From the NCBI GenBank assembly GCA_016196825.1, contig JACPWY010000019.1, forward strand, positions 22,644 through 86,643: a stretch of 64,000 bases of DNA. The letters are read 5' to 3'. Every line of letters starts with the position of its first letter. Positions within the stretch are counted from its first letter, which is position 1. Both the position numbers and the translations under genes were made by a program. The stretch is from Deltaproteobacteria bacterium (GTDB lineage Bacteria > Bdellovibrionota > FAC87 > UBA2466). The notes under the pieces were generated by a model. It was not told the DNA's origin and searched no databases. It saw only the letters and a list, made by a program, of their open reading frames with translations. Shown in pieces: positions 1 to 64,000 of this stretch.

Positions 1-162
1 CCGGAGATCGAATGGGCCAAATCCGGCGCCGAACTCCACCATCTTCTCAAGGCGCCCAAACCTATCAACATCGAAGACAACTACTTCAAACTCGACGCCA
101 ATCTCACCGAGTGGAAAACCCTGTTGGAGCTTCAGGCCCCTAGCGCGCCTTCGAGTGGCTGA
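1..162 (+). CDS. 3' end of an upstream gene (partial; open from window start, TGA at 160-162)
   Basis: Frame-1 is open from position 1 to a stop at 160-162 (…LTEWKTLLELQAPSAPSSG*). No start codon lies in the window. Function unknown. Confidence 0.3.
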   Translation, partial: PEIEWAKSGAELHHLLKAPKPINIEDNYFKLDANLTEWKTLLELQAPSAPSSG

Positions 163-238
163 GATTGGGCTTGGGACGTTGCGTCATGCGGCCTGTTTGA
201 TTGACGATCCCGAGGGGGTTCCCTATCTTAGCGATGGA

Positions 239-1216
239 ATGGACAAGATTCTTATCACTGGGGCGGACGGCTTCATCGGGAGCCATCTGACGGAGAAGGC
301 CGTGCGTTCGGGTCTTTCGGTCCGCGCTCTCGTTCAGTACAACTGTCGTAACCATTGGGGCTGGCTCGAGGATCTTCCCCAACAGTTTTTGAATTCGGTC
401 GAGGTGATCTCGGGCGACCTGCGTGATCCCTTTTGCATGGAAAAGGCGATGAGCGGGTGTCAAAAGGTCTTCCACCTTGGCGCCCTGATCGCGATTCCGT
501 ATTCCTATGTTGCGCCCCATGAATATATCGCGACTAACGTGGCAGGGACGCTGAATGTGCTCGAGGCGGCTCGCAAAGCGGGCGTGGAGAGATTCATTCA
601 CACCTCCACGAGCGAGGTGTACGGCACTGCTCAATATGTGCCAATCGACGAAAAGCACCCCCTCCAGGGTCAGTCGCCCTATTCAGCGAGTAAGATTGCG
701 GCCGACAAGTTGGCGGAGAGCTTTCACCTTTCGTTTGGGCTGCCGGTGGTGACCGTGCGCCCTTTCAATACCTATGGCCCGCGCCAATCGGCGCGCGCGG
801 TGATTCCGACGATTGTGAGCCAGGCTTTCGACAACCCGGAGATCCGACTGGGATCGCTGACACCGGTCCGGGATCTCACTTTTGTCGAGGACACGGTGAA
901 TGGATTTCTCCTCGCTGCGAAGGCAAGCGGTGGAGTGGGTGAGGTGATCAACCTAGGCGTTGGCAGTGGCGTGACCGTGGGTGATCTGGCGAATCAGATT
1001 CTTGCTCTCATGAAGATGCAAAAGCCGATCGTTCAGGCGGATGAACGGATGCGCCCCGAGAAGAGTGAAGTGATGCGTCTGGTGAGCGACAACAGCAAGG
1101 CGCGCTCGCTCATCGGCTGGGCCCCGCAGGTGACACTCGAAAAGGGACTTTCTCAAACCATTGATTGGATCAGCCAGCACCGCAGCATCTATAAAAGTGG
1201 ACTTTACAATGTGTGA
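239..1216 (+). CDS. NAD-dependent epimerase/dehydratase (extended SDR, nucleotide-sugar 4,6-dehydratase/epimerase family)
   Basis: The ORF 155..1216 has an internal ATG at 239 giving MDKILITGADGFIGSHL, the classic GxxGxxG Rossmann N-terminus. A YxxxK-like SPYSASK motif is present. The 239 start was chosen over 155 because the SDR fold begins there. Confidence 0.75.
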   Translation: MDKILITGADGFIGSHLTEKAVRSGLSVRALVQYNCRNHWGWLEDLPQQFLNSVEVISGDLRDPFCMEKAMSGCQKVFHLGALIAIPYSYVAPHEYIATNVAGTLNVLEAARKAGVERFIHTSTSEVYGTAQYVPIDEKHPLQGQSPYSASKIAADKLAESFHLSFGLPVVTVRPFNTYGPRQSARAVIPTIVSQAFDNPEIRLGSLTPVRDLTFVEDTVNGFLLAAKASGGVGEVINLGVGSGVTVGDLANQILALMKMQKPIVQADERMRPEKSEVMRLVSDNSKARSLIGWAPQVTLEKGLSQTIDWISQHRSIYKSGLYNV

Positions 1217-1225
1217 GGGGAAGCG

Positions 1226-1939
1226 ATGAGGGCGGTGATCTTGGCGGGTGGCCTCGGCACTCGGCTCAGGCCGTATACGACGGTGTTGCCCAAGCCGCTG
1301 ATGCCGATCGGCGATACGCCGATTCTCGAGGTGTTGGTGCGGCAACTCGCTCGCCACAAGATCTGCGAACTGACGGTGACGCTGGGCCACCTGGGAAAAT
1401 TGATCCGCACCTACTTTGGTGATGGGAGCCATTTGGGCGTTCGAATAGACTACTCGATGGAGAGCCAACCACTGGGCACGATGGGGCCGCTCAAGCTCAT
1501 CCCCGATCTGCCCGAGGATTTTCTAGTGTTGAATGGCGATATCCTGACGGATCTCTCCTTCTCAGATTTTTTCCGAAAGCACCGCGAGAGTGGCGCGGGC
1601 TTTACGATCTCCTCTTTTCCGCGCGAAGTGGAGACCAACCTCGGCGTGCTCGAGACGAATGAGACGGGCCAGCTCGTTGGATTTCGCGAGAAGCCAAAGC
1701 TTCCATTTGAGGCCAGTATGGGGATCTACGCGCTGAAACGCTCGGTTGTCGATGACATCCCTGCGGGGCGGCCTTTCGGTTTCGATGATTTGATGCTCCA
1801 GCTCATTCAGTATGGAAAGTTTCCCAATGTGATTCGCCACGAAGGTTTTTGGCTCGATGTGGGTCGCCACGAAGATTTTGAAAGGGCCCAGGTCTATTTC
1901 ACGGATCTGAAATCGTCTCTTTTGGAGGCGGGTGAGTAA
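1226..1939 (+). CDS. sugar-phosphate nucleotidyltransferase (NTP_transferase family)
   Basis: N-terminus MRAVILAGGLGTRLRPYTTVLPKPLMPI is the G-x-G-T-R-L signature of sugar-1-P nucleotidylyltransferases. It lies 10 bp after the upstream epimerase and is translationally coupled to the next gene. Confidence 0.75.
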   Translation: MRAVILAGGLGTRLRPYTTVLPKPLMPIGDTPILEVLVRQLARHKICELTVTLGHLGKLIRTYFGDGSHLGVRIDYSMESQPLGTMGPLKLIPDLPEDFLVLNGDILTDLSFSDFFRKHRESGAGFTISSFPREVETNLGVLETNETGQLVGFREKPKLPFEASMGIYALKRSVVDDIPAGRPFGFDDLMLQLIQYGKFPNVIRHEGFWLDVGRHEDFERAQVYFTDLKSSLLEAGE

Positions 1940-2795
1940 TTCCATTCTTGTGACGGGATCCGAGGGTTTTATCGGCCGCGCTCTCTGCCGGCGACTTCAG
2001 GCTGAGGAGTTTGAGGTTCACCGCTTTTCGCGATCGCTGGGCCACCAGATTCTCTCGGAAGAGGCCTTTCGCCCCTTTTACGACAAACCCATCGGTCAGG
2101 TCGTTCACTTGGCCGGGGAATCTTTTATTCCGACGAGCTGGGAGACACCTGGGCCGTTTTACGCGATGAATACGCTGGGCACGCAAAGAGTGCTGGATTT
2201 TTGTCGACGGATGGGGTCACGGCTGATCTATTTCTCTTCGTTTGTGTACGGGGCCCCAAAGTATTTGCCCATCGATGAAGAACACCCCATCGCGCCGCTC
2301 AACCCTTACACCCATTCACGCTGGTTGGCGGAGGAGCTTTGCGAGTTTTACTCCCAGCGATTCTCCGTCGATTCGGCGATTCTCAGGCCTTTTAACATTT
2401 ATGGGCCTGGTCAGGACGAGCGGTTTTTAATCTCGCAGTGTGTAGGGCAATGGAAGCGGGGCGAGAGGGTGCAGGTGAAGAGCCTGACCCCGCGGCGGGA
2501 TTATCTTTATCTGGATGATCTGGTGGAAGCGACTCTGCTGGTGATCCGGAATCGCGAACTCTCGGGTGTATTTAATATCGGATCGGGGCAATCCTACTCG
2601 GTGCAAGAGATCCTCACGACCCTGCAGGAGCTGATCGGCCCCACCTTCACCTTTGAATGTGTGAATCAGGAGCGCATCGACGAGGTCCCCGAGACGAGGA
2701 GCAGCAGCCGGCTCCAGACGACGGGGCTTTGGAATCCGCGGGTCTCCTTGCGAGAGGGGCTTACGCGTATTCTTCGTGAAGGGGCGATTCTTTGA
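1932..2795 (+). CDS. NAD-dependent epimerase/dehydratase family protein
   Basis: GTG start overlaps the upstream stop. N-terminus SILVTGSEGFIGRAL is a Rossmann motif, and the YxxSK-like YTHSR region fits the SDR family. Confidence 0.7.
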   Translation: MSNSILVTGSEGFIGRALCRRLQAEEFEVHRFSRSLGHQILSEEAFRPFYDKPIGQVVHLAGESFIPTSWETPGPFYAMNTLGTQRVLDFCRRMGSRLIYFSSFVYGAPKYLPIDEEHPIAPLNPYTHSRWLAEELCEFYSQRFSVDSAILRPFNIYGPGQDERFLISQCVGQWKRGERVQVKSLTPRRDYLYLDDLVEATLLVIRNRELSGVFNIGSGQSYSVQEILTTLQELIGPTFTFECVNQERIDEVPETRSSSRLQTTGLWNPRVSLREGLTRILREGAIL

Positions 2796-4018
2796 AACCG
2801 CGCCTTAAGATTTTTCATATCATCACGCGTCTGAATGTTGGTGGGGCGGCGCTCTACAATATCCTTCTGGCCGATGGACTGGCGGATCTGGGGCACGAGG
2901 TGTGGCTTGTGTACGGAACGGTCGAGTCGTCAGAGAGCGAGATGTTCGATTACATGGACCGGAAGGAGTATCGGTTTGTGAAACGATATATCCCCGAGCT
3001 CATGAGAGAAATTCGATTGGGGAAGGACCTCATCGCTTTCTGGAAACTTTTTGTCCTGATCGCGCATGAGCGGCCCGATGTGATCCATACACACACATCG
3101 AAAGCAGGGCTTCTGGGTCGGCTGGCGGCTTGGCTATTGCGCGTGCCGGTCAAGATTCATTCGTATCATGGGACGGTCTTTCAGGGGTATTTCGGCGGAT
3201 TGGCGAGTCGAGCGATTGGCTCATTCGAAAAATTCCTGGGGCAACGGTGTGAAGCCATCTTTGCCGACACAGAGACCGTCGTGAAGCAGGCGACGAGTCG
3301 AGGTGTTGTGCCCAGCGATCGTGCCTTTTCCATGCCGCTGGGACTGGAGCTTGAGCCCTTCGCGGATCTGGCGGGTTTTCGGGGGCGGTTGCGCCGCCAT
3401 TTGGGGATCGGGAAGAGCACGCCTCTCGTCGGTATTGTGGCCCGTCTCACGCAGATCAAAGACGTCGAGACCTTTTTGCGCTCGGTCCCTGCGATTCTCA
3501 AAGCCCATCCCGAGACCCACATCGCCTCAGTGGGCAATGGTGAGCTTCGGATGCAGCTCGAGGAAGAGGCTCGCCGCATGGGGATTGCGGAGCGAGTCCA
3601 CTTTCTGGGTTTTTGGAGAGAGCTCCGCGAAATTTATGCCGACATCGATCTCTTGGCGCTCTCATCGCTTTCAGAGGGGTGCCCGGTCGCAATTCTCGAG
3701 GCGATGGCTTCCGGACTTGCCGTCGTGTCGACGAGCGTCGGCGGCGTCCCCGATGTTGTTCGGGATGGTAAGAACGGACTTCTGGTGCCTTCGCAAGATT
3801 CTGAGGCGATGGCGCAAGCCGTGAATCGATTGCTCTCGGATCGCGATCTCGCCCGACAAATGGGCGCGGCCGGCCAGCGTCTTGTTCTGGAGAAGTTCAC
3901 CGTTGCAGCGTCAGTCACCGCGACCGAAAGCCACTATGTGCGGCTGGTGGGGGAGAAGGCCCGAATCCCAGTTATGGGTGGTCTGATCGGGGGTAAAACT
4001 CTTTCCCATGATTCCTGA
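2792..4018 (+). CDS. glycosyltransferase, GT4/GT1 (GT-B) family
   Basis: TTG start overlaps the upstream stop (TTGA). N-terminus KIFHIITRLNVGGAALY and C-terminal EGCPVAILEAMASGLAVVSTSVGGVPDVV (E-x7-E like) are typical of GT4 enzymes. Confidence 0.75.
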   Translation: MKPRLKIFHIITRLNVGGAALYNILLADGLADLGHEVWLVYGTVESSESEMFDYMDRKEYRFVKRYIPELMREIRLGKDLIAFWKLFVLIAHERPDVIHTHTSKAGLLGRLAAWLLRVPVKIHSYHGTVFQGYFGGLASRAIGSFEKFLGQRCEAIFADTETVVKQATSRGVVPSDRAFSMPLGLELEPFADLAGFRGRLRRHLGIGKSTPLVGIVARLTQIKDVETFLRSVPAILKAHPETHIASVGNGELRMQLEEEARRMGIAERVHFLGFWRELREIYADIDLLALSSLSEGCPVAILEAMASGLAVVSTSVGGVPDVVRDGKNGLLVPSQDSEAMAQAVNRLLSDRDLARQMGAAGQRLVLEKFTVAASVTATESHYVRLVGEKARIPVMGGLIGGKTLSHDS

Positions 4019-5711
4019 CGTGGTCGACGGGCTCGTAAAGATTGTAGAACGGTGGGACGGGGATTTGTGTCCAGTGATTGTTGGTAAGTCCGGCGGCGGC
4101 GGCTTCGAATTCGGCAGAGATTTGCCAGCTCTGATCGCCTTTGTTTTCGTCCCAGTGGTGGGAGAGGCGGGCGGCGCGGGATGGGGTTTCAGCTGGAAGT
4201 TCTGAGCGGCGGGCGACGAGGACTCCGCACGCTTTGTGTTTCTGGGCGTGGTCGAGAATTTTTTCCGTTGTGTCGAGTTTTTGCGTGAGAAGACGCGGCG
4301 CGAGGCGATTTGCGCGAGAGAAATTGCGGCCGAGGTGGGTGGATACGACCCAGTCAGTGATGTCGTCGGTGATGAGTTCACAGGTGAGAATCCCAGGCCG
4401 GTTCTCTTTTATCCACCTGGCAGTTTGGTCGAGATGAGTGAACTCACGGACGGCAGGGGCGCGATAAAGGAGGAAGGCGAGCCTGCCTCGCCACGGAAAG
4501 GCCGGAGGAAACGCGAGAGCGGCGACGAGCAGACCAGCGGCCCAGAAAGGGAGCGCGCGGAGAAGCGAGCTCACTAAAATGAAACCAAACGGCAGGACAT
4601 AGAAAATTCGGTATAGGATGTAGCCGGTAGGCATGAGCCAGCAGAGAAGGAGTGCCGTTGCCGGACAGAGGACCACAAAAAACGGGGCGATGGTGAGCGC
4701 CCCTTCGATCGGAAATTGTCGGAAAAAGACCAGTGCGAGGAGGAGGCTCACTACTCCCGAAATGCCGATCGTGTCGGCGAAGGGGCCGGTGCGTGACCAA
4801 ATCTTAAGGGACCCGTATCGGGTGAGTTCGGGGACCGTGTTGCGAATGTGGGCGATGAAGAAGTAGCCATTGATCCGCATCGCCACCCAACCCGCGACTG
4901 CCGATAGAATGCAGGCAATGAGGAAGGCTCGGAGGAAGAGACGCCTCTTGGGGGCGGGGGCCTTCTCGTACCAATGGCCGATGAGGATCGCCGCTGAGGC
5001 GAGGGCAGTGAGGATGATCTCTTCGGCGTGGTTGAGGGCCATCACCGCCAGGAGGAGGGGAATGGTCCACAGCACCTTTCGCCGGCGTTGAAGGAAATCG
5101 AGGAGCGTGGTTTCGACCTGCACAAATGCGATAAGTGCGAGAATAGTGGAGGAGGTCGAGTAATAACGGAGACCAAAGATATTTGATCCGAAAAGGCCGA
5201 GATACGCGAACGTCTTGAGTGCGGGGGCTCTTTTGTCGTCGCTGAGCCTGAGCGCAAATCTGTAAATCATGCGGGCCGTGAAGGTGAGCCAAAAACTGCT
5301 GTAAAGGCCGAGGGCGAATCGACGGTACGGGATAGGAATCGAGCCCAAGATTGTCCAGCCCCAGAAATAGGAGAACTTGTGCCAGGTCTCACTCGTTCCT
5401 ATGGTTGGGATCGTCTGCCAGCTGTAGAGGCGTCGAAAATGCTCCCAGGCATCGGACGGGTACTCAAGATACGCGCCGGGCAGCGCCAGAACGACAAAAA
5501 CCGCGAGCCACGGAAGGAGCGTTTGCAGGCCAGCCTCCCGAGCGGCTGTGAAGAACCATGCCAAGTAAAGAGCGTGGAGCCCCCAAAAGATTATTGTGAC
5601 AGCGGGAACTGGGATCTGGAGCGCCCAGGCGATGATATAGACCGCCAAATAGGGAAGAAAGAGGAGGGCCCCCGCTTCGTCAGGTCGCGGCAGAGATCGC
5701 GTGAGATTCAT
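3972..5711 (-). CDS. polytopic integral membrane protein (>=12 predicted TM helices) with a C-terminal soluble domain; possible GT-C-like glycosyltransferase or polymerase
   Basis: 579-aa ORF, very hydrophobic with many W/F/L-rich helices over about 430 aa, then a hydrophilic 150-aa tail. Its 3' end overlaps the GT4 gene convergently by 47 bp. Function inferred only from topology and context. Confidence 0.4.
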   Translation of the reverse strand: MNLTRSLPRPDEAGALLFLPYLAVYIIAWALQIPVPAVTIIFWGLHALYLAWFFTAAREAGLQTLLPWLAVFVVLALPGAYLEYPSDAWEHFRRLYSWQTIPTIGTSETWHKFSYFWGWTILGSIPIPYRRFALGLYSSFWLTFTARMIYRFALRLSDDKRAPALKTFAYLGLFGSNIFGLRYYSTSSTILALIAFVQVETTLLDFLQRRRKVLWTIPLLLAVMALNHAEEIILTALASAAILIGHWYEKAPAPKRRLFLRAFLIACILSAVAGWVAMRINGYFFIAHIRNTVPELTRYGSLKIWSRTGPFADTIGISGVVSLLLALVFFRQFPIEGALTIAPFFVVLCPATALLLCWLMPTGYILYRIFYVLPFGFILVSSLLRALPFWAAGLLVAALAFPPAFPWRGRLAFLLYRAPAVREFTHLDQTARWIKENRPGILTCELITDDITDWVVSTHLGRNFSRANRLAPRLLTQKLDTTEKILDHAQKHKACGVLVARRSELPAETPSRAARLSHHWDENKGDQSWQISAEFEAAAAGLTNNHWTQIPVPPFYNLYEPVDHVRNHGKEFYPRSDHP

Positions 5712-5749
5712 CTGGCCGACAGATTATCACCCGGATTATACATTCAGCC

Positions 5750-6403
5750 ATGATTCTTCTGTCGTATCCCCTCTCCCCAACGACGCCCGCTTACGGCGGT
5801 GGAAAGCGCCCGCAATTTGAACAAGTGCGCTCACTCGAAAAGGGGGACAGTTGCAACATGCTCGAGCTTTTGCTCACCAACCATTCCGGCACCCACATCG
5901 ATATGCCAGCCCACTTTATTAAGAGCGGACCAACGGTGACCCAGGCCCCATTGGATTTTTGGTTTACGACCAACGTGGGCGTGATGGATCTGAAACGGTG
6001 CCCGGCCCCCGGGCAATTGCTCGGATCAGAGGATCTTCCCCTAGCCTCAATCTCTGCTGATTGCGAGGCTCTTCTCCTTAAGACGGGGTGGGGCGGGCAT
6101 AGAGGTGAAAACGTGTATTGGCAAAACCCTCCCGGGTTTCAGCCTGAGCTCGCGGCTGACTTGCGCCAGCAGTGTCCGCGTCTGAGATTCTTCGGATTCG
6201 ATCTCATCTCGCTCTCGAGCTTTGTGAACCGAGAGGAGGGACGAAGGGCCCACCGAGCCTTCTTGGGTGGTGACCAGCCGATTCATCCGATCGAAGACAT
6301 GGACCTTTCGGCACTTCCAGCCCCCATTCACAGCCTTCTCGTTTCTCCGTTTTTCCTCGAAGGGGGGGACGGAGCCCCTGTGACGGTCTGGGCCAATCTC
6401 TAG
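5750..6403 (+). CDS. cyclase family protein (kynurenine-formamidase-like fold)
   Basis: Contains HSGTHIDMPAHF, matching the HxGTHxDxPxH motif of the putative cyclase family. Confidence 0.6.
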   Translation: MILLSYPLSPTTPAYGGGKRPQFEQVRSLEKGDSCNMLELLLTNHSGTHIDMPAHFIKSGPTVTQAPLDFWFTTNVGVMDLKRCPAPGQLLGSEDLPLASISADCEALLLKTGWGGHRGENVYWQNPPGFQPELAADLRQQCPRLRFFGFDLISLSSFVNREEGRRAHRAFLGGDQPIHPIEDMDLSALPAPIHSLLVSPFFLEGGDGAPVTVWANL

Positions 6404-6592
6404 CCTGAAAGTGACAATAAATTTCGAGGAAAAATGCGTCAGGTGGGCTACTACAGCGACGTACTCACTTTTTTAAGCCGAGTCGTATCCATAGATACGG
6501 GGAGGTTTAAAAAAGTGAGTACGTCGCTGTAGTAGCCCACCTGACGCAAGCCTTGGCGGTTTTTACCGAAATTTATTGTCACTTTCAGGCTA
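6401..6592. repeat. 192-bp nested near-perfect palindromic element (MITE-like or large structured RNA)
   Basis: Outer arms tagcctgaaagtgacaataaattt (6401-6424) and aaatttattgtcactttcaggcta (6569-6592) are perfect inverted repeats. Inner 38-nt arms at 6437-6474 and 6508-6545 are perfect inverted repeats. The central loop contains gtatccatagatac. The element is AT-richer than its surroundings and intergenic between the cyclase and FkbM genes. Confidence 0.6.
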
Positions 6593-6654
6593 GGGGCCAG
6601 CCATTTGACATTGGTCGCGCCCGAAAACCATTATAGACAGATCAAAGGGGTCGT

Positions 6655-7500
6655 ATGAGCTCAACATCCGAAACGTTCTCAAGGAGAGTGTTTAGGTTTT
6701 TCGCGGATTCGGTTGTGAATGGTTTGGCGCTGAACAAGGCCAACCGTGTGACATGCCAGCTGGCTGGCCGTCTCTCCCCCACGTTTCATCTCACTCACAA
6801 TGGAATCGACTACGTCTTCGCTTGTCCGAATCCTCTCACCCGCTGGCGAGCGGAAACGTTTGCGGACAAGGAGCCCGAAACCCTGGAGTGGATCGATACA
6901 TTCCAAAAGGGTGCGACGCTGTTCGACATCGGAGCCAATGTTGGAATTTATGCGATCTACGCCGCGAAACGCGGGATCAACGTGATGGCCTTTGAGCCGG
7001 AATCTCAAAATTACGCGCTGATCAATAAGAACGTCTATCTGAATGGTGTGGCCGATCGCGTGAAGTGCCTCAGTGTCGCGCTCTCGGACTGCGATGGCAT
7101 CGACTACCTCTACATTCCGGAATTTCAGGCTGGCGGTGCGCTCAACAACTTTGGTTCGGCCATCGATCTTAACCACCAAGAGTTCAGCCCCGCCTTCAAG
7201 CAGGGCGGACTGTCCTACTCGCTGGATTCCTTCGTGCAGAAGTACACTGAATCCTTTCCCAACCACATCAAGATCGATGTGGATGGGATCGAATTTGCCA
7301 TCGTCCGAGGAGCCGAAAAGACCCTGAGGGATCTGCGGCTTCGATCGCTCTCGATAGAACTCAACGAGGTTTTGCCCGAGTCACCGGCCATACAGACCTT
7401 CATTGAAGGAACGGGTCTTAAGTTTGTCCAAAAGAAACACGCCGCGATGTTCGACGACACCCAGTACAAACAAATTTTTAACTACGTGTTCGGTCGCTGA
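6655..7500 (+). CDS. FkbM family methyltransferase
   Basis: Motif LFDIGANVGIYAIYAAKRGINVMAFEPESQNYALINKNV matches the FkbM-family SAM-binding core (DIGAN.G…FEP). Confidence 0.75.
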   Translation: MSSTSETFSRRVFRFFADSVVNGLALNKANRVTCQLAGRLSPTFHLTHNGIDYVFACPNPLTRWRAETFADKEPETLEWIDTFQKGATLFDIGANVGIYAIYAAKRGINVMAFEPESQNYALINKNVYLNGVADRVKCLSVALSDCDGIDYLYIPEFQAGGALNNFGSAIDLNHQEFSPAFKQGGLSYSLDSFVQKYTESFPNHIKIDVDGIEFAIVRGAEKTLRDLRLRSLSIELNEVLPESPAIQTFIEGTGLKFVQKKHAAMFDDTQYKQIFNYVFGR

Positions 7501-8822
7501 CGAAAAAGCCCAAAGGGATCCACTACCAAGGCTTGGCGGCGTCTCAAATCCTGTGCGTCCGTCACCAAAAAAGGCAGGCTGAGTAGAAGCGCAAAGAGCG
7601 GCGACAGGAATTCAGAGGTGAAGAGGAGCTGCCAGATCAGCGTGACCGAAAGCACGACCCCGAACCCCCAGCGCAATTTCCAGTCGTTCGAACTCCGAAT
7701 ACTCGAGACACACTGTCCAGCGAATAGAAAGAAAAGTGTGATCTGGAGGAGGACCCCAGCGAGTCCAAAGCGGACGAGATTCAAGAGAAGGCCAGCGGCA
7801 TAATGCCTTTCGGCTGGCGACCGGATTCCCATGCCAAACAGCCCGGCCCGGTCCCAGGGTATCCAGGTGTAGGTGTTGACGGTGGTGTTGAAAAACGCCT
7901 CCAGGCGGGCGCCGACGAAGGGGTTCAGCGGCACCTTTTTCTGGAGAACCAAGACGATGAGGACAGCAGCGAAAATGCCGCTGAGGATCGCCAATCGTCG
8001 AAAGAGCCGATTGCGAAACAGCACAATCATCATTGCGATAAAGACCGTTCCGAAGGCGGCGTAAGAATGGTTGATGAAGAGAGCCGCCGCGTGGAGTGGC
8101 AGTGAAATCCAGAGAAAGAGCGGCCAGTCGGCGACCGTGAGCAGAAGACAGGCTACCCCCGCGAGAATGATCAGAGAACCGTATTTCGACTCTGTCGTGT
8201 AGCCGAAGGCTCGATTGAATTCGAGGGGGCCATACTTTACCTCGGCCTCTTTGCGCAGATACCCCAGGCGGTAAGGGTTGATATAGCCTTCGTTGGCGCG
8301 GCCATCGATTTCGGTGTTGGAGAGCTCCGTGAATTTTTCGAGGTTGCCTTGATCGAACGTGTGAAGGATGAGGCATTGAGTGAGAAGGGCAAAGCTCGCG
8401 ATCGTCGTGCCCCAGGCGAAATAGAATCCAGCTCGCTTCACACGATCCGACTGGGAAAAGAGCGAAAGGCAGAAGAGGAGATAGGCCGCCATTTTGAGCG
8501 CCATGCCTCCATCCTCTTCGATGAGCTCGTGCAGCAATAGGTAGACAATGAGACTTCCCAGGATCGCCATGAACCATGCGCCACGCCGGGTCTGGGAGAA
8601 TAGAAGAGTGTGTCGCAGAAAGAGGGTTGCCCCTCTTCGTTCCACTAAGCAGGAGAGAAACCAAATGGCGAGAAGCACGCCGACGACGGCATTGAATCCA
8701 CTCGTCCCGATGACCCCCTTGAACCAGACCGCCTCTTTACTGGTGAGCAGTATGAAAAGCAGAAGGTAGAAAAAGGGAATCATGCCGACGGCCCCCCGGC
8801 ACGGAAGGCCCTGTAAATACAC
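7482..8822 (-). CDS. O-antigen ligase/polymerase-like (Wzy/WaaL family) integral membrane protein
   Basis: 446 aa, multi-TM throughout, with a larger loop in the C-terminal third. It is embedded in a glycan locus. The family assignment is tentative. Confidence 0.45.
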   Translation of the reverse strand: MYLQGLPCRGAVGMIPFFYLLLFILLTSKEAVWFKGVIGTSGFNAVVGVLLAIWFLSCLVERRGATLFLRHTLLFSQTRRGAWFMAILGSLIVYLLLHELIEEDGGMALKMAAYLLFCLSLFSQSDRVKRAGFYFAWGTTIASFALLTQCLILHTFDQGNLEKFTELSNTEIDGRANEGYINPYRLGYLRKEAEVKYGPLEFNRAFGYTTESKYGSLIILAGVACLLLTVADWPLFLWISLPLHAAALFINHSYAAFGTVFIAMMIVLFRNRLFRRLAILSGIFAAVLIVLVLQKKVPLNPFVGARLEAFFNTTVNTYTWIPWDRAGLFGMGIRSPAERHYAAGLLLNLVRFGLAGVLLQITLFFLFAGQCVSSIRSSNDWKLRWGFGVVLSVTLIWQLLFTSEFLSPLFALLLSLPFLVTDAQDLRRRQALVVDPFGLFRQRPNT

Positions 8823-8871
8823 ATCTACTCACAATCCTACAGTCGCTAATGTAGCGTCAATATTCCTGTGA

Positions 8872-10632
8872 TCAAAAGGCTAGGAGCTCGGTTCTCCAGA
8901 TCGAGGCCCAAGCAAGATCGGCGCGGGCGTAGTGCTCGCAGAGCTCTTTTCGTGCCTCCTGCACAATGGTTTGGCTCCACCACGCTGTTGCATCGGAGCC
9001 GATGCGATTGAGCTGGTGGGCCGCTGCCTCCGGGGTAGTCCAAAGAACGCCAGCCTGAATCAATTTTTCAAAAACCGCTTCGGCCTCGGGTTGGAATAGA
9101 AATGTGCCGGGGCGCCAGTAGAGGAGCGTGGGTGCGTTGGCGGCGAATGCCTCGAGGATCGTCGTGGCCGGATGGTTCACAATGATGAGGCCGGCCGAGC
9201 GCAGGTGATGGGAAAACGTGGGCGCGGAATCGAAAGGGATGGCGAGGCGCTGCCAGTGCTCGCTCAGGTTCCAACCGAAATCGGGATTCAATGAGACCCG
9301 GACGATCATTTTTTGGCGGACCTTGTCATCGAGAGCCTCCACGAACCGAGCTTCATCGTCGTAGACCCTTTCCCATTGTGGGCCAGCGGGGTGGCTCTGG
9401 AAGCGCAGAAGCACACGCGGGTGGATCGTAGAAACATGGACGATAGGCCTTGAAGCGGGGGCGCCCTTTTTCCGCTGTCCGATCTTGAGCGCGGCCGAGA
9501 GTTTGAAGGAGGGCATCGGGCGCACGTCGGCTCTGGGCCAAAGCCCCTTCGAAACGCCCCAACTGTAGAAACGATCGGTACACTTTTGTTCGTGTGTCTC
9601 CAGACAATTGAAAGCGAGAACTCCATAGTAGCCGCCGTGCTGGAGCGAGCAGAGGTGGGCGCCGCGATTGGCGGCGGCCTCGGCCGCGAGAATCTTGAAC
9701 ATCTCATCACCGCACCAGCTGGTGCCCGAGACGATGGTGCGGGCCTTGAGAGGTCGATTCTTGGCACATTTTCTCCACTCCTCGAAGTTTTCCACGTAGA
9801 GCGTCGGGATCTCCCTCTCTATCAGGCTGGCAAGAATACTTTCGAAGCGATCTTGGCTGGACCAACCACGAAAGAGCTCGCCGCGCAGCGTGGGGTCCTT
9901 CTGCGCCTTGCCGACGGAGACAGGCGGCAGCCTTTCACTGTAGACTACACCGAGACCCTGCTTCAGGAACTCACAAGAGGCCGCGCGTGGCATCGCTCCG
10001 CCAACTATGATCGCCTCGGCTCTTCGAAGAAATACCAACCAAACTTGTGCCTCAAACGATCGCAAAGTGTTCTTCCACGAGAACGTCTTTGGGAGGGTGT
10101 GGAGCCTGCTTTGCCGTTTGATCTGAGCCCCTAGCTTTTCCGCGAGTAGGGTCGAGATCTGGAGATTGTAATGGTCCGAAAGAAGATGATCGAGGGAGGT
10201 GGTTGAAAAGTCGGGCAGGAGAAGAAAGTCCTTTTCCGCTAGGCCGATGCACTTCACGGAGGAATTATTCTGAAAGATAGGTTCGAGTGCCCGGTACCGA
10301 TCGTAAAGAGCCTCGGTGAAATAGAGTAGCCATGGGCCGATGAGAATACGCCAGTAGCGCTCGTTTCGATCGAGCCCGTGAAGCGCGTTGAGCCGAGGTG
10401 TCAGCTCCCTGAGGACGCGATCGACGAGCACCTCTGTATAGCGGGCCGCCGCTCGAAATTGCTCCGGATCATCCCACGGGTAGGGGGAGATCGAAACGCG
10501 GCCGGAACGCAAAAGCTCTTCGTAATGGGGCAGTGGCTTTCGCGGCAAACACCACCGGCCGGGCGCGGTCACCGGGCCTTCGCGGGGCCAAAAATTGGGA
10601 TCATCGCAAAGGACGAGCTGAATCTCTTTCAC
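8872..10632 (-). CDS. hypothetical protein of glycan locus (586 aa); possibly a large O-antigen-cluster transferase
   Basis: GTG start overlaps the upstream gene stop (GTGA). No motif I can name with confidence. Size and context resemble the 'LIC12162-type' putative transferases of O-antigen loci, but that is speculation. Confidence 0.35.
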   Translation of the reverse strand: MKEIQLVLCDDPNFWPREGPVTAPGRWCLPRKPLPHYEELLRSGRVSISPYPWDDPEQFRAAARYTEVLVDRVLRELTPRLNALHGLDRNERYWRILIGPWLLYFTEALYDRYRALEPIFQNNSSVKCIGLAEKDFLLLPDFSTTSLDHLLSDHYNLQISTLLAEKLGAQIKRQSRLHTLPKTFSWKNTLRSFEAQVWLVFLRRAEAIIVGGAMPRAASCEFLKQGLGVVYSERLPPVSVGKAQKDPTLRGELFRGWSSQDRFESILASLIEREIPTLYVENFEEWRKCAKNRPLKARTIVSGTSWCGDEMFKILAAEAAANRGAHLCSLQHGGYYGVLAFNCLETHEQKCTDRFYSWGVSKGLWPRADVRPMPSFKLSAALKIGQRKKGAPASRPIVHVSTIHPRVLLRFQSHPAGPQWERVYDDEARFVEALDDKVRQKMIVRVSLNPDFGWNLSEHWQRLAIPFDSAPTFSHHLRSAGLIIVNHPATTILEAFAANAPTLLYWRPGTFLFQPEAEAVFEKLIQAGVLWTTPEAAAHQLNRIGSDATAWWSQTIVQEARKELCEHYARADLAWASIWRTELLAF

Positions 10633-12398
10633 AGCGAGTGGTCTTCGGCGACCTGGATGAACTCCGCCGCCTTGGCACCGATCCCGAGAGCTTCGCCCAT
10701 GGGGCCGAGGCGGGCGAGATCGGAGCCGGTGTCGATGTCGAACCTCAAATCTTCACGCGCCAACGCATCGGGGGCTGGGAAGGTGGCGATCTCAAATTCG
10801 TGCGCATGATCCCAAAGGTAGCTCGTCACGTGTTCGCGGTGGGCTGGGCAAGTGGCCACCCGATCGATCTCGCCCAGAATCTGAGCAGAGAGGACCTCGG
10901 CTCCAAACCCATCGGCATAGCCATTCCCCAACCGGCTCACGTGATTGAACGCGTAGTCGGGGCGCTGGTGGAGGAAATGTGTCACCACGCGATCGATCTC
11001 TTCGGGCTCGATGAATGGGTTATCAGCGCAAACTCTCACGACGATATCGGCGCCGCCCACCTGCGCGGCCAGGACAAAACGCGAAAGGACATCGTTTTCA
11101 TCGCCCCGAACAGTCTGAATTCCCAACTCAGTTGCGACGGTCTCGAGGGCGTCGTTGCGCGGGTCGCTCGAGGACGCAAGAATGACTTGGTTCACGAGTT
11201 TCGACCGCTGAACTCGTTCGAGAACCCAGGAGATCAGCGGGCGGTCGCCGATCTTGGCCATCATTTTCCCCGGGAAGCGAGTGGAACCCATGCGAGCCTG
11301 AACCACCGCCACAACCTTGTCTTTCCAGGGGGAGAGGTCGAGATCCTTCCACTGAAGAACATGGTCTTCAGTGAGGTCAGTGGTCACTCGAGTGCCCAAG
11401 ATTCTATCCCAGTGAAGAGGGCTCACGCCGAGGCCGGGCCTTTTGTATGTGATATCGAGCTCGCTGAGGGGCTGTCCCTTCTTGACACTTTTTGCGAGGA
11501 CGATGCTCCGGCGAGCGTTTTTGCGGGAAACCTCTTCCGAAGGGAGTGGGGCCTTTTCACGGCTGCCCAAAAGCACTTGAATCCGCCGGGCGTTTCTGAC
11601 GAACACAGCGCAATCACACGAATCCATGGCATGGTAGTGGTCATTCCCCGGAAGGGATTTGTCGTTTGTGAAGTGCTTTTCGATAATTCGGGCCCCCATC
11701 GAGTAGGCCGCTGTGAGCGTGGTCATCGTCGAATCGGGGAGAGAATGGTCAGAGTAGCCCACGATCAAATTGGGGTAGCGCTCCATCAGAGACGGAATCA
11801 TGTTGAGGTGAACATGCGGATCGGGCGTGGGGTAGTTCAGCACGCAGTGGAGCAACGCAATTTCGCGGCACCCCGCCTCTGTGAGGGTCCGGATCGCCTC
11901 ATCCACCTCACCGAGTCGGCTGGCACCGGTCGAGAGCACTATGGGTTTCCCGAAGCGAGCCACTCGACGGAGAAGCGGGGTCGTCGTGAGATCTGCCGAG
12001 GCGACTTTAAAAAACGGCATCAGCGGTGCGAGCAGATCCACTGCTTCGTCATCAAATGGGGTCGAAAGAAAATCGATTCCGACCTGTTCGCAGTGTTTGG
12101 CCAGAAGGCGGTATTCTTCGGGGCCAAACGCATCGAGTTTGCTGAAGAGATCAAATTGATTGGTGGTGGGCTCTTTCGAGAGGTCCCAATAGGATGGGCT
12201 GTGTTTCGAGGCGAGCTTGCCCGCTTTGTAGGTCTGGAATTTTGCAGCGTCGGCTCCGCCCTCTTGGGCCAGCTCGATGAGCTTTTTGGCGCGCTCGAGG
12301 GATCCTTCGTGGTTCACACCGATTTCGGCGATGACGTAGGGCAAGGAGTTTTCCGAAAGGTCGCAGGAGCCAAGTCGAATCTGTCGCATATCAAACAC
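10629..12398 (-). CDS. bifunctional nonulosonic-acid synthase (NeuB/PseI/LegI-like, N-terminal) fused to acylneuraminate cytidylyltransferase-like domain (C-terminal)
   Basis: N-terminus LPYVIAEIGVNHEGSLERAKKLIELAQEGGADAAKFQTY is the NeuB-family signature, followed by a SAF domain. From about aa 350, KVVAVVQARMGSTRFPGKMMAKIGDRPLISWVLERV is the CMP-sugar synthetase (CTP_transf_3) signature. Confidence 0.75.
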   Translation of the reverse strand: MFDMRQIRLGSCDLSENSLPYVIAEIGVNHEGSLERAKKLIELAQEGGADAAKFQTYKAGKLASKHSPSYWDLSKEPTTNQFDLFSKLDAFGPEEYRLLAKHCEQVGIDFLSTPFDDEAVDLLAPLMPFFKVASADLTTTPLLRRVARFGKPIVLSTGASRLGEVDEAIRTLTEAGCREIALLHCVLNYPTPDPHVHLNMIPSLMERYPNLIVGYSDHSLPDSTMTTLTAAYSMGARIIEKHFTNDKSLPGNDHYHAMDSCDCAVFVRNARRIQVLLGSREKAPLPSEEVSRKNARRSIVLAKSVKKGQPLSELDITYKRPGLGVSPLHWDRILGTRVTTDLTEDHVLQWKDLDLSPWKDKVVAVVQARMGSTRFPGKMMAKIGDRPLISWVLERVQRSKLVNQVILASSSDPRNDALETVATELGIQTVRGDENDVLSRFVLAAQVGGADIVVRVCADNPFIEPEEIDRVVTHFLHQRPDYAFNHVSRLGNGYADGFGAEVLSAQILGEIDRVATCPAHREHVTSYLWDHAHEFEIATFPAPDALAREDLRFDIDTGSDLARLGPMGEALGIGAKAAEFIQVAEDHSL

Positions 12399-13599
12399 CC
12401 CGTCGGGATCGAAATTGATCTAGGATCCCTTTGAGGCTCGAGATCAGGTAGCCCTCTTGCTCTTCCGTCATCCAGTGCTGGAAGGGGAGCGAGATCATAT
12501 TGTCGAAGATAGAATTGGCGTTGGGGCACTGGGCCGCTCCAAATCCGGCCTTTTGGAAAAGCGGATAGCGATTGAGCGGGCAGTACCGCACGTCGGAGCG
12601 AATGCCGTACTCAAACACCAACATATCCATGAATTCGTTTCGAGAGCGGCCCAGCGCTTGGGGATCCACGATCATCGGCAGGAGATGGTAGCTGTGGCCG
12701 CAGTCGTCGGGCTGCTTCTGGAAGCGCACCTCCGGGTAATCCTTGAGAGCTGATCGGACCCTCTCGGCGCGGGCGGCGCGATCGGCGTTCATGGATGCCA
12801 CTCGATCGATCAAGGCCGATCCCAGGCCACATTGAATCTCTCCGAGACAGAAATTGTAGGGCCAGAATCCTTCGAAATCGAAATCGATATTGGACATCGC
12901 GGGGACCCAGTAGCGTTCGCGGGCCCCTTCGAACGGGCGCATGCCATTGTGCCGAAGGCCGGGTACAAGCTTGGCCTTCTCCGCATCGCGCACCGTGAGG
13001 ACTCCCCCCTCACCGAGGGTGCTGATGTTTTTGTGGGTGTGGAGACTGTAGCAACCGAAGTCGCCCAACGTTCCCGAAGGGCGTCCTTTGTAGGCGGCGC
13101 CGATCGATTGGGCGGCGTCTTCGACGACCAGGAGATTGTGTTTCCTGGCAAGCAGAAGAATCGGATCCATGTCGGAGACAAGGCCGTAGAGGTGAACCAC
13201 CACGATAGCGCGTGTTTTGGGCGTGATGAGGGGTTCGAGAGTGGCGGCGGTGGCGAGAAAGGTGTCGCGATCGGAGTCGGCCCAGACCAGCTTGGCGCCA
13301 GTGCGCCCGAAGGGAATGGCGGAGGCGGCAAAGGTGTGGACCGGAAGAATGACCTCATCGCCGGGCTTCAGGCGGCACAGAATGGCCGAAAGTTCGAGCG
13401 CGGCCGTTCCTGTGGCAACGGCAAAGGCGTGTTCGGCGTTGAACACGCGGCAAAACTTTTTCTCAAACTCATCCTGGTGGCGCCCCTGGGTCATCGGGTC
13501 CGCCTGTCGCATCAGATCGGCGACGAGGCGCACCTCTTCATCCGTGTATTGGTGTCCTCGGCCACTCAAAGGAACTCGATAGGTCGGTGGCGAGGTCAC
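12391..13599 (-). CDS. DegT/DnrJ/EryC1/StrS family PLP-dependent sugar aminotransferase
   Basis: …[25 protein letters not shown]… is typical of the family. It overlaps both neighbours by 4-8 bp, indicating an operon. Confidence 0.8.
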
Positions 13600-14264
13600 A
13601 ATGAGATCTCCCCGTGTTTAGCCTCAAGCTTTTTTTGGTAGTGGGCCAATTGAGCTAGGTCGTTAGTCATATTTTCTGAGTGTCGACGATAGCGATACAG
13701 AGGAAGCTCGAGCCTGTGGATCTTGTATTTTTGTTCGAAGCGCAGGCGGAGATCCTTGTCTTCATGGTAGAGGAAATTATCGTCGTAAAGGCCGATTTCG
13801 AGCAGGTGTTCAATTCGGAACATGATCCCGCACCCAAGCGGATCCTGCATGCAGTTCTTGCGGGCGATGACGTCTTCGCGGTCGTCGACGAGAAGATAGT
13901 CGCACGCGATAGCATCCATGTAGGGGTTCATTTTCAGAAAAAGGGCCAGAAGCCGGATGTATTCGGCCGAAACGTAGTCATCGGCGTCGAGTCTAACGAC
14001 GAATTGGCCCCGGGCGGCCTTAATGCCGATGTTGAGTGATTTGGGAAGCCCCTGTTGTTCGTTGTTCCGGATCACGAGGACATCTTCGCCAAAGAGCTCC
14101 AGCGCGTACTGCGTGCGATCGGAGCTCGCATCGTCAATGACAATGATCTCAAAGTCCTGGGGAGCGAGCGTCTGCCCGAGAAGCGAACGAATGCAGCGCC
14201 CGATATAGCGCTCTTCGTTGCGGGCGGGGACGATGATCGAGACTTCGGGATTGTGTTTGCGCAT
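13596..14264 (-). CDS. glycosyltransferase family 2
   Basis: [25 protein letters not shown]…[14 protein letters not shown] is a GT-A DxD region. The ATG at 14264 ([12 protein letters not shown]) is preferred over the longer ORF, which would overlap the upstream gene by 145 bp. Confidence 0.7.
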
Positions 14265-14266
14265 CG

Positions 14267-15376
14267 TTAGATCCGTTGGAACAGCTCCCGGACTTTGCGG
14301 AGGGTGAGAGTGTCTTTGTAGTGCACCCCCAAAGCATTGGTCAGGGGCCGTTCGTGAATCACCGTCGACTGATAGAGCCGCTCCATCTGCCCGTCGGACA
14401 ACCCTCGGCAAACATCACTGGGAAGGGTGATTCCCTGCGCCTTTAACATCTTTTTGAAGTGGGCGGTCTCGCGGGGGTAGTAGTCCTGCATTTGGTTCAT
14501 GACGAGGCAGTTGGCGAGGCAATGGTGAATCCCGAGCACGACACTGAGGCCGGCCGAGAATGGGTGGACCACTCCAACGTAGCTATTCGCGATAGCGCAC
14601 CCACCGAGATAGGAGGCGACCATCAGCTTTTCGCGGTTGGCGAGCGCCATCATTTCGTTCGAATCGAAAACTTCCGAGACCAAGCGCAACGCCTCGTGGG
14701 AAAAGGCATCCCCTACGGGGTGCCGATAACTCCCCGCGAGGGATTCGATGCAATGGATGTAGGTGTCCATCCCTGTGTAGAAATACTGCTCTTTTGGCAC
14801 CGACTCGGTGAGGTCGGGATCGAGGATGAGTTGGTCATAGAGCGTAAATTCGCTGTTCATCCCGAGCTTCAGGTTTTTCTTCTCGTTCATGAGAACGCAG
14901 GTGCGTGAGGCCTCGGCCCCCGTCCCAGAAACGGTGGGGATCCCAATCTTGTAGAGGGCCGGTTTTTTGACGAGGTCCCAACCCTGGAAGTCTTCCGCCT
15001 TTCCTCCGTTGGTGAGGAGATTGGCGACCGCCTTGGCGACGTCGAGAGTGATTCCTCCGCCCATTCCGACGACGCAGCAGGGGGCTTTCGCCGAATGTTT
15101 GCGAACGTTTGCGGTCATGTGGTCCGCGAGATCGGTGGTGGGTTCGAGGGCGGTCTCAACGAAAACGAGAAGATCCTGAGGGCGGACCGGGAACGCCAAG
15201 GAACCTAACCTTCCTCGGAAAAAGGCGTCTACGAAAAAGACCACAAAATCGTCAGCCGTGGTTCGGCGGGCGGCCAGCAGAGTCTCAAGCCCCCGAACAG
15301 CCCCGCGGCCAAAGGCGTAGCGGGCGATGTTTTTTGAGTTGGTAAATGTCTCCACCTTCGCCGCAAAGGTAATCAA
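14267..15376 (-). CDS. iron-containing alcohol dehydrogenase / dehydroquinate-synthase-like oxidoreductase
   Basis: [20 protein letters not shown] matches the GGGSxxDxAK motif of Fe-ADH/DHQS-like enzymes. First gene of the minus-strand glycan operon. Confidence 0.65.
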
Positions 15377-15435
15377 TCAGATTAGCCTTGTCACCCCATT
15401 TGCCCTGATTTACCCTGCAGCCGCAGAGGTTTCCC

Positions 15436-16323
15436 TTGGACGAAAAAATGAAATTTGCGGTCGATTTTGCGGTGGTGCCCCGGCTTGTGAAGGCCCACTT
15501 TCTGACGCTGAGTTTGATATTGGCGGCGGGAATGGTGCTATGCGTTATCGCCATCAGGCGCCAGCCGAATCTCTCTGCGTACCGATCGGTCATCCAGTTG
15601 GGAACCGTCTGGGAAGAAGACTCCACGGAGCTTCTGGAGCCGATTGGCATGTCGGCGTTGCGGGTCAATCAGCACTACATCAGTCCGATACTGGAGGAAT
15701 ACCGACGCACTCATCCTGACGACAAAGAGACGACGATGGCGGTCTATATCTTTGCGGGTGCCCAAAGCCTCGAGATCACCGGCACTGCGCGCGAAGGGGC
15801 TGAGGCCGACTACATTCGGATGAATGGGGAGGTCTTTAAGCGTCTTGCCAACGACCAGGAGCGATTGGCAGCGGAGCACCAACTTCCTCTGAAGCGAAGC
15901 CTTTCGGTGGTCGAGAATCGACTTGAGGCGCTCAAGGTGCGTCAGGCGATGATTTTGAAAAGTCAGGCGAACGTGAACGACGAACTACCGAAATTGGCCA
16001 AAGGGTTCAACGACAAAAACGTGACCGGGCAGCTTTTCCTCCTTCTCCTGCAATCGCAGCTCGACGCCCACTCGAAGGAGCTTTTGGAAAATACGCAGCA
16101 GCAACACTCGCTTTCCGGGGAGCGCGATAAGTTGAGCTATGAGATCGCCAGCGTGCGTGAGCCCAGTGTATTCTTGGCCCCGACGAAACAGACGACCGTT
16201 CGCCGAGCCTCGATGGGGATTCGCCTGTCGGTGGGGCTTCTTCTCAGCGCTTTGGCTGCGGCTCTTGCGATTGTCGTGATGGAGCGAGTCAGGCCTCGTG
16301 TTCTGATTCCGACCTCTGCGTAA
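15436..16323 (+). CDS. polysaccharide chain-length determinant (Wzz/PCP-like) protein
   Basis: N-terminal TM (LTLSLILAAGMVLCVIAI), a long hydrophilic coiled-coil-like middle, and a C-terminal TM (LSVGLLLSALAAALAIVV) give PCP topology. TTG start at 15436; an alternative ATG is at 15448. Confidence 0.5.
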   Translation: MDEKMKFAVDFAVVPRLVKAHFLTLSLILAAGMVLCVIAIRRQPNLSAYRSVIQLGTVWEEDSTELLEPIGMSALRVNQHYISPILEEYRRTHPDDKETTMAVYIFAGAQSLEITGTAREGAEADYIRMNGEVFKRLANDQERLAAEHQLPLKRSLSVVENRLEALKVRQAMILKSQANVNDELPKLAKGFNDKNVTGQLFLLLLQSQLDAHSKELLENTQQQHSLSGERDKLSYEIASVREPSVFLAPTKQTTVRRASMGIRLSVGLLLSALAAALAIVVMERVRPRVLIPTSA

Positions 16324-16468
16324 CGACGCTGGCAAACCTGGCAAAAGAAAACCAGTAAGGTTGTATTTCAGACCACATCTACGGAAAATCACCACCTATC
16401 ACGGGAAATCCTCAAGTGAATATCTATCTGGGTGAACTATCGCTCACCGACATTCGTTAAGCGACGAA

Positions 16469-16822
16469 CTAAATAGTGATCACCGGGCCCGTTCTCTTCT
16501 TCACGCGCCACTGATCCTCCCAATGAAGATAACTATGGTGATTGGAACAAAGCGTGGTCAGATTCTCTAGGACATCCTGTCCACCGAGGTACACCGGTAG
16601 GATGTGGTGAATGTGGAGGAAGCGCCGCTCCTCGCATCTGGTGCCATCCGAGTGAACGTGAGTGCACTGGTGCTTGTCTCTAAGGACGACGTCATAACGC
16701 AGTTGCCAGCGGATAGAGTTGCGTTTGTACGGAGTCAGCGGTCGGGTGGGTGGCGCAACAGTAGCCACTGGCCGCTCAGGCGCTGAAGCCTGGGCTTTTT
16801 TCTTTCTGGCGGCACTTCTCAT
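16469..16822 (-). CDS. HNH endonuclease domain protein (stand-alone, 117 aa)
   Basis: CTHVHSDGTRCEERRFLHIHHILPVYLGGQDVLENLTTLCSNHHSYLH has the HNH Cys/His pattern and the H-N-H triad. Confidence 0.6.
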   Translation of the reverse strand: MRSAARKKKAQASAPERPVATVAPPTRPLTPYKRNSIRWQLRYDVVLRDKHQCTHVHSDGTRCEERRFLHIHHILPVYLGGQDVLENLTTLCSNHHSYLHWEDQWRVKKRTGPVITI

Positions 16823-16885
16823 TGCCCGGGCAATGGACTGCGCGTCAGCATTCTACAAATGTGCGAAGGTCAAGAAACTTGGCGC

Positions 16886-18380
16886 TCATACCGGATCGGA
16901 CGTTCTTACGCTGCAAGATGGTGTGAAGCTGCATTCGCGCGACGGGCCGAGGGGGCGTGTGGGGAACGAGAGGAAAAAGGTGCTTCCCTTTCCGAGTCGG
17001 GAATCTACCCAAATTGTACCGCCGTGATTTTCCATCACCTTTTTGCAGCTGGCTAGCCCGATACCGGTGCCCGGAAATTGAGATTGGCTGTGTCCGCGCT
17101 GGAATATTTCAAAGACCTTTTTGGTGTCCGCTTCGTCAATGCCGATTCCATTGTCTGAAAATGAAATCACAAAGTGATCTCCCTCGGTCGAGGCGGCAAT
17201 GTGGATCTTGGGCTTTCTGCGCGAGTATTTAAGGGCGTTGTCGACGATATTCATGAAGAGACGCCGCAGTTGAACCTCGCTCCCAACTACCTCCGGCAGA
17301 AGATCGAAGGAGATGTCGGCTCTCTTCTCGGTGATTTCGGGGGCCAGAATGGCGAGCACGTCGCGCGCCACTTTGACGAGCGAGATGACCTTCATCTCGG
17401 GCTTTGAGTAGGACACAGATGAGTATTCGAGGAGGTCTTCAACAACTTCCTGCATCCGCTTCGATTCCGAAAGGATGGTTCCCAGGTACTCCTGGCCGCG
17501 ATCGTCTAGTCGATCGCCGTACTCCCGGGCGAGGAGAGCCGCGTAATGGTTAGCGGTGCGGGCGGGTGCTTTCATATCATGTGAAGCGATCGAGGTGAAA
17601 TGTTGAAGTTGCTCATTGGAATCCGAAAGGCTCTGGGCCCGATCAGAGAGGACGGTTTCGAAGGCCTTTTGGGCGGTGATGTCGGAATAGATGTGGAGAC
17701 GAATGTCCAGGCTGGTGGAGGTGTCTTGGATTTTGCGGGATTCTCCCTTAAGCCAAACTATTCGCCCCCGGGGAAGGACAACCCGAAATTCCTGAGCCGC
17801 ATTGCCCCCTTCCCAAGTCCCTGGCTCGAGGAGGTCTTCTAATTTCCTGTCTTTCAGCTCAGTCGACGATGGCCGCTGAAAAAGACGGGCCATGGCATCG
17901 TTGGCTCGCAAAATGCGATCCTCAGTATCCACCTCCACCATGGCGACCGGCGCGAGGTCGAAGAGGGAGCGAAAATTTTTCTCGCTTTCCTCGAGTCGTT
18001 TTTCAAGGCGATAGGCATTCAGGGCGATCTCTATCGTTGTTTTTATGGAATGGTCCCGGTAGGGCTTCATCAAATAGCCAAAGGGGTGCGTCTTTTTGGC
18101 CTTTTCAATAGTTTGATCGTCAGAAAAGGCCGTGACAAAAATCACGGGGATATCGAAACGGTCGTGAATGATCTGAGCGGCGGCCGTCCCATCGGGCATT
18201 CCCCGCAGCTGGATATCCATCAAAACGAGATCGGGCCTTTCTTTTTCCGCCGTCGCGATGGCCTCTTCCGCCGTGAAGGCTATTCCAGCGCTCCGATACC
18301 CCAACTCCAATAGTTTTTCTTCGAGGTTCATGGCCGCGAGGCTTTCGTCCTCCACGATGAGAATTCTCTCATTGGACATG
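16886..18380 (-). CDS. hybrid response regulator / sensor histidine kinase (REC-PAS-HisKA-HATPase_c)
   Basis: ATG at 18380 gives MSNERILIVEDESLAAMNL…DLVLMDIQLRG (REC domain). C-terminal H-box FTSIASHDMKAP and G-boxes DNGIGI / GTGIGL follow. It starts 9 bp after the upstream kinase gene. Confidence 0.75.
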
Positions 18381-21300
18381 GTGTTCCCCTGTTTGATGAT
18401 GAGAAGGACTTCCAAAAAAGATGGAAAACTTAGCGCCGTGATCGATATCCATGTGAACCCTCCCACCGATCTGGCGGGTGAGCGTCTTCACTAATCGCAG
18501 GCCAAGCGACCTCGAGCGGTCAATGTCGAAGGCCTCGGGAAAGCCGACGCCGTCGTCCTCGACAACCAGCTCATAATCTCCCTCGACACGATTTTTATGG
18601 ATTCCCACCCGAATCGTCCCCTTCTCTTTGTTGTGAAACGCGTATTTCAGGGAGTTGGAGACCAGCTCGTTGATGATCAAACTGCATGGGATGGCGGTGT
18701 CGATTTCAAAGTCCGCGTCGTGGATGTCGAGCTTCACGGTCACGCGATTAGGGTCGACTCCGTAAGAATGGAACAGGGTACCGAGGAGATCTCTCACGTA
18801 CTCTTCGAAGTCGATTCGAGTCAGATTCTTCGACTGGTAGAGCTTTTCGTGAACCATCGCCATCGATACCACGCGATTCTGCGCCTCTCGAAAAGCGCCC
18901 CCCAGAGACTGGTCTTTGATGGATCTGAGCTGAAGGTCGAGCAGGCTTGAGATGACGTTGAGATTGTTTTTCACCCTGTGGTGAATCTCACGCAACAGAA
19001 TTTCCTTTTCCGCCAGTGCCGTGCGAATTCTCTCCTCAGACTCCTTAACGCGGTTGAGGTTGGGACTTACAGTCGCCCAGGCCATGGCCTTGCCCGAGCG
19101 ATCCCTGATCAGGAAGGCGTTCCAGATCGTGTGAATGGATGCTCCGGTCGTAAAGTGCCTGAATCGCACCTCACCGGACCACCGCCCCTTTGATTCCAGA
19201 GCTGGAATCGCTGTGGATTGAATGAGGGCTCGATCGTCCGGATGGAAGTAGTCGAGCAGAGCGGTCTTACTGATATCGTCGACAGATGTGAGCCCCACCA
19301 TCTCTCTGCCCGCCTCATTCACATAGATCGGCGCCATTTCGGGCGTACAGATGCCGATAAAATCATTGCTCCCCTCCACTACGGCGGCGAGAGTTCGCAT
19401 TTGGGAATCCATCTCCTTCTTGACGGTGATATCTCTCACGGCGACAATCACATAGGCATCAGCATCAGCATCAGCATCAGCATCAGCATGGATCGCCCCT
19501 TGTCCGGGGCTCAAGCTGATCTCCACCGGAAAGAACCGGCCATCCTTCCTCACCCCGAGAAGGTCCTTTCCAGCTCCCATGGCGCGGATGGTGGCATTCT
19601 GAAAATAGCTTTCCCTGAGAGAGACATGCTGCGCGCGGATGCTCTCGGGAACCAGAATCTCAACGGGCTGACCGATCAGCTCGCTCTTGGAATAACCAAA
19701 CATCCTTTCGGTTTCATTATTGACGTAGGTGATCTGACCTCGGAAACCCACGATCATCATGGCGTCGGGGGCTGACTCGAGAACCGCCCGAAACCGCCGC
19801 TCGTGCGCCAGCGCCTCGGCCTCGACTCTTTTTCGCTTCGACATGTCCCAACACACGCCAACCAGTCGGATGGGGTTGCCCTGTTCGTCGTTGTAACTCC
19901 TGCCCCGGACCTGGACGGTGTGGACCGAACCATCGGGCCAGCACGCGCGGTATTCGTCGTCCAATTGGAGGGTTGTGCCCGCAATAGACCGAACCTTCGT
20001 GTCCGCGCGCGAGCGATCCTCCGGGTGCAGCAAGGAAAGAAAATGCGAGTAGCTTGTCTCAAAGGTCTCGGGAGCTGTTCCGAAGATCTTGTGCATTCTC
20101 GCATCCCACGAAACCACTCCCGCGTTGATGTCCAACTCCCATCTCCCCATTTCCGAGGAAGAGAGAGACAAAGCAAGCTGAGATTCGCTGGTTGCGAGCA
20201 ATCGGGTCCTCTCTTCAACCTTTTTTTCCAGATTTCCAGCCAGGTCTCTGAGTGCGTGAGTCTGCTCCTGAACCCGTACCTCTAGGCGATCAGAATCCCC
20301 TTTCCGCAGTCTCCACAAATGAGCAAGGAGGGAGAGTAAAAGAGAGAAAAAAATCCCCCCCGAAAGCACCTTCCAGCGGGTGAGCGAGACCATCGCTTCA
20401 GCCTCGGCGCGCAAGGGAAGGATGACCATTTCCCATTTGGTGTCTTCATCCAACGGGAAGGTGACGTGCTGCCACCAATCAGCAGAGGAGGGCACGTTCG
20501 TAGGGGAGCGCCGATAAATCTCATGAGCATCTGAGAGAACCAGAAACCCAGAGCTCTCCTCCGCTGAGCTAGGAAGCAAATCCCGAATGAGAGAGTTAGC
20601 CCCAAACTCCGCCACCACGGCCCCGAGCCCTTTGACCGGAACTACAAAGAGAAGCGTTGTTGCCGTTTCATCAGGAACCCACACTGGGTGCTTTTGCCTC
20701 GTGGCAGTCGCTACCGCCCGCGGGAGGAAATGATCGAGATTGGAGAGCGGAAAGAGATTGGTTGAGATCAAGCTTTGCGATCCATTGCCTTGAGGCAACA
20801 GGCGAATGGAGCGAAGGGCGGTGTAATCTGGAAAATATTGAGTGGAGTCTTCCCTCCAAAATTTCAGATAGCTATCTCCGGCGATCTCCCACCTCCTGGC
20901 GATCCGCTTGATGGCTCTCTCTTTTTCTCGCAGGCCCAGCTGAACAATTCTCTGGGCCCCTTCCACCTTTTTTGAAAAAACATGTTGAATCTGGTCTCTT
21001 TCGTTCGCGGTCACGGCCTGCCACATAATGACCGAAACCGTCAGCCCCGAGATTCCCACCGAGATGGCGAGCCAGGACGGAATCTGCCGGGATTCTCGCC
21101 AGCTTTGGAAAAACGCGCGAGTGCCCAACGCGACGCTCAAGAGAAGGAAGAGGCCCGCCGTGTGAATGGCCATCCCAGTCAGCCCGGCCCACTGATGCGA
21201 GGGCGGGATTCCTGCCAGATAACCGTAGAGTGCGGCCACGGCCGATGCGCCCACAAATCCCGCCAGCGTGCTCGAAAACCAGCTCCTTTTTAGGGGAGAG

Positions 21301-21770
21301 AGCCGGCGACTCAGGGCACATATTTCGGCAACGCTCAGCAAGGCAAAGCTCAGGGCGGTCGGCGCGTCCATTCTGCCTGGGTAGGGAGCCCAGGGGAGAG
21401 GAAATGCCGACACAAAAAACTGATCGATTCCCAGGTTTTTTCCCGTGATGTATTCGAGGAGCGTGAGCCCTGAAATCACGAACGTGACGGCCACGAGCCC
21501 CCAGGCGAGAAGTTTGCGGAGAGGGGGGCGGCCGTCGAGAAGAGCGAGAATGCCCAAGGCCAGGAAACAAATCGCCGTGTTGAATTGCATCGGAGCCGAA
21601 TTGGGAAAGAGCTGAATCAACCCCGCGCTATGGATATGCCATGCGTAGACACCCAGGGCCCCGAAGAAAATCGTGATGATCCCGGTCGCTCGGTGAAGCA
21701 CGCATTCAAAACGCGACATCTGCGCTAAAAACATGCCTGCATTTTCATCTTTCTCGATCCACGAACGCAA
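18369..21770 (-). CDS. membrane-anchored multi-PAS sensor histidine kinase (HisKA_2/HWE-type H-box)
   Basis: The N-terminal about 330 aa are polytopic membrane. Several PAS/PAC blocks follow. H-box [27 protein letters not shown] is of HisKA_2 type, followed by an ATPase domain ([11 protein letters not shown]…DDGVGFP). Confidence 0.75.
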   Translation of the reverse strand: MRSWIEKDENAGMFLAQMSRFECVLHRATGIITIFFGALGVYAWHIHSAGLIQLFPNSAPMQFNTAICFLALGILALLDGRPPLRKLLAWGLVAVTFVISGLTLLEYITGKNLGIDQFFVSAFPLPWAPYPGRMDAPTALSFALLSVAEICALSRRLSPLKRSWFSSTLAGFVGASAVAALYGYLAGIPPSHQWAGLTGMAIHTAGLFLLLSVALGTRAFFQSWRESRQIPSWLAISVGISGLTVSVIMWQAVTANERDQIQHVFSKKVEGAQRIVQLGLREKERAIKRIARRWEIAGDSYLKFWREDSTQYFPDYTALRSIRLLPQGNGSQSLISTNLFPLSNLDHFLPRAVATATRQKHPVWVPDETATTLLFVVPVKGLGAVVAEFGANSLIRDLLPSSAEESSGFLVLSDAHEIYRRSPTNVPSSADWWQHVTFPLDEDTKWEMVILPLRAEAEAMVSLTRWKVLSGGIFFSLLLSLLAHLWRLRKGDSDRLEVRVQEQTHALRDLAGNLEKKVEERTRLLATSESQLALSLSSSEMGRWELDINAGVVSWDARMHKIFGTAPETFETSYSHFLSLLHPEDRSRADTKVRSIAGTTLQLDDEYRACWPDGSVHTVQVRGRSYNDEQGNPIRLVGVCWDMSKRKRVEAEALAHERRFRAVLESAPDAMMIVGFRGQITYVNNETERMFGYSKSELIGQPVEILVPESIRAQHVSLRESYFQNATIRAMGAGKDLLGVRKDGRFFPVEISLSPGQGAIHADADADADADAYVIVAVRDITVKKEMDSQMRTLAAVVEGSNDFIGICTPEMAPIYVNEAGREMVGLTSVDDISKTALLDYFHPDDRALIQSTAIPALESKGRWSGEVRFRHFTTGASIHTIWNAFLIRDRSGKAMAWATVSPNLNRVKESEERIRTALAEKEILLREIHHRVKNNLNVISSLLDLQLRSIKDQSLGGAFREAQNRVVSMAMVHEKLYQSKNLTRIDFEEYVRDLLGTLFHSYGVDPNRVTVKLDIHDADFEIDTAIPCSLIINELVSNSLKYAFHNKEKGTIRVGIHKNRVEGDYELVVEDDGVGFPEAFDIDRSRSLGLRLVKTLTRQIGGRVHMDIDHGAKFSIFFGSPSHHQTGEHHVQ
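19456..19490. repeat. hexanucleotide SSR (gcatca)x5-6 inside the kinase CDS, encoding (Ala-Asp)n
   Basis: gcatcagcatcagcatcagcatcagcatcagcatg is read directly. The minus-strand translation is HADADADADADAY, in a PAS-PAS linker. Confidence 0.8.
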
Positions 21771-21843
21771 AAGAAAACCAGTTGCGCAGGTCGTCAGAAC
21801 GTGGCGGAGAGTTAACGACGCCGGCCCACCACGGCCATGCGCG

Positions 21844-22134
21844 TCATGCCTGCAGGGCCTCCGGGGGGGGGGCCAAAAGAACCGCCGAATGAGATACCTT
21901 GCCTTTATTCACCGAAATCTCGATTCGATAGCGATCGAATTCAAGGGTTTGGTGGTCTTGCTTCGCATCCACATCATCGAACGTGACTCCCTGAAGATCG
22001 CCATTCTGCGCAAAGAAACCTACTCCATCACCCTTTTTCGCCTCCGTGGCATCCCCAAAGGGGCCAGGTTGAAAATCAAGGTGAAGAGCACCTGAACCGC
22101 CAATTGAAATAAAGTTGACCTTAGCTTTTTGCAT
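21844..22134 (-). CDS. small hypothetical protein (96 aa), possible DUF2283-like antitoxin partner
   Basis: Overlaps the upstream small gene by 14 bp. Its 3' region contains a G10/C10 homopolymer encoding PPP. Family similarity is weak and from memory only. Confidence 0.3.
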   Translation of the reverse strand: MQKAKVNFISIGGSGALHLDFQPGPFGDATEAKKGDGVGFFAQNGDLQGVTFDDVDAKQDHQTLEFDRYRIEISVNKGKVSHSAVLLAPPPEALQA

Positions 22135-22405
22135 AATGAACCTTCTTCAGATTTTTGTGTTTACGACGAACGGTCACCAGCAGGTAATGGAGGGAATCGA
22201 AGCGATAAAAAAGGTGAAATAGGTGTTTCTTTTGCTCTTGGAACACTTCCGATGGATCCCGCAGCACCCGCTCGACAAGTTCTAGAACTATTTCCTCGGG
22301 GAAAAGGGGAAAGTGACGGGCCATAGTGTGTCCCAAGGCTTCCGTGAGTACTACCACTCTATCGCCAAGAACATCGGTAATAACTGCTGTCACTTTCTTG
22401 TTCAT
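22121..22405 (-). CDS. small hypothetical protein (94 aa), possible DUF4258-like toxin
   Basis: LGHTMARHFPLFPEEIVLELVE resembles the H-A-x-x-R-M-x-x-R-x-I motif region of DUF4258-type toxins. The assignment is uncertain. It forms a two-gene module with 21844..22134. Confidence 0.3.
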   Translation of the reverse strand: MNKKVTAVITDVLGDRVVVLTEALGHTMARHFPLFPEEIVLELVERVLRDPSEVFQEQKKHLFHLFYRFDSLHYLLVTVRRKHKNLKKVHYAKS

Positions 22406-22492
22406 GTCGCGATCCTCAAAAAATTGTCCAGACTAAGGGGGCTCCGACTGGTGGAGGGTATGTCATAAGAGTAATATTACCTCTGAACATGC

Positions 22493-23683
22493 TCACCCCC
22501 TAAGCGAACAGACGTCAATCCCGCCCTCTCGATAGCTCTCATTGGTGTGGGTTAGCATCATCAGTCGCGGTTTCTCGGAGCGTGCTCTTTCTTGGAAAGC
22601 AATCAGACTGGCCCAATCCCGACGTGTCGGAGCTTCACCATCAAAAGGACGAATGGCAAGTGGTGGTGGACTGTTTCTCGCCTTTGGAAAACTGATGACC
22701 ACTGGAATCCTAGAGGATTTCTCATTTCGATAATACTCCAGTCTCGGTCGACCGAAACCGTGATACTCCAAAGTGGATAAGGCCTGAACGGCTACGAATG
22801 TCCGCAACTGCGTGTCGCGGTTGGCTCCGAGAGAGTGGGCGATTCCACTGTCACACAAGATGTATTCTGATTTCCCGACGCCGGCTTGGTGCGGTCTTAA
22901 TTCTCTCAGGACGAATATTCTGGTGAATGCGTCTAGATATCGTTGAACCACTCGCCTGTCACGACCTACGACTATGGCAATGGCCGCCGCGGTGGGCTCT
23001 TCCTGTCTCGCCACCGCGCTCAGGATATCTTGAGCCAGTTCTCCATCAAACTTTCCGGAACCGGCCCTGGAAATGTCTCTTTGGCACGTGGTCTCAATCC
23101 AAACGGAGACCGCGCTTGAAAACTCGGAATCGGTTCTCAGAAAGCAGATCCCGGGCATCCCACCTCGCTCCAGTGTCCTATCAAATTGCGTCAAAGAAAT
23201 TTGGCTTTCCGATTTCCGAAAAGTCAGAAAATATTTCCCCATTTTCTTTTCATGAAGTTCGGAACAATTGAGAGGGTATAACTGAATCAGCCCGATTCGC
23301 CCCGTCAATGACTCTCTCACGCCGGTGTACCGGGAAAATTCAGTCGAACCGCTGATGACATACATTCCGGGGCGCCGCCTTTCATCAACATGCAACTTAA
23401 TCGCGTCAAAGAGATCGGGGACCTTTTGTATCTCATCAATGAAAAGCGCCTCCCCCTTGATTCTCGGGGCACTGAAACTCTCGGGTGCTCTCGTGGCCCG
23501 TTCCCGATCCTTCTTTGAGTCCATCGTGTGATAGTCGCCCGACACGCAGGGAGCTAGAAGCTCCCTTAGCAATAGGCTTTTACCGCACTGCCTGACTCCC
23601 ACCACACCCAAAACAGGCCACAACCGAATTCGTTTCTTGAGTAACTCCAGAACGTCGCGCTCTCTTCTGTGTGCCATTGACAA
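22493..23683 (-). CDS. AAA_14/DUF4143 family ATP-binding protein
   Basis: Walker A GVRQCGKSLLLRELL and Walker B/arch region ALFIDEIQKVPDLFDAIKL, with a C-terminal DUF4143-like region. It is a paralog of 40535..41677 and of the fragment at 24478..24969. Confidence 0.65.
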   Translation of the reverse strand: MSMAHRRERDVLELLKKRIRLWPVLGVVGVRQCGKSLLLRELLAPCVSGDYHTMDSKKDRERATRAPESFSAPRIKGEALFIDEIQKVPDLFDAIKLHVDERRRPGMYVISGSTEFSRYTGVRESLTGRIGLIQLYPLNCSELHEKKMGKYFLTFRKSESQISLTQFDRTLERGGMPGICFLRTDSEFSSAVSVWIETTCQRDISRAGSGKFDGELAQDILSAVARQEEPTAAAIAIVVGRDRRVVQRYLDAFTRIFVLRELRPHQAGVGKSEYILCDSGIAHSLGANRDTQLRTFVAVQALSTLEYHGFGRPRLEYYRNEKSSRIPVVISFPKARNSPPPLAIRPFDGEAPTRRDWASLIAFQERARSEKPRLMMLTHTNESYREGGIDVCSLRG

Positions 23684-23765
23684 AGCATACCGTTTTTTAC
23701 GTGTAGACGCAATTATCGGTATGATATGAGCGCTTCGTTCAAGGCGCCGATTCAGTTCTAGAGCA

Positions 23766-24140
23766 TCACCACATAGCCTTCCCGAAGTGCCTGAGAATAG
23801 ACCGGTCCTTGGTCACAAGTCTTGCATTGCCGATGATGGCCTGTGCGACGAGTAGGCGATCAAATGGATCTCTCGTCCACGATTGCTCTATGGCCGCTTC
23901 GCTGATCAGCTCGAACGATTCTGAGGCCAAAACCAAGCCCACGCGCATCTCAAGGTCTCTCAAAATCTCTTTGGAACCGACCGATACCTTTCCGGCCTCG
24001 TGGAGATACTCCAACTCGAGCGAAACCATCGGGGAAATGCTGAGGTCGTTGACCTCAATCAGTTTTTTCGCTTTATCGGAAATGAGCTCGCTGCGCCCGT
24101 AATAGAGCCAAACCACCACGTGGGTGTCGAGGTGAATCAT
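23766..24140 (-). CDS. vapC: PIN-domain ribonuclease toxin VapC
   Basis: IHLDTHVVVW…DPFDRLLVAQAIIGNARLVTKDRSI is the PIN acidic-residue pattern. ATG at 24140 overlaps the antitoxin stop (ATGA). Confidence 0.7.
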   Translation of the reverse strand: MIHLDTHVVVWLYYGRSELISDKAKKLIEVNDLSISPMVSLELEYLHEAGKVSVGSKEILRDLEMRVGLVLASESFELISEAAIEQSWTRDPFDRLLVAQAIIGNARLVTKDRSILRHFGKAMW

Positions 24141-24367
24141 GGAAGCTTTGGCTTCCAGTGTTTCGACCAATCCATGTGAACAAGCTCTTCGGGGTCGCCA
24201 CTCAACCCTTCACGTCGCTCTAGCCGATCTAGCTTGCTGACACGCTCGAGAGCCGAAATCCGTATGGTCCTTCCCTTCCGCACGATCTCGATGGGACGCC
24301 CGGTCTTCAAGACCTGGTCCAGTAACCGATAGATATTGGCCCTCAGGCGCGAGGCGTTCAGCTTCAT
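24137..24367 (-). CDS. Phd/YefM-type antitoxin (VapB-like)
   Basis: MKLNASRLRANIYRLLDQVLKTGRPIEIVRKGRTIRI is a typical Phd/YefM N-terminal fold sequence. It is 4-bp coupled to vapC. Confidence 0.55.
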   Translation of the reverse strand: MKLNASRLRANIYRLLDQVLKTGRPIEIVRKGRTIRISALERVSKLDRLERREGLSGDPEELVHMDWSKHWKPKLP

Positions 24368-24477
24368 CCCAAAAGAATAGCAAAAAAGCGTACGTATTTT
24401 CAATATTAAAACGTACGTATTCGATGACGTCTACAGGCGTTTTGACAAGACTCCAAAAACGTTGAGAATTTTGGAGT

Positions 24478-24969
24478 ATGGTCCATCGACTTTGTAACCC
24501 TTTGATGTCACGATCTTTTTTTCTCTTCGGGGCGCGCTCCACCGGAAAGAGCACGCTCATCCGGCAGCTTCCCGCGTTTGACGAACGCCATTACGTTGAC
24601 CTGCTCGACGATGAGGTTTTGAACGAGTATTCACGGGATCCGAAAAAGCTGGAGATGCTGGCGTCAGAAAGTGATTGGGTCTTCATTGATGAAGTTCAAA
24701 AATCGACAAAACTTCTCAATACTGTGCACAAGCTGATCGAAAAGAAGAAAACCAAATTTGCTCTGACCGGGTCTAGCGCACGCAAGCTGAAGCGCGGCGG
24801 TGCAAACCTGTTAGGCGGGCGGGCCAATGTGTTTCATCTCTACCCCTTGACCGCCAGGGAAGCGTTTCTATCTCTCCCAGGACCACAAGACCGGCGAGTC
24901 AGAGGGCGTTCAGTGTCTTCATTGGGAAGAATTTCTAGCCAAAGTTTTTGTCTGAACAGGTTTCAGTAA
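24478..24969 (+). pseudogene. truncated AAA_14/DUF4143 ATPase (N-terminal 163 aa only)
   Basis: Walker A GARSTGKSTLIRQL and Walker B WVFIDEVQKSTKLLNTVHKL are present. The ORF stops after about 160 aa, whereas full-length paralogs are 380-396 aa, and it runs convergently into the REC gene. It is either a fragment or a different short-form protein. Confidence 0.45.
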
Positions 24970-25651
24970 CGGCGGGGTGGACTCCACCTCGCGATTCCGC
25001 CCCTTGTTCTTTTCTGAGGTTTAGAAGAAAGTCGTCAATCAATTCCCCCACTTTCCGAGCGCCATCGACTGAAACCTGAAGGAGTCGCTCCAGTTCCGGG
25101 TCAGATCTCTCTGTGCCCTTTCTCTGAAGGAGTGAAAGGTGGGTTGAAAGCATTCGAAGGGGCTGTTTCAAATCATGGGAGGTAATCGATGCGAATTGTT
25201 CGAGCGCGCGGTTGGATCGGCTAAGCTGTTCCTCCAAAGCCCGTTGTTTTTCCAGAGAAATCAGGAGGCCCTTTTCGAGGCGAATTTTTTCAAGTGCAAT
25301 CTCAATGGTCGAGCGAATGGCGGTGTCACGCACTGGTTTCACGAGGTATCCGTAGGGAGCTGTATTCTGGGCGCGGAAGAGCGTTGCGTCGTCTGAGAAC
25401 GCTGTCAGATACACAATCGGGGTGTTGTTCGATTCTTTGATCTGGATCGCAGCCTCAATCCCATCCATTTCTCCTTTGAGCTTAATGTCCATCAAGATGA
25501 GATCCGGCACGGTCTCCGCCGCCTTCTTGATGGCCTCGGCACCGGAAAAGGCTATGCCAGCACATTCGTAGCCCAGCTGGACCAATTTGGTTTCTAGATT
25601 CATCGCCGCGACGGCTTCGTCTTCGACGACTAAGATGCGCGTTTTATTCAT
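24935..25651 (-). CDS. response-regulator receiver protein with C-terminal HisKA (DHp) segment but no ATPase domain
   Basis: [18 protein letters not shown]…[11 protein letters not shown] is a REC domain. [16 protein letters not shown] is an H-box. The ORF ends about 90 aa later with no N/G boxes. It is 4-bp coupled to the upstream kinase. Confidence 0.6.
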
Positions 25652-28185
25652 TGCTGACCCCCCACGGCGGCAGCCCTTTCGGGTGAAGGAAATCGAATTT
25701 GATAATGGGTTCCGGCTATCCCGGTGGGAGGGCTCATCAATTCCGCGTCAAGCTGACGACTGAGCATTGTGACGAGCTTCAGTCCCAAGGAGCGGGCTTT
25801 CGTTACGTCGAACCCACTCGGAATGCCAACGCCATCATCAGAAACCGCCAATTCGAGATTCTCACCATTTGGGGACTGACGCATTGATATACACACTTTC
25901 CCTGTTTTCCTTCCCTTGAATGCGTGCTTGAGCGAATTCGACACCAGTTCGTTAATGATGAGACTGCAAGGAACAGCGGTATCTATAGGCAGAGAAATAC
26001 TCTCTGTCTGGAGAACGGGCTCAAATTTCGAAGGGTCAACCCCATAGGAATGGTAGAGATTCAGGACCAACTCCCTCACATAGGAATGAAAATCAATCTC
26101 TGCAATGCTCTTGGATTGGTAAAGTTTTTCGTGGATGAGAACCATCGAGATGATGCGATTCTTACTCTCGGCGAATGCTTCATGGAGTTCGGGGTCAGCA
26201 ACATGGGTGGATTGGAGGTCGAGAAGGCTCGAGATGATATTGAGGTTGTTCTTCACACGGTGATGGATTTCACGGAGAAGAACCTCCTTTTCTCTGAGTG
26301 AGGCCTCAACTTGTTTCTGCGCATTCTTGCGACTCGTAATATCGCGAATGGTACTGGAAATAATAACACCAGCCGGAGTTTGCAAAGGGCTGAGGCTGAT
26401 CTCAACGGGAAACTCACTTCCATCTTTCCGCAAACCGTACAACTCCATTCCGCTTCCCATGGGGCGTGCCTTGGGATTTGCGAAATAATTGTTGCGATGC
26501 GCGGGATGTTTTTGTCGAAAACGCTCCGGTATGAGTGCCTCGACATATTGGCCGAGTAGCTCATTGCGCTGATACCTGAAGACCTCCTCCGTCTGTGCGT
26601 TGATTAAGACAATCTTACCTGCCCTGTCTGTAATCACCATGGCATCGGGTGCCGATTCGACGAGGCCCCTGAGGTTTTCTTCTGCTCTCTTTTGTGCCGT
26701 GATATCCCGAGCGATCTTGGAGGCCCCGACAATGTTCCCGCTTGCGTCTTTTATGGGAGAAACGGTGATGGACATCTCCACAATAGTCCCATCTTTTCGA
26801 ATGCGCGCGGTTTCATAATGCTCAATCCGCTCCCCGTGCTTGAGCCTTTCCAAAATATGAGCCTCTTCATCGGCAAGGGAAGAGGGAACTAACAAAGAGA
26901 TGGGTTTTCCCAATATCTCATCATTTGCATAACCAAAAATTCGTTGGGCACCTTCGTTCCAGCTAGTCACTTTGCCGTCCAGTGTTTTTCCGATAATCGC
27001 ATCGTCGGAGAAAGTGACAATCGCCGCAAGCTTGGCAAGTTCCCCTTCGGCTCGCTCACGCTCCCTTACCTCAAGCTTCAGTTTCTCTTTTTCTGAATTC
27101 AAATCCTCCAGGATATTGAAGGCGGCCCGTTGCAGGTCTTCCATTTTTTCGCGTTCAGCACTAAAGTCTTCCAAAATGTTGAAAGTCGCAGCTTGGGTGT
27201 CCTCAATCTTCGATTTCTCAGACGCAAAGTCTTCAAGAATATTGAAGGTAGCATGTTGAGTGCTTTCGCTTTTCAACCGTTCCTGAGCGAAGTCATCCAG
27301 AATATTGAAGGTTGCCCGCTGATTTTCCTCAAGACGTAGTCTTTCAGTGGCAAAGTCTTCAAGAATATTCACGGCCGCCCGCTGCATATCTTCCAACGAC
27401 TGGACTTGCTTGCTTTCGGTGAGATCACGAGTGATCTTGGAGAATCCGATGAGATTGCCCGTATTATCTCTGATCGCGGAGATAATGATATTAGCCGAGA
27501 ACCTTGAGCCGTCTTTCCTGACTCGCCAACCCTCGTCTTCGAATCTCCCTACCCGTGCAGCGACATCAAGCTCGTGTTGGGGTTTACCATGATTAACATC
27601 TTCCTCTGTGTAGAACTTTGAAAAGTGTTGGCCGATAATCTCATCGGCCGGATACCCTTTGATCCGCTCCCCACCGGCGTTCCAACTGAGAACGGTGCCT
27701 TTTGTATCAAGTATGAAGATGGCATAGTCTTTGACGCTCTCAACGAGAAGACGGAGCTTTTCCTCGCTTTCACGGAGGGCAGCATCGGCGTGCATTCTTT
27801 CCGTGAGATCCCGGATGACTTTACCAAACCCCACGAGCCGACCGTCGCTATCACGAATGGCCCCAATGACGGCATTCGCCCAAAAACGGCTGCCGTCTTT
27901 GCGAACCCGCCAACCCAGATCCTCGGAGCGTCCTGTTTCCTTGGCAATTTTAAGCTCTCGTTCGGGTTTTCCGGCCTCGATATCCCCCTTGGGATAGAAC
28001 TGAGAGAAATGGCTGCCCAGGATCTCTTCGGATCGGTAACCTTTGAGTCGCTCCGCGCCCGCGTTCCAGCTCACAACCCTTCCTTCGGGATCGAGCATGA
28101 CAATGGCGTAGTCGACGACAGTGGATGCAAAGAGGCGAAAACGTTCTTCAGCCCTGTGCGGATCTTCGTGATGAGGTGAAAGCAT
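25648..28185 (-). CDS. cytoplasmic multi-PAS sensor histidine kinase (HisKA_2-type) with internal 21-aa tandem repeats
   Basis: Multiple PAS/PAC blocks ([12 protein letters not shown]…). H-box [27 protein letters not shown] and ATPase domain [11 protein letters not shown]…DDGVGIP. Five repeats of ..[10 protein letters not shown].. lie at aa 266-372. Confidence 0.75.
27070..27400. repeat. five tandem ~63-bp in-frame repeats inside kinase CDS
   Basis: DNA units of the type gtcttc(c/a)a(g/a)aatattgaag(g/t)… recur. They are translated as (Q/T)xA(A/T)FNILEDFxxE(R/K)x(K/R)xE(D/E) x5. Confidence 0.75.
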
Positions 28186-28200
28186 GACAAAGCTAATGAA

Positions 28201-29865
28201 TTACGCCGCTGGTCCCGAGCTCCTTTTCAGTTCCTCGATCTCCTTTTTAAGCTCAATCATCTTGAGCTCGCGTCCCACGGTGAGCTTTTGAAATCGCTCG
28301 AGTTCGGCCAGACGAACAAGCTCTCTGGTTCGTTGTTCCGCGACCTCTTTCTCGGCGCGTTTTTGGGCGGTCACGTCACGAGCAGCGGCGAAAACCCCCA
28401 ATACGTTTCCACGGACATCCTTATAAACGGAGGCGTTGTAAAGAACGTCGGTCAGCTTTCCATATTTGTGTCGAATCGTGAGCGGGTAATCAGATACGAA
28501 GCTTTTTGCAAATACCTGTTTGTAGCCCTCCCGCGCCTTCCCAGGCTCCGTGAAATAGTTCGAGAAGTCGGAGCCGATCAACTCCTGTCGCGAGGTGCCC
28601 GTGACTCTCATGGTCGCTTCATTAACGTCCATGATTTTGCCGTCAGGACTGATGGTCACGAGTGGATCTAAAGAGGCCTCAATCAAGCTTCGCGAATATT
28701 GTGACGCTTGTTTCTGCGCGGTCACGTCACGAGCAGCGGCGAATACGCCTGACACATTCGCGGTTCCATCCTTATAAACGGAGGCGTTGTAAAGAACGTC
28801 GCTCAGCTTTCCGTCTCTGTGCCGAATCGTGAGCGGATAGTCAGCGACAAACCCTTTGGCAAAGACTTGTTGATAACCTTCTCGTGCTTTCTCAGGCTCC
28901 GTGAAATAGTTCGAGAAGTCGGACCCGATCAATTCTTCTTGGGAAACACCGGTAACCTTGGTTGTGGCCTCGTTAACGTCCGTGATCTTACCATCGGCGC
29001 TAATGGTCACGAGTGGATCTAAGGAAGCCTCGATCAAGCTGCGGGCGTATTGCGACGCTTGTTTCTGCGCGGTCACGTCGCGAGCGGCGGCAAACACGCC
29101 CAGCACATTTCCGCGAACGTTCTTATAAACAGACGCATTGTAAAGAACATCGGTCAGCTTTCCGTCCTTGTGCCGAATCGTGAGGGGATAGTCGGAGACA
29201 AACCCTTGAGCGAATACCTGCTTATATCCCTCTCGCGCTTTCTCAGGCTCCGTGAAATAGTTCGAGAAGTCGGACCCGATCAATTCTTCTCGGGAAATAC
29301 CCGTAACCTTGGTTGTGGCCTCGTTAACGTCTGTGATCTTACCATCGGCGCTAATGGTCACGAGTGGATCTAAGGACGCCTCGATCAAGCTTCGGGCATA
29401 TTGAGCAGCTTGCTGCGAAGCCTCTTTCTGGGCCGTCACATCGCGTGTAATGGACGAGACACCCACGACGTCGCCTATTTTATTCTTAATTGGCGACACC
29501 GTCAGGGAGACGTCGATAATCACGCCATCTTTTTTAATGCGCTTCGTATCGTAATGCTCAGTTTTCTCACCTCGTTTAATCTTTTCTATGACGGGCGCCA
29601 ATTCGTTGGAATGGTCTTTCGGCACCAGGGTGTAAATTGATTGGCCGATCATCTCATCTGTTGTGAATCCGTAAATTCGTTCGGCGCCTTCGTTCCAGCT
29701 GGTGATCGTGCCGTCCAGATCCTTGCCTACGATCCCATCGTCGGCGGACTCGACAAGTGATGCGAGCCGGTCGCGATCATCCTCGAAACTGCTCGCCATC
29801 GATCCTTTTTCCTTCGAATACTTTCTGTATTGTGATTTTATCGGCACTTGGGTTTGCTCATGCAT
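28201..29865 (-). CDS. PAS-domain-only signalling protein with three near-identical tandem PAS repeats and C-terminal coiled coil
   Basis: An N-terminal PAS block is followed by three copies of a ~106-aa PAS unit (TAQKQASQYARSLIEASLDPLVTISADGKITDVNEAT…VFAAARDV). The tail is ELVRLAELERFQKL… with no output domain. Confidence 0.7.
   Translation of the reverse strand: MHEQTQVPIKSQYRKYSKEKGSMASSFEDDRDRLASLVESADDGIVGKDLDGTITSWNEGAERIYGFTTDEMIGQSIYTLVPKDHSNELAPVIEKIKRGEKTEHYDTKRIKKDGVIIDVSLTVSPIKNKIGDVVGVSSITRDVTAQKEASQQAAQYARSLIEASLDPLVTISADGKITDVNEATTKVTGISREELIGSDFSNYFTEPEKAREGYKQVFAQGFVSDYPLTIRHKDGKLTDVLYNASVYKNVRGNVLGVFAAARDVTAQKQASQYARSLIEASLDPLVTISADGKITDVNEATTKVTGVSQEELIGSDFSNYFTEPEKAREGYQQVFAKGFVADYPLTIRHRDGKLSDVLYNASVYKDGTANVSGVFAAARDVTAQKQASQYSRSLIEASLDPLVTISPDGKIMDVNEATMRVTGTSRQELIGSDFSNYFTEPGKAREGYKQVFAKSFVSDYPLTIRHKYGKLTDVLYNASVYKDVRGNVLGVFAAARDVTAQKRAEKEVAEQRTRELVRLAELERFQKLTVGRELKMIELKKEIEELKRSSGPAA
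28440..29400. repeat. three tandem ~318-bp near-identical repeats (each encoding one PAS domain)
   Basis: DNA blocks beginning gtcacgtcacgagcagcggcgaa… recur at about 28365, 28715 and 29065 with few substitutions. Protein repeats differ at about 10% of positions. Confidence 0.75.
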
Positions 29866-30013
29866 GGGCCACCTCGCTCAATTTTGTCGGAATTATTCTA
29901 GGCCACACCTTCGCCAAAAGCATTCCTGGATTTTCGTCTTTTCTGGGTCCAACAAAAAAGAAATATTGTTGCGCAGCACGGCAGACCTTCGCTGTGATCA
30001 TTGCCACTTAGAC

Positions 30014-30165
30014 ACTTTCTACTCGGAACGATCAAAACACCCTGGCCCTTCGTTCTCCGGTATCGCTTGATCGCCAACTTTTAAAAGAAAGGGCCCGTTC
30101 TCCCCGGTCCGGGACATTTTGCCTCGCTCCTCCCGACGAAAGGGATTTAGGGATAGGCTCTTAGC
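30014..30165. repeat. MITE-like palindromic repeat, copy A (variant core)
   Basis: Shares the left arm ctttctactcggaacg…cctggcccttcg and right arm ggacattttgcctcgctcctcccgacgaaaggg…taggataggctct with copy D (56697-56874). It has a different central segment. It lies in a divergent intergenic region. Confidence 0.6.
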
Positions 30166-30250
30166 CCAACGCATTAACGCGCTAGACTGCCTAAAACACT
30201 TCAGAATTTCGCCTGTTTTGCCGATAATAGAGAAGTCCTCCACCCAAACC

Positions 30251-31048
30251 ATGCGATCCCTCTGCATCATTCCGGTCTATAACCAGGCGCTTGATCTTTC
30301 TTTGGTGCTTGAGAAGTGTCGAAAGGGAATCGCGTGCGATGAAATTCTTTTGGTTGATGATGGCAGCGATGATGGGTCTGAGACCCTTATCGAGAAGTCG
30401 GGTTTTCGTTTTCTGAAACTCAAGGAGCGAAAGGGGATCGGCCACGCCCTTATCCAGGGAACTCAGTACGCGATCGAGCAGGGATTCGATATCGTGATCC
30501 ACATGGCCGGCAATGGGAAGATGGATCCGGCCGAGATGCCTCGGGTCCTCAATCCCATTTTGGAGGGGAAGGCCGATTACGTGTGGGGGAGTCGATTTTT
30601 GCCGGGCGGACGCTGTGACAATACGCCCGCCATTCGTCGGTACGGGATCCCGTTTTTGTTTAATCTGATTCCACTCATCTTCACGGGTAAGCGGGTGAGT
30701 GATGCCACCTGCGGATTTCGGGCCTACCGGGTCGCTCTTCTCGAGGATATCGCGAAGGGTTGGGATCTGCCGTGGCTCTTCAAATATGAGTTTGAGTATT
30801 TTGTTCTAGCGAAGGTCCTCTTGAGTCGGCGCTACCGCTATCAGGAGGTGCCCATCAGCATGATCTATCCGGCCCGCAGGAAGAACTACTCGAAGATCAC
30901 GCCTGTCATTTCATGGTGGTCGATGCTTAAGCCGTGGATCGTGGTGCGCCTAGGGCTCGAGCCGAAGCGGATTAGTTCCGCGTCGTCGACTCCACTCCCA
31001 AAACGGCCTGATGAACGGCCGGCTTCTCAACAACGGGCCGAGGGTTGA
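30251..31048 (+). CDS. glycosyltransferase family 2 (polyprenyl-phosphate sugar transferase-like)
   Basis: ATG at 30251 gives MRSLCIIPVYNQALDL…ILLVDDGSDDGS (GT-A fold, DxD). The longer ORF from 30119 runs into the repeat element and is unlikely. Confidence 0.7.
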   Translation: MRSLCIIPVYNQALDLSLVLEKCRKGIACDEILLVDDGSDDGSETLIEKSGFRFLKLKERKGIGHALIQGTQYAIEQGFDIVIHMAGNGKMDPAEMPRVLNPILEGKADYVWGSRFLPGGRCDNTPAIRRYGIPFLFNLIPLIFTGKRVSDATCGFRAYRVALLEDIAKGWDLPWLFKYEFEYFVLAKVLLSRRYRYQEVPISMIYPARRKNYSKITPVISWWSMLKPWIVVRLGLEPKRISSASSTPLPKRPDERPASQQRAEG

Positions 31049-31442
31049 TGAGCGTTTTCATGTTTTCTCGCCCCAAGTAGGGCCCCTGCTTCAACTCCAA
31101 AAACTCCGTGTCTTCCAGAAAGTGAAAGGCGTGGCCGCCCCTTAAGAGGAGAAGCGAATCGCCTGGTCCCATTTCGAATTCCTTTAAGAGTGTGTCCGAG
31201 GTGTCATAGACGGAGGCGATCACTTTCCCCCGCTTGACCATGATGAACTCCTGAAACTCTTCAACTACGGCGGCCTTCCCTCTGTGGCGGTGAGGCTCCA
31301 CGCATCCCCCTTTTTTGAAAACGCCGATGCCCAACTGAATGGGCTCGCTCAGAGGTGTGAGGAAGCTCGTCTTCTCAGGGGAGTGCGTGGCTCCAATGAA
31401 AATGGCGATCATCTGGTCGCCTGATGTCAGAATCTCAAGCAT
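30972..31442 (-). CDS. WbuC-like cupin-fold protein
   Basis: MLEILTSGDQMIAIFIGATHSPEKTSF…GGCVEPHRHRG has a cupin His cluster. The start is ambiguous (ATGs at 31463 and 31442), and the upstream ORF region is the other-frame shadow of the methyltransferase. Confidence 0.45.
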   Translation of the reverse strand: MLEILTSGDQMIAIFIGATHSPEKTSFLTPLSEPIQLGIGVFKKGGCVEPHRHRGKAAVVEEFQEFIMVKRGKVIASVYDTSDTLLKEFEMGPGDSLLLLRGGHAFHFLEDTEFLELKQGPYLGRENMKTLINPRPVVEKPAVHQAVLGVESTTRN

Positions 31443-32181
31443 GGCCCACTCCTCGGCAAACATATAACAGATTGTAGTCCGTTGGCGAAACCGGCGCCTC
31501 TCGGTAGGCAGGGAGCATGTCAAGGCACTCCCATTCCGCGGCCCGGAGGTTCGCCAGGAATTCTCTCGGTGTTTGGTAATACATCGTGTGATTTTCAGAG
31601 GCCGAAAATCCATTGCGGCTGGAGAGGTCGATTCGAATCTCAAGTTTTTGTTGAATCCAATCCAGTTCAGCCACGGACTGACGGGTGTAAAGCGCTCCGT
31701 CGGACCCTGGGGCTGAGCGTTCGCGGTAGGAGGCGAACTGAAAAGGCACCGCCGAGCCGTTCCAAACGTCGAAGATGGCAATCCCTCCCGGCTTCAGACA
31801 AAGGCGCAGGCGCTTCAGTGCCGCCAAAAGGGGCTCCCCATGGGGCAGGTAGTTTAAGACAGAAAACAGAGACAGAACGAGATCGGTGGCCCCGTCGGGT
31901 GTGTGGTCCAGAAATGCGATGGGGAGCTCGGTTTTCTTGGCTCGCTCGCGAGCCAGAGCGAGCATGTCGGGGGAGCTGTCGACGCCGGTCACGGTCCAGC
32001 ATTGGCGTGCGAGCTGTTCGCAGTGTCGGCCGGTGCCGCAGCCGTAATCGAGTGCTGTCTTTCCGCCCGAGCGGCCATGGCGATCCCAGAGCGAAAGAAC
32101 GAGGTCGATCTCCTTTTCATAGTCCTTCCCGGCGTAGAAGGCGTCGTACAGGCTCGAGTACCGCTCGCCGAAGGGGGTCAT
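31435..32181 (-). CDS. class I SAM-dependent methyltransferase
   Basis: ALDYGCGTGRHCEQLARQCWTVTGVDSSPDMLALARERA is SAM motif I plus post-I. Confidence 0.7.
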   Translation of the reverse strand: MTPFGERYSSLYDAFYAGKDYEKEIDLVLSLWDRHGRSGGKTALDYGCGTGRHCEQLARQCWTVTGVDSSPDMLALARERAKKTELPIAFLDHTPDGATDLVLSLFSVLNYLPHGEPLLAALKRLRLCLKPGGIAIFDVWNGSAVPFQFASYRERSAPGSDGALYTRQSVAELDWIQQKLEIRIDLSSRNGFSASENHTMYYQTPREFLANLRAAEWECLDMLPAYREAPVSPTDYNLLYVCRGVGHA

Positions 32182-33311
32182 GGGGTGAGCACCCTCCGCA
32201 GCGTCGCTGCAATACGATCGATCTCCGATTCCGTCAGGTGGCTACTCGACGGCAGATAGAGTCCTTTGGCGCCGAGGTGTTCCGCGATCGGGAGCGACTG
32301 ACCGGTTTGGAAGATGGGCTGGGTGTGCATGGGCGAAAAGAAGGGCCGGGATTCGATGCCCCGCTCTTTCAGAAGGGCCATCGCGTCTGAGACGGTCCGC
32401 TTGGTGTAGCTTGGTCGCAAGACGATGCCGTACATCCAATAACAGTTGCGGGCCCACTCTCGCTCGACGGGGAGCTGGATGAGATCCTCGAGTGTGCGGA
32501 GCCGGTCGGAGTAGCGGCGAGCGTTTTGTCGTCGCATTTCGACCAGGCTCTCAAACCGCTCCGTTTGAGCGCAGCCGAGGGCTGCCTGGAGATTGGTCAT
32601 GCGATAATTGAAACCCACCTCTTCGTGGTGGTAGCGCCGCTCGCCCTTCAGGGGAAACGCGAGATTTTTGAGGGAGCGGCAGCGGTCTGCGAGTTCACGA
32701 CGGTTGGTGCAGACCATTCCCCCTTCTCCGGTCGAAATGATCTTGTTGGCGTAAAAGGAGTAGACCGTCACATCGGGGAGGGCGGCGAGCTTTTTGCCCT
32801 GGTAGAGGGCGCCGTGCCCTTCGGCCGCATCTTCCAGCCAGCTCAGGCCGTGTTGACGGCAAAACGAGGCGATCGGATCCAAATCACACGGGTGACCGTA
32901 GATCGTGACCGACATCACCGCTTTGGTGCGCGGGGTGAGGGCGGCCTTGAGTTGAGCGGGATCCATCGTCCAGGTGTCGGGATCGGAATCGATAAACACA
33001 GGAGTGGCGCCGCAGTACTGAATGGCGAGGGCGGAGGCCACCATAGTGAAGGACGGAAGGATTACCTCGTCGCCCCCTCCAATCCCCAAGGCCTTAAGTC
33101 CTAGGTGGAGACCGACGGTTCCGTTGCAGACGGCGATCCCCTCGCGAGCGCCAACCTTTTCGGAAAAGGTCTCCTCAAATCTCGGAATGAATTCGCCCGC
33201 GGAGGAGATCCAGCCGGTCGAGACGGCGCGAGTGACGTATTCGAGCTCGCGGGGGCCGAGGGTGGGCTCACAGACCGGGATGCGCTTCTGATCCATGCGA
33301 GGCTCTCCCAA
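32178..33311 (-). CDS. DegT/DnrJ/EryC1/StrS family sugar aminotransferase
   Basis: IPVCEPTLGPRELEYVTRAVSTGWISSAGEFIPRFEETF…AVCNGTVGLHLGLKALG is typical of the family. Confidence 0.8.
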   Translation of the reverse strand: MGEPRMDQKRIPVCEPTLGPRELEYVTRAVSTGWISSAGEFIPRFEETFSEKVGAREGIAVCNGTVGLHLGLKALGIGGGDEVILPSFTMVASALAIQYCGATPVFIDSDPDTWTMDPAQLKAALTPRTKAVMSVTIYGHPCDLDPIASFCRQHGLSWLEDAAEGHGALYQGKKLAALPDVTVYSFYANKIISTGEGGMVCTNRRELADRCRSLKNLAFPLKGERRYHHEEVGFNYRMTNLQAALGCAQTERFESLVEMRRQNARRYSDRLRTLEDLIQLPVEREWARNCYWMYGIVLRPSYTKRTVSDAMALLKERGIESRPFFSPMHTQPIFQTGQSLPIAEHLGAKGLYLPSSSHLTESEIDRIAATLRRVLTP

Positions 33312-34425
33312 ATAGCTGTGCCCTTGTCGACGATTTCACGCCCAGGGCGTTGGCGATGGCATTGACCACTGTGTGTTGAATCGCGGGTGTCATCTGGGGC
33401 CAAATGGGTAATGACAAAACCTCTTGCGCCGCCTGTTCGGCGATAGGGCACGAAATAGCGAGGTGCTGGTACACCGGCAATTGGTGCACCGGGGTGGGAT
33501 AATAGACGATCGTTGATACGCCGGCCTTTTTGAGGCTTTCGACTACCGCATTTCGCCGCCCGTCCCGAATTCGGATTGTGAACTGATGATAGACATGGCT
33601 TTCAGAATGAGGGGTGCATCCGACGCCCGGCATGTCGCTCAACAGATCTGTGTAAAGGCGAGCAGCCACATTGCGGGCGGCGTTCATCGCCTCGACGCGA
33701 GGGAGCTTGATGCGAAGAATGGCGGCCTGCAGTTCGTCGAGGCGCGAGTTGTACCCGAGTGTCTCATTACGATAGCGTTCGATTGAGCCATGGGTGCGAA
33801 GTTTTCGCGCCTGAAGCGCCAACTCGGGATCGGATGTGACGACCAGCCCCGCATCGCCGAAAGCCCCCAGGTTTTTCGTTGGAAAAAAGGAGAAGCACCC
33901 GACGGTGCCTAAAGAACCCAATCGTCGTCCATGGCGACGACCTCCGAAAGCCTGAGCCACATCTTCAATAATGGGCACATTGGCCTTCTGCCCAATCTCA
34001 ATGATGCGATCCATGTCGGCGCTCTGTCCGAAAAGATGAACCGGAAGGATCGCCTTGGTGCGATTCGTTATCAAAATCTTATCGGGATCGATGTCGAAAA
34101 ACTTGGGCCGAATGTCGGCGAAGACGGGGCGAGCCCCCACTAGGCTAATCGCTTCGGCGGTTCCGAAAAAAGTGAACGGGGTGGTGATCACCTCATCGCC
34201 GGGGCCAACGCCCAGGGCTCTGAGCGCGATCACAAGTGCATCGGTGCCCGAATTGAGGCCGACCGCATAGGGGACTTCCAAAAAATGAGCAACCTCCTGC
34301 TCGAAGCGCGCCCCCTCCTCACCGAGGATGAAATGGCCGCTCCTCACAACTCGTTCGAGGGCGAGCGAAATCTCGGGCCACAGCGCTTCAATTTCAGGTT
34401 TGAGGTCGAGGATCGGTATCATCAC
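33268..34425 (-). CDS. DegT/DnrJ/EryC1/StrS family sugar aminotransferase (second copy)
   Basis: MMIPILDLKPEIEAL…GLNSGTDALVIALRALGV. The downstream partner's start codon lies within its last 44 bp (33268-33311). Confidence 0.8.
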   Translation of the reverse strand: MMIPILDLKPEIEALWPEISLALERVVRSGHFILGEEGARFEQEVAHFLEVPYAVGLNSGTDALVIALRALGVGPGDEVITTPFTFFGTAEAISLVGARPVFADIRPKFFDIDPDKILITNRTKAILPVHLFGQSADMDRIIEIGQKANVPIIEDVAQAFGGRRHGRRLGSLGTVGCFSFFPTKNLGAFGDAGLVVTSDPELALQARKLRTHGSIERYRNETLGYNSRLDELQAAILRIKLPRVEAMNAARNVAARLYTDLLSDMPGVGCTPHSESHVYHQFTIRIRDGRRNAVVESLKKAGVSTIVYYPTPVHQLPVYQHLAISCPIAEQAAQEVLSLPIWPQMTPAIQHTVVNAIANALGVKSSTRAQLFGRASHGSEAHPGL

Positions 34426-34459
34426 GATGCATTCTAGAATACTGGGGAATAACCGAAAC

Positions 34460-34897
34460 TCAAGGTTTCAGGCGGGTGAAGCCCACGGTGATCTTCCCCC
34501 GGGCCACCACCCCGCATTGGGTTAGGTTTCGAATGGTGAGGTGGAGGATGAGCGCCCTTTCCCCCTCGATTCTCTGGGCCACAACGGTTTCAATTTCCAC
34601 CGAGTCTCCAGGATAGGACGGAGCGTGGTAACGCACATCAGCCCCGAGAAGGAGGGCTTGGCGGCCGGGAAAGACCCTCCCAATGAAATGGGACAAAAGG
34701 CCGTGGAGGATGCCACCGTGGATCACCGGTCCCTGAAAGCCAGCCTTTTGGGCAAATTCCTTGTCCGCATGAAGGGGGTTGGTGTCGCCAAAGAGCGCCA
34801 TGAACGATTGGTGGAGCTCCTCGCTGAGTGGGTATTCATGGCTGTGGCGATCGCCGAGATGCACCTGGTCAAAATGAAAATCGGGAGAGATCTCCAT
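34460..34897 (-). CDS. MaoC-like (R)-hydratase/dehydratase, hotdog fold
   Basis: FMALFGDTNPLHADKEFAQKAGFQGPVIHGGILHGLLS is the MaoC signature. Confidence 0.7.
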   Translation of the reverse strand: MEISPDFHFDQVHLGDRHSHEYPLSEELHQSFMALFGDTNPLHADKEFAQKAGFQGPVIHGGILHGLLSHFIGRVFPGRQALLLGADVRYHAPSYPGDSVEIETVVAQRIEGERALILHLTIRNLTQCGVVARGKITVGFTRLKP

Positions 34898-34950
34898 TTC
34901 GTTATTCTACCTGGTTGACGAGAGATCGGGAGTCTTGAGAGCTTCTGCAG

Positions 34951-36063
34951 ATGGCAGTGGCTTTGGTGACCGGCTCCTCCGGGCTTGTGGGGAGCGAGAC
35001 CGTAAAATTCTTGGTTTCTCAGGGGCTGGAGGTTCATGGGCTCGACAACGACATGCGTTCCTATTTTTTTGGAGGCGAAGCCTCGACGCAATGGAACGCT
35101 GAGTGGCTGACGCATCATCTGAAACCCTTTCATCACCACTCGCTCGATATTCGCAATGAGGCGGAGGTCAACGCGCTCTTTGGGCGATTTGGTGGCGCCA
35201 TCGATCTCATTGTGCATGCCGCTGCCCAGCCGAGCCATGACTGGGCGGCGCGCGAGCCGCTCACCGATTTTTCTGTCAACGCAGTGGGGACCTTGGTTTT
35301 GCTGGAGGCCGCCCGCCGCCATTGCCCAGCCGCCACGTTTATTTTTATCTCAACGAATAAGGTCTATGGTGACCGTCCCAATTCTTTGCCGATTCTCGAG
35401 GGGGAATCTCGGTATGAAGTGGATCCCAAACATCCTTTCGCGCAATCCGGCATCGATGAGACGATGCCAATCGATCAGTCGAAGCACAGTCTCTTCGGGG
35501 TGAGCAAGATGGCGGCCGATCTCCTGGTGCAGGAATATGGCCGGTATTTTGGAATGAAGACCGGCGTTTTTCGTGGGGGCTGTCTGGCGGGGCCGGCCCA
35601 TTCTGGCGTCGAGCTCCATGGCTTTTTGCCTTACCTTGTTCGATGCGCAGTAACCGGGATCCCCTATCGCATTTTCGGATATCGAGGGAAGCAGGTTCGC
35701 GACAATATCCATTCCGCTGATCTGGTGAGCGCGTTCTGGCATTTTTATCGGCAGCCGGGTTGCGCAGCCGTCTACAATATCGGTGGCTCGCGCCACAGCC
35801 ACTGTTCGATCCTGGAAGTGATTCAGCTGATTCAGGAGATCGCGGGGCGCGAAATTTCTTACACGATCGAGGATGGGGCGCGGACTGGTGATCACATTTG
35901 GTGGATCAGCGATGTGCGTAAGTTTCAGCATCACTACCCGGGTTGGTCCTACCGTTATGATTTGCGGGGCATCCTCACCGAAATGGTTGAGGCCGCGCGG
36001 GAAAGATATCTCACTCCCCAACACTTCCGACAGAGTTTGGAAACTCCCCCTCTCAACGCATGA
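34951..36063 (+). CDS. NAD-dependent epimerase/dehydratase family protein
   Basis: [21 protein letters not shown] is a Rossmann motif. Extended SDR, 370 aa. Confidence 0.75.
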
Positions 36064-37928
36064 ACCTGGATCATCTGAAGGCTCTTCGGAATGCGAAACC
36101 GGAAGAGTATTGGTCTGAGTACCGCCGCATGGTGGGGTTGGCGCTGTCATTCTCCGATCTTTTTGCGCTCAAGCGGGAAGCCGACCGGGCAAAGGCAATC
36201 GTGGGGAGGGCGGACTGGCTCGCGTTACGATTGGCTCTGATCGGCGGAGCCAACTTTCGACCATTTTGTGATGGCGTGGAGGCGGCCCTTTTGGGTGAAG
36301 GGATTCGGGCGGAGATTTGGGTGGGGGAGATCGATCGCCAGGTTTGGGAGGTGAATGATCCGCAGAGCGAACTCGTCGGGTTTCGCCCTGATGTGGTGGC
36401 TTTTTTCCCGTCGGAAAACCTCCTTCGTTGGGAGGATGGTCTTAGGGTCGCGGAGTCAGTCAGTCGGGGGCGTGTCAATCAGGTCGTGGAGGAAACACTG
36501 GGGCTCTGCCAGCGCATCTTTGATCATTTGGGGGCGGAGGTTTTGCTTTTGAACTATCCGCTTTTTGGAGACTGTGATCTCGGGCCTTATCGAAATCGGC
36601 AGCTCGGTAGCCTTTGGGCTTTTCGTAAGATGGTGAATTTGGAATTGGGCTTGCGGGCACCGGCCTTCGTGCGGGTGTGCGATCTGGAATTTCTCAGCGC
36701 ACGCCTTGGCACCGACTTGAGCCGTGATGCCCGGGGGTGGTTGGAAAGTCGACAACCCTTTTCGCAAGAATTGATGTTTGGGGCGGCAAAAGAGCTCGCT
36801 CACATGATCTCACGTCTTCGACAGACGCCGAAGAAGGTCTTGGTGCTCGATCTCGACAACACGCTTTGGGGCGGGATCCTGGGAGAGGAGGGTGTGGAGG
36901 GGGTTGAACTGGGGCACAATTCGGCGCGGGGGGAGGCCTTCAAAGGGTTTCAGAGCTACGTGAAGACGCTGGCTCAGCGAGGAATCCTGCTCGTTGTGTG
37001 CAGCAAGAACGACGATTCGCTGGCGCGCGAAGCATTTGTGAATCACCCGGAGATGGTGCTGAAAATGGATGACCTGGCCGGGTTCTCAGTCAATTGGGGA
37101 CCAAAATCTGAGGCGATCGCTTCTATCGCCCGGCAGCTGGCGTTGGGGCTGGAATCGTTCGTTTTTGTCGACGATAATCCTGCGGAGATCGCCGAAGTGA
37201 ACCTAGCTCTGCCCGAGGTAGCCACGGTGGTACTGGGGGACGACCCAGTGGATTTTGTTCGTCGGCTCCAGCGGGGACGTCACTTTGAACCCCATTCGCT
37301 ACTGGAAGAAGATTTTGAACGCGGGCAACTCTACCATCAGCAAAGGCAGCGGAAGGATCTGAAAACTTCTGTTTCGGATCTGAAATTCTATCTGCGCTCC
37401 CTTGAAATGGTGGCGGAGGTCCAAGTGGCCGGGGCTTGCGATCTGCCGCGCGTGGCCCAGCTTATCGGTAAGAGCAATCAATTCAACCTCACCGCAAAGC
37501 GGAGGACTTTGGGAGAGATACAGACGCTTCTTAAAAGCGAAGGCTCCGCGGGGGTGACAGTGCGATTGCGGGATCGTTTCGGGGATCAGGGGCTCATCGC
37601 GGCGGTGCTACTGGTGGAGAGCGGCCAGGGCGCGGCGATCGATACGTGGGTGATGAGTTGCCGGGTGTTGGGGCGTCAGGTGGAAGAGCTGACGGTCAAT
37701 GCGTTGGTCGCTTTGGCTGAGCGTCGCGGCTGGAGATGGATTCGAGCGAACTATGTGGAGACTGCGAAAAACCGCCTTGTGAAGGAGCTTCTGCCCAATA
37801 TGGGATTTGTTGAAGGCGAATTGGATGTGCTTGGGTTTACCCCGCGATCGACATTTATAGTTGGGTCAAGCGGAGAATTCGATCGATCTCCGCGAGTGAA
37901 TTCGCAAACAGAAGAAATGTCGCGCTGA
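36060..37928 (+). CDS. FkbH-like HAD-superfamily subfamily IIIC protein
   Basis: [27 protein letters not shown] is the HAD-IIIC/FkbH motif with catalytic DxDxT. There are about 250-aa N-terminal and C-terminal extensions. Start overlaps the epimerase stop (ATGA). Confidence 0.7.
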
Positions 37929-39033
37929 CAAAGAGGAACGTGAGAAGGACTGCCACCGCATGGACAGTCCGGCTCCGCTGGTAGGCTCTCAGTCTTTCTC
38001 TGGGCAGACTCTTGAGACCCAGGCCGTAGAGATAGTTGAAAGTGACCCCGGCGGCATGGGTCAATCCGAATAGGAAGAAGTTCCAGCCGAGGCCGTGCCA
38101 GAGTCCAATGAGAGAAAAGACGACAGTGATTCCTAGGATGATCGCCCAATGGGCGGATTGTGGCCCGAGCCGATGGATGAGGGTTTTAGTGAGCGGCAAA
38201 AACACGATCGTCTGCATGTATTCGGACAGTGTAATGTGTTGTCGATTCCAGAAATCTTTTATATTGCGGGCGGCAAAGGGCTGGTTGAAATTTTCCTTCA
38301 CCCGAATGCCAAGAAGGCCGGCCGTGCCGATGGCGATATCGCAGAAGCCGGAGAAGCTGAGAACGATCTTCAGATAGGTGGCAATGCACGCTACAGCGAG
38401 ATCGATCGGCGGATGAATGGCGTTTTCGGAATAGACCTTCTGGAAGGAAATTTGATCCATGAGAGGGGCTAAGACGAGAAATTTTGCGAGCCCCACCAGA
38501 ACTCGGATAACGGCCTGCGTGGCTAGGCCCTGGGTCTGGGGAAGTGGGGACTGGAAGGTGGTGAGTGGACTGATGGGACCGACATTGAGAGTCGGAGCGA
38601 ACAGCGCGAACGAAATGTAGGCGGCAAAGGAGGGAAAGGTGGCCGTTCCGTTTCGAACCTCGAGCGCTGCGAAGCTGAGACGAAAGGCTAGAAAGGAGAT
38701 TCCCACGAGAAAAAGTCCGAGCGACTTGACCGTTGCCAAAAGGAAAAGTGGGAAAAGGAAAGCCAACCAAAAGGATCTGTCTTGGCGGTGCCCGAATCTC
38801 TTGAGAAGCCCGTAGTGAATCACGACAATGATGATGGAGAGAATGGTGAGATGATCGGCCTCGGTGGGTGAGATCTTCTGTGAGGCGCAGACGATGCGGA
38901 CAATGAAGCGGATCGAAATGAGGTTGAGCGCGGCAAAGAGTGATTCACCGGTAGGTGAGTGAAGCCGCTGCAACGTGCGGCCGGCTCCGACATAGAACAG
39001 CCAACCCACAAAAATGCGGGTCCACGAATACAC
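37855..39033 (-). CDS. MBOAT family membrane-bound O-acyltransferase (AlgI/DltB-like)
   Basis: Polytopic membrane protein. FWNRQHITLSEYMQT and GLWHGLGWNFFLFGLTHAAG resemble the conserved FWRRWH…/WHG histidine region of AlgI/DltB. The 3' end overlaps the FkbH gene convergently by 74 bp. Confidence 0.55.
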   Translation of the reverse strand: MYSWTRIFVGWLFYVGAGRTLQRLHSPTGESLFAALNLISIRFIVRIVCASQKISPTEADHLTILSIIIVVIHYGLLKRFGHRQDRSFWLAFLFPLFLLATVKSLGLFLVGISFLAFRLSFAALEVRNGTATFPSFAAYISFALFAPTLNVGPISPLTTFQSPLPQTQGLATQAVIRVLVGLAKFLVLAPLMDQISFQKVYSENAIHPPIDLAVACIATYLKIVLSFSGFCDIAIGTAGLLGIRVKENFNQPFAARNIKDFWNRQHITLSEYMQTIVFLPLTKTLIHRLGPQSAHWAIILGITVVFSLIGLWHGLGWNFFLFGLTHAAGVTFNYLYGLGLKSLPRERLRAYQRSRTVHAVAVLLTFLFVSATFLLFANSLAEIDRILRLTQL

Positions 39034-39141
39034 TAAAACCCTCCATAGGCGAGGGTGGGGTCAAAGACCTCTCGCGGGATGAGCGCAATGAGCCGGAGGC
39101 TGAGCAGGGTGAGCATCAGGAGCGTTCCCCAGAGGGCGAGC

Positions 39142-40374
39142 TCAGAGAGTCGAGCTTGGTGCTGTTCCATAGATCTCCGCCAGAGTGGGGGTGACAGCTC
39201 GGGTGAAGAGTCTAGCCCCGTTGATGTTGAAATGATTGACGTCGTAATAGAGGCCCCGAACCTCGTCTTCCGAAAGACTGGAGAAAAGATCGGCCGGCAC
39301 AACGCCTGCCACAAAGAGATTGGGAGCGGGAAAGCGCCTCCTCCAGTCTTGGCGCAACACGATTGTGTGATCCGCGCGATCGAGAAACCGAGGCATGTCC
39401 AAGAGCACGACCTTTGTCCCGTGGGTGAGCGCGAGGTCCACCGCCTTGGCGAAAAAATAGGCGTCGTAAGGGGGAAGCGGTCGGTTGAGCGAGGAGAAAT
39501 TGTTTTGTGTGGCGGGGGAAAGAATAGTCCCTGTCGCACCGGTCGAAATATTTTTTTCTTGGAAGGACGGGTCTTCAGGGAAAGTTCTTGCGCTAAGAAG
39601 AGCGCCCGTTGAGGAGATGGTGGGATCGGATGGGTGAGAGTGTCTAGAACCTATCTCATAAATAGTTTCTACTCGGCTGGTCAAAAAGCCCAGGCTCTTC
39701 GTCCTCCGCGCTCGGCTGCTCGACGTGCCCAGAGGGCACGCCTCCGCGGCCTCGCTTGTGCGTCCTTGATCCAGGGCTTTTTGACTCAGCCTCGCTACGA
39801 AACTATTTATGAGATAGGTTCTATTTCTCAGAAGGCCTAAGACATGCCGTGGAGCCCCTAGATAGGAGTAGGCCCAGAGTCTGAATTTCGAGGGAAGATC
39901 GAGGCCGTTGAGCTCCCCGATGTGTTCTCCCGCGATCCACCAGTAGAGCGAGTAGTAGTGGGGTTCCTTTCGGCCCGCATCGCCCTCGGGTGGATCGATG
40001 ACGACCGTGTGCACTCGGCGTCGTTGGAGGAGCTCTTTCAAAAGAAGATAGATCAAATCTTCCCCTCGCCAGTTTGCGCCAAGATTCAAGGTGACCAATT
40101 TTTTTCCAGGCACCAGGGTCTCGGCCAAGAGATCGGTGTTCACTGCGTTCCAGATGTAAGACGATCCCAAAACAAGGAGATCGATGTCGCCGGTTTCTTC
40201 GAATATTGAATGAGCCATGAACTGGTAGTGGCCGCCGTGGCTCGGTGCGGAATGAAACTTTTGCTCCGGTCGATAGCCCGGCAGGCTCGGAAGAGCCCAC
40301 GGCAGAACTAACAGGAATGCGAGCAGAGCGCAGAACAGCCAGCCCTGCATGCGAGTGGAAAAGGCTGGCTCCAT
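39142..40374 (-). CDS. DltD/AlgJ-like (SGNH-type) extracytoplasmic protein carrying an in-frame MITE-like insertion
   Basis: N-terminal signal/TM (WLFCALLAFLLVLPWALP). C-terminal DAYFFAKAVDLALTHGTKVVLLDMP…LYYDVNHFNINGARLF resembles DltD/AlgJ acyltransferase-partner proteins. Residues about 178-245 are encoded by repeat copy B (39645-39823) with no stop. Confidence 0.45.
   Translation of the reverse strand: MEPAFSTRMQGWLFCALLAFLLVLPWALPSLPGYRPEQKFHSAPSHGGHYQFMAHSIFEETGDIDLLVLGSSYIWNAVNTDLLAETLVPGKKLVTLNLGANWRGEDLIYLLLKELLQRRRVHTVVIDPPEGDAGRKEPHYYSLYWWIAGEHIGELNGLDLPSKFRLWAYSYLGAPRHVLGLLRNRTYLINSFVARLSQKALDQGRTSEAAEACPLGTSSSRARRTKSLGFLTSRVETIYEIGSRHSHPSDPTISSTGALLSARTFPEDPSFQEKNISTGATGTILSPATQNNFSSLNRPLPPYDAYFFAKAVDLALTHGTKVVLLDMPRFLDRADHTIVLRQDWRRRFPAPNLFVAGVVPADLFSSLSEDEVRGLYYDVNHFNINGARLFTRAVTPTLAEIYGTAPSSTL
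39645..39823. repeat. MITE-like palindromic repeat, copy B (full)
   Basis: Perfect 24-bp terminal inverted repeats (agaacctatctcataaatagtttc / gaaactatttatgagataggttct). Inner arms are tactcggctggtcaaaaagcccagg / ccagggctttttgactcagcctcg. Conserved core cttcgtcctccgcgctcggctgctcgacgtgcccagagggcacgcctccgcggcctcgcttgtgcgtcct. Confidence 0.7.
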
Positions 40375-40454
40375 GGAGTGAAGTGTACCCTACTGAGGAG
40401 CTCATGGTTAAGGACACCGCAATGTACTGGCTTGTGATCGAAGCCACCGTCACT

Positions 40455-40534
40455 TCAGTCGGCGCAGTTTGAATACTTTTTGGTATACCGATTTGTATTA
40501 AAGAATAGATTTTGGTATACCGAAAAGTATTCAA
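40455..40534 (+). promoter_or_regulatory. AT-rich putative promoter/operator with duplicated palindromic site TTGGTATACCGA
   Basis: gaatactttttGGTATACCGAtttgtattaaagaatagattttGGTATACCGAaaagtattc carries two copies of GGTATACC (self-complementary), flanked by inverted gaatactttt / aaaagtattc. It lies immediately upstream of the AAA_14 gene. Confidence 0.4.
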
Positions 40535-41677
40535 GTGGGGATTCCTTTGAAACGCTATCTGACAACTTGGTTGAAAACGGCACTGAAGGAAAAGATGGTT
40601 TTTGTGGGTGGGCCGCGCCAGGTCGGAAAGACGACTTTAGCATTTCAACTCCTGGGGAACGCGGATCCTGAGCAATCGGCCTATTTCAATTGGGATATTC
40701 ACGGGACAAAGACGCGGATTCTCAACCATGAATTGCCGGTGGATCAGAAACTCTTAGTGTTTGATGAGATTCACAAGTACCGACAATGGCGGAATTTTCT
40801 GAAAGGGCTTTTCGATCAATACAAGTCAAAAAAGGAGATTCTCGTTACCGGGTCTGCGCGACTGGATGTTTTTCGAAGGGGGGGCGACGCTCTCACTGGT
40901 CGGTACCACTATTATCGATTTCATCCCCTGTCGCTCTGTGAGATCAGTCAGCAGCCAAAATCGTCCGATCTTGATCATTTGCTTAAGTTTGGGGGATTTC
41001 CAGAGCCATTTCTCAAGGGAGAAGAGCGCGCTTGGAAGGTGTGGCAGAATGAACGCGTTACTAGAGTCGTTCAAGAGGACCTGATTTCCTTGGAGAGGGT
41101 GAACGAGCTCAGTCAACTCAGTCTCCTTGCGGAAATATTGCCTATCAGAGTCGGAAGTCTCCTCTCACTCAACAACCTTCGAACTGAGCTCAAGGTCTCT
41201 TACGAGGCTGTCGCAAGGTGGATAGAGATCTTCGATAATCTCTATTACTCCTTTCGCATTTCCCCCTTTGGGTTTGCCCCCCTGCGGACGGCCAAGAAGG
41301 AAAAGAAGCTTTACCTCTGGGACTGGTCTTCTGTTCCCAATGAGTCGGCAAGAGTGGAAAATTTTGTGGCCAGCCATCTGTTGAAATATTGTCATGCGAG
41401 ATATGATCACTTTGGAGAACGGTTGGAGCTACTCTTCTTACGCTCACCGATTGGCAAAGAGATCGATTTCCTCGTGTGCGATCGAAAAAAGCCGGTCTTC
41501 GCCGTGGAATGTAAGTCAGGGGATCGGGAGGTGAGCTCGTCGATTAAATACTTTGCCCCACGAATGCCCATCCCGCGCTTTTTTCAGGTCCATCTCGGGA
41601 AAAAGCATGTCGAGGTGAAGGATTATCGCACTGAGATTATCCCCATGACCCAGTTCGGGAAATGGCTGGGTGTCTAG
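40535..41677 (+). CDS. AAA_14/DUF4143 family ATP-binding protein
   Basis: Walker A GGPRQVGKTTLAFQLL and Walker B LLVFDEIHKYRQWRNFLKGLFD. 380 aa. Its stop abuts the ACP gene's GTG start. Confidence 0.65.
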   Translation: MGIPLKRYLTTWLKTALKEKMVFVGGPRQVGKTTLAFQLLGNADPEQSAYFNWDIHGTKTRILNHELPVDQKLLVFDEIHKYRQWRNFLKGLFDQYKSKKEILVTGSARLDVFRRGGDALTGRYHYYRFHPLSLCEISQQPKSSDLDHLLKFGGFPEPFLKGEERAWKVWQNERVTRVVQEDLISLERVNELSQLSLLAEILPIRVGSLLSLNNLRTELKVSYEAVARWIEIFDNLYYSFRISPFGFAPLRTAKKEKKLYLWDWSSVPNESARVENFVASHLLKYCHARYDHFGERLELLFLRSPIGKEIDFLVCDRKKPVFAVECKSGDREVSSSIKYFAPRMPIPRFFQVHLGKKHVEVKDYRTEIIPMTQFGKWLGV

Positions 41678-41929
41678 GTGGATGCAGGCACCGTGCTGTT
41701 GAGGCTCCAGACCATTTTTGACGACCTGCTTCTTCAGCCGGTCACGCTCACGCCAGCGCTCAGCGCCGATGAGGTCGAGGAATGGGATTCCCTGTTACAG
41801 GTGTCGATCGTGGCCGCGGCCGAAGAGAGATTTGGCATTCAGTTTCGCACGGGTGAAGTGGAGGCGACGCGGAATGTGGGTGATCTGGTCGCCTTGATCC
41901 AACGGCATCTTTCCCGTCAGGCAGGTTGA
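41678..41929 (+). CDS. acyl/peptidyl carrier protein (phosphopantetheine-binding)
   Basis: GTG start. …ADEVEEWDSLLQVSIVAAAEERFGIQF…VGDLVALIQ has the DSL Ser motif and four-helix ACP pattern. Confidence 0.65.
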   Translation: MDAGTVLLRLQTIFDDLLLQPVTLTPALSADEVEEWDSLLQVSIVAAAEERFGIQFRTGEVEATRNVGDLVALIQRHLSRQAG

Positions 41930-43383
41930 AGCGTGCCGGTCGGAATGGGGAGTTCTTCCTGGTGTTCGGACCTGAGTCCGAGCTCCGTGATCACGGCCGA
42001 TTCTTGGTAGGATTCGTAGTCGGTGTTGATGTCCCAGAGGTTGTGCTTCGCCCCTTGGTTTATCTTTTCAGCGGCGAGGAGCCCCATGAGGAGGCTGTGA
42101 TCTTGGTTATTGTATTTGAAGGAGCCATACCGACCGATGGGTGTGAGATTGTTGATCCCATTGATCCACTTTGCGATGTGGCTGACCAAGGTCTTGTATC
42201 CTCGTCGATAAACTGGGTAGCAGCGATTGAGCCGCTCGACATGGCCGCGCAGGATATTGGCCTTGCCGATGAGCCCCGTCTTGCGGAGCTCCGCCGAGGC
42301 CGTTGCGGCGAGTGAGTCATGCGAGTCGCTCCAGAGGGTGTCGTCTCTATTGCACCAATATTCGAGGGCCAAGATCGAATTCTCGGATCCTCGGTGGAGC
42401 TCGGGGACCCAGTTGCGAAAATTGGTGATACGACCGGTCTGGAGTTCGGGAGAGTGGACGTAGATCCAGTTGTCGGGGAAGAGGTTTTTCGAGTCGATCT
42501 CGAGATAAACTAGGATCGTGTTGCGAAATGAGAGGCCATCGACGGCGGCGCGGACGGAGTCGGGAACACCGGAAAGGGATTTCACCAAAAGTGTCAGGGG
42601 CATCGTGGAGACGACGTGATCATAAAGACGTTTTTCTCCGGTCGATAGCTCGACACCGGTGACATGGCCGTGGTCAGACATCAGTCTTTGAATCGGTGAG
42701 TTGAGGTAGACCTTGTTGCCCTTTCGCTCTATGAAGTCGGCCATCCGAGTGTAGAGTGCGCCGGAGCCCTCCTTGGGATAAGCGAAGCGATCGACGAGCG
42801 TTTTATGTTGGGTGGTTCCGATCTGAAAAGCGTTTTTGATCGCCTCAAGCAACGAAAGCTTCTTGATTCGTTGAGCCGCGAAATCGGCATCGAGATCTTC
42901 ACAGGAGATGCCCCAGAGCTTTTCGCTGTAGGTCTTGAAAAAAACCTCGAAGAGTCGCCTCCCAAAGCGCGAGGTGACCCATTGTTCAAAGCTCAAATCG
43001 TGCGACGCGGCCCTGGTCCGGAATTTTTCCGTGGCGTAGCTCGCGAGACAGCGCGTCGATTCCCATCCGCCGAGATTCGAAAGCGCGTCGAAAGGCTTGA
43101 GCGGGTAGTGGAAGAATCGCTTTCGGTAATAGATTCGCGTGAGGCGGTCGATCATCGCGTAGTCGCGGCCGATCACCTCGAGCCAGAGGCGGTTGATCCG
43201 GGCGTCGCAGGAGAAGAATCGGTGGGGGCCGAGATCCACGCGTTGTCCCCAGAGGTCGAACGAGCGTCCGAGGCCGCCGACAACGGGGGCGGCCTCAAAC
43301 ACATCGACCGAGTGGCCGGCCTTTGAGAGCTCGTAGGCAGCCGTGATACCAGCCGCGCCGGCTCCGATGACCGCAGTTCTCAT
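41917..43383 (-). CDS. FAD/NAD(P)-binding oxidoreductase (amine-oxidase / UDP-galactopyranose-mutase-like fold)
   Basis: MRTAVIGAGAAGITAAYELSKAGHSVDVFEAAPVVGG is a dinucleotide-binding GxGxxG motif plus the oxidase-family GG motif. Confidence 0.6.
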   Translation of the reverse strand: MRTAVIGAGAAGITAAYELSKAGHSVDVFEAAPVVGGLGRSFDLWGQRVDLGPHRFFSCDARINRLWLEVIGRDYAMIDRLTRIYYRKRFFHYPLKPFDALSNLGGWESTRCLASYATEKFRTRAASHDLSFEQWVTSRFGRRLFEVFFKTYSEKLWGISCEDLDADFAAQRIKKLSLLEAIKNAFQIGTTQHKTLVDRFAYPKEGSGALYTRMADFIERKGNKVYLNSPIQRLMSDHGHVTGVELSTGEKRLYDHVVSTMPLTLLVKSLSGVPDSVRAAVDGLSFRNTILVYLEIDSKNLFPDNWIYVHSPELQTGRITNFRNWVPELHRGSENSILALEYWCNRDDTLWSDSHDSLAATASAELRKTGLIGKANILRGHVERLNRCYPVYRRGYKTLVSHIAKWINGINNLTPIGRYGSFKYNNQDHSLLMGLLAAEKINQGAKHNLWDINTDYESYQESAVITELGLRSEHQEELPIPTGTLQPA

Positions 43384-43467
43384 TCAGACCCCGCAGAGCG
43401 AAACAAAATTTGTTGCGAAAAAATGGCCAGGATTCGCGGGGGACCCCGCAGCTCCAGAAAATGATTT

Positions 43468-43532
43468 TAGAACGTATTTCATAAATAGTTTCTACTCGGC
43501 TGGTCAAAAAGCCCAGGCTCTTCGTCCTCGCG
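43468..43532. repeat. MITE-like repeat, copy C (left half only, solo arm)
   Basis: tagaacgtatttcataaatagtttctactcggctggtcaaaaagcccaggctcttcgtcctcgcg matches the left 65 bp of copy B. No right arm is present. Confidence 0.6.
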
Positions 43533-43574
43533 CCTGGCCTGGGATTTCGGTGGGTTTCATGCTAAGACCAACCG

Positions 43575-44657
43575 ATGACGCAAGCACCAGAAACCCCTTC
43601 GGACGGCCGAGTTCTTCTGATCACGGGCGCGGCGGGTTTCATCGGCGCTAACGCGTGCCGCTATTTTTCCCAACGGGGCTGGCAGGTTGTGGCTCTTGAG
43701 TCGCCCAAAACGATCGGGTGGCGACTCAAAGGAATAGATGGCATTACGCGTCTCAAGGTGGACATCACGGATGCTGTGGCGGTGCGGGAAACACTGCTCC
43801 GTTGCCGGCCGCAATTTGTGATGAATTGCGCGGCCTACGGAAGCTACCCAAGCGATCAACGCCAGGATCTGATCTACCGCGTGAACTTTGATTCGGTTCG
43901 CGCGATGCTCGAGGTCTTGAAGGATTCCCCCGGGCTTCGAGGTTTTATTCAGGCCGGGTCATCCTCCGAATATGGATTCAACTGTGCGGCCCCCCGCGAG
44001 AATATGGCGTGTGAACCGGATAGCCACTTCTCCGTTTCGAAGTTGGGGGCGACTCAACTCGTTCAGTTTTATGGTCGTCGATTCAACGTGCCCGCGTGGT
44101 CATTGCGCTTGTCTTCGGTCTACGGACCACTCGAAGAATTCTCGCGCCTGATTCCTCAGATCTGTTGGAAGGCCTTGAAGGGGACACTGCCCGATCTTGC
44201 TTCCCCTGAGATCTCGCGGGACTTTGTTTACATCGACGATGTGCTTGAGGCCTTCGAGGCTGTGATGATGAAGGCGGACTCGTTGGCCTGCGGAGAGGTC
44301 TACAATATTGGCAGCGGGATCTGCACGACATTGGGGCATCTCGCCGAGACGGCCCGAGAAATATTTGGAATCACGGACCTTCCGCGCTTTGGACAGTTTG
44401 CCGACCGCGGGTGGGATCACCCCTCTTGGTATGCCAACCCGGAGAAGGGGGTGGCGTTCTTGGGGTGGAATGTGCGCGTACCGCTCGTCGACGGGTTGAG
44501 AAAAACCTACGCATGGATGGAGCAGAATCCGGAAACGGTTCTCGCGTCTGAGAAGTACAGCATTATTCAAAGAGGGAAAGGCAATGTCGGCTTTGGCAGA
44601 GACGCTGGCGCGCGACGCTCGGGAAATCCGGAAGCGCCTCCTCAAGCCTCACCTTGA
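43575..44657 (+). CDS. NAD-dependent epimerase/dehydratase family protein
   Basis: VLLITGAAGFIGANACRYF is a Rossmann motif. 360 aa extended SDR. Confidence 0.75.
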   Translation: MTQAPETPSDGRVLLITGAAGFIGANACRYFSQRGWQVVALESPKTIGWRLKGIDGITRLKVDITDAVAVRETLLRCRPQFVMNCAAYGSYPSDQRQDLIYRVNFDSVRAMLEVLKDSPGLRGFIQAGSSSEYGFNCAAPRENMACEPDSHFSVSKLGATQLVQFYGRRFNVPAWSLRLSSVYGPLEEFSRLIPQICWKALKGTLPDLASPEISRDFVYIDDVLEAFEAVMMKADSLACGEVYNIGSGICTTLGHLAETAREIFGITDLPRFGQFADRGWDHPSWYANPEKGVAFLGWNVRVPLVDGLRKTYAWMEQNPETVLASEKYSIIQRGKGNVGFGRDAGARRSGNPEAPPQASP

Positions 44658-44694
44658 CGCCAAGGCGGGTCACATTGGCGGTGGAGTTCATTGA

Positions 44695-44997
44695 CTACTG
44701 GGCGACTGCGGCCTCCCGGGGGCGCGCGATGGTCGGTGCCTCAGGCATGATCTGCACAGCGAAGTAATTGTGAGGTTTGGTGCCGGTGAGTACTCCGAGC
44801 GATCGGGAGCCTACAATCACGATGTTCCCCGAGAACGCGATAGGGGCGAGGTCGTTTACGTGAAAAACAATCGCTCTGTCTTCAATATGATGGCCGTAAA
44901 AGGTGGGTGGCACCTGGAAAGAAACCGTCCGTTTCGTTCCGTCGGGATAGCTCAGGGCTAAACTTTGTTGGGGGACTCCCATGGGTTGTCCGGGCAT
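44695..44997 (-). CDS. hypothetical small protein (100 aa)
   Basis: Same strand as, and 7 bp downstream of, the large lipoprotein gene. No recognisable motifs. Confidence 0.25.
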   Translation of the reverse strand: MPGQPMGVPQQSLALSYPDGTKRTVSFQVPPTFYGHHIEDRAIVFHVNDLAPIAFSGNIVIVGSRSLGVLTGTKPHNYFAVQIMPEAPTIARPREAAVAQ

Positions 44998-45003
44998 TCC
45001 GAC

Positions 45004-47748
45004 TTACGGCCAGTAACGCATGATCGCGAAGTCGTAGCTGGCCGCCTGCGCATTACCCACCGCCACAATCTTGCCGTCGGACTGCAGCGCCAACCCAAAG
45101 ATGCTGTTGTTGTTGGCGGCGCCGCCGAGGCCTGTGTAATCCGTCTCGACCTGGCCGGTGCTGTTGAAGCTCGCGTCGAGGGCGCCGGCTGAGGTGAGCC
45201 GCATCATCGCGAAGTCTTTCTCCGTGTTTGTCGAGTAGCCGCCGATGATGATGTTGCCCGAGCTATCGATCACAAGCGCCGTGCCATCCGCCGCACCCGC
45301 GCCAATCGCGGTGGTGTAGGTGCCGGCAGTGCCGAAGGTGGCATCGACGGCACCCACAGAGGTCAAGCGCGTCACCGTCATCTGGTTCGAACCCGTCGCG
45401 CTCACGCCGCCGAGGACGATGTTACTGCTCGAGTCGATGGCCATTGCCTTCACGATGTCGGTGCCGGCAGTGACATCAACCGTGGTGTAGCCCGAGGTGC
45501 CGAAGTCCGTGTCGATCGCACCGACCGAGCTCACCTGGGCCACCGCGAACTGATAGGTGCCGGAGAGAGCCGTGCCGGCCATCACGATTTTGCCGCTGGA
45601 AAGAATCGAGAGGGCATAGCAATCATTCTGTGAATTTGCGATCGGGCTGAACACCGCTCTACCCGTGGTGTTGAAGGTCGTGTCGGCCGTTCCATCCGTG
45701 CCGTAGCGAGCGATGGCGAAACGCTTCTTGCCCGCGAGAGAGATGCTGTAACCGACGGCAACCGCTTTGCCATTGCTGTCGAGCGCGAGGCCGCGGAGCA
45801 CATCGTCTTGGCCGTTGAACTGCGTTATGGCGATGCCGCTCGTGCCGTAGGCGGTGTCGATCGCACCGGCCGAAGTCAACCGTACCACCGAGAAGTTGAG
45901 GTCACCCGAGGTGGCCGCCGAACCGCCGACTAGAACTTTGCCATCGGCCTGGATGACTACCGCGTAGGCAACATCGTTTCCACCCGCCGAAACATCGATC
46001 GAAACCTTACCGCCCGTACCGAATGAGGCGTCGAGCGCGCCGGCGGTGCTGTAGCGGGCGACCGCGAAATCCGTGTCGGAGCCGTTGTAGCTCGAACCGG
46101 CGACCACAATCTTGCCATCGCTCTGCAGGGCCACAGCGTATCCGTAGGCATCCGCAGAACCTATCGACGAGGCCACTTGGCCCGTGGTGTTGAAGGTCGT
46201 ATCGAGCGAGCCGGGGTTGCCGATGCCTGTGCCGGTCATCGCGCGGGTCGCGCTCGAGGTCGAGGCATCCGGAAGAGTGTAGTTGACCGTTAGCGTATCG
46301 CTCGCGGCACCGAGGGCGGTCGGGCTGAAGCGGACCACGATTGTGCAGGTGGCGAGGCTTCCGATTGAATTGCCACAGGTGCCGCCGGTGCCGGGGTACG
46401 CACCGCCCTTATATGTGTACGGCGCCGAGAGGGCCGCCCCACTCACGACCGTGGCCGAGCCGTGCTGCGAATTGGTCACCGTGAAGGACTTATCCGTATT
46501 TGTGGTGTTGATGTACTTCGAACCGAAGCTGTAGGTCGCGCCATCTGAAATCGAAAGTGAGGCATAGCCGAGGCCCGTGCCAGCCACATCGCGGGAGGCG
46601 GTCTGCGTGGCGACGCCATCATTATAGGTGAGGTTGATGGTGCTGCTCGTGGCGCCCGTAGCCGTTGGGGAGTATGTCACGATGAGCGTGCAGGTCGCGC
46701 TGCCGGCAAGCGAGGCGCCACAGGTGCCGCCAGTGCCGGGATATGAACCACCCTTGTAACCGTACGGAGCGGCGAGGGCCGGAGTTGTGTTCGAGAACGA
46801 AGTTGCCGTTGCGCTACCCGCGTTTGTGACCGTGAACGTCTTGTCGGCCGTGAGTGTCTCGTAGGTGTCGGGGTAGGTGTAGGTGGCGCCGTCCGAAACC
46901 GAGAGAGAGGCCGGGGTTTGGCCCGTGCCCTGCATCGCGCGCGTGGCCGATTGTGTGCTTGTGCCATCATTGTAAGTGAGGCGGAGCGTGTCCGAGCTCA
47001 GCACCGCGGCCGACGGGGTGTAGCGCACAACCACCGTGCAGGTGCCACTGGCCGCGAGGGTCGCGCCGCAGGTGCCCCCGGTGCCGGGGTAGGCGCCGCC
47101 CTTGAAGGTGAACGGGGCCGCCATCGCGGGGGTGCCAGCCGCCATCGCCGTCGCGCCCACCGTGCCCGTGTTAGTCACGGTGAAACTCTTGTCCGAGGTG
47201 TTGCCGATCACAATCGTTCCATAGTCGTAGGTGGCGCCATTCGAAATCGAGAGGACCGCGCCGTCGGAGGCCGCACCAGTCAGCTGCGTGATGTCCGAGG
47301 TGAGGACGGTCTTGCTGTCGACCCCGTTATAGTAGGTCAAGAAGAGCTCGCCTGTCGCGGCGCCACTTGAGGTCGGGCTGAAAGCAAGAACCACGGTGCA
47401 GGTCTCACCGACCTGAATCACAAGGCCGCAAGTTCCGCCGACGCCGGGGTAGTAACCGCCGAGAAAGGTGAACGGGGCAGTGAGCGACTTGGGTTGCGGG
47501 GCACTCGCGAGGAGGCCACCGTTGTTGGAAAGGGTCAGGTTGGCCGTGACCGTTCCGCCCACGCTTGCCGTGCCGAAATCGATCGGTCCGTTTGTCGCCA
47601 CGAGATTGGCCGGACCAGAGATGAGCTTATCGGAATCTTTTTTCTGCTTGCGGCAAGAAACTGCGGACGCAGCTAAGATAAGCGCGAACCCAACGTATTG
47701 GGCGAAGCGCAGAGAGGCTTTAATTTGTGAGCAGCTACCAACGTACAT
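45004..47748 (-). CDS. large secreted/lipoprotein with N-terminal Gly/Thr-rich Ig-like repeats and C-terminal delta-60-type repeat region
   Basis: Signal/lipobox-like N-terminus (ALILAASAVSC). At least five repeats share FTVTN-G…PY.YKGG.YPGTGGTCG…C…V.(R/T)(Y/F).P(T/S). The C-terminal half has repeated TDFAVARY…G.LD..FG..G motifs, which are delta-60/beta-propeller-like. Confidence 0.6.
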   Translation of the reverse strand: MYVGSCSQIKASLRFAQYVGFALILAASAVSCRKQKKDSDKLISGPANLVATNGPIDFGTASVGGTVTANLTLSNNGGLLASAPQPKSLTAPFTFLGGYYPGVGGTCGLVIQVGETCTVVLAFSPTSSGAATGELFLTYYNGVDSKTVLTSDITQLTGAASDGAVLSISNGATYDYGTIVIGNTSDKSFTVTNTGTVGATAMAAGTPAMAAPFTFKGGAYPGTGGTCGATLAASGTCTVVVRYTPSAAVLSSDTLRLTYNDGTSTQSATRAMQGTGQTPASLSVSDGATYTYPDTYETLTADKTFTVTNAGSATATSFSNTTPALAAPYGYKGGSYPGTGGTCGASLAGSATCTLIVTYSPTATGATSSTINLTYNDGVATQTASRDVAGTGLGYASLSISDGATYSFGSKYINTTNTDKSFTVTNSQHGSATVVSGAALSAPYTYKGGAYPGTGGTCGNSIGSLATCTIVVRFSPTALGAASDTLTVNYTLPDASTSSATRAMTGTGIGNPGSLDTTFNTTGQVASSIGSADAYGYAVALQSDGKIVVAGSSYNGSDTDFAVARYSTAGALDASFGTGGKVSIDVSAGGNDVAYAVVIQADGKVLVGGSAATSGDLNFSVVRLTSAGAIDTAYGTSGIAITQFNGQDDVLRGLALDSNGKAVAVGYSISLAGKKRFAIARYGTDGTADTTFNTTGRAVFSPIANSQNDCYALSILSSGKIVMAGTALSGTYQFAVAQVSSVGAIDTDFGTSGYTTVDVTAGTDIVKAMAIDSSSNIVLGGVSATGSNQMTVTRLTSVGAVDATFGTAGTYTTAIGAGAADGTALVIDSSGNIIIGGYSTNTEKDFAMMRLTSAGALDASFNSTGQVETDYTGLGGAANNNSIFGLALQSDGKIVAVGNAQAASYDFAIMRYWP

Positions 47749-47980
47749 CGTTTGCTCCTAAAGATCTGAATGTCTACAGTCTCTAGAGTACTGGGGGAAT
47801 GTGCTGATGGGATGCGGGCATTGTGAAGAATCCCGCACGGTCTGAGCCTGAGGGGAGAATCGGTTCTCGCACGGGCCCACGAAATTGTGTGAACCGACAT
47901 ATTTCCCCCACAGAAGCACCATACATTGTAGGAGCCGGAAAAGCTGTGGACTCGAGCCTATTGGCTCCGATAACGTATTT

Positions 47981-48493
47981 CCGATGTCCCTTCAAAAGAT
48001 CCTGATCACTGTTCACGATAATCTGGAGCGGGAAAACATTGAACACGCTCTCATTGGGGGGTTGGGGCTAGCCTCTCTTGGAATTCAGCGCGCTACCTTT
48101 GACGTTGATCTTCTTGTTGATGGAAAAGACAAAGCGCGCATCAGTCAATTGATGACCTCGTTGGGATGGCAGATTGCGATGGAAACCAGCGAGGTTCTTC
48201 ATTTCTCTGGCAACGGTAGAGTCGACTTCTTGCTAGCAAATCGGCCATTGGGCCTTGAAATGCTTTCTCTTGCCAAGCCAGGCGCACTGGGAATTCGAGT
48301 GGTGGGCCCAGAGGGAATCATCGGTCTGAAAATTCAGGCCTATAAGAATAGTCCTCGCCGGGAGCTGCAGGATAAAGCCGATATTCTCTCTCTCATGGAA
48401 AAGTTTCCCAAACTTGATTGGAAGAGGGTCAAAGAATATGCAGACCTTTTTGATGAATGGCAGGAAATCGAGAGAATAAAAAACACACTATGA
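47981..48493 (+). CDS. nucleotidyltransferase-fold protein (hypothetical)
   Basis: HALIGGLGLASLGIQRATFDVDLLV is the hG[GS]…[DE]h[DE]h minimal NTase motif. ATG at 47981 is preferred over the longer ORF. A 35-aa ORF (48490-48597) overlaps its stop (ATGA). Confidence 0.4.
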   Translation, partial: PMSLQKILITVHDNLERENIEHALIGGLGLASLGIQRATFDVDLLVDGKDKARISQLMTSLGWQIAMETSEVLHFSGNGRVDFLLANRPLGLEMLSLAKPGALGIRVVGPEGIIGLKIQAYKNSPRRELQDKADILSLMEKFPKLDWKRVKEYADLFDEWQEIERIKNTL

Positions 48494-48606
48494 CGTTTGA
48501 GGAATATCTAAAGTGGCTGGATGAGTTCTGGGAGCTCTTCGGCCCGATCCCCAATCCGCCTTCGGATTCGAGTAAGTATCGGGTATTTAGAATATAACGA
48601 GGAACT

Positions 48607-49569
48607 GTGATCGAAAACATTAGTACGAGGAGCGTGAAGAGTCGTGTCCTGAGCCTTTTTGCAGTGGCTGGCCTTGCCCTTCTCTTTTTTCTCGGGAACC
48701 CGTCCCAATCGAACACAGCCGACAATTTTCAATGGGTCGCGATCAATGTGAATGCGAATCCTCGCCAACAGGCGGATGCCCATCTTTTGCGGTTTCCCAG
48801 CGGTCGCTATTTCTTGATCGACGCCGGACGGTCGGGCGAATTTATCGTGCCGGCGCTGAAGCAGCGAGGAGTGAAACGACTGGAGGCGGTGATCATTTCC
48901 CACGTTCACAAGGATCACTACGGTGGCCTACTGGCTATTCAGCAGAGTGGGATTGAGATCGGAACGGTCTATCGCAATTTGCCTTCTCGTGAAGGGTGTG
49001 GGCGTGAAGTGCCCTGGGGCTGTGATCTCCAGGATATAGACAGCATTTTCTCGACGATATTTCGGCTCGGGATTCCGGTGAAAACTATTCAGACCGGTGA
49101 GACTCTTCACCAAGAGGCGAAACATTCTCTCGACGTCTTGGCGGCGTTTGCCCAGAAATCGGGTGAGTATGAAGCTCCGTCGGTGAACGATATGAGTGCT
49201 GTGCTCCGTCTTAGCGCGGGGAACCGACGAATTCTCTTCACGGGTGATCTCGACAGCCCTGGCGGTGATGAGATCCTGCGGCGGGGGATCGATATTCGCG
49301 CCGATGTGCTGAAGGCCCCTCACCATGGGTGCGAAGGGTTGGTGAGCGAGGCTTTCTTGGAAATGGTCGCCCCGCGCTGGATAGTTGTGCCCGCGCCCAC
49401 AAACCTTTGGAACCAGCCCCGCTGCCGGCGCGTGAAGGATTTTGCAACTCGTCATCGAATCCCTCTTCTGGTCAACGCGATCGATGGTGACATCACATTT
49501 GAGGTGACCCAGGACGAGATCGCCGTTTTCACCCAATTTGGGCCCATCTTGAGTGGGCTAACTCGCTGA
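48607..49569 (+). CDS. MBL-fold metallo-hydrolase with N-terminal signal/TM
   Basis: LEAVIISHVHKDHYGGL is the HxHxDH zinc motif. An additional downstream His (KAPHHG) is present. Confidence 0.7.
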   Translation: MIENISTRSVKSRVLSLFAVAGLALLFFLGNPSQSNTADNFQWVAINVNANPRQQADAHLLRFPSGRYFLIDAGRSGEFIVPALKQRGVKRLEAVIISHVHKDHYGGLLAIQQSGIEIGTVYRNLPSREGCGREVPWGCDLQDIDSIFSTIFRLGIPVKTIQTGETLHQEAKHSLDVLAAFAQKSGEYEAPSVNDMSAVLRLSAGNRRILFTGDLDSPGGDEILRRGIDIRADVLKAPHHGCEGLVSEAFLEMVAPRWIVVPAPTNLWNQPRCRRVKDFATRHRIPLLVNAIDGDITFEVTQDEIAVFTQFGPILSGLTR

Positions 49570-49682
49570 CTTCATTCCGCTTTATAACGTCTCCAAATTG
49601 TGAAGATTTTCGAGAAGATTTAGGACCGATATTCCGATGCGTCTTCTGAGGGAGTGAGACCTCTAGGTGTGTATTTGACGCA

Positions 49683-50621
49683 TTGGGTAATTATTTGAGA
49701 CGAAAATTTTCCATTTTGCTCCTGTTGGTCTTGAGCGCGCCGACGTCGTTGTACGCCCGCTCTCCCGAAGAGTCGGAGTTTTATGCGGCCTCTCTTCTGG
49801 GTGATGACATCGCCCGTTGGGTGATGAAGCTCAACCGCGGACCGATGGCGATCGGAATCTTTTCCGTCTACGCGAATCCACCCTTTGAGGCGGACTACTC
49901 CCAGATTGTAGAGACCGAGGTCGTGAAAAGCTTGGCGAAAGCCGGCGTGGAAAAGGTGTCGACCTGCCCTGAGTGCAGCACGCCCCATGTGACTGTGTCT
50001 GAGGAGCGGCTCATCGTGAAAAAGGGGGCGCCGGATCTCGAGACACTCAAGCGAATCGGGATGAAGCAGCCTATAGACGCCTTCATGACGATCGATCTCT
50101 ATCGCACGAAGCTCGCCGTCATGGCGCAGGTGGTGCTCTACCAGAACCCGACAGCCGTGGTCATCGCCGCCGAACGGTTCCGCGTGCCAGCGATGAGCCT
50201 CACCGATGGAGCGGTTCAGGTCTTGCTGACTTTTGGTGGTGGCCAGGCCATCGGTGGCACGAGTACAACGATGCCGCTGGGTTTCGGTCTCTCGCTCTTA
50301 GAGGAGGTCGGCTTTGGAAAAGCCGGTCTCAGCGCCGGCGCGGTGATGGGAACGGGATCGATCATCTATCTCAATCCCACACTCGCCTGGTTTGGCCGAT
50401 ACGGCGCCTCTTCGCTTTCCTATTCGATCAATTTGGGGCTCGGTTTTGGTTTTGCAGGCGCTGACAAGGGGATTGTCGTCAAAGGGGCCTATGAGATCTA
50501 TTTGGGCTCACTGGCGGTAGCCGGTTTCGACGGGGAGTATTTCATACCGTCGGGCACGGCCACTGCTGGGCAGATGAACGGATATTTCGGAGTGCACGTA
50601 GGGTTTGCGTTCGGTCGTTAG
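49683..50621 (+). CDS. secreted hypothetical protein; Gly-rich C-terminal half suggests a beta-barrel or outer-membrane protein
   Basis: Signal peptide KFSILLLLVLSAPTSLYA. Gly/Ala-rich alternating hydrophobic C-terminal half. First gene of a tightly packed five-gene operon. Confidence 0.45.
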   Translation: MGNYLRRKFSILLLLVLSAPTSLYARSPEESEFYAASLLGDDIARWVMKLNRGPMAIGIFSVYANPPFEADYSQIVETEVVKSLAKAGVEKVSTCPECSTPHVTVSEERLIVKKGAPDLETLKRIGMKQPIDAFMTIDLYRTKLAVMAQVVLYQNPTAVVIAAERFRVPAMSLTDGAVQVLLTFGGGQAIGGTSTTMPLGFGLSLLEEVGFGKAGLSAGAVMGTGSIIYLNPTLAWFGRYGASSLSYSINLGLGFGFAGADKGIVVKGAYEIYLGSLAVAGFDGEYFIPSGTATAGQMNGYFGVHVGFAFGR

Positions 50622-50627
50622 ATACGA

Positions 50628-51293
50628 ATGGAGATTGAAGCAAGGATGCTCAGTCGATCAAAAATTCTGATTCTGCTCACGATCTGGGGGAGATTGGTCT
50701 GGGCTCCACCTGAGTACAAGGTCGAAGAGCAGGGCAATAATCTGATTCTTATCACGCCCGACGGGCGCCGAATCCTTTGGGGCGATCACAATCTTCCGTC
50801 TGAAAGGGCGTACGAATTTGAGATTCCGCTTTCGGAGCTAGCCGAGGATACGATCAAGAAAACCCCCGATCGTGCGCCGACCAGTCTCCCGCCCCAAAAC
50901 TTACCGTCCCCATCCCCGACTCCCTTTTATGACGTGGATTGGGATTGGGAGGAGCCGGACGAAGAGATCGTGATCGCGCCCACTCCGTCACCAACACCGG
51001 TAGTTGTCGCCTCCCCCACGCCCACACCCAGTCCTGTTGTGGAATTCGATGAGAGTGATGGCCTGATTCTCAAGGCCAATCGGCTTTTTCACAAAGGTCG
51101 GTACTACGAAGCGGCGTTGTATGTTGATGAGATCTTGCGCAAGCACCCGACGCACCTACGGGCCTGGCTCATGAAGGGCAGCGCGCTCTACAAGATGGGG
51201 CAAAAGGATATGGCTCAGAAGGCCTGGCAGCAGGCCCAGACTCTCGACACGGAAAAGAAAGTGACCCAAGGAATTCTGGAGCGCTATAAGTGA
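50628..51293 (+). CDS. periplasmic TPR-repeat protein with Pro-rich linker
   Basis: N-terminal signal, PTPSPTP linker, and C-terminal ANRLFHKGRYYEAALYVDEILRKHPTHLRAWLMKGSALYKMGQ (TPR-like). Confidence 0.5.
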   Translation: MEIEARMLSRSKILILLTIWGRLVWAPPEYKVEEQGNNLILITPDGRRILWGDHNLPSERAYEFEIPLSELAEDTIKKTPDRAPTSLPPQNLPSPSPTPFYDVDWDWEEPDEEIVIAPTPSPTPVVVASPTPTPSPVVEFDESDGLILKANRLFHKGRYYEAALYVDEILRKHPTHLRAWLMKGSALYKMGQKDMAQKAWQQAQTLDTEKKVTQGILERYK

Positions 51294-53083
51294 TTCAATT
51301 ATCACTCCTACTAGGAATTCTGGCGTTTGCGGCGCCAGACCCCTACCTTGTCGAGTCGAAGGTGCAGCTCGACCTCGACAACGCGCTTTCCAAGATGATC
51401 CCGCATGAGCTCTATCTGGTTCAGATCCACACGGACGTTGTGACAAAGTCGGAGAGAAAGCTCATCGAAGGTGAGAGTATCCAGGAGCCACAGGTCGTCG
51501 AGGACGACCCGGCTAACGAAGAGCCGATGCCGGGCTATATTCCCGAGCCGGAGCCCTTGTCAGCTAAGAAACATGGTCCACGGGTGAGACAGGTCTTCCG
51601 AGTCGTGGACACGCCGGAACTCCAGATGGTCCATGTCTTGGTGAACTTCGATGACACCGTTGCCCTGGACACCATGAACCGCGCGCGCGCGTTTATTCAG
51701 AGCTATCTCCGAGAGGGATATGCAAACAAGTCGACTTTCGTGTTTGCGCAGGTGCCGATGTTGAAACCACCGAAGCCGTCGGTTGCGCCGACCCCTACGC
51801 CGACACCGGTGGAGTTTGACGATGAGGATATGGAGGAGGATGGATTCGAGTATCCCAAGGCGCCGCTCCCACCGCCTCCGCCAGTGAAACCGGAGCCGAC
51901 TTGGCTCGACAAGGTCTGGGAGGCCAAGTGGTTCTGCCTCGCAGCCTTTGGTGCCCTTCTGTATTTCATCCTGCATTGGCGATCGCTTTCAGTGCGCGCG
52001 ATGAAGAAGAAATTCCCGCAGCCTCTGGCGCCACATCCGCTCGAGAATCTCCTTCGCATCCTGATTCCCGGCCATAATCTGGCGAAGGAGCCCGAGAAGG
52101 GAAAGGCAGGGAGCACTGATGGCGCCGGGGGCACCAAGACGCCAGCTACCGCCGAGGAGCTTGATGAAGAGGCGGCCAAGCACAAGCGCCGCGATAAGAT
52201 GCTCGACAAGTTCTTGATGTTCTCCAAGGCCTTTGCGCCTTACTACCGCACACTTTCGGCCGAGCAGAAGGACGAGCTCTATGGTCTGCTCAAAGGGCCC
52301 ACGATGGATGGACTGATGACCGGTCTCGGGTTTCCGAAACCCAAATCGGAGGTGCCAGAGCCAGGCAATCCAGAAGAGGTTTTTGAAAAACACGAACGGG
52401 ACTTTGCTGAGTACCTGAATGCACGCGATTGGCAAGCGAAGCAGTTTTTCGGATTCCTTTCGGAGCTCTCCGAGGAGCAGCTCGTGAGTCTGGTGAATCA
52501 CGAAACTCCCGTCGCGGTCTGCGCAATGCTTCGGTTCATGAAGCCGCAGCAGTCGGCCTCAATCCTCGAGGCTTTGCCCGCCGGGCGTCGCCTTGAGATT
52601 CTGTCGGCTGTCCCCCAGGTTCAGACGACGCCCTTCACAGAATTGGTCAATATTGAGCGAGAGGTTCGCACGGCCGTTCAGATGATGCCCGCCCATCTCT
52701 TTGGAGCGAAAAAACAAGATGTCGAGTACTGGGGGAATGTGCTTGCCGAGTCGACGAACCAAGATGTCATATTGGGCGACCTCGAAAAGACGAACCCCGA
52801 GATCTACCCCGATTTGAGCAAGTTCAAGTTCAAGTTGGAGGATGTCTCCACCCTACCCGACTCGCTGCTACAGACCATTCTTGCCGAGGCGGACAACGAC
52901 GAGCTCGCGATGGCTTTGTCGACCTGTCCGGATGACGTGTGCGAAGTGATTCTCGATGCCATCTCGCCCCGTCGTCAGGAGATGTTGCGCCAGACCATTC
53001 AAGCTTCAAAGACGGCACCGAAGGAACAGACTAAGGCTGCCCGTGTAAACCTGACCAAGAAATTCAGAGAGGCCATGCAATGA
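51290..53083 (+). CDS. membrane-anchored protein with C-terminal FliG-like (MgtE_N/FliG armadillo) domain
   Basis: Signal peptide, a 200-aa periplasmic domain, a Pro-rich segment and a TM (WFCLAAFGALLYFILHW). The cytoplasmic …ASILEALPAGRRLEILSAVP…LPDSLLQTILAEADNDELAMALSTCPDDVCEVILDAISPRRQEMLRQ resembles FliG middle/C-terminal motifs. It overlaps neighbours by 4 bp. Confidence 0.5.
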   Translation: MIQLSLLLGILAFAAPDPYLVESKVQLDLDNALSKMIPHELYLVQIHTDVVTKSERKLIEGESIQEPQVVEDDPANEEPMPGYIPEPEPLSAKKHGPRVRQVFRVVDTPELQMVHVLVNFDDTVALDTMNRARAFIQSYLREGYANKSTFVFAQVPMLKPPKPSVAPTPTPTPVEFDDEDMEEDGFEYPKAPLPPPPPVKPEPTWLDKVWEAKWFCLAAFGALLYFILHWRSLSVRAMKKKFPQPLAPHPLENLLRILIPGHNLAKEPEKGKAGSTDGAGGTKTPATAEELDEEAAKHKRRDKMLDKFLMFSKAFAPYYRTLSAEQKDELYGLLKGPTMDGLMTGLGFPKPKSEVPEPGNPEEVFEKHERDFAEYLNARDWQAKQFFGFLSELSEEQLVSLVNHETPVAVCAMLRFMKPQQSASILEALPAGRRLEILSAVPQVQTTPFTELVNIEREVRTAVQMMPAHLFGAKKQDVEYWGNVLAESTNQDVILGDLEKTNPEIYPDLSKFKFKLEDVSTLPDSLLQTILAEADNDELAMALSTCPDDVCEVILDAISPRRQEMLRQTIQASKTAPKEQTKAARVNLTKKFREAMQ

Positions 53084-53856
53084 TAGTCAAAATGTTCGGA
53101 TTCGCCATATTGGTGGGCTGTCTTTTTATAGTCTTCGAGTTCGAATCCCAATCGGAAGCCACGGGCATCATGCGAATCTTTCACTGGCCGGCTATGGTGT
53201 TGACCGGAATCGGTCCGACGGCCCTCGTGTTTATGTGTTCGGAGGTGCGGGCCTTTTTTCAAACGATTGGATTTGTCTTTGGTCGCTCCGCCATGAAGGT
53301 TAAAAAGAAACATGATGTCGAATTGATGTTGCTGCAGAAGATCTCAAAGGACTTCTACACGCAAGGCCCGAAAGTGTTTGAAACGGTGCAGGTGAAAGGT
53401 CTTTCGGCGTTTATCGTGAAAACGATCGATCGCCTGTCGATCCGAATGCCTACGCCGGACGTTCGCGAGCTCCTGCAATCGGAATGTGAACGGGTGGAGC
53501 ACAACATGAAGAACTGCGTAAGTGTGCTTGGAATGGGTATCAAGCTCACCCCCTCCGTAGGAATGTTGGGAACCATCATGGGAATGGTGAACCTGCTCGC
53601 CAATATGCAGGATCCCTCGACAATCGGCTCCTCAATGAGCTTAGCCCTTCTCACGACATTCTTTGGACTGTTTTTTTCCATGACCGTTTGGACACCGCTT
53701 CAGGCGAAGGTTGATCGGGTCATGACGGCGGAAATCGATGCCTATGAAAAAACGATTCGTTGGCTTGAGACTTTAGAAAAACGCAAACCGGCGACCTACT
53801 TTGCTGACGCGGTCAATATCAAAGTGATCGATGCAGCTCCAGCCGGAAAGAAATAG
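53080..53856 (+). CDS. MotA/TolQ/ExbB family proton-channel protein
   Basis: Four TM helices with a large cytoplasmic loop between TM2 and TM3. Conserved LGMGIKLTPSVGMLGTIMGMVNLL in TM3 resembles the MotA/ExbB signature. 258 aa. Confidence 0.7.
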   Translation: MIVKMFGFAILVGCLFIVFEFESQSEATGIMRIFHWPAMVLTGIGPTALVFMCSEVRAFFQTIGFVFGRSAMKVKKKHDVELMLLQKISKDFYTQGPKVFETVQVKGLSAFIVKTIDRLSIRMPTPDVRELLQSECERVEHNMKNCVSVLGMGIKLTPSVGMLGTIMGMVNLLANMQDPSTIGSSMSLALLTTFFGLFFSMTVWTPLQAKVDRVMTAEIDAYEKTIRWLETLEKRKPATYFADAVNIKVIDAAPAGKK

Positions 53857-53868
53857 AGGACTACTGAA

Positions 53869-54507
53869 ATGAGCGGCGGCGGTGACGATGAGTTTCTGTG
53901 GCTGATGAGTTTGAGCGATCTAATGATTCTGCTCTTCATCTTTTTCGTCGTACTTTTTAGCTTCACCTATAAGAAGGTGAAAAACGTCGACATGTCTCGG
54001 ATCGCGGAGATCATGCGCACCGGGAAGGCCTCCGAGACCCCGGCTGAAAAGCTACAAAAGAAGATGGAAGAGTTCACAAAGCAGGAGCATCTCGACCAGA
54101 TGATCGAGGTGGTCCGTGAGGAAGACACCGTTCGTCTCGAGATCAAGGACAAGGTTCTCTTTGCTAGCGGCGATTATATTCCCACGGAGGGTGGAGTCAT
54201 TGTTCTGGCAAAATTGTCGAAGGTGCTGGAAACAGTCCCCAAGGAGTTTCAGATAGGAATTGAGGGCCACACCGATGACGTCCCCTTGCGAGGCGCCTCG
54301 ATTCGAGACAACTGGGAGCTCGCGGCTCGTCGTTCTCTCGCTGTCTTTTACGTGATGAACGTGACTCCCGAACTGCTCAAAAGAATTGTTGTCATGGCCT
54401 ACGGCGACCAACGCCCACTCGTCCCCAACCGCGACCCCGCCGGCAATTCCCTCCCGGAAAACCAGGCTAAAAACCGCCGTGTCACCGTCCGCATCTTCCA
54501 ACTCTAA
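53869..54507 (+). CDS. MotB-like protein with OmpA-family peptidoglycan-binding domain
   Basis: N-terminal FLWLMSLSDLMILLFIFFVVLF with a conserved Asp, like the MotB plug/TM. C-terminal IEGHTDDVPL…NWELAARRSLAV…NRRVTVRI is the OmpA/MotB PG-binding motif. Confidence 0.7.
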   Translation: MSGGGDDEFLWLMSLSDLMILLFIFFVVLFSFTYKKVKNVDMSRIAEIMRTGKASETPAEKLQKKMEEFTKQEHLDQMIEVVREEDTVRLEIKDKVLFASGDYIPTEGGVIVLAKLSKVLETVPKEFQIGIEGHTDDVPLRGASIRDNWELAARRSLAVFYVMNVTPELLKRIVVMAYGDQRPLVPNRDPAGNSLPENQAKNRRVTVRIFQL

Positions 54508-54519
54508 AGCAACTCTCTA

Positions 54520-56685
54520 TCAGGTACTCTTTTCAGAGGGCCGTGGGGGAAAGGCGGGGGTGCAGGATTCATCCGCCAGTGTGAGGTTGGGATTATAGTA
54601 TGGGTCGTTCGCGAGGGCGTCGCCCCAACGCTTCATCATCCAGTCGTTCTCCCGGCGGAACCGATCGATTCGCTCGGGGGCCTCATCTGATCCACGGGTT
54701 GCGGATTCCAGGTGATAGAGCTCGGCGTAAGGGGTCCATAGGTTGCGATAGCCAGCCTTCCTCAGTCGAATCCCGAGGTCAACGTCATTGAAAGCCACAG
54801 GAAGGTTCACCTCATCAAAACCCGCCACCTCTTGGAAAATAGTCCGTCGGATCACAAGGCACGCTCCGGTCACCGCAGTGTAGGCCTGCATGACATTCGC
54901 TCGCCCGATGAAGCGCCCCGTGTTCGCGGGCTGATGTTTTTGGGGGTGGCCGGCGACGCCACCGATACCCAGGACAATCCCCGCGTGCTGGATCGTGTTG
55001 TCGGCGTAATAGAGCTTGGCCCCCACGGCTCCAACTCCCTTTTGATTCGCGACGCGGACCATCTCATCCAGCCAGTTGGGTGCGATGACCCGAAGGTCAT
55101 TATTGAGAAAGGCCAGAATGTCCCCCCGAGCTTCGCGCGCGGCGAAATTATTCATCGCGGAAAAGTTAAAGGGGTGGTTGAAAGGGAGAACCCGCACTTT
55201 GGGATGGGACGAAATTGCCTTTAGATAGTCGATGGTTTCCGGTTCCGAGCTTTGATTGTCGACAATCAGAATCTCGAGGGGGTCGTAGTCTGTGTTGTGG
55301 AGCAGATCGTGCACAATGGCGGTGAGAAGGTCTTTTTTGTCGCGTGTGCAGATCATGATCGAAACCAGTGGTTGGGAATTGGGTTTCGGGTACACCACCC
55401 GGTGGTAGCTCTCATACCCTTCAGTCACCCGGGCCTCAACGCCTTGCGAGAGTAGGTACTCTCGAATGGATCGCCGGGCGTTTTCATGGGCATACCCCTT
55501 CGCCCCAGGTCCGAGCGCCGTGGAGCCCGCGATCGCCCGCCAGTGGTAGAGAATTTTCGGGATGTGACCGATCCGATCGGGAGATGTGTGCGCGATCACG
55601 CGCAGAAAGAGATCATAGTCCTGGCTCCCCTCATAACCTCGCCGAAATCCACTGACTGCATTCACTAGACTCCGCCGAATGCAGGCCAGGTGAGTGATGA
55701 GGTTGTAGGAGAGAAACAGGTCAGGGTTCCATTCGGTCTTGAAGTGTGGCTCAAACCGGTGGCCAAAGGAATCGATCTTATCCTCGTCGCTGTAAATGAG
55801 GTCGAGATCCGGCTGGCGATCGAGGCGTGCGGCCACCTCAAGCAGAGCATTCTCTGACAGCTCATCATCGTGATCGAGGAAGACGACAAAGTCCCCAGTG
55901 GCCAGCTCCAAGGCGGAGTTTGAAGCCTCTGAAATGTGGCCATTGATCGGGCGTCGGGTGATCTTGATCCGCGGGTGCTCTTCAAACTTTTGGAGAGTGG
56001 CTTTCACCGACGATAGGGAGGAGTTGTCATCGGCGATACAAAGTTCCCAATATGGGTAGAGTTGGCGAGTCACAGATTCAATCGCCCGAGTTAGGTAGGG
56101 CTCAGGCGTGTTGTAGACCGGAAGGATGACTGAAAACTTGGGGTGAGACGAGAGCCTTTCGAACTGTTTCCTCAGGAGGTCCCGCTTTGAGTCATCGATT
56201 GTGTCGTAGTTCTCAACCCAGATCGCGTACTCATTCTTCACGCACTCGCCCGATTGAAAAACCAGATCCTGAATGAGAGCGCGCACCAGCCGCCGTTGGC
56301 CCTGGGTTTCGATAAGCTGGCGGACAAAGGTCACTAGTCTTTTTGGATGCACGAGAAACCGAGCCAGGATCGGCATCAGGCTCAAAGCGAGGCTACCGGC
56401 AGTGGCCAAGGATCGGAAAGAGATGGCCTGCGGAGTTGCACCCTCAACCGCAAGGGTCTCCACCCACCCGGGAAATTTGATAAACGCTTCGCCCCTTTGT
56501 CGAGGTGAAGAAAGAGTCACTCGATAGGGCTCGCGGTTTTTCCCGAAACGTGCCGTCACACAAAGCGTGAAGGGCTGTCGCGAAGCCGAGTTTTCAAAAT
56601 CGACCCGCACCCAGCCGAGGGGAAAATCGACGACGGGCAGCTCCCAGCGGCCTGTGGTTCCGTTATTGCGAAAGTGAAGCGCCAT
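54520..56685 (-). CDS. large glycosyltransferase with two GT2 (GT-A) domains
   Basis: First domain FSVILPVYNTPEPYLTRAIESV…CIADDNSS. Second domain VSIMICTRDKKDLL…ILIVDNQS. A 170-aa N-terminal domain is unknown. Confidence 0.7.
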   Translation of the reverse strand: MALHFRNNGTTGRWELPVVDFPLGWVRVDFENSASRQPFTLCVTARFGKNREPYRVTLSSPRQRGEAFIKFPGWVETLAVEGATPQAISFRSLATAGSLALSLMPILARFLVHPKRLVTFVRQLIETQGQRRLVRALIQDLVFQSGECVKNEYAIWVENYDTIDDSKRDLLRKQFERLSSHPKFSVILPVYNTPEPYLTRAIESVTRQLYPYWELCIADDNSSLSSVKATLQKFEEHPRIKITRRPINGHISEASNSALELATGDFVVFLDHDDELSENALLEVAARLDRQPDLDLIYSDEDKIDSFGHRFEPHFKTEWNPDLFLSYNLITHLACIRRSLVNAVSGFRRGYEGSQDYDLFLRVIAHTSPDRIGHIPKILYHWRAIAGSTALGPGAKGYAHENARRSIREYLLSQGVEARVTEGYESYHRVVYPKPNSQPLVSIMICTRDKKDLLTAIVHDLLHNTDYDPLEILIVDNQSSEPETIDYLKAISSHPKVRVLPFNHPFNFSAMNNFAAREARGDILAFLNNDLRVIAPNWLDEMVRVANQKGVGAVGAKLYYADNTIQHAGIVLGIGGVAGHPQKHQPANTGRFIGRANVMQAYTAVTGACLVIRRTIFQEVAGFDEVNLPVAFNDVDLGIRLRKAGYRNLWTPYAELYHLESATRGSDEAPERIDRFRRENDWMMKRWGDALANDPYYNPNLTLADESCTPAFPPRPSEKST

Positions 56686-56696
56686 TTTTTGGTTTA

Positions 56697-56874
56697 AGAG
56701 CCTATCCTAAAACCCTTTCTACTCGGAACGGTCAAAATGTCCTGGCCCTTCGTCCTCCGCGGTCGGTGTCCTCGACGTGCCCAGGGGGCACGTCTGCGGG
56801 ACCTCCCTTGTGCGTCCTCGGTCCAGGACATTTTGCCTCGCTCCTCCCGACGAAAGGGTTTTAGGATAGGCTCT
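56697..56874. repeat. MITE-like palindromic repeat, copy D (full)
   Basis: Perfect 23-bp termini agagcctatcctaaaaccctttc / gaaagggttttaggataggctct. Core cttcgtcctccgcggtcggtgtcctcgacgtgcccagggggcacgtctgcgggacctcccttgtgcgtcctcg. Confidence 0.7.
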
Positions 56875-58527
56875 AAGCGTGACCCGTTTGATCAAATTCA
56901 ACGCTCGGCGAGCCATTTTCACCGAACGCCTATTGAGAAATGCCTTCATCGCTGCGTTCTCGGCCTCGAGCCCTTGGAGGCGGCTGCGCAAGTGGGCCTC
57001 CACAGCGGGCTGCCTGGGGAAGGCGAGCGGTGGAAAGACCTGACCAAAAAGCTTCCGAAGCTCTGCGCGGTGGTGGTTTCGAGATCCGCCGCCGACGCGC
57101 TCCTGAAACTGGGCCTCTTGCTCCAGGGCCTCCTCGAAACGGGGTGCAACTCCGATGGAGTGGCAAAGAACGGTGTAAAGGTCATGCAAAGTGCGAAATG
57201 GCGCCGACGCACTCAATGTCTCAAAATCTCGAATGCAGGCAAAGACGTTCCGAAACACGAACCAGTGCACGGGAACGGGGCCAGCATTGTCCCATTCGAG
57301 ATCAAAATTGGTGAATCCCTCTCCTTCGACAATGGCGTTGAGGAAGACGGCATCCAGCGCCTCAGCTCTGAGTGCTTCGTTCGACTCTCGATACCGGGCG
57401 GCGGCCCAACGCAGATAGTGCGTGAAAAGGAATTGGAAGCGATCCCATTCCTCGAAATAAGCGGCGCGTGCGAGCTCAAAACGAAAAGGGGTCCCCGGAA
57501 CGAGCGGCGATTCGGTTTTGCCCTTGGTAACGGTGAGCCCCGAGGGTTTTTCCTGGAACCGGGTCTCGGAGTTCCCAAAGTGCCAGGCCAAAAGGTCGCG
57601 AGGCGGCCGGACCGTTTCCAGAATCGATGAATCCGCCTTCGTTGAGGCCATCACCAAAAAGGAGTTGGACATCTCGGCAAGCCAACCTTCACGAGCCGCG
57701 GTCAGCGTGGCCAAAGAATCGGGAAAGGAGCGCACCCGCGGGGTCGTATAGTTTTCATAAGGCCTGTGACACGCCAGCGAGGCCGCGGCCTCGGGGGCCC
57801 GCTCCAGCATCCTTTCCGTGAGCACACAGCTCGGGATCTTATAGTCGGGAAAGGGGTAGAGGAATTCGGCGCATTCAAAACCCGAACTTTGAAGAAGCGA
57901 GGAAAGCCGTTTACGGGAGAAGGTTTTGGCGCCGGGGCGGGAGGAATAGCCCACCATTCCGTCATAAAGCGTTCCATTGTGGTCTTCAGCCGCGCCGCCC
58001 CAATATTTCAGGCCGAGGGCATTTTCGATCGCGAGGATCAATACTCCATCGGGTTTCAAAAACCGTTTCACCTGTTCGAGAAAGATCGGGTGCGCCAACT
58101 CGGTGGGTGTGATGAACCGTTCGGCGTATTCGAGGACGCCGATCACAATGGCCACATCATACTGTCGCCGTGGAGTGCAGGTCGCAAACTCCGCCACCTC
58201 GCCGGTCCAGTTTGAAAGACCCTGCAGACGCAATTCGATTCCACGGTGACGATCTTCCGTCCCCTCGATCGTGTGAAGGGAGCGGGCGTTTTCCGCGAGG
58301 TATCGAGAGACAGCGCCCATGCCAGCGCCGATCTCCACAACATCTAGCCCCTGAAAGTGAAACGGGCGGACAAGATTCGAGCGTTCGCGGCAAAGGTGGT
58401 AGCGGACCGACCACTCCCCATACTGGGTCGCGCCCGGGTTTTCCCCCGAACCTAGATTCGGCGAGTCGGCCAGAATGGCCCTTACGCGCGCCTCTTCAGC
58501 TGCCCCGTCGGTGTACTCGATCGCCAT
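56719..58527 (-). CDS. SAM-dependent methyltransferase domain protein with large C-terminal extension; 3' end encoded by repeat copy D
   Basis: LDVVEIGAGMGAVSRYLAENARSLHTIEG is SAM motif I. 602 aa. The last about 50 codons (…CPLGTSRTPTAEDEGPGHFDRSE*) lie inside the MITE-like element, so the native C-terminus is uncertain. Confidence 0.55.
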   Translation of the reverse strand: MAIEYTDGAAEEARVRAILADSPNLGSGENPGATQYGEWSVRYHLCRERSNLVRPFHFQGLDVVEIGAGMGAVSRYLAENARSLHTIEGTEDRHRGIELRLQGLSNWTGEVAEFATCTPRRQYDVAIVIGVLEYAERFITPTELAHPIFLEQVKRFLKPDGVLILAIENALGLKYWGGAAEDHNGTLYDGMVGYSSRPGAKTFSRKRLSSLLQSSGFECAEFLYPFPDYKIPSCVLTERMLERAPEAAASLACHRPYENYTTPRVRSFPDSLATLTAAREGWLAEMSNSFLVMASTKADSSILETVRPPRDLLAWHFGNSETRFQEKPSGLTVTKGKTESPLVPGTPFRFELARAAYFEEWDRFQFLFTHYLRWAAARYRESNEALRAEALDAVFLNAIVEGEGFTNFDLEWDNAGPVPVHWFVFRNVFACIRDFETLSASAPFRTLHDLYTVLCHSIGVAPRFEEALEQEAQFQERVGGGSRNHHRAELRKLFGQVFPPLAFPRQPAVEAHLRSRLQGLEAENAAMKAFLNRRSVKMARRALNLIKRVTLRAYPKTLSSGGARQNVLDRGRTREVPQTCPLGTSRTPTAEDEGPGHFDRSE

Positions 58528-58567
58528 AGACGACAGAGGCTAGCTCAAAGGCGAAGAGGTGTGAATA

Positions 58568-58750
58568 CTAATCCCTCAGCTCGATTGAATTTGGCCACTG
58601 GGCGGGTGCTTTTGACCGACCACTTCGTCCTCCGCGTTCGGCTCCTCGACGTGTCCAGGGGGCACGCCTCCGGGGCCTCTCTTGTGCGTCCTCGTGGTCG
58701 GCCAAAATCCCCTCGCCGATTGGACCAAATTCAATCGAGCAGAGGGATTA
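58568..58750. repeat. MITE-like palindromic repeat, copy E (full, divergent arms)
   Basis: Termini ctaatccctcagctcgattgaatttgg / ccaaattcaatcgagcagagggattag (1 mismatch). Core cttcgtcctccgcgttcggctcctcgacgtgtccagggggcacgcctccggggcctctcttgtgcgtcctcg. It contains the stop codon of the downstream gene. Confidence 0.7.
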
Positions 58751-59527
58751 GTTTTGGTGTTCCAGCTGGGTCAGCGGGAAAAGCTGCACAGCCATACGGT
58801 AGACCTCGGTCGGCTCATTTTCGACCTCGGCCTGATCCATCAGCTCGTCCTGAAATCGTCGGATCATCTTTTTCGCACTGGCCAGCGTCTTCGGGTTCAT
58901 CGGGAAGGTGATCCAGGTGAAATCACGTTGCGGAACGGGGATCGTCCCAAGCTTTTCCTGGGCCAAAGTGAGGGTGTCGCCGTGTGACTTCTTGATCCAT
59001 TCGTTGGGTGTGTCTTCAGTTGTGGTCAGAGAGGGTTTCGAGCGACGCCAGCCTCCGCTTTCCAGCTGCTCTAAATAGCCGCTTCGGACGAGTCGCTCCA
59101 TCGCGTCGGCCGCCTTCTTACGCGGAATGCCCAGCCGCTGAGCGATCCAATCTGGGTCGCCCTGAAACGCATTCATCGTCGCTAAATTCAAGATCGCGAA
59201 GTTCTCCCACTCAGTGAGGAGAAAATACTTATCTGCCTCCATTCGGAGGTAGCGATCGGAATTGGGGCGCCGGTTCGAGCGGGCCGCCTTTTTCTCGATG
59301 AGATCCAGCAGCGCGCCCCGTTCGGGTGGGGGGAGTGCCATGCTGTCGGTGAGCTTGCGTGCCAGCTTAGCCGAGACCCGACGTTTACCGAGGAGAACCA
59401 GACTGAGGGTTCCGGCGCTGATGCCAAGCCGCCGGGCGTAACCTCTCACCGACATCCTTGGGTTGCGGCTTCTGAGGGCCGTGAGTTGGGACTGAAGGCT
59501 ACTTCGAATGGCCAGTTGTTCTTCCAT
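58748..59527 (-). CDS. HTH-domain protein resembling the TIGR02147 family
   Basis: SVRGYARRLGISAGTLSLVLLGKRRVS is an HTH. The overall 259-aa architecture resembles what I recall of TIGR02147 proteins. Unverified. Confidence 0.45.
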   Translation of the reverse strand: MEEQLAIRSSLQSQLTALRSRNPRMSVRGYARRLGISAGTLSLVLLGKRRVSAKLARKLTDSMALPPPERGALLDLIEKKAARSNRRPNSDRYLRMEADKYFLLTEWENFAILNLATMNAFQGDPDWIAQRLGIPRKKAADAMERLVRSGYLEQLESGGWRRSKPSLTTTEDTPNEWIKKSHGDTLTLAQEKLGTIPVPQRDFTWITFPMNPKTLASAKKMIRRFQDELMDQAEVENEPTEVYRMAVQLFPLTQLEHQN

Positions 59528-59592
59528 GGGGAAGGCCTATACGTGACTCAATGCATCTAAGTCTAGGATTATTGATACAGATCGTATCCGGT

Positions 59593-60243
59593 CTATGGAT
59601 ACAGGGTGTGGTGTACGAAATTATCTTTATGAATTCGATAGTTAACGGAAGGGAGCGGGGCTAGGACGGTGGGGCGGGCGGCCACAAATCGAAGGGCCCA
59701 TTCTCGGTCTTCCCCGCGGGAGAGCCGGGTATCGAAAGGGCCAATCGCATCAGCGGCCGCCTTGCGAAAGAGGCCCAACCACAGACCGCAGGCGACGAGG
59801 TTATCTGCTTTCAGTGTCTCGGGCGTGAGTCGGGCTACGAAGGGTGTTTTTGCCATGGGTGTTTCGATACTCCGCCCGTTTCTGTCGATCACCCGTCCGA
59901 TCTGGCCGAACACCCCATCCCAACCCCCCGACCGGAGCAGCTCCAGACGAGCCGCCACAGAGCCGGCAATGAGTTCATCATCGGAGTCCAGGAAGGTGAA
60001 AAAACGGCGGGTGCAGGCATTGAGCGCGATGTTGCGGGCCGCGGGAATGCCAACCGGCTCCTCCACGCGAATGAGTTGAATGGAGGGACTTCTCCAAATG
60101 ATCGGTTGGATTGAGCCGTCATCCACCAGGATCAACTCCGCGCCGGCCGTTAGGTCATACTCACAACTCGCGATCGCAGTTTCAAGAAAACGCGGCGCCA
60201 CATCTCGCGCCACCATAAGAATGGAAACGTCCCGCAACCCCAT
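59593..60243 (-). CDS. glycosyltransferase family 2
   Basis: ATG at 60243 gives MGLRDVSILMVARDVAPRFLETAIASC…ELILVDDGS (GT-A). The longer ORF to 60408 is possible. Confidence 0.6.
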   Translation of the reverse strand: MGLRDVSILMVARDVAPRFLETAIASCEYDLTAGAELILVDDGSIQPIIWRSPSIQLIRVEEPVGIPAARNIALNACTRRFFTFLDSDDELIAGSVAARLELLRSGGWDGVFGQIGRVIDRNGRSIETPMAKTPFVARLTPETLKADNLVACGLWLGLFRKAAADAIGPFDTRLSRGEDREWALRFVAARPTVLAPLPSVNYRIHKDNFVHHTLYP

Positions 60244-60364
60244 CTTCCCAGCGTCTGCGAGGTCGGACCGGTTGTAAAGGATGGGTGCCTTGTCGAAAGC
60301 AAAGCGTCGTGAGAAGCTGAGCACATGCTTCAGATTAGCCGGGCCGAGTAGAAGGAGTTTAGGG

Positions 60365-61345
60365 ATGGGCTCTCTGCTTTGGTTATGTGTAATCTTTCTT
60401 CCGATCATTGCGAGTGCGCGACCGCTTTGGATGGTGGGAGACGACTACATTCTTCACGCCGATTCCAAGGGCCACGAGGTTCACCGATGGTCGGTCGGCG
60501 CGAAGAGCTGGGGCTTTGACCCCCAAGGGTGTCGCCTGTGGGTGCAGGACGGGGAGTCGGTCGCTCTCTTTTTCCCGACGGGAACCCGCCATTCCGTTCC
60601 ATTGAATGTGACTCTGGTTTCCGATCAGATCGCCAATGCCATTTTTCTCCTTGATGGGACAACACTCATTCGTGCTGACGCTAACGGAGTGCTTCAAGAG
60701 CGATCGACCGATCCTGCGTTTGCCCAATTGAAACGGGTGGTCCCGGCCGCTTGCGGCTTCTGGGGAGTTCAGCGTGAGGGGCGCGGGAGTCTTACAATGC
60801 TGGAGATTTCCCACTCGTTGAAGCTCGCCCAAAAGACCGAACTCGCAAAAGGTCATGAACTTTGGGCGCGAGAAAAGCTTCTGCCCGGACTCGATGGAAT
60901 GGTGTGGCTCGGCTATTCGATTACAACTCCATCGGCGATCTACTCACCGCGCGTGGATCTCATCCGCCCGGGCGGCGATATCGTGGCGACGAGTGCCTTT
61001 CAGGGGAAGGGACTCTTTTTCGACGCATGCGTGGCCCCTGATGATCGTCTCGTCGTTTCGCGCGATCTGGCCGGCTCCAGTGAATTCACAGTCCCCATAT
61101 CTTCCTTCGTAGACGCCATTGATCGTGAGGGTCGCACTGAGACTTTATTCGCGGCGGACACCAACCAATTGATCGACGCAGTGGCTTGCTCGACCCAATC
61201 GGTTTTCCTCGCGCAACATTCCATTTTGGGTGGCGGTAACACGCGGCTTTCCCGGATCGACTTTGCGCACCCGAAAACCGAGACGTTTTTGACATCTTTA
61301 CCGGGCACTGTCCGTGCCCTCTATCTGTGTGAAGGAGGTCCCTAA
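60365..61345 (+). CDS. secreted hypothetical protein (possible beta-propeller-like)
   Basis: Signal peptide MGSLLWLCVIFLPIIASA. No other motifs. The start could also be 60281. Confidence 0.4.
   Translation: MGSLLWLCVIFLPIIASARPLWMVGDDYILHADSKGHEVHRWSVGAKSWGFDPQGCRLWVQDGESVALFFPTGTRHSVPLNVTLVSDQIANAIFLLDGTTLIRADANGVLQERSTDPAFAQLKRVVPAACGFWGVQREGRGSLTMLEISHSLKLAQKTELAKGHELWAREKLLPGLDGMVWLGYSITTPSAIYSPRVDLIRPGGDIVATSAFQGKGLFFDACVAPDDRLVVSRDLAGSSEFTVPISSFVDAIDREGRTETLFAADTNQLIDAVACSTQSVFLAQHSILGGGNTRLSRIDFAHPKTETFLTSLPGTVRALYLCEGGP
61331..61338 (+). promoter_or_regulatory. Shine-Dalgarno sequence gaaggagg, 7 nt upstream of ATG 61346
   Basis: gaaggaggtccctaATG is read directly. This is an unusually strong RBS for this window. 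Confidence 0.6.
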
Positions 61346-61489
61346 TGGCAGGAAAGACAGCAAGAAAAAAGGCCGCGAGAAAGGCCAAGATACGACGCGG
61401 TCGCCAACAACAACGCCAGAACCCAAAGCTTGCTCGTAGGCGGCGGGCCAAAAAGTTGATGCGGGTCAAGAAGATGCGCCGAGCTTAGA
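61346..61489 (+). CDS. small highly basic protein (47 aa, about 50% Lys/Arg)
   Basis: MAGKTARKKAARKAKIRRGRQQQRQNPKLARRRRAKKLMRVKKMRRA. It begins 1 nt after the upstream stop and has a strong SD. It is absent from the ORF track only because it is under 60 aa. Confidence 0.45.
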
Positions 61490-61574
61490 GCTAGTCCGGC
61501 TCCAGCCAGGCTGCCAGTTGACCTTTTCGAAATGGATTCCATACTACCGGCATGTGGGACTATTTTAGTCCCCG

Positions 61575-63998
61575 ATGGGAGTGGGTGTCGTGGATATCGG
61601 AAAAAAGGTCATTGAGATTCCGGAGGTCTTGCCGGTTCTTCCGGTGAGAAACACCGTCCTCTTTCCGAATGCGGCCGTGCCGCTGATCGTCGGCCGATTG
61701 AAAAGCATTGAGGCGGTGAAACTAGCCAAACGAGCGGGTGATCTCATCCTTGTGGTGTCGCAAAAGGACAGCTCCAAGGAGGAGCCTGCCGCCAGTGATC
61801 TCTATACAATTGGTGTCGTTTGTCTCATCTCCAAGATGAATGAAATGGAGGGGGGCGGCTATCAACTCGTCGCCAATGGCCTCATCCGCTTTGAGGTGGC
61901 CGAGTATATTGACAAAGTGAGTCACTTTGAGGCTCGGGGTTTTCAGATGGCCGAGGTTATGCCCAGCCAGACCACCCGAGTCGATGCGTTAGCGGAAGAG
62001 CTGCGGCAACTGGGGAAGGCGATTTTGGCTCTCACGTCGATTCCGGCGGCGGAATCGATTTCAAAACTTCTCACACAGCTCACCGATGCTGGGCAGATTG
62101 CGGATCTGTGCAGCACGTTTCTGCACCTCCCTCTGATCACCAAGCAGACCATTTTGGAAACGCGGGATGTCGACCGTCGCCTCCAGATGTTGTTTGAGCA
62201 AATGGTGGCCGAGAAGGAGAAGGTGACACTCCAAAACGAAATTCAGGCGAAAATGATGGAGCGGCTGACCAAGGATCAGCGGGAGCACCTGCTGCGCGAG
62301 CAGATCAAGACGTTGCATGAAGAGCTGGGTGAAGAGCCCCAGACGCCAGACGATTATACGAAAAAGATTGAAGAGGCGGGCCTTTCTCCTGAAGCGAAAA
62401 AGATCGCCAAGGAGGAGCTCGCTCGCCTCAATGGGATTTCGCGGTCCTCGCCGGAGTACCACGTCATACGCACCTACCTCGACTACATGCTGGCACTGCC
62501 ATGGAGTAAGACGAGCGCGCTGGCCACCGAGGCGATCTCTTTGACCAATGCGAAAAAGATATTGGATCATGAGCATTTTGGGATTGAGAAGGTAAAGAAA
62601 CGGATTATCCAGTTCCTCGCAGTCGCTAAGCTCAAGAAAGATCTGAAGGGGCCGATTCTTTGTCTGGTGGGGCCGCCAGGAGTGGGCAAGACCAGTATCG
62701 CACGAGCTGTGTCGCAGGCGCTGGGACGGAAGTTTATGCGCGCGAGCCTGGGCGGTCTGCGCGACGAGGCCGAAATCCGCGGCCATCGCCGAACTTACGT
62801 TGGGGCTCTCCCCGGTCGGATCATCCAGAGTTTGAAACGGGTGGGTGTGAAAGATCCCGTCATTCTCCTGGACGAGATTGATAAGGTAGGCATCGATTTC
62901 CGCGGCGATCCCGCATCCGCTTTGCTCGAGGTCCTGGATCCCGAACAGAATAATACTTTCCTCGACCACTATCTCGACGTGCCGTTCGATCTCTCGAATG
63001 TTTTTTTCATCACGACGGCGAATGTTGTCGAGACGATCCCGCCGGCTTTACGGGATCGAATGGAGATCATCGAGATGACGAGCTATTCGAAGATCGAAAA
63101 GATCGAGATCGCTCGGCGCCATATTCTTCCCAAGGTGATCACGGAGCACGGTCTCACTTCCGAGCAAGTCCGCGTGGCGGATGAGGCCCTCGAGCTTGTG
63201 GTGGATGGCTACACGCGGGAATCAGGCGTGCGAGAGCTCTCCCGAAAGATGGCCGACCTCTGTCGATTCGCGGCTGAACAACTTGCCGCTGAACAGCCGC
63301 CTCTCTTTGTCGAGATCAAGTCGGAGATGATCGAGGCGATCTTGGGTTCACGCCGATTCTACGCCGAGGAGATTGAGAAGCTCCCGCGTCCTGGAGTCGT
63401 GACGGGGCTCGCCTGGACGCCAGTGGGGGGTGAGATCTTGAAGATCGAGGTCACCCGAATGGAGGGGAAAGGGAACCTGATTCTGACTGGGCAGCTCGGT
63501 GATGTGATGAAGGAGTCGGCCCAAATTGCCCTGAGCTTGATCCGAGCGAATATGGGGCGCCTGCCCTATCGTTTTGACTCGTCAGATTTTCACATCCATG
63601 TCCCATCTGGGGCCATCCCCAAAGATGGACCCTCGGCGGGCGTGGCTCTGTTTCTGGCGCTGACCTCTTTAGTCGAGGGACGCCCCGTGAAGCCCGATCT
63701 GGCGCTAACTGGTGAGATCACTCTGCGAGGGGCCGTCCTTCCCGTGGGTGGTATCAAGGAGAAGGTGATCGCGGCTCATCGAGCCGGCATTCGGACGGTG
63801 ATTCTCCCTGAGCGAAACCAGGGTGATCTGAGAGACGTCACCGATGATGTGAAGAAGCAACTCAAGTTCCACTTAGTGAAGGATATTTCTGAAATTCTCA
63901 CGATTGCCGGTTTTGAAGCGCCAGCCGAGCACCCCGAGTTCATGTCCCCATCGCTTCCGCCGTCAGCGGCCACGGCTCACCCAAGCGCGACTAACTAA
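61575..63998 (+). CDS. lon: ATP-dependent Lon protease (LonA)
   Basis: N-terminal [13 protein letters not shown] (Lon N domain). Walker [10 protein letters not shown], Walker B ILLDEIDK and catalytic-Ser region [18 protein letters not shown] are present. 807 aa. Confidence 0.9.
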
Positions 63999-64000
63999 AC

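Follow-up and report, generated by a model that had tools for sequence, protein, structure and literature searches.

A conserved FkbH, acyl carrier protein, MBOAT and SGNH gene set that looks like a relative of the Gram-positive Dlt machinery

The window analysed here, a 64,000-nucleotide stretch of a Bdellovibrionota contig, was described in an earlier note as holding an FkbH-like protein, a stand-alone acyl carrier protein (ACP), a membrane-bound O-acyltransferase (MBOAT), a DltD/AlgJ-like partner and an adjacent MaoC dehydratase. Each of these open reading frames is present where the note placed it. The setting is also the nucleotide-sugar and aminosugar locus it had proposed, with two DegT, two extended SDR, GT2 and methyltransferase genes. 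The FkbH and MBOAT genes are convergent, with 3' ends that overlap by 74 nt, and an AAA_14 ATPase gene, foreign to the module and not mentioned in the note, lies between the SGNH and ACP genes. Elsewhere the window carries a NeuB/cytidylyltransferase gene and a FliG-like gene.

The FkbH-like gene (36060..37928, forward strand) encodes 622 residues that match the FkbH model TIGR01686 at 292.1 bits (cutoff 146.65) and the HAD-IIIC model TIGR01681 at 66.9 bits (cutoff 35.75), which bears out the original assignment. Three domains are present: an N-terminal SGNH/flavodoxin-like domain (FkbH_N), a HAD-IIIC phosphatase and a C-terminal GNAT-fold domain with an invariant Cys. PDB entry 3SLR, the N-terminal part and phosphatase domain of BF1531, was matched by sequence at E = 7e-53, and Foldseek searches with the AF2 model (pLDDT 83.6) returned 3SLR, MDP-1 HAD phosphatases and GNAT acetyltransferases. 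In an alignment of 37 sequences, which takes in the FkbH of a tetronate-type cluster from Methylosinus OB3b, D264/D266/T268, S315-K316-N317, K349, D371-D372, N473-Q-F-N476 and S533-C534-R-V536 are invariant; the same residues are kept in the zwittermicin-cluster enzyme ZmaN, which was compared in a separate alignment. The Methylosinus enzyme is ~40% identical to the window protein over the HAD and C-terminal part and 30% at full length, and ZmaN is only 26% identical to the subfamily. Every characterised member of the FkbH family has been described as a loader of glyceryl from 1,3-bisphosphoglycerate onto ACPs (PMC7489565), and the window enzyme is likewise predicted to convert 1,3-bisphosphoglycerate to glyceryl-S-ACP.

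With the glyceryl-ACP loaders FkbH, OzmB, ZmaN, Mad7 and Mad14 the protein shares its TIGR01686 membership, the HAD motifs and the invariant SCRV Cys, and as in polyketide, tetronate and zwittermicin pathways its partner is a dedicated stand-alone ACP. It differs from the loaders of those pathways in an extra N-terminal domain of ~250 aa and in the predicted user of its product, which is a membrane acyl relay rather than a PKS, NRPS or FabH-like enzyme. The locus also lacks the oxidation and methylation genes for methoxymalonyl-ACP.

The stand-alone ACP (83 aa; 41678..41929, forward strand) was likewise upheld, with a PF00550 score of 22.3 bits (cutoff 20.8), and the Ser for phosphopantetheine attachment lies within W36-D37-S38-L39. 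Its closest PDB match is 2LML, a putative ACP (E = 2.4e-10); DltC is absent among its PDB matches, and the protein is not DltC-like by sequence. By its place in the proposed system, it can be regarded as a functional analogue of DltC.

The MBOAT (392 aa; 37855..39033, reverse strand) scored 46.9 bits against PF03062 (cutoff 27), as expected from the earlier call. The DltB equivalog TIGR04091 matches it over its full length (residues 38-379) at 157 bits, under the equivalog cutoff of 375, and its only relevant PDB sequence matches are DltB structures (6BUG, E = 1.6e-27; 8JEM, E = 2.5e-27). Both catalytic His residues are conserved, FWNRQH266 and W-H313-G aligning to those of DltB. The fused C-terminal Tyr shuttle motif of acetyl-CoA-type MBOATs is absent from this protein, which ends in ...DRILRLTQL.

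Between the SGNH and MBOAT genes, an open reading frame called on the source contig, and missed in the first reading, encodes a 45-aa microprotein, MEQHQARLSELALWGTLLMLTLLSLRLIALIPREVFDPTLAYGGF (39033..39170, reverse strand), with one transmembrane helix and the C-terminus LAYGGF-COOH, an acyl-shuttle-like hexapeptide. A GGAG lies 4 nt upstream of its ATG, and its TAG stop shares one base with the GTG start of the MBOAT gene (TAGTG). We collected 61 homologous sequences (median 43 aa), each encoded between SGNH and MBOAT genes; Y at -4 and F at -1 are found in 61/61 and V at -5 in 59/61. The microprotein occurs wherever a related locus carries the SGNH gene, and in none of 17 loci with distant MBOATs. 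DltX, for which an acyl-shuttle role has been described, carries the motif FxYxxF (PMC12148441); the microprotein motif is aliphatic-V-Y-x-G-F, with an aliphatic first residue instead of Phe. On this sequence resemblance, the LAYGGF tail matches the DltX acyl-shuttle motif and the microprotein is a predicted fifth component. The window copy departs from the family consensus xVYxGF in having A for V at -5.

The fourth gene of the original description (39142..40374, reverse strand) encodes a membrane-anchored SGNH-fold acyltransferase of 410 aa with an N-terminal transmembrane helix at residues ~8-30. Its description as DltD/AlgJ-like stood in part: the protein is DltD-like by fold, but its sequence matches none of the DltD, AlgJ and PatB families. 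S72 (G-S-S) is the candidate nucleophile and H381 the candidate general base, and the family does not conserve the Asp of the canonical DxxH. We regard the protein as a putative functional analogue of DltD.

Inside this gene lies an in-frame palindromic repeat of ~180 nt (39645..39823), also absent from the note and recognised as a self-inverted match of 73% identity. It spans SGNH amino acids ~184-243 without stop codons, and further copies lie at 56697-56875, 43468-43533 and 58623-58692. The repeat-derived segment is missing from all homologues and is modelled with pLDDT <50. The repeat does not belong to the functional system, but it bears on the intactness of the window copy. This copy is scrambled relative to the canonical operon, with the ACP displaced behind the unrelated AAA_14 ATPase gene, and could be impaired because it is rearranged and carries a 60-aa repeat-derived insertion. 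Taken further, the inserted ATPase gene, the repeat, the overlap of the FkbH and MBOAT 3' ends and the off-consensus shuttle motif would describe a decaying, non-functional remnant. We consider this unlikely: all six open reading frames are full length and have lost none of their catalytic or invariant residues, the repeat sits in frame and stop-free in a loop region of variable length, and the translational coupling of the microprotein and MBOAT genes is retained.

The co-occurrence analysis that the earlier note had called for was performed on 53 GTDB loci whose MBOAT is 35% or more identical and which extend 4.2 kb or more upstream. FkbH, ACP and SGNH genes are found together in 42 of these 53 loci. 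A colinear arrangement, on one strand and within 4.5 kb, is seen in 44 of 50 complete sets, and in these 44 operons the ACP gene lies directly 3' of the FkbH gene. At least 44 other genomes thus have FkbH, ACP, SGNH, microprotein and MBOAT in a colinear operon; the 17 loci whose MBOATs are more distant contain no partner gene. The grouping is not due to chance: dozens of unrelated genomes conserve this set as an operon. This linkage, like the domain identities, conserved catalytic residues and fold, is directly observed. The hosts belong to Acidobacteriota, Verrucomicrobiota, Myxococcota and Proteobacteria. Their operons are flanked by exopolysaccharide genes, among them GT1/GT4, GT2, Wzy_C, Bac_transf, AT3 and PEP-CTERM genes. 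One soil-metagenome contig (L002) reads FkbH (635 aa)-ACP (82)-SGNH (356)-microprotein-MBOAT (360)-MaoC (143)-FabG-like (241) on one strand, with identities of 46, 61, 30, 44 and 37% to window proteins, the 61% being that of the ACP. About eight related loci have SGNH-microprotein-MBOAT, or at least MBOAT and microprotein (L034), without FkbH/ACP nearby, and one (L063) combines SGNH-microprotein-MBOAT with an ACP and B12-radical-SAM enzymes, again without FkbH. The loader can therefore be exchanged and need not be encoded in cis.

This conservation bears on whether the genes serve one function at all. The MBOAT and SGNH protein might instead O-acetylate a polymer from acetyl-CoA as PatA/B and AlgI/J do, while FkbH, ACP and MaoC N-acylate DegT-made amino sugars in the cytoplasm. 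Such a division would suit the window, where MaoC is co-oriented with the two DegT genes and the methyltransferase gene, the ACP is separated from FkbH, and NeuB/cytidylyltransferase and FliG-like genes are present. It would also suit Bradyrhizobium, whose FkbH-ACP pairs occur with a GNAT and no MBOAT, and Campylobacter jejuni, where the FkbH-domain gene Cj1302, for which such an N-acylating role has been proposed, lies in a flagellar glycan locus (PMC7099621). We nevertheless consider it very unlikely, since the five genes form tight colinear operons in 44 other genomes without DegT neighbours, the MBOAT has no fused Tyr motif of the kind usual in acetyl-CoA MBOATs and has only the carrier-protein-dependent DltB as a solved relative, and genes for an MBOAT, an ACP, an FkbH-like and an SGNH-like protein are linked on the pSymB replicon of Sinorhizobium meliloti as well.

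The MaoC-type (R)-hydratase/dehydratase (145 aa; 34460..34897, reverse strand) matches PF01575 at 55.7 bits (cutoff 27) and has the hydratase motif G-D-T-N-P-L-H. Co-occurrence lends support to the earlier suggestion that it could act on the ACP-bound acyl group: a MaoC gene lies directly 3' of the MBOAT gene in 18 of the 50 complete sets, 17 of which add a FabG-like SDR, and the window MaoC is 37-58% identical to the MaoC genes at this position. It is predicted to be an accessory tailoring enzyme that dehydrates glyceryl-ACP to enol-pyruvoyl or pyruvoyl-ACP. Trans-AT PKS loading modules (FR901464, bryostatin) are known to make lactyl-ACP by a route that combines FkbH with a dehydratase and a ketoreductase. 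As in those modules, FkbH is combined with dehydratase and ketoreductase functions for an ACP-bound C3 acid, here MaoC and the FabG-like SDR; in contrast, these are a free-standing hot-dog MaoC and a classical SDR rather than PKS DH/KR domains, and the reductase is missing from the window itself. The window has MaoC and no FabG-like reductase; therefore the candidates for its final acyl group are glyceryl, pyruvoyl or lactyl. A BiGMeC entry reads 'FkbH: 1,3-bpg + ACP -> D-lactate-ACP' (PMC7901079), and glycerate esters occur on the exopolysaccharide gellan, according to Kuo et al. 1986 as cited in PMC4432689.

The same relay could be fed by an FkbH-like enzyme that loads an acyl group not derived from glycerate but, for example, from another acyl-phosphate or phospho-acid, and the resulting modification would differ in its chemistry from glyceroyl, pyruvoyl or lactyl. 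Consistent with this are the low identity of the subfamily to the characterised ZmaN, the extra N-terminal SGNH-like domain and the B12-radical-SAM enzymes of the FkbH-free L063, as well as the tailoring genes beside FkbH-ACP pairs, which vary (VOC/glyoxalase-like, methyltransferase, GNAT). We allow this possibility a small but real chance. Against it stand the invariance of every HAD phosphatase motif and of the SCRV Cys, and the MaoC and ketoreductase pair, which fits the known glyceryl to pyruvoyl to lactyl route. In addition, the long-form Methylosinus FkbH belongs to a classical tetronate cluster that also encodes an ACP, a FabH-like enzyme and an E2-like acyltransferase. This 'glycerate utilisation' cluster type requires glyceryl-ACP (PMC7489565). 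The acyl group is thus best taken as probably glycerate-derived, judging from sequence.

We consider it likely that the genes encode a Dlt-type system for O-acylation across the envelope, made up of five components and one tailoring enzyme, in which the FkbH loader stands in place of DltA. This Dlt logic, with FkbH replacing the adenylating ligase, had been proposed at the outset and gained support from the DltB-only solved relatives, the unfused MBOAT, the separate microprotein and the conserved operon. Shared with Dlt are a small carrier protein as the acyl donor, a DltB-type MBOAT of ~390 aa that keeps the His residues and has no shuttle fused to it, a separate single-TM microprotein with a Tyr-containing C-terminal hexapeptide, and a membrane-anchored SGNH-fold transferase. 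The DltB-DltX-DltD relay has been described (PMC12148441), and matches the MBOAT-microprotein-SGNH arrangement. In contrast to Dlt, there is no DltA adenylation enzyme but an FkbH-type HAD/GNAT loader, the acyl group is predicted to be a hydroxy or keto acid derived from glycerate rather than D-alanine, the SGNH protein and ACP fall outside the DltD and DltC sequence families, and the hosts belong to Gram-negative (diderm) phyla without teichoic acids, with exopolysaccharide and O-antigen genes as context.

PatA/PatB, AlgI/AlgJ/AlgX and WssH/WssI also pair an MBOAT with an extracytoplasmic SGNH protein, a Tyr shuttle and a glycopolymer acceptor in Gram-negative hosts. The PatA, AlgI and WssH MBOATs use an acyl-CoA donor and are longer, two extra C-terminal TM helices bearing the Tyr motif, with no carrier protein or microprotein in these acetyl-CoA systems (PMC12148441), whereas here the motif is on a separate microprotein and the operon encodes an ACP and loader. 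According to current literature, Dlt is the sole MBOAT/SGNH pathway with a carrier protein or a DltX-like microprotein. The uncharacterised pSymB operon of S. meliloti encodes the same four functions (MBOAT, a 409-aa protein, ACP and an FkbH-like protein 39% identical to that of the window). Its MBOAT (522 aa) ends in FLYQGF, and the shuttle is therefore fused, with no microprotein. The 409-aa partner, annotated as a 'TonB-dependent receptor', has a TM helix and G-G-S-T and D-P-G-H motifs but no detectable homology to the window SGNH family.

By homology we infer each chemical step of the relay, and likewise which acyl group it carries and what accepts that group. In the cytoplasm, the FkbH-like enzyme would take 1,3-bisphosphoglycerate, its HAD domain (D264/D266) removing the 3-phosphate. 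The glyceryl group would be held on Cys534 of the GNAT-like domain and passed to the phosphopantetheine arm on Ser38 of the ACP, where MaoC could dehydrate glyceryl-ACP to pyruvoyl-ACP; in the 17 operons with a FabG-like reductase, the end product would be lactyl-ACP. The acyl-ACP would dock at the cytoplasmic face of the DltB-like MBOAT, which through His313 would move the acyl group across the membrane to the invariant Tyr of the microprotein LAYGGF tail. The tail would hand it to Ser72 of the periplasmic SGNH protein, which would esterify a hydroxyl of an extracytoplasmic glycan, most likely an exopolysaccharide or O-antigen-like polymer whose synthesis the surrounding sugar genes encode.

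The relay might instead end on the headgroup of a membrane lipid or glycolipid, on lipid A/LPS core, or on a protein that is secreted or PEP-CTERM-sorted. The immediate Dlt acceptor is a lipid-anchored polymer, a PEP-CTERM protein gene adjoins the operon in L002, and a Paroceanicella FkbH-ACP pair lies beside the lipid-modification genes mprF and acvB. We judge such acceptors quite unlikely, given that the genes which recur as neighbours encode glycosyltransferases, priming sugar transferases, Wzy-like polymerases and nucleotide-sugar enzymes, and that all characterised bacterial MBOAT/SGNH pairs acylate glycopolymers (PMC12148441).

The earlier note knew of no characterisation of this combination; our literature search likewise found no publication on FkbH, ACP, MBOAT and SGNH together, and the combination is uncharacterised and new relative to the literature found. 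Conserved in many soil bacteria, the set looks like a relative of the Gram-positive Dlt machinery that probably uses a glycolysis-derived acid instead of D-alanine, the membrane relay probably passing this acid outwards to esterify a surface polysaccharide.

The earlier note held that the adenylating ligase of a Dlt-type system is replaced in this locus by an FkbH-type loader, and our searches bear this out. The FkbH-like protein (36060..37928, + strand) scores 292.1 bits against TIGR01686, the curated FkbH domain model (cutoff 146.65), and also passes the HAD-IIIC model. No AMP-binding domain of the kind expected in a DltA-like loader was detected in the 30 window proteins scanned, nor among the scanned flanking-gene representatives of related loci. 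The N-terminal two-thirds of the protein align with Bacteroides BF1531, for which there is a crystal structure (3SLR, E = 7e-53). An AF2 model (pLDDT 83.6) has three domains, of which the first is SGNH/flavodoxin-like, the second a HAD phosphatase and the C-terminal one of GNAT fold. Among 37 sequences there is no variation in D264-L-D266-N-T268, S315-K-N, K349, D371-D372 or S533-C534-R-V. This set includes a plasmid-borne FkbH from Methylosinus OB3b, which shares ~40% identity across the HAD and C-terminal part and is encoded in a canonical tetronate-type cluster (FabH-like, FkbH, ACP and E2-like acyltransferase). The HAD motifs and the SCRV cysteine are also conserved in ZmaN from the zwittermicin cluster, and SCRV is present in 46/46 module-linked FkbH homologues. 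By analogy with OzmB, this cysteine of the C-terminal domain is the putative acyl-enzyme site. The predicted product of the enzyme is glyceryl-S-ACP, made from 1,3-bisphosphoglycerate. Roughly the last 25 residues form a C-terminal tail that is longer than in homologues and of low confidence in the model; the 3′ end of the gene overlaps that of the convergent MBOAT gene by 74 nt (37855-37928).

The stand-alone ACP (41678..41929, + strand) carries a W-D-S-L site and passed PF00550 narrowly. Its best match among PDB sequences is 2LML, a generic putative ACP, and DltC is not among the matches. The MaoC protein (34460..34897, − strand) scores 55.7 bits against PF01575 (cutoff 27), and the hydratase-2 motif (G-D-x-N-P-x-H) is intact in the alignment as G-D-T-N-P-L-H. 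In some PKS loading modules an FkbH-DH-KR route converts glyceryl-ACP to pyruvoyl-ACP and then to lactyl-ACP. A MaoC and ketoreductase pair mirrors this route (compare PMC7901079). No FabG-like reductase was found in the window. Translational coupling to FkbH made the extended SDR at 34951..36063 (+ strand) a candidate for the missing ketoreductase, but this was rejected as unsupported: its profile scores are those of a nucleotide-sugar epimerase/dehydratase, it is not conserved with the module, and its homologue in a deltaproteobacterial MAG (L063) lies among glycosyltransferase and sugar genes. With an intact MaoC motif but no FabG-like reductase in the window, the final acyl group here may be glyceryl or pyruvoyl or, should a reductase act in trans, lactyl.

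The MBOAT (37855..39033, − strand) passes PF03062 with 46.9 bits against a cutoff of 27, and W-H313-G is conserved; the acyltransferase assignment of the earlier note thus stands, as do those of the loader and the ACP. The protein matches the DltB equivalog model TIGR04091 over its full length with 157 bits, under the equivalog cutoff of 375. Its only relevant sequence relatives of solved structure are DltB proteins (6BUG, E = 1.6e-27; 8JEM, E = 2.5e-27); the alignments span the whole protein and bring both functional His residues into register. In the Dlt pathway, DltB moves D-Ala from DltC to the invariant Tyr of a C-terminal FxYxxF motif in the microprotein DltX, which then hands it to a Ser of DltD; acetyl-CoA-type MBOATs use no carrier protein and have the shuttle motif fused to their own C-terminus (PMC12148441, a 2025 JBC study of PatAB). 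Since the MBOAT of the window has the size of DltB and terminates in ...LRLTQL, lacking a fused Tyr motif, a separate carrier of the motif was looked for.

Such a carrier is encoded between the SGNH and MBOAT genes (39033..39170, − strand). The ORF, which the earlier note did not include and which we add as a fifth component, specifies a 45-residue protein (MEQHQARLSELALWGTLLMLTLLSLRLIALIPREVFDPTLAYGGF) with a basic N-terminus, one TM helix and the C-terminal sequence LAYGGF. It is preceded by GGAG, and its TAG stop overlaps the GTG start of the MBOAT gene (TAGTG). A counterpart is present in every related locus that has the SGNH gene; the 61 sequences collected have a median of 43 aa. Their C-terminus reads x-V-Y-x-G-F, with the Tyr and the terminal Phe each present in 61/61 and an aliphatic residue rather than Phe in the first motif position. 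In acetyl-CoA-type MBOAT/SGNH pairs such as PatAB and AlgIJ the motif is fused to the MBOAT, whereas here it resides on a separate microprotein and the module includes an ACP. The arrangement that defines the acetyl-CoA type, a Tyr hexapeptide fused to the MBOAT and no carrier protein, is therefore not found in this module.

Relatives of the 410-residue SGNH protein (39142..40374, − strand) were few by word-indexed protein search, two with the single sequence and three with the family profile; the exhaustive representative search alone revealed the family. For two SGNH representatives, genomic context was restricted to short contigs. The weak match P0003 (Bradymonadaceae) proved to belong to a plain MBOAT-partner pair that lacks both FkbH and ACP. 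The operon of the closest SGNH homologue, from a soil metagenome (L002), encodes in order FkbH (635 aa), ACP (82), SGNH (356), microprotein, MBOAT (360), MaoC (143) and a FabG-like SDR (241), and adjoins PEP-CTERM and Wzy genes. Its FkbH, ACP, SGNH, MBOAT and MaoC proteins are 46, 61, 30, 44 and 37% identical to those of the window, and the FkbH homologue scores 299.9 bits against TIGR01686.

The SGNH alignments have no stretch conserved enough for a locus search, so the MBOAT served as bait and the census is MBOAT-centred. Scanning GTDB species genomes in this way yielded 80 loci. Among loci with an MBOAT of ≥35% identity and sufficient upstream sequence, 42/53 have the FkbH, ACP and SGNH genes together; the partner genes occurred in 0/17 loci with more distant MBOATs, mostly from Firmicutes. 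Of the 50 complete sets, 44 are colinear on one strand within 4.5 kb. Accessory genes in these sets are MaoC with a FabG-like SDR (17), MaoC alone (1) and a VOC/glyoxalase-like gene (8). Hosts include Acidobacteriota, Verrucomicrobiota, Polyangiales (Myxococcota), Thiotrichales and Alphaproteobacteria; three of the Acidobacteriota are isolates, Edaphobacter aggregans DSM 19364, E. modestus DSM 18101 and strain KBS 146. Acidobacteriota, Verrucomicrobiota, Myxococcota and Proteobacteria are phyla not known to make teichoic acids. The recurrent flanking genes (GT1/GT4, GT2, Wzy_C, Bac_transf, AT3 and a sigma-54 regulator) identify the related loci as exopolysaccharide loci.

Several variants occur elsewhere. 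On Sinorhizobium meliloti pSymB (L087, CP140883.1 1050782-1055816), an MBOAT of 522 aa, a 409-residue TM protein, an ACP and an FkbH-like protein are encoded in one operon. The 409-residue protein is annotated as a ‘TonB-dependent receptor’; it has G-G-S-T and D-P-G-H motifs and looks like a misannotated SGNH-type partner. The MBOAT ends in FLYQGF, which makes this a fused-shuttle version of the same idea. L063 (RIFOXYA12_FULL_61_11) has genes for two B12-binding radical-SAM enzymes and an ACP (7106-8554, 10969-12672 and, on the − strand, ~12552) on the flanks of the SGNH-microprotein-MBOAT trio. No FkbH was detected in the locus, suggesting that the acyl chemistry served by the relay differs there. 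The trio, or at least the MBOAT and microprotein, occurs without a loader nearby in ~8 loci. Conversely, Bradyrhizobium sp. CSS354 (L092) has a long-form FkbH-ACP pair with GNAT and VOC genes and no MBOAT, and Paroceanicella profunda plasmid pD4M1C (L090) has another such pair, adjoining mprF and acvB, with genes for a methyltransferase, a VOC protein and a 439-residue hypothetical protein, again with no MBOAT. The donor pair seems to serve several kinds of transferase. From these variant loci, the transfer trio and the FkbH-ACP pair look like two separable modules that are usually, not always, combined. A small VOC/Glyoxalase_4 gene recurs beside FkbH-ACP modules, directly after the MBOAT gene in eight loci (L045, 11200-11616, and seven others) and also in L087 (4429-4896), L090 (9112-9579) and L092 (4511-4945). 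By analogy with methylmalonyl-CoA epimerase, its product could be an acyl-ACP epimerase.

The window's own copy has a rearranged gene order relative to the canonical operon. All of the ORFs proposed for the module are present where the earlier note placed them, and ORFs and invariant residues are intact throughout. An AAA_14/DUF4143 ATPase gene (40535..41677, + strand) abuts the ACP gene, with its stop at 41677 and the ACP start at 41678. It was rejected as a component, having 0 homologues in 85 related loci, and for the same reason seems to have been inserted there, dividing the module; a second AAA_14 gene lies at 22493-23683 (− strand). The SGNH gene contains a palindromic repeat of ~180 nt (39645..39823; a self-inverted match of 73% identity) that is in frame and stop-free and encodes a ~60-residue disordered, low-confidence loop absent from all homologues. 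With further copies at 56697-56875, 43468-43533 and 58623-58692, at least four in the window, it looks like a MITE/REP-like element tolerated in coding sequence. A FAD oxidoreductase of the PRK07208 family (41917..43383, − strand; NF005548, 538 bits) is encoded convergently to the ACP, with an overlap at the ACP stop. Homologues of ~27% identity are encoded just upstream of FkbH in two related loci (L039 and L007); as such genes occur in only 2-3 loci it was left out as a component, and a link to the module is possible.

Around these genes, profile matches identify a methyltransferase (31435..32181), two DegT aminotransferases (32178..33311 and 33268..34425), all on the − strand, and a second extended SDR (43575..44657, + strand). 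Adjoining the sugar genes, a − strand gene at 45004-47748 encodes a 914-residue protein, probably secreted or at the surface, in which Ig-like domains of the ASH/HYDIN type are combined with beta-propeller repeats (DUF5122). Genes for a NeuB/cytidylyltransferase fusion (10629-12398), a DegT aminotransferase (12391-13599), a GT2 (13596-14411) and an Fe-ADH (14267-15376) are grouped on the − strand. This is a separate nonulosonic-acid-type sugar pathway, ~20 kb upstream of the module; the DNA separating the two includes several genes for PAS histidine kinases (18369-29865).

What is observed here (the domain assignments, the fold, the conserved residues and the linkage of the genes) can be read, by homology, as a relay. 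The FkbH-like enzyme, with or without MaoC, would generate an acyl-S-ACP; the DltB-like MBOAT would pass the acyl group, at the periplasmic face, to the microprotein's Tyr; and from there it would move to Ser72 of the SGNH protein and finally to a hydroxyl of an extracytoplasmic glycan. Shared with Dlt are the DltB-type MBOAT, with its catalytic His and without fused Tyr helices, and the DltX-like microprotein, which keeps the Tyr and terminal Phe and differs by the aliphatic first position. A difference lies in the loader, where the FkbH-like enzyme takes the place of the DltA adenylation enzyme. In its loader, and presumably in acyl group and acceptor also, the module falls outside Dlt, while the relay itself would work like Dlt. 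We regard a relay architecture with an FkbH-loaded ACP as likely, and place less confidence in the exact acyl group and polysaccharide acceptor. Chemical precedent for glycerate esters on exopolysaccharide exists in gellan (PMC4432689, citing Kuo et al. 1986).

In the literature searched we found no paper describing the combination of FkbH, ACP, MBOAT and SGNH, in agreement with the earlier note, which knew of no characterised example, and none on a DltX-like microprotein outside Dlt. In the papers found, FkbH and MBOAT appear together only in the suomilide and aeruginosin NRPS clusters, where they are unrelated steps, and nothing was found on FkbH and O-antigen. According to PMC12148441, only Dlt uses both a carrier protein and the DltX microprotein, other MBOAT/SGNH pathways having neither. 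Taken together, we lean towards reading this as the first carrier-protein-dependent MBOAT/SGNH pathway outside Dlt: a five-gene system, widespread in Gram-negative soil phyla, that would draw its acyl group directly from glycolytic 1,3-bisphosphoglycerate without ATP-dependent adenylation, optionally convert it while ACP-bound into pyruvoyl or lactyl, and relay it through a DltX-like Tyr microprotein to form glyceroyl, lactyl or pyruvoyl esters on periplasmic exopolysaccharides.

The module would represent a Dlt-like relay in diderm bacteria, coupled to a wholly different loader. If confirmed, it would extend the Dlt mechanism past teichoic acids and D-alanine and supply genes and enzymes by which exopolysaccharides could acquire hydroxy-acid or keto-acid esters; if true, FkbH-ACP would also be a portable ‘C3-acid donor’ for MBOAT/SGNH, GNAT and FabH-like enzymes. 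It gives a putative function to two unannotated families: the SGNH-type proteins, with ~495 representatives, and the ~43-residue microprotein, whose gene is in most cases uncalled. Cultivable carriers are available in Edaphobacter aggregans, E. modestus and Acidobacteriaceae KBS 146, with S. meliloti as a tractable fused-motif variant. Because acyl groups control the gelling, charge and degradability of exopolysaccharides, the module bears on our understanding of the exopolysaccharides of abundant soil Acidobacteriota and Verrucomicrobiota.

Follow-up and report, generated by a model that had tools for sequence, protein, structure and literature searches.

What becomes of a protein when a long palindromic repeat comes to lie within its gene? 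The question is raised by a 179-nt palindromic repeat, copy B, at positions 39645-39823 of the window (the whole stretch of DNA that we analysed, 64,000 nt long), counting in both flanking TA dinucleotides. Copy B lies entirely within a 410-aa open reading frame on the minus strand. We consider it likely that a MITE-like hairpin repeat inserted at a TA in an SGNH acyltransferase gene, kept the reading frame and is carried as a tolerated passenger. The features concerned are as follows.

39142..40374, minus strand: host gene, encoding a 410-aa membrane-anchored protein of predicted SGNH fold, a DltD/PatB-like MBOAT partner; the element supplies residues 185-243
39645..39669: left terminal inverted repeat of copy B, 25 nt, starting with TA, 100% complementary to 39799-39823
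39697..39766: 70-nt core in copy B, also carried by D, E and F (79-91% identity)
39799..39823: right terminal inverted repeat of copy B, 25 nt, with TA at its end

Without the TA flanks, copy B proper measures 175 nt (39647-39821). Its ends form a perfect inverted repeat (25 of 25 nt; TAGAACCTATCTCATAAATAGTTTC and its complement), a further inverted pair of 18 nt lies inside them, and the core contains the apical hairpin GTGCCC-AGA-GGGCAC. The computed RNA fold of copy B has an energy of -106 kcal/mol (z -12), the values for the hairpin lying between -97 and -106 kcal/mol, and hairpin z-scores for the repeat copies range from -7 to -12. The G+C content of the repeat is 55-61%, and full-length copies span 175-185 nt. 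The 24-mer terminus of copy B occurs three times in the window, with zero occurrences expected from 100 shuffles; the repeat and its insertion are beyond chance. The terminal inverted repeats, TA flanks, several copies, long hairpin fold and lack of transposase coding capacity bear out the description of the element as MITE-like that a sequence-only reading of this DNA had offered.

If the element is excised together with one TA (177 nt), an intact 351-aa ORF results, whereas the excision of 179 nt produces a frameshift and a stop. By this test the net gain is 177 nt, or 59 codons (residues 185-243), and the insertion is in frame with no stop or frameshift, as had been claimed. The earlier placement of the element wholly inside the ORF also holds; its extent, given as residues ~178-245 or ~67 aa, is corrected here to residues 185-243 and 59 aa. 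The insertion site is the TA across codons 184/185 (AAT|AGA). The ORF stays open because the gene gains 177 nt overall and because the target TA has its T in the third codon position. Copy B has a single stop-free frame on each strand; the target phase and the 177-nt length together cause this one frame to be read, adding the 59 residues. The duplicated TA thus explains the arithmetic of 177 versus 179 nt with no need for a compensating indel. A 179-nt insert offset by a later indel was considered and rejected, as tblastn of P0002 in all frames gave no similarity in another frame.

The two sides of the insert belong to one gene. A profile search recovered 209 homologues at E<1e-30, and the best 150 of these 209 are all at most 384 aa long, against 410 aa here. 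All 50 aligned homologues are without the insert; they are collinear single proteins, and the order of an SGNH gene followed by an MBOAT gene is conserved. A check of orthologs for two independent genes at the insertion position found no such case, in agreement with the initial view that the flanking parts form a single protein. Homology to P0002 halts exactly at ...LLRN and picks up 36 aa past the element, with nothing in the other frames. The closest insert-free homologue is 38% identical, and no near-identical empty site was found among the homologues; the exact pre-insertion sequence is therefore reconstructed rather than observed.

The sequence-only reading had described a DltD/AlgJ-like protein with a signal anchor and a C-terminal SGNH-like region. 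The anchor and the SGNH assignment stand, while the location of the domain does not: the catalytic Ser block G70-S71-S72 comes before and the DxxH block D378..H381 after the insert, which thus splits the SGNH domain instead of preceding it. Of 51 sequences, 50 have S72, all have H381, and 43 have D or N at position 378. Judging from its sequence, the insert-bearing protein retains both catalytic Ser72 and His381. The AlphaFold model of the 410-aa protein (mean pLDDT 86.7, pTM 0.84) displays an SGNH alpha/beta fold, recognised by structure comparison only. A Pfam search with the 410-aa protein returned no family at E<=0.1, and the family profile matched no PDB sequence. Among the 51 family members, Pfam DltD (PF04914) matches none, ALGX (PF16822) matches two with a best E of 0.088, below the membership threshold, and the SGNH family PF19040 matches five (best E 5.5e-4).

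The insert occupies a permissive part of the predicted structure. The loop R183..G257 comprises 73 aa here and 11-29 aa (median 14) in 50 homologues; minus the insert, it has the median length of the family. No loop of the family varies more in length than this one, which immediately follows the conserved helix ...LGAPRHVLGLLRN. For the insert, a weak helix and then disorder are predicted, between high-confidence parts of the SGNH core, and residues 212-246 are the sole segment with pLDDT <50. We propose that a non-autonomous hairpin repeat of 175 nt entered the TA at codons 184/185, duplicating it; the ORF reads through copy B, with 59 extra residues in this loop. Because the terminal repeats are perfect, the insertion appears to be recent.

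A mis-join of contigs at a repeated sequence could have put the repeat into the gene. Logan short-read per-run contigs break inside the element and leave 39673-39736 uncovered, which is what gives this explanation its footing. However, contigs covering 30303-39672 (three sequencing runs) and 39737-43508 match at 100% identity, so that both gene/element junctions are found in independent Logan contigs and the left junction in three runs. The second assembly, JACOTR010000081.1, is identical, and the two MAG assemblies agree. The two parts of the gene stand on either side of the element with order, strand and frame all correct, and the loop that is left without the insert has the family-median length. 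We regard a mis-join as highly improbable.

A more serious alternative accepts the insertion as real and holds that the gene is inactivated: the frame would be open by chance after a recent event, and the gene would yield no working full-length protein. The open frame alone is not beyond chance. In the reconstructed gene, which has 23 TA sites, an insertion would be read through at 5 of them (22%), a probability of about 0.22 per TA insertion. Two, two and three of six frames are open in copies B, D and E, and ~13%, 26% and 5% of shuffles, respectively, have at least as many; we rejected this enrichment as evidence that the repeat is built to be translated, since it is weak, the copies not being independent. 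Inactivation may proceed by mRNA cleavage at the hairpin, by misfolding or by a blocked MBOAT/microprotein interface. The folding energy of the hairpin speaks for the first route, and so do the long RNA hairpins of Correia elements, which are cleaved by RNase III, Correia-bearing mRNAs being cut at the terminal repeats (PMC10969869). The perfect 25-nt terminal repeats also imply that there has been too little time for pseudogene decay, and another copy, D, altered a C-terminus without regard to frame. Against inactivation stand the placement of the insert in the most length-variable loop, its predicted disorder within an intact surrounding fold, the intact catalytic residues, and the presence of the same allele in assemblies of three sequencing runs, with no contig of an empty-site allele in the sequencing-run assemblies. 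We treat inactivation as possible, though doubtful.

Under the preferred reading of a tolerated insertion, the mRNA hairpin (~-100 kcal/mol) probably reduces expression, either through RNase III, by analogy with Correia elements, or through slowing of the ribosome. No transcription termination is expected at the element because its sense strand has no T-run after the hairpin. We found no promoter-like site and no sense-strand terminator in the element; terminator-like sites occur on the antisense strand only, in numbers equal to the shuffled background. We take the insertion to be tolerated or neutral, probably a passenger and not an adaptation.

Copy B is one of six known copies. Five lie in the window, and the sixth, copy F, is found on JACOTR010000028.1, a different contig of the sister assembly. 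The remaining window copies and an affected gene are listed below.

30007..30163: copy A, with D-type arms, the left outer end absent and the central core replaced; in a divergent intergenic region
43468..43537: copy C, the left ~67 nt only, 95.5% identical to B; also between divergent genes
56695..56876: copy D, full length, with TAA flanks; 11 codons ahead of the original methyltransferase stop
56719..58527, minus strand: methyltransferase ORF, 602 aa, its last ~51 residues and stop supplied by copy D
58569..58750: copy E, full length, with different arms and TA flanks

The duplicated target is TA at copies B and E and TAA at copy D; copy F has one side without a clear TA. Copy E sits in the stop-codon TA of a DUF4423 gene (58748..59527, minus strand), and its removal regains a TAG stop. 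With copy D removed, the methyltransferase ORF ends 11 codons later, at a length similar to that of its homologues. Coding sequence is touched by two of the six copies, with an internal in-frame fusion in one only. The repeat translations are short and basic, and are similar to nothing except the two host proteins.

Core identity between copies B, D, E and F is 79-91%, against 48-59% in the arms, with the exception of the B/D pair. The termini GA(A/G)CCTATC are common to A, B, C and D, while E and F have the same core and unrelated arms. The arms differ between copies and yet are complementary within each element, the outer arms of D, E and F being near-perfect inverted repeats. Since the termini are not conserved across the family, the repeats are atypical for MITEs mobilised by a transposase. 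An inversion of B/D-type arms in E and F was considered and dropped, as flipped arm identities were no better.

This architecture admits two other readings. According to one, the repeats are no ordinary MITEs dependent on a transposase but structure-defined hairpins with a conserved core and merely self-complementary arms, and copy B yields a working acyltransferase; we find this combination unlikely. If true, it would point to an unusual mechanism of mobilisation or copying, or to a modular core that becomes nested in palindromes, and the new 59-aa surface loop would be a protein innovation by repeat insertion outside Rickettsia. According to the other, the repeat is not a selfish transposon but a functional structured RNA or protein-binding DNA module set by the 70-nt core. 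It could be a regulatory hairpin, a small RNA or a site for recombination or binding, with copy B a possible regulatory placement in a polysaccharide cluster. The excess of core over arm identity, with each copy keeping its own arms complementary, favours such a module, as does the fact that the five window copies all fall into 29 kb of a single polysaccharide locus, the ~19 kb of flanking sequence beyond the window ends containing no further copy. However, Rfam recognises no family on the whole window at gathering thresholds or on the element at E<=1, the element lacks a promoter and a sense-strand terminator, the copies are both coding and non-coding and some are truncated, and the TA flanks and exact 177-nt excision fit transposition. 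A covariation test would need more than six copies. A functional module is, in our assessment, quite unlikely, and insertion of a MITE-like element remains our preferred account.

We did not find the repeat family outside the source organism in GTDB representatives, JGI metagenomes, plasmids or 5.8 billion proteins. Scanning 185,579 GTDB representative genomes with the core 20-mer gave seven matches and the JGI metagenomes two, all by chance: they extend over 22-39 nt, with the rest of the element absent. A blastn search of plasmids with the repeat had no match, and the concatenated stop-free frames of B, D and E recovered only the two window proteins from the 5.8 billion. No IS or autonomous element with matching ends (TAGAACCTATC) is present in the window or its ~19 kb flanks, and no IS with the ends of the element was detected in GTDB representative genomes, JGI metagenomes or plasmids by scans based on the core motif, which would have missed an IS without the core. 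As the family is seen in the source organism only, mobility is deduced from just six copies.

The host gene is the first of a three-gene operon inside a polysaccharide-biosynthesis cluster. The two downstream genes are the following.

39034..39170, minus strand: DltX-like microprotein, 45 aa, a single helix ending in ...LAYGGF, between the SGNH and MBOAT genes
37855..39033, minus strand: MBOAT gene, 392 aa (PF03062, E 3e-12), the downstream operon partner

The same order of SGNH and MBOAT genes is found in L001/L002 (MBOAT 48% identical) and in L023. The host gene resembles DltD, PatB and AlgJ-AlgX in its predicted SGNH fold, N-terminal anchor, catalytic Ser and His, MBOAT neighbour, and the DltX-like microprotein between the genes, which ends in the C-terminal Y-x-G-F motif described for such microproteins (PMC12148441). 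It differs from DltD and AlgX in having neither Pfam DltD or AlgX membership nor a PDB sequence match. A DltX-like microprotein in a non-Dlt MBOAT-SGNH operon would be of wider interest if confirmed, as would the architecture of conserved core and variable arms if confirmed on whole genomes.

The repeat is a new family in an uncultured lineage, and the phenomenon itself is already documented in other bacteria, so its value lies mostly in annotation: the 410-aa and 602-aa proteins contain repeat-derived segments. Copy B is a clean case of a short palindromic repeat adding a peptide segment without breaking the gene, with tidy evidence in the codon arithmetic, the family-median residual loop, the confidently predicted fold around the insert and both junctions. 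Correia elements (CREE or nemis) of Neisseria are characterised by a 26-bp terminal repeat sequence and an IHF site, and duplicate a TA target. Their likeness to the present repeat is in kind only (~100-200 nt, terminal repeats of ~25 nt); sequence and host are different, and the present repeat lacks a promoter-like site and has variable arms around a conserved core.

As the sequence-only reading had noted, in-frame palindromic insertions are known elsewhere; in-frame fusions, 3' extensions and RNase III cleavage are all on record for repeats of this sort (PMC10969869, PMC3184786, PMC5896051). The QMITE1 and QMITE2 elements of Coxiella and the pneumococcal BOX, RUP and SPRITE repeats extend or interrupt ORFs (PMC5896051, PMC3184786). 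As in these systems, one family here provides a mid-ORF in-frame insert, a new C-terminal tail and a stop codon. Those repeats number from tens to more than 100 per genome in analyses that compared strains, whereas six copies are known here, and QMITE direct repeats are 2-3 or 7-11 nt long, in contrast to TA here. Geobacter uraniireducens Rf4 carries the Chunjie MITE (Chen et al. 2008), which PMC3184786 describes as a hairpin of ~180-235 nt with -98 to -130 kcal/mol that sits within an operon without breaking it and of which some copies overlap protein genes. The host of Chunjie is likewise a deltaproteobacterium in the old sense. Chunjie is A+T-rich, its terminal repeats measuring 21 bp and its direct repeats 9 bp, whereas our repeat has 55-61% G+C and a TA duplication of 2-3 bp.

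A parallel in behaviour is provided by the Rickettsia RPEs (Ogata et al. 2000), which, according to PMC10969869 and PMC3184786, lie in frame in protein genes and encode a peptide judged compatible with the fold. Unlike the RPEs, copy B is bounded by perfect inverted repeats and a duplicated TA, and its family of six copies shows no sign of a family-wide ORF bias; stop-free frames are only mildly enriched. The host organism is unrelated, no relationship in sequence is known, and the likeness concerns in-frame insertion behaviour only: in both, a palindromic repeat of ~100-180 nt lies in frame inside protein genes.

Copy B of the palindromic repeat occupies window positions 39645-39823, starting with TAGAACCTATCTCATAAATAGTTTC and ending with GAAACTATTTATGAGATAGGTTCTA. 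It carries a perfect 25-nt inverted repeat around 129 nt, with an additional inner pair of 18 nt, and the RNA of its 179 nt is predicted to fold into a single long hairpin (-106 kcal/mol, z = -12). Allowing up to two mismatches, three matches to the terminal 24-mer lie in the window and none in 100 shuffles; the repeat is real, far beyond chance. Using BLAST, repeat finding and an nhmmer profile, we located four copies in the window besides B, listed here with a sixth copy from a sister assembly:

Copy A, ∼30007-30163: truncated, in a divergent intergenic region
Copy C, 43468-43537: truncated, retaining ∼67 nt of the left side at 95.5% identity to B, in a divergent intergenic region
Copy D, 56695-56876: overlapping the 3' end of methyltransferase ORF 56719..58527 (minus strand)
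Copy E, 58569-58750: in the stop codon of DUF4423 gene 58748..59527 (minus strand)
Copy F, 11313-11497 of L012 (JACOTR010000028.1): on a different contig, in the sister assembly

All five window copies fall inside 29 kb (∼30000-58750) of a polysaccharide-biosynthesis cluster encoding glycosyltransferases, epimerases, methyltransferases and an MBOAT protein. No additional copies were found in the ∼19 kb past the window ends.

The terminal repeats, TA duplication, small size, hairpin fold and presence in several copies fit a MITE. We found no autonomous partner element, and searches of GTDB representative genomes, JGI metagenomes and plasmids did not find the family outside this organism. The element matches no Rfam family and contains no promoter-like site; terminator-like sites occur within it on the antisense strand only. 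MITEs usually have conserved ends and a variable middle, whereas here the pattern is reversed: B, D, E and F share 79-91% identity over a 70-nt core, while the arms are 48-59% identical between copies (71-74% in the exceptional pair B/D) and stay complementary within each element. The ∼55-nt arms are essentially unrelated among B/D, E and F, and copy A has D-type arms with a different centre. This mosaic could reflect subfamilies with different masters, nesting of the core module in palindromes, or constraint on the core.

Direct repeats are also present in the window. The G+C-rich region 45161-47480 holds two sets of in-register direct repeats (periods of ∼170 and ∼350 nt, 60-84% identity), which look like a series of tandemly repeated domains in a large surface or secreted protein; the region is annotated in L016 as a 914-aa product with faint Ig-like domain matches. 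Three 300-nt direct repeats with 351-nt spacing (28359-29360) lie in ORF 28201..29865 (minus strand) and correspond to four tandem PAS domains in Pfam.

Copy B lies inside a 410-aa ORF (39142..40374, minus strand) and is stop-free in one of three frames on each strand. Its 179 nt, which include a TA at either end, are not divisible by three. Removing all 179 nt causes a frameshift and an early stop, whereas removing 177 nt (the element and one TA) leaves a continuous ORF of 351 aa. Copy B is therefore an insertion with TA target duplication and a net gain of 59 codons, which encode residues 185-243; codon 184 (AAT|AGA) has the T of the target TA as its third base. The sequence-only reading had proposed a MITE-like element inserted in-frame in this gene, which the excision supports; its estimate of ∼67 residues at ∼178-245 was slightly too wide.

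Homologues without the insert bear out the proposal that the two flanks make up a single protein. A word-indexed search returned one informative homologue with enough common words, a 356-aa protein (P0002) that is 30% identical and collinear across 98% of the query. Its similarity ends exactly at ...LGAPRHVLGLLRN, the residue preceding the element, and picks up 36 residues beyond it, with no similarity to the locus in other frames. An MBOAT gene comes next after this homologue on its contigs, matching the order in the window. Searching 1.84 billion representative proteins with a profile recovered 209 homologues at E<1e-30; the best 150 of these are at most 384 aa long, and the query is the longest among the matches listed. 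The inserted segment is absent from all 50 aligned homologues, in which the nearly invariant R183 and G257 are separated by 11-29 residues (median 14), against 73 in the query; subtracting the 59 inserted residues gives 14. No case of two independent genes here, the pattern that would have refuted the proposal, turned up among the orthologues.

An assembly artefact is ruled out by per-run Logan contigs across both junctions and by a second MAG contig (JACOTR010000081.1) with the identical insertion. Contigs from SRR12113416, SRR12113417 and SRR12113388 match window 30303-39672 at 100%, extending from the 3' part of the gene to take in the element's first 28 nt, and a contig from SRR12113416 matches 39737-43508, running from the element apex through the right arm into the 5' part of the gene. 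Only 64 nt of the repeated interior are unassembled in the per-run contigs. The sister-assembly contig L012 is 100% identical in blocks to window 1-6600, lacks segments 3775-3815 and 5108-5245, and departs after ∼6593 into different genes, which points to strain variation or, alternatively, to a chimeric join between the assemblies.

The host protein matches no Pfam family, a few family members give weak SGNH or ALGX hints, and the family profile found no match among PDB sequences. AlphaFold modelling from a 51-sequence alignment gave a mean pLDDT of 86.7 and a pTM of 0.84. The fold, an N-terminal transmembrane helix (residues 8-30), and the residues S72 (block I, G-S-S; 50 of 51 sequences) and H381 (block V, invariant) identify a membrane-anchored SGNH partner of MBOAT, DltD/PatB-like in kind; it falls outside Pfam's DltD and AlgX families. 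The original description, an anchor and then an SGNH-like region at the C-terminus, needs adjusting: the insertion falls between blocks III and V, dividing the SGNH domain. The insert is modelled as a helix (191-210) and then coil. Mean pLDDT is 36-71 in the 10-residue blocks of 181-250 and at least 85 in each flanking folded-domain block, and only segment 212-246 falls below 50. At the same loop, several homologues have 10-15 additional residues of their own. The model fits a presumably surface-exposed loop that tolerates length changes.

Between the SGNH gene and the downstream MBOAT gene (37855..39033, minus strand) lies a single-helix microprotein of 45 aa (39034-39170, minus strand) ending in ...LAYGGF. 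The same small ORF is present at three unrelated metagenome loci, L001 (7037-7177), L024 (1307-1498) and L023 (1116-1337), with the ends ...LVYRGF, ...VIYRGF and ...LVYQGF. These ends are similar to the DltX microprotein's acyl-shuttle motif, FxYxxF. In non-Dlt MBOAT/SGNH pathways the motif sits at the MBOAT C-terminus and there is no stand-alone DltX-like protein (PMC12148441); the window MBOAT ends in ...RILRLTQL, without an FxYxxF-type motif. Together, the three genes may make up a three-part, Dlt-like module for acylation within a polysaccharide cluster of a Gram-negative bacterium.

The closest homologues of the 602-aa methyltransferase (51-56% identity, 559-578 aa) stop 7-8 residues beyond the start of copy D, and in the window protein the repeat encodes both the final ∼51 residues and the stop codon. 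Excising D with one TTA/TA copy gives, as read from the sequence, an ORF ending 11 codons later: the element entered 11 codons ahead of the original stop and replaced the C-terminus. Copy E is inserted at the stop-codon TA of the DUF4423/helix-turn-helix gene, changing TAG to TAA with an element-derived final A; excision restores TAG, and the insertion leaves the protein as it was. When every stop-free translation of copies B, D and E was searched against 5.8 billion proteins, the only matches were two proteins, both of the window.

Read-through by itself is no evidence of selection. In the reconstructed host gene, the T falls at codon position 3 in 5 of the 23 TA dinucleotides, the phase that allows read-through in either orientation, so random TA insertion of this element would keep the ORF ∼22% of the time. 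Stop-free frames (two of six in B and D, three of six in E) are only mildly above shuffles. The position in the most variable loop is suggestive, not decisive. The perfect terminal repeats suggest a recent event, in which case the intact remainder of the gene says little.

These data establish TA-targeted insertion of a non-autonomous hairpin repeat at codons 184/185; the conceptual translation continues through it, adding 59 residues to a variable loop of the SGNH enzyme. The 410-aa protein, if made, probably folds with a disordered excursion at the insert, and we lean towards a tolerated or neutral insertion in a gene that is still translated. The hairpin in the mRNA would likely be an RNase III substrate, by analogy with the Correia elements of Neisseria (PMC10969869), and could obstruct ribosomes; through either effect host gene expression may drop. 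Functional inactivation of the gene is a possible outcome that we consider rather unlikely, and an adaptive insertion seems very improbable. Transcription should run on into the microprotein and MBOAT genes, because no sense-strand T-run follows the hairpin.

The in-frame MITE-like insertion is confirmed as an event of a kind already documented. Reviews describe in-frame fusion between MITE and genomic ORFs as "not unusual", and RPEs form such fusions at high frequency in Rickettsia (PMC10969869). Repeats of pneumococcus, Bordetella and cyanobacteria lie within genes or lengthen their 3' ends (PMC3184786), and Coxiella QMITEs include mid-ORF in-frame copies and provide new C-termini and stop codons (PMC5896051). 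The present element acts in the same way as these cases; it does not appear to belong to the RPE or Correia families and would represent a new family, found in a new host.

Follow-up and report, generated by a model that had tools for sequence, protein, structure and literature searches.

A five-gene operon spanning the envelope

Five tightly coupled genes on the + strand occupy positions 49683-54507 of the window, i.e. the whole 64-kb stretch of DNA that we analyzed, and their ORFs were verified at these coordinates:

49683..50621, + strand: g1, 312 aa, predicted outer-membrane protein
50628..51293, + strand: g2, 221 aa, secreted TPR protein
51290..53083, + strand: g3, 597 aa, bitopic protein, single-chain rotor candidate
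53080..53856, + strand: g4, 258 aa, MotA/PomA-type stator A subunit
53869..54507, + strand: g5, 212 aa, MotB-type stator B subunit

g1 and g2 lie 6 nt apart, g2/g3 and g3/g4 each overlap by 4 nt, and 12 nt separate g4 from g5. The preliminary description of this DNA had both overlaps right, but its gaps of 7 and 13 bp were trivial miscounts; all five ORFs it listed were confirmed, as were the domain calls for g2 to g5 in Pfam and NCBIfam. The NCBI call for g1 is 308 aa long, with a TTG start at 49695, versus 312 aa for our ORF. A scan for promoters and terminators gave counts no higher than those in shuffled controls.

The first two products are envelope partners. g1 starts with a signal peptide, which is followed by a periplasmic alpha/beta domain (residues ~30-170) with invariant Cys95 and Cys98 and, in the structural model, a C-terminal 8-stranded beta-barrel (residues 178-311), in agreement with the secreted OM-like protein first described. 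The model makes it an outer-membrane barrel whose periplasmic domain is LpoB/PelC-like, and the fold class of this N-terminal domain is common to the ring-forming, outer-membrane-associated PelC, CsgG and Vibrio LPHT-ring basal-body protein. g2 begins with a signal peptide and a small conserved N-terminal domain, continues through a low-complexity, Pro-rich linker and ends in about two TPR repeats (residues ~146-212; TPR_2 E 3.7e-8 in Pfam), as expected for the TPR protein described earlier, and gives a weak YbgF/CpoB-like TPR match. Residues A150, A162, P174, M182, G184, S185, A196 and W200 are invariant among the 10 orthologues of g2 that were aligned, and g2 sits between g1 and g3 in every complete locus.

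A flagellar-type stator

g4 and g5 are a flagellar-type MotA/MotB unit of the PomAB/MotPS kind. g4 matches MotA_ExbB in Pfam (E 1.4e-20, 73.7 bits), its best NCBIfam matches are PomA and MotP, with E 6.6e-21 for PomA versus 7e-4 for TolQ and 3e-3 for ExbB, and every PDB match of g4 is a flagellar MotA or PomA. These similarities stay below the NCBIfam equivalog cut-offs, at 74.8 bits for g4 against PomA (cut-off 341) and 101 bits for g5 against MotD (cut-off 283), and the same holds for the matches of g5 to MotB and MotS. g4 shows the MotA layout of four TM segments and a large cytoplasmic loop, and both channel prolines (P173/P222) are kept in 12 of 12 g4 orthologues aligned with PomA and MotA. 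g5 has one TM segment carrying the channel Asp D17 in the motif SLSDLM (equivalent to MotB D32), which is conserved in the orthologues, followed by an OmpA-like peptidoglycan-binding domain (residues 98-193, E 1.7e-9, 38.4 bits in Pfam) whose GHTDD and NRRV motifs are retained across orthologues. Thus the TM Asp and OmpA domain first ascribed to this MotB stand, while its MotB_plug match (E 2.6e-7) is confined to the TM segment (profile positions 14-40 of 58).

The type of stator bears on two possible homes for the operon. The Agl-Glt and Gld gliding motors were considered and rejected as the wrong motor branch. Agl-Glt-like gliding uses TolQR-type motors. GldLM (type IX secretion/gliding) and AglRQS-Glt resemble our operon in that a motor of this superfamily serves outside the flagellum and a bitopic protein spanning the periplasm transmits motion towards outer-membrane components; however, GldL and AglR/Q/S belong to the Exb/Tol-like branch, with their own B-subunit-like periplasmic arm and no FliG-like rotor. 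We found no Gld, Spr or Glt genes in the annotated flanks. An Agl-Glt-like gliding or secretion motor, as suggested at first, is hence not borne out, since g4/g5 are flagellar-type and neither Glt nor secretion components are linked to the operon. The other home would be a Zorya-like anti-phage defence system, in which ZorAB is likewise a MotAB-related ion motor outside motility. g5 does match the PADLOC ZorB models with E 8e-22, but this is generic MotB/OmpA similarity; g4 has no ZorA match or long ZorA tail (PADLOC gave no match for g4 or the other three proteins), no ZorC/D-like genes are present, and the flanks vary among loci, unlike defence islands. We regard this idea as barely credible.

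g3 combines FliG-like and FliF-like parts

The order of elements in g3 is a signal peptide, a periplasmic domain like the RBM3/beta-collar of FliF, a TM helix, a disordered linker, a helical region, FliG_M and FliG_C. The main parts are:

51338..51769, + strand: g3 periplasmic domain, residues 17-160
51932..51979, + strand: g3 transmembrane core, residues 215-230, FCLAAFGALLYFILHW; helix 205-238 in the model
52436..53074, + strand: g3 FliG middle and C-terminal domains, torque-helix region included, residues ~383-595

The armadillo-like FliG middle and C-terminal domains of g3 are bona fide and lie on the cytoplasmic side of its single TM helix. Pfam places FliG_C at residues 497-595 with E 1.2e-16, and also reports FliG_M (E 3.2e-6) and MgtE_N (E 2.4e-9), all three above the gathering score, so that the resemblance to the FliG torque-helix domain noticed at first sight is upheld. 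A PDB profile search matches T. maritima FliG_MC with E 1e-20, and hhalign gives a probability of 99.9 against FliG; the NCBIfam equivalog TIGR00207 for FliG scores 59.3 bits, below its cut-off of 226.7. Nearly all of the ~80 full-length g3-family representatives listed have a signal peptide and a central hydrophobic segment at the equivalent position. FliG itself is a soluble protein of ~330 aa whose FliG_N binds the FliF C-terminus, a description that the 597-aa membrane protein g3 does not fit, and FliG_N is undetectable by sequence in g3. The FliM-binding motif EHPQR is degenerate in 66 representatives of the family, its His being replaced by N, S or T and its Gln by L, I, V or M, while Glu is found in 41/66 and Pro in 46/66; at the His position no His occurs among the eight commonest residues, which account for 62 of the 66.

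The periplasmic domain of g3 resembles a ring-building module in its modelled fold. It has the topology alpha-beta-beta-alpha-beta, with long strands at 42-65 and 99-120 and a near-invariant P-G-F (P81, G82, F83) in the loop at the hairpin tip. The model takes the FliF RBM3/beta-collar fold, and FliF gives the best non-FliG matches in both of two independent structure comparisons; the pTM of the g3 model is 0.31 and the pLDDT of the hairpin tip ~53-55. SctJ/PrgK/EscJ and SpoIIIAG resemble the domain less than FliF RBM3 does, and differ from g3 in having no FliG domain and in being parts of secretion or feeding channels. FliF homology at the sequence level is marginal: FliF_C (PF08345) is the only Pfam family matched by more than one member of the domain (2/38; best E 0.064), and FliF does not appear at E<=10 in a PDB profile search with this domain, which returned spurious weak matches (E 0.005) to a lipoprotein and ABC substrate-binding proteins. 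FliF has two TM helices flanking RBM1-RBM2-RBM3, whereas g3 has one RBM-like domain and one TM helix and lacks RBM1/RBM2. The preliminary description had proposed a fixed FliG-like partner for the stator, which is probably not the case; because the modelled domain has a ring-forming fold, g3 looks like a single-chain MS-ring and FliG rotor rather than a static anchor.

Changed residues at the rotor-stator contact

The canonical contacts between MotA and FliG are the pairs R90/D288-D289 and E98/R281 (PMC12505986). In g4, Y93 falls on the position of E. coli R90 and E101 on that of E98. The R90 position is Tyr in 12/12 orthologues, and the E98 position is E or D in the 8 close orthologues and is not kept in the 4 most distant loci. 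On the g3 side, R561/R562 fall on the position of FliG R281 and Q568/T569 on D288/D289, in a torque-helix alignment whose register is off by one residue between HMMER/MAFFT and hhalign. Over the 66 g3-family representatives the R281 position is R or K in 37 and the next residue Arg in 65, the D288 position holds S, A, Q or N, the D289 position is Gln in 53, and K264 and R297 are replaced by A/S/L and P/S, respectively. Among the charged torque-helix residues K264, R281, D288, D289 and R297 (E. coli numbering) the family keeps only Arg. The stator-rotor charge pairs are thus only half conserved, and their residues changed together, the R90/D288-D289 pair being lost and the E98/R281 pair kept in the close orthologues. 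With one classic pair exchanged in this coordinated way and the other kept, the family amounts to a natural experiment on how MotA engages FliG.

Conservation and gene neighbourhood

Conservation of the five-gene arrangement far exceeds chance. Six loci besides the window (L003, L004, L005, L009, L010 and L011) have all five genes in this order, and L008, L013 and L015 have them in a divergent form; the copies in L001 and L012 run into contig ends and are hence incomplete. Overall the order recurs in at least nine independent metagenomic loci with unrelated flanks, with g3 relatives down to E 1e-28; 4 of the related loci came from a further, alignment-based search. With a GC content of 38-44%, L008, L013 and L014 look as if they belonged to other lineages. 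The g3 family comprises 93 cluster representatives at E<1e-30. A g3 query against genome contigs found one close relative only, a Pseudobdellovibrionaceae MAG, and a homology search with a diverse alignment gave no further named proteins. The hosts of the operon are uncultured Bdellovibrio-like (Bdellovibrionota-like) bacteria, which may well be flagellated. A link to the neighbouring polysaccharide genes was considered and rejected, as that flank is common only to the closest relative, L001.

Such conservation bears on whether the operon is the relic of a decaying flagellar locus with no function today. The canonical FliG motifs are indeed gone (EHPQR, K264, D288/D289 and R297), but none of the five ORFs is broken, the genes are translationally coupled, ~90 cluster representatives preserve both order and sequence, and new invariant or near-invariant residues have arisen, namely the P-G-F motif, R562 and MotA Y93. 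We consider a relic very improbable.

Pfam found no flagellar structural gene among the 45 large ORFs (180 aa or longer) that span the 64-kb window, and there is no flagellar gene in the annotated flanks of L003, L004, L005, L008, L013 and L015. More specifically, the type III export gate, rod, hook, filament and FliM/FliN are absent from the scanned ORFs and annotated flanks, and no fliF-fliG-fliH region was found in the window or within +/-8-10 kb of the annotated related loci. The preliminary description had reported no flagellar structural genes nearby, which holds over these ORFs and flanks, and its picture of a membrane-tethered FliG-like domain beside a MotA/MotB pair in a non-flagellar context gains support from the domain matches and from this lack of a linked flagellar region.

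One could still imagine the five proteins as accessory or alternative parts of a true flagellum, with g3 in or beside the MS/C ring, g4/g5 as one of several stator sets, and g1 and g2 as an outer disk comparable to FlgT/FlgP/FlgO. Bdellovibrio bacteriovorus has three MotAB pairs. However, neither the scanned ORFs of the window nor the annotated related loci link the operon to a flagellar gene, and g3 could not occupy the normal FliG position because its EHPQR motif is degenerate and it has no sequence-detectable FliG_N. A private stator-rotor pairing is also indicated by the invariant Tyr in place of MotA R90 and by the missing acidic pair of FliG. An accessory flagellar role is accordingly improbable in our judgment.

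A possible stand-alone rotary motor

We propose, with a probability of about 0.55, that the flagellar motor parts encoded here make up a self-contained rotor-stator machine that is driven by ions, acts on the outer envelope and is independent of the flagellum, this independence being judged from gene linkage and motif loss. Ion flow through a peptidoglycan-anchored MotA5B2 complex of g4 and g5 would rotate the MotA pentamer, which would push the FliG_C torque helix of g3 across a remodelled interface where the Glu-Arg pair stays while Tyr and Gln or other polar residues replace the Arg-Asp pair. By way of the RBM3-like domain, g3 subunits would assemble into a ring that resembles the MS ring and carries its own FliG ring, a natural equivalent of engineered FliF-FliG fusions, and we infer from fold similarity that this ring forms and rotates, or is forced, within the inner membrane. 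PDB 8z4d is one such engineered fusion. The FliF ring has about 33-34 subunits. The P-G-F tip of the periplasmic hairpin might then hand the movement to g2 and to g1 in the outer membrane, coupling ion-motive force to an outer-envelope process such as surface movement, export or envelope remodelling.

An alternative hypothesis could be a non-rotary force transducer analogous to Tol-Pal or Ton, in which g3 stays ringless and works as a TonB/TolA-like arm. Rotation of MotA would pull its FliG-like domain and pass strain across the membrane to g2 and g1, in order to tether the outer membrane, keep the envelope intact or signal across it to an ECF sigma factor. The layout does recall Tol-Pal, since the inner membrane has a motor and its bitopic partner, the periplasm a TPR protein and the outer membrane a further partner, and the g3 ring is a prediction from fold. 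Moreover, in two distant loci, L008 and L015, g1 is directly preceded by genes for an ECF sigma factor and a single-TM protein, which keeps alive, as a minority view, the signalling role raised in the preliminary description; but this sigma/anti-sigma pair is missing from the window and the closer loci. The motor is also flagellar-type rather than TolQR/ExbBD (PomA E 6.6e-21 against TolQ 7e-4), and g3 has a torque-helix domain and a ring-builder fold in place of an extended TonB/TolA-like arm. We therefore hold a transducer to be rather unlikely. Tol-Pal (TolQRA, TolB, Pal, CpoB/YbgF) and our operon both span the envelope and combine ion motors of one superfamily with a bitopic partner in the inner membrane, a TPR protein in the periplasm and, in the outer membrane, a partner with a link to peptidoglycan. 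The operon differs in its MotAB-type motor, its FliF/FliG-like partner and the placing of peptidoglycan binding on the B subunit, and neither Pfam nor NCBIfam found TolA, TonB, TolB or Pal in the operon.

The rotor-stator machine that we favour is closest to the flagellar core. The cytoplasmic domains of g3 are homologous to FliG_M/FliG_C, and its periplasmic domain is modelled with a fold like the RBM3/collar of FliF; a PomA/MotP-like stator is present, with the MotB Asp and OmpA-like domain, and the E98-R281 type of pair is retained. On the other hand, one polypeptide, g3, whose signal peptide is cleavable and which has just one TM helix, stands in place of FliF plus FliG, with no linked FliM/FliN found, and Tyr and polar residues replace the R90/D288-D289 salt bridge. 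Export gate, rod, hook, filament and L/P rings are not linked here, the genes being linked instead to an outer-membrane barrel and a TPR protein. To our knowledge FliG and FliF have so far been held to be flagellum-specific, and the non-flagellar MotAB relatives that we know of (Ton, Tol, Gld, Agl, Zorya) all belong to the Exb/Tol-like or Zor branches and have no FliG rotor. The literature searched contained no description of a membrane-anchored FliF/FliG-like protein with MotAB. The operon thus looks like an undescribed flagellum-independent motor. If so, the part of the flagellum that generates torque can stand alone as a module, the mechanics and assembly of stator and rotor could be studied in a far simpler system of three core proteins, and motor-first versus secretion-system-first views of flagellar origin would gain a concrete test case.

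We speculate, at somewhat less than even odds, that this is a minimal stand-alone ion-driven rotary motor, in which an MS-ring/FliG single-chain rotor and a MotAB stator work with neither an axial filament nor a type III secretion core. Either a flagellar motor would have been secondarily simplified and redeployed to an outer-envelope process, or a relative of the rotor-stator module recruited at the origin of the flagellum would have survived here. One related locus, L014, has a second architecture, MotA-MotB-g3-like, in which g1 and g2 are not adjacent, and this suggests that the ancestral unit was the rotor-stator core, to which particular lineages added the outer-membrane parts.

Layout of the operon

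The five ORFs were found at the positions assigned to them in the preliminary description, all on the forward strand:

49683-50621, +, g1, outer-membrane protein (312 aa)
50628-51293, +, g2, secreted TPR protein (221 aa)
51290-53083, +, g3, bitopic FliG-like protein (597 aa)
53080-53856, +, g4, MotA (258 aa)
53869-54507, +, g5, MotB (212 aa)

From g1 to g5 the junctions are a 6-nt gap, two 4-nt overlaps and a 12-nt gap, and the next downstream gene (54520-56685) lies on the opposite strand, convergent with the operon. The start of g1 is ambiguous: the longest ORF begins with the TTG at 49683 (312 aa), while the NCBI protein begins with the TTG at 49695 (308 aa).

We compared 45 large ORFs over the full 64 kb with Pfam, the scan being confined to ORFs of at least 180 aa. 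None of them is a flagellar structural gene, so the earlier claim that no such genes lie nearby holds within this set. That the operon is an accessory part of a true flagellum in Bdellovibrionota-like hosts is the second rival to a stand-alone motor. The neighbourhood encodes, by Pfam, sugar-nucleotide and nonulosonic-acid biosynthesis, glycosyltransferases, PAS histidine kinases, a large Ig/beta-propeller surface protein and Lon.

Domain composition and anatomy of g3

Pfam and NCBIfam agree with the domains previously proposed for the operon products. The g2 protein begins with a signal peptide and a small conserved N-terminal domain, which a variable, Pro-rich linker connects to about two C-terminal TPR repeats. 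In g3, FliG_C (E 1.2e-16), FliG_M and MgtE_N all score above their gathering thresholds. g4 matches MotA_ExbB (E 1.4e-20), and its top NCBIfam matches are PomA and MotP, much stronger than TolQ or ExbB. OmpA and MotB_plug are found in g5, the MotB_plug match covering the TM part only.

In the AF2 model of g3 (mean pLDDT 72.7; 85-91 in the folded cores), the signal peptide is followed by a periplasmic domain (residues 17-160) of alpha-beta-beta-alpha-beta topology, two of whose strands are very long. A Pro-rich linker then leads to the TM helix, which has its hydrophobic core at 215-230, and a second, disordered linker joins this helix to an all-helical cytoplasmic region (288-596). The protein thus resembles a FliF(RBM3)-TM-FliG fused by nature into a single chain, a layout missed in the preliminary description. 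The most conserved periplasmic motif, P-G-F (P81, G82, F83), is located in the tip loop of the long hairpin, a plausible candidate site for binding a partner.

We rejected g3 as FliG proper: it has no sequence-detectable FliG_N, EHPQR motif or acidic pair, and scores below the equivalog cut-off. Likewise, both g4 and g5 score under the cut-off for every named stator and were rejected as orthologues of these stators; they form new subfamilies. It is unlikely that the operon is a Zorya system.

The stator and its contact with g3

g4 can be aligned with PomA and MotA along its length and keeps both channel prolines; in g5, the channel Asp (D17) is conserved, as are the OmpA-type motifs for peptidoglycan binding. 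For the reference sequences in the alignment (PomA and E. coli MotA), the R88/R90 numbering agrees with the published positions, and the PomA reference agrees with the HMMER alignment from about residue 91 onwards.

In the canonical rotor-stator contacts, MotA R90 pairs with FliG D288/D289 and MotA E98 with FliG R281 (PMC12505986; E. coli numbering). The R90 position is Tyr in all 12 orthologues, including that of locus L014, and the g3 family has S/A/Q/N at the D288 position and Gln at D289 (53 of 66 members), neither being acidic. The E98 position is E/D in the eight close orthologues, and an Arg adjoins the R281 position in 65 of 66 g3 family members. One canonical pair is therefore kept and the other replaced on both the MotA and the FliG sides, the pattern that would be expected of a dedicated MotA-FliG pairing. 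The torque-helix register shifts by one residue between methods, and the conclusion is the same in either register. K264 and R297 are lost in the g3 family, the EHPQR FliM-binding motif is degenerate (His replaced by N/S/T in most members), and 64 of 66 members retain the first Phe of the MFXF hinge.

Conservation of the operon

The g1-g2-g3-g4-g5 order is repeated at six related metagenomic loci (L003, L004, L005, L009, L010 and L011), and the copies at L001 and L012 are incomplete because the contigs end there. From one locus to the next, the genes on either side of the operon are unrelated. Searching the g3 profile against 1.84 billion cluster representatives gave 93 proteins at E<1e-30, which argues against the operon being a decayed relic, an unlikely reading. 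About 80 of the matches listed are full-length (510-720 aa), and nearly all of these combine a hydrophobic signal at the N-terminus with a TM segment in the centre. Even the distant g3 relatives P0122 (E 1e-28), P0164 and P0150 keep the five-gene layout, their g1 and g2 genes being recognised by local HMMs.

At L014 (6392-10115; on a 528-kb contig, GC 38%), the order is MotA, MotB and a 704-aa protein that shares the periplasmic domain of g3 (local HMM E 3.5e-11) and ends in a FliG-like C-terminus. This trio has neither g1 nor g2 next to it, suggesting that the three rotor-stator genes form the core of the system.

The main rival explanation is that the operon works as a force transducer of the non-rotary, Tol/Ton-like kind, with a possible link to ECF signalling. 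At two distant loci, L008 (4312-5518) and L015 (2985-4360), the genes directly upstream of the g1 homologue encode an ECF-type sigma-70 factor and a single-TM protein of 255-285 aa; neither the window nor the closer loci have this pair. The single-TM protein is anti-sigma-factor-like in layout.

A cultured member of the family may exist, given PMC13066512 and the Leptospira-type Lsa36 domain gene upstream of the operon at L013. The MotA homologue at L010 (5527-6298) is in two overlapping tblastn pieces, its ORF stopping at 211 aa, either through a frameshift or an assembly error of the metagenomic contig. The locus-tag series of the window's MAG is HYR96, and at species level its nearest genome is that of an uncultured Pseudobdellovibrionaceae MAG.

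A possible stand-alone rotary motor

There is a substantial chance that the operon encodes a stand-alone rotary motor. Established in this case are which parts the operon encodes and with what topologies, that the genes are inherited together, and that the interface residues have been remodelled. A peptidoglycan-anchored MotA5B2 unit would be turned by ion flow and would drive the FliG-like torque helix of g3, which may oligomerise like an MS ring via its RBM3-like domain; the motion or force could then be passed on, at the outer membrane, to g2 and g1. The nearest functional analogue is the flagellar MS-ring/FliG/MotAB core, in particular engineered FliF-FliG fusions. We found no description of such a system in the literature searched, reviews included, and a recent MotAB phylogeny treated the flagellar-type clade as flagellum-associated. 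A stand-alone rotary motor, if true, would bear on the origin of the flagellum.

Other features of the window

A gene on the upstream side of the operon, about 2 kb away (45004-47748, -), encodes a secreted protein of 914 aa that contains several HYDIN/VesB-like Ig domains as well as DUF5122 beta-propeller repeats; the gene was not found at the related loci. Two large surface-polysaccharide/nonulosonic-acid biosynthesis clusters (155-16323 and 30119-44657) include a NeuB-cytidylyltransferase fusion, three DegT aminotransferases, epimerases, GT2/GT4 glycosyltransferases, an MBOAT and an FkbH-like gene. Sensor kinases rich in PAS domains and of the HWE/HisKA_2 type follow one another at 16886-29865 (-; largest ORFs 1133 and 845 aa), together with response-regulator hybrids and a 554-aa PAS-rich ORF without a kinase-domain match. 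Two AAA_14-family ATPase genes (22493-23683, -, and 40535-41677, +, the latter also with DUF4143) lie in or beside stretches of lower GC (about 0.50-0.51).

Follow-up and report, generated by a model that had tools for sequence, protein, structure and literature searches.

Remodelling of genes by small palindromic repeats is already known from the RPEs of Rickettsia, the QMITEs of Coxiella and the Correia elements. A classical MITE has terminal repeats that are read by a transposase, while REP and REPIN sequences are GC-rich palindromes of 20-40 nt with a GTAG or CGTC head, occurring as inverted doublets and accompanied by a RAYT gene. Reports of the in-frame insertion of RPEs are said to go back to Ogata in 2000 and 2002. 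QMITE1 and QMITE2 of Coxiella burnetii reach 1-50 bp into functional genes from their 3' side, supplying stop codons or short C-terminal extensions, such as the 33-aa extension of EnhC in the Dugway strain, and their stable stem is a possible substrate of RNase III (PMC5896051). RPEs are palindromes of about 100-150 nt found between genes and also in frame within genes of conserved proteins, where the encoded peptide is tolerated (PMC10969869, PMC2229807). The Correia (NEMIS) elements of Neisseria and the RUP elements of Streptococcus pneumoniae measure 100-155 nt, have terminal inverted repeats and a TA target duplication, and are co-transcribed as long hairpins; a 107-bp Correia form is fused to ORFs, and for RUP the presumed agent of mobilisation, at TA sites, is IS630-Spn1 (PMC2229807). 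The ERIC or IRU sequences of enterobacteria are imperfect palindromes of about 127 nt in transcribed regions, with occasional intragenic in-frame fusions (PMC2229807).

The stretch of DNA analysed here (the window, 64 kb) contains five copies, A to E, of a repeat that shares features with the RPE, QMITE, Correia/RUP and ERIC elements. Three copies are full, one is degenerate and one is truncated:

30000..30170, minus strand: element A, arms 85-94% identical to those of D, core different or degenerate (covariance model 18.5 bits, E=0.028)
39645..39823, minus strand: element B, 59 codons in frame within the hypothetical gene 39142..40374 (minus strand) (115 bits)
43468..43530, minus strand: element C, truncated, with the first 62 nt left, 97% identical to the matching arm of B (14.3 bits, E=0.41)
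56697..56874, minus strand: element D, a near-perfect hairpin of about 178 nt with inverted arms and conserved core (117 bits)
58564..58755, minus strand: element E, a 192-nt hairpin with 31-nt arms (101 bits)

The situations of D and E are matched most closely by the QMITEs, although these belong to an unrelated sequence family and host, and the present repeat combines a conserved structured core with hypervariable arms and is tied to stop codons much more strongly and precisely. Copy B behaves exactly like an RPE and D is the C-terminal version of this; however, RPEs carry a conserved ORF and nearly half of them lie within genes, whereas the present copies are mostly at stop codons and in another host phylum. 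We know of no sequence similarity between RPEs and the present repeat. An RPE-like coding palindrome was rejected, as stop-free frames in the elements (23 of 102, about 18.6 expected from shuffles) showed no enrichment; by these frames and by the single confirmed internal in-frame copy (B) among 39, the repeat is set apart from the RPE families. In Correia and RUP elements the terminal repeats are conserved and match a known IS, whereas here the termini vary between subfamilies around a conserved interior, and there is no known partner IS. Imperfect palindromes in transcribed regions and intragenic in-frame fusions are shared with ERIC, but ERIC is one sequence family with conserved arms, for which a precise position at stop codons is not reported. 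Assignment to REP or REPIN was also rejected: the units are about 180 nt long, their CGTCCTC motifs are direct, and no RAYT-like gene was present among the neighbours scanned.

By the features that define a MITE, the repeat is small (below about 500 bp), has no transposase ORF, carries terminal inverted repeats, and occurs in multiple dispersed copies with insertion polymorphism, as neither the syntenic locus L001 nor the homolog of copy B's host gene contains it. It is a non-coding, MITE-like hairpin of about 180 nt in several Bdellovibrionota MAGs. We consider it probable that a mobile hairpin repeat rewrote the end of a methyltransferase gene (copy D), spared a helix-turn-helix (HTH) gene (copy E) and entered a third gene in frame (copy B). 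With it, a phylum of predatory bacteria joins the short list of those in which palindromic repeats rewrite protein ends or interiors (Rickettsia, Coxiella, Neisseria, enterobacteria). A search of the literature on such elements in Bdellovibrio found no paper.

Structure and distribution of the repeat family

Beyond the window, 36 more measurable copies were found, either full or with shorter arms, and the repeat is present in at least eight MAGs of the genome collection and in several metagenome samples. Near-identical copies occupy different loci of one MAG (L014 and L023). The family is real, and neither chance nor a one-off assembly error. Copies are 176-199 nt long, apart from two shorter ones of 118-128 nt. 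In the 39 measured copies the core is conserved and the hairpins are near-perfect; pairing runs from end to end in all copies, with near-perfect terminal arms of 25-31 nt in B and E. The core, about 70 nt long, includes two CGTCCTC motifs that are direct repeats, not inverted ones. The arms vary and co-vary. Subfamily termini include TAATCCCTGAG, TAAACAGGA, TAGGGGCTGT and TAAGAGCC. Five matches of the core pattern in Streptomyces were discarded on inspection as low-complexity acidic coding repeats with no hairpin and weak folds, and the pattern had no match among viral contigs. A Pfam scan of ten neighbouring genes in the window revealed neither a transposase nor an autonomous partner, an observation that speaks against the mobile-repeat account.

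The conserved core and variable arms are the reverse of a classical MITE and likewise speak against the mobile-repeat account. Of all the features, only this reversed conservation (a fixed core, free arms and strand-asymmetric wobble pairs) could point to novelty. Possibly, though we doubt it, the repeat is not a passive MITE but a functional single-stranded structured module, acting as RNA or as ssDNA during mobilisation, with the core as a recognition or catalytic motif and the effects on gene ends as by-products. Compensatory changes at 28 of the 37 consensus pairs point in this direction, as do the unpaired core nucleotides GAGGACGCACAAG and GCGGAGGACGAAG, which are invariant in part by ascertainment, since the search patterns demanded them. 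One core is shared by at least seven unrelated arm subfamilies across several MAGs, and a single position is a conserved G.U pair (12 G.U, 3 G-C and 1 A-U). The RNA fold is more stable on the GAGGACG strand in 40 of 40 copies, and arm mismatches differ between the strands (52 A.C against 19 G.T, p=1e-4). However, templated correction of quasi-palindromes can keep arms complementary without selection, a transcription-linked C-to-T bias could yield an equal wobble asymmetry, and copy A retains its arms with the core lost.

A more specific form of this proposal, for example a processing or stability element at the 3' end of an mRNA or between cistrons, is equally tentative. Elements B, D and E all have the GAGGACG strand in sense orientation within minus-strand genes, but at other loci the orientation relative to the abutting genes is mixed (GAGGACG in sense at about 8, opposite at 3, and an element between convergent genes at 4), and a scan of the elements found neither a consensus promoter nor a terminator-like U tract. 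The covariance models of Rfam 15 gave no match in the whole window at the gathering threshold, and even at E<=10 nothing in 56500-59000 overlapped D or E. Less likely than not, selection acts on the core (covarying helices, invariant bubble strands with two direct GAGGACG motifs, and a conserved ACGAG/CAGU internal loop) instead of the termini. The element would then be a new kind of strand-specific structured RNA or ssDNA module, either recognised through its fold by some mobilising enzyme or serving as an intercistronic or 3'-end RNA signal in Bdellovibrionota, while the hairpin "chassis" vary and are parked precisely on stop codons.

Insertion sites

Returning to the mobile MITE-like repeat, its copies are found next to stop codons across the whole family. 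The stops of 25 ORFs abut the termini of the 39 copies against 1.57 expected, with peaks at +1 and +3, and for 20 of the 39 copies the stop of an ORF of at least 100 aa lies within -3 to +12 nt of a terminus. Stop-codon adjacency is a habit of the repeat family, and the insertion sites in these GC-rich genomes would mostly have been stop codons. Insertion targeted in this manner would be an unusually clean example of how a repeat spreads in a compact genome without breaking genes.

About half of the copies, including E and B, have TA at both ends, where the palindromic nature of TA makes the flanking dinucleotide inseparable from the repeat ends; copy L009 has TG at both. In the subfamily of D, identical TAA or TTA triplets flank all five copies. 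TA is seen in some subfamilies and TWA in the D group, and no obvious duplication in L004, L010 and L048. The length of the duplication looks inconsistent across subfamilies, which is a point against the mobile-repeat account. Spread by transposition, through a putative transposase, is the probable route, and the exact duplication lengths used below are likewise putative. Under a model of TA duplication, element E proper would span 58571-58748, with TA flanks at 58569-58570 and 58749-58750; under a 3-bp model, element D proper would span 56698-56873, with TAA flanks at 56695-56697 and 56874-56876.

Copy E and the HTH gene

Copy E abuts the following gene:

58748..59527, minus strand: TIGR02147/DUF4423 helix-turn-helix gene, 259 aa, TAA stop at 58748-58750

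The stop codon lies inside the right terminus of E, as the first-pass annotation had it, within the 31-nt arm at 58725-58755. It consists of the flanking TA and the last base of the element. Such a position follows from the preference of the family, because it inserts at TA, TAA or TAG and regenerates a stop. The first-pass annotation also held that the 3' ends of at least two genes had been remodelled. This is supported for the methyltransferase gene, where homology stops at the boundary of D, and not for the HTH gene, as the C-terminus of its product is co-linear with those of 15 homologs and equally long. The C-terminal sequence ...FPLTQLEHQN* aligns to the very end with ...FPLTKLDQSH*, ...KLEEK* and ...KLEEN* of homologs, a comparison that in substance contradicts remodelling there. 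The most likely target of E was the TA within the stop codon that the HTH gene had before. The duplicated TA and the first base of the element would have re-created a stop, with the codon changing from a presumed TAG to TAA and the protein left unchanged. Effects of the insertions on expression of the HTH, methyltransferase or glycosyltransferase genes are conceivable.

Copy D and the methyltransferase gene

Copy D lies where two genes of the minus strand meet:

56719..58527, minus strand: SAM-dependent methyltransferase ORF, 602 aa, Pfam PF13489/PF08242 (P0001)
56719..56877, minus strand: element-encoded tail LRAYPKTLSSGGARQNVLDRGRTREVPQTCPLGTSRTPTAEDEGPGHFDRSE and TAG stop (56719-56721), tail without counterpart in aligned orthologs
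56663..56695, minus strand: relic of the ancestral methyltransferase 3' end as read after in-silico excision, KPKNGASLSQ and TAA (56663-56665)
54520..56685, minus strand: two-domain family-2 glycosyltransferase, 721 aa, ATG at 56683-56685, 11-12 nt from the end of D

An NCBI MAG protein with exactly this 602-aa sequence carries the annotation methyltransferase domain-containing protein. That D encodes the last 50 or so codons and the stop of this ORF, as had been noticed from the sequence, was borne out, the count being 51-52 codons and the TAG. Fifty-one codons (56722-56874, RAYPK...FDRSE) and the stop are wholly within D, and the preceding Leu codon straddles the boundary. The TAG belongs to GAGTAG, a conserved motif in the internal loop of the element. 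The tail has a computed pI of 8.2 and a GRAVY of -1.1. Homology with the closest orthologs (51-56% identity, 559-578 aa) ends at ...LIKRVT, exactly at the boundary of D, and the orthologs terminate 9-10 residues further on; none of the 10 aligned orthologs has the 52-aa tail. No element is present at L001, an ortholog locus in synteny (methyltransferase, glycosyltransferase, MotB, MotA, FliG-like).

The ancestral C-terminus had been called uncertain, which proved too pessimistic, as the old end of the methyltransferase can be read at 56663-56695, just downstream of D. The methyltransferase frame no longer reaches this relic, which shares the initial 23 nt of the glycosyltransferase gene. Deletion of 179 nt in silico (the 176-nt element and one TAA) restores ...RVTLKPKNGASLSQ* and, at the same time, the 23-nt overlap of the two genes, ATGGCGCTTCACTTTCGCAATAA. 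In orthologs the methyltransferase stop overlaps the glycosyltransferase start, and in L001 and L026 the overlap is also 23 nt. Strict arm-only excision of 178 nt gives ...RVTL*, a point against the reconstruction, and that of 177 or 180 nt a methyltransferase-glycosyltransferase fusion; these were passed over for 179 nt because this length fits the TAA/TAA flanks and the ortholog overlap. The reconstructed empty junctions are ...CGGGTCACGCTTAAACCAAAAAATGG... and ...CACCAAAACTAGTATTCACACC...; a metagenome scan with the reconstructed junction gave no match, so that no exact empty site was recovered there, which also counts against the account. The ancestral end and the translational overlap with the glycosyltransferase can nonetheless be reconstructed; with 56% identity to the nearest methyltransferase ortholog, the target site at the nucleotide level is a prediction.

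According to this reconstruction, D would have landed out of frame (CT-TAA-A) at a TAA triplet that preceded the methyltransferase stop by about 11 codons, in the region where the 3' end of this gene and the glycosyltransferase start shared 23 nt. By shifting the frame, the insertion of 179 nt would have led translation into the element for 51 codons, up to the TAG in the distal arm. An ancestral protein ending in ...RVTL-KPKNGASLSQ* (563 aa) would thereby have become one ending in ...RVTL-RAYPK...DRSE* (602 aa), and the overlap of the genes a gap of 33 nt containing the last 22-23 nt of the distal arm of the hairpin.

The tail is probably translated and tolerated. It is rather unlikely that the 602-aa protein is never made, with the hairpin in the mRNA being cut, for example by RNase III, or blocking ribosomes, so that a non-stop or truncated message leads to a truncated or degraded methyltransferase, or with the gene becoming a pseudogene. 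Arms of about 50 bp and an MFE near -106 kcal/mol would suit such a fate, RNase III cuts transcribed Correia/NEMIS hairpins, and the Coxiella EnhC extension has been suggested to meet the same fate (PMC2229807, PMC5896051). However, the ORF is intact through all 550 conserved residues and identical in two assemblies, and the gene hosting copy B keeps its open frame and, on either side of the element, its homology, suggesting that translation through the hairpin is tolerated. The second assembly, GCA_016178225.1 (L025), shows 100% identity from the methyltransferase through element D to where the glycosyltransferase gene starts. Another idea would make the tail old coding sequence, or a product of chimeric assembly, with incidental similarity to the element; the sole point in its favour is a closest ortholog of 56% identity, with no near-isogenic empty site at hand. 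It is effectively refuted already by the 117-bit match of the tail region to the family model, the intergenic copies elsewhere, the absence of the tail from the aligned orthologs and the same D junction in the second assembly, even though a 127-nt indel distinguishes that assembly elsewhere.

Copy B, an in-frame insertion

Copy B supports the broader view of these elements as remodellers of genes. Judged by its sequence, B is a true in-frame insertion of 59 codons in the ORF 39142..40374, and homolog P0178 aligns on either side of it without the insert. Insertion in frame would have added 59 residues to the product. In public MAG records, two proteins, the methyltransferase of 602 aa and the hypothetical protein of 410 aa, hold segments derived from the repeat, which should not be taken for features of their families. 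ORFs spanning elements in L029, L030, L032, L036 and L042 were rejected as artefacts of upstream read-through, with the element at about residues 7-115, and B is the one confirmed internal in-frame copy among 39. In the host genes of D and B the conserved core is translated from one strand and in one frame up to the point where they part at a 1-nt indel, and the peptide theme seen earlier in both was confirmed, the tail of D and the in-frame translation of B having 13 of 21 residues in common (QNVLDRGRTREVPQTCPLGTS against QKALDQGRTSEAAEACPLGTS).

Copies of the element in the window

Repeat searches of the window revealed a family of hairpin-forming elements of ~180 nt, and a covariance model made from the family was run on the whole window.

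Copies of the element in the window, with covariance-model scores
about 30000-30170, element A, D-like arms with a different core, 18.5 bits
39645-39823, element B, full copy, 115 bits
43468-43530, element C, 62-nt stump, 14.3 bits
56697-56874, element D, full copy, 117 bits
58564-58755, element E, full copy, 101 bits

The model gave no further window matches beyond A-E. Each full copy folds into a near-perfect hairpin (MFE about -97 to -109 kcal/mol). Copy A has arms 85-94% identical to those of D, while the core has degenerated or been replaced (...GTATCGCTTGATCGCCAACTTTTAAAAGAAAGGGCC...), with only the flanking CGTYCTC motifs remaining, so that core and arms can evolve, or be exchanged, independently. 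The contig of a second assembly (L025; GCA_016178225.1) begins at window position 58667, within the core of E, as would be expected if the repeat interrupts short-read assembly; MAGs therefore probably understate the copy number.

Insertion of copy D in the methyltransferase gene

ORF 56719..58527(-) encodes a class I SAM-dependent methyltransferase of 602 aa; NCBI has the identical protein from a MAG, under the annotation Deltaproteobacteria bacterium. As the first-pass annotation had proposed, the end of the ORF is encoded by D, which contains its TAG stop (56719-56721) and all of codons 56722-56874. The nearest of 717 homologs (P0002, P0003 and P0004; 51-56% identity, 559-578 aa) were aligned up to ...LIKRVT and end 9-10 residues further, and the tail was absent from all ten orthologs aligned. 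The P0002 locus (L001) has the gene order of the window, namely methyltransferase, two-domain glycosyltransferase, MotB, MotA and FliG-like, and no element was found at this syntenic position. The methyltransferase stop and glycosyltransferase start overlap by exactly 23 nt in L001 and L026, and by 8 nt in L027. In the window D lies between ...GTCACGCT and the glycosyltransferase ATG.

In silico excision of 179 nt, comprising the 176-nt element at 56698-56873 and one of two flanking TAA triplets, brought back the reading ...KRVTLKPKNGASLSQ*, with TAA at 56663-56665, and the overlap ATGGCGCTTCACTTTCGCAATAA, again of 23 nt. All five D-subfamily copies have identical flanking triplets (TAA for D, L046 and L018; TTA for L037 and L030), in keeping with a 3-bp duplication and with 179 nt as the length to excise. 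The ortholog ends, the restored frame and overlap and the triplet flanks together indicate that the insertion swapped ~11 ancestral residues for 51 element-encoded ones. Judged from these comparisons, insertion of D took the methyltransferase from about 563 to 602 aa and abolished the overlap of the two genes. The ancestral C-termini had been called uncertain, too pessimistically, since that of the methyltransferase can be recovered by the excision. The tail gained from D, hydrophilic and basic in character (pI 8.2, GRAVY -1.1), is presumably translated and tolerated.

The region from the methyltransferase through D to the glycosyltransferase start is 100% identical in L025, an assembly with a 127-nt indel elsewhere; the D junction therefore does not stem from a single assembly error. 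The indel is a segment (54558-54684) in the 3' part of the glycosyltransferase gene, missing in the otherwise 100%-identical L025, where the protein is cut to 684 aa. The window protein matches its ortholog up to residue 715 of 720 and is thus the intact form.

Copies E and B

The TAA stop (58748-58750) of the TIGR02147/DUF4423 HTH gene does lie within the right arm of E. The proposal that elements remodelled the 3' ends of at least two genes held for the methyltransferase, whose orthologs lack the tail, and failed for the HTH gene, whose C-terminus is unchanged. The HTH protein ends in ...FPLTQLEHQN*, and in the alignment the C-termini of 15 homologs coincide with this end or extend a few residues more (e.g. 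...FPLTKLDQSH*, ...KLEEK*). TA is present on both sides of E (58569-70 and 58749-50); under TA duplication, the sequence before E would have read ...CAA AAC TAG TAT... and specified an identical protein terminated by TAG. By this reconstruction no more than one base of the stop comes from E, and the protein was not remodelled.

Copy B lies in ORF 39142..40374(-), a hypothetical protein in NCBI with one clear homolog, P0178 (356 aa, E=2e-48). P0178 aligns on both sides of B (residues 1-183 and about 290-402) without the inserted segment, which makes B a genuine in-frame insertion, resembling the Rickettsia RPEs, which insert in frame within genes (PMC10969869, PMC2229807). The D tail does carry the peptide theme of the in-frame B translation, as suggested (13/21 residues identical); the likeness arises from translation of the conserved core on one strand and in one frame in both genes. 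Stop-free frames in element copies (23/102) were near expectation (about 18.6), so the family is not specialised for coding. Other ORFs apparently spanning elements were artefacts.

In several established cases, palindromic repeats remodel the ends or the interior of genes (PMC10969869, PMC5896051, PMC2229807); ERIC is one of them (PMC2229807). Coxiella QMITE1/2 reach 1-50 bp into the 3' ends of genes and gave EnhC a 33-aa extension (PMC5896051), Correia/NEMIS are fused to ORFs and their hairpins are cleaved by RNase III, and RUP uses TA sites as targets (PMC2229807). Rewriting of gene tails by repeats is thus known as a type of event; a literature search found no paper on such elements in Bdellovibrio.

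Association of the elements with stop codons

A core-pattern scan of one genome per species yielded 16 genuine copies, the family occurring in at least eight Bdellovibrionota MAGs; five Streptomyces matches were rejected as false positives. Metagenomes gave 21 further copies and viral contigs none. In 20 of 39 measurable copies, an ORF of at least 100 aa had its stop codon ending -3 to +12 nt from an element terminus. There were 25 boundary matches against 1.57 expected from ORF-end density, with peaks at +1 and +3, and the usual element ends are TTAG.., TAG.. and TAA... The simplest reading is that TA/TWA sites in YTAR context are preferred; in GC-rich hosts these would concentrate in stop codons, and selection would then keep harmless insertions. 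Some ORFs extend 19-51 nt into elements (L015, L016, L018), so D-like tails recur.

Structure and conservation of the element

In most respects the element is MITE-like: it is small, non-coding, dispersed, polymorphic between genomes and bounded by terminal inverted repeats, and single genomes can have copies that are nearly identical. No partner transposase was found by a Pfam scan of ten neighbouring window genes, and no exact empty site by a metagenome scan for the reconstructed junction. Its conservation pattern is unusual: the ~70-nt core (...CGAGGACGCACAAG-helix-hairpin-helix-CGCGGAGGACGAAG...) is nearly invariant across MAGs, partly by ascertainment as the search pattern fixed two core motifs, whereas the 50-nt arms form at least seven sequence subfamilies, still perfectly paired. 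The stretch between the fixed motifs, free to vary, is also conserved, with compensatory changes in 28 of 37 consensus pairs and one conserved G.U pair.

The GAGGACG strand gave the more stable fold in 40/40 copies, and arm mismatches comprised 52 A.C versus 19 G.T on the opposite strand (p=1e-4). Both features suggest a strand-specific form that is single-stranded, whether RNA or DNA; the non-functional alternatives to such a form are a mutation bias linked to transcription and the templated correction of quasi-palindromes. No Rfam family matched the element (window at gathering threshold; 56500-59000 at E<=10), and no promoter or terminator consensus was found in the elements. That the conserved structured core represents something new is a minority possibility.

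The arms of all copies contain an asymmetric internal loop that is conserved (e.g. 39670-39685 / 39785-39800), with (A/G)CGAG on the 5' side and CAGU/GAGUAG on the 3' side of the GAGGACG strand, kept across arm subfamilies otherwise without common sequence. The new methyltransferase TAG stop lies within this motif. Short-armed variants of 118-128 nt keep the core (L005 5650-5812, L024 5337-5464, L028 and L043); that in L005 adjoins a putative tRNA-like sequence.

Other repeats in the window

An unrelated near-perfect palindrome of ~194 nt at 6400-6593 (nested arms 6400-6433/6560-6593 and 6435-6489/6494-6548) is flanked by CTAG and holds the TAG stop (6401-6403) of ORF 5750..6403(+) in its terminus; it has the same habit of parking at stop codons with another sequence and no match to the family model. 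A second palindrome (40469-40534; 31-nt arms, 4-nt loop), also readable as a 32-nt tandem pair, lies directly upstream of the AAA_14/DUF4143 ATPase gene 40535..41677. In-gene tandem repeats at 27092-27374, 28359-29360, 45161-46068 and 46372-47480 are ordinary domain repeats: ORF 25648..28185 has 63-nt units, the four-PAS-domain gene 28201..29865 three 351-nt units, and the DUF5122 beta-propeller / Ig-like gene 45004..47748 units of 168-174 nt and 345-360 nt.
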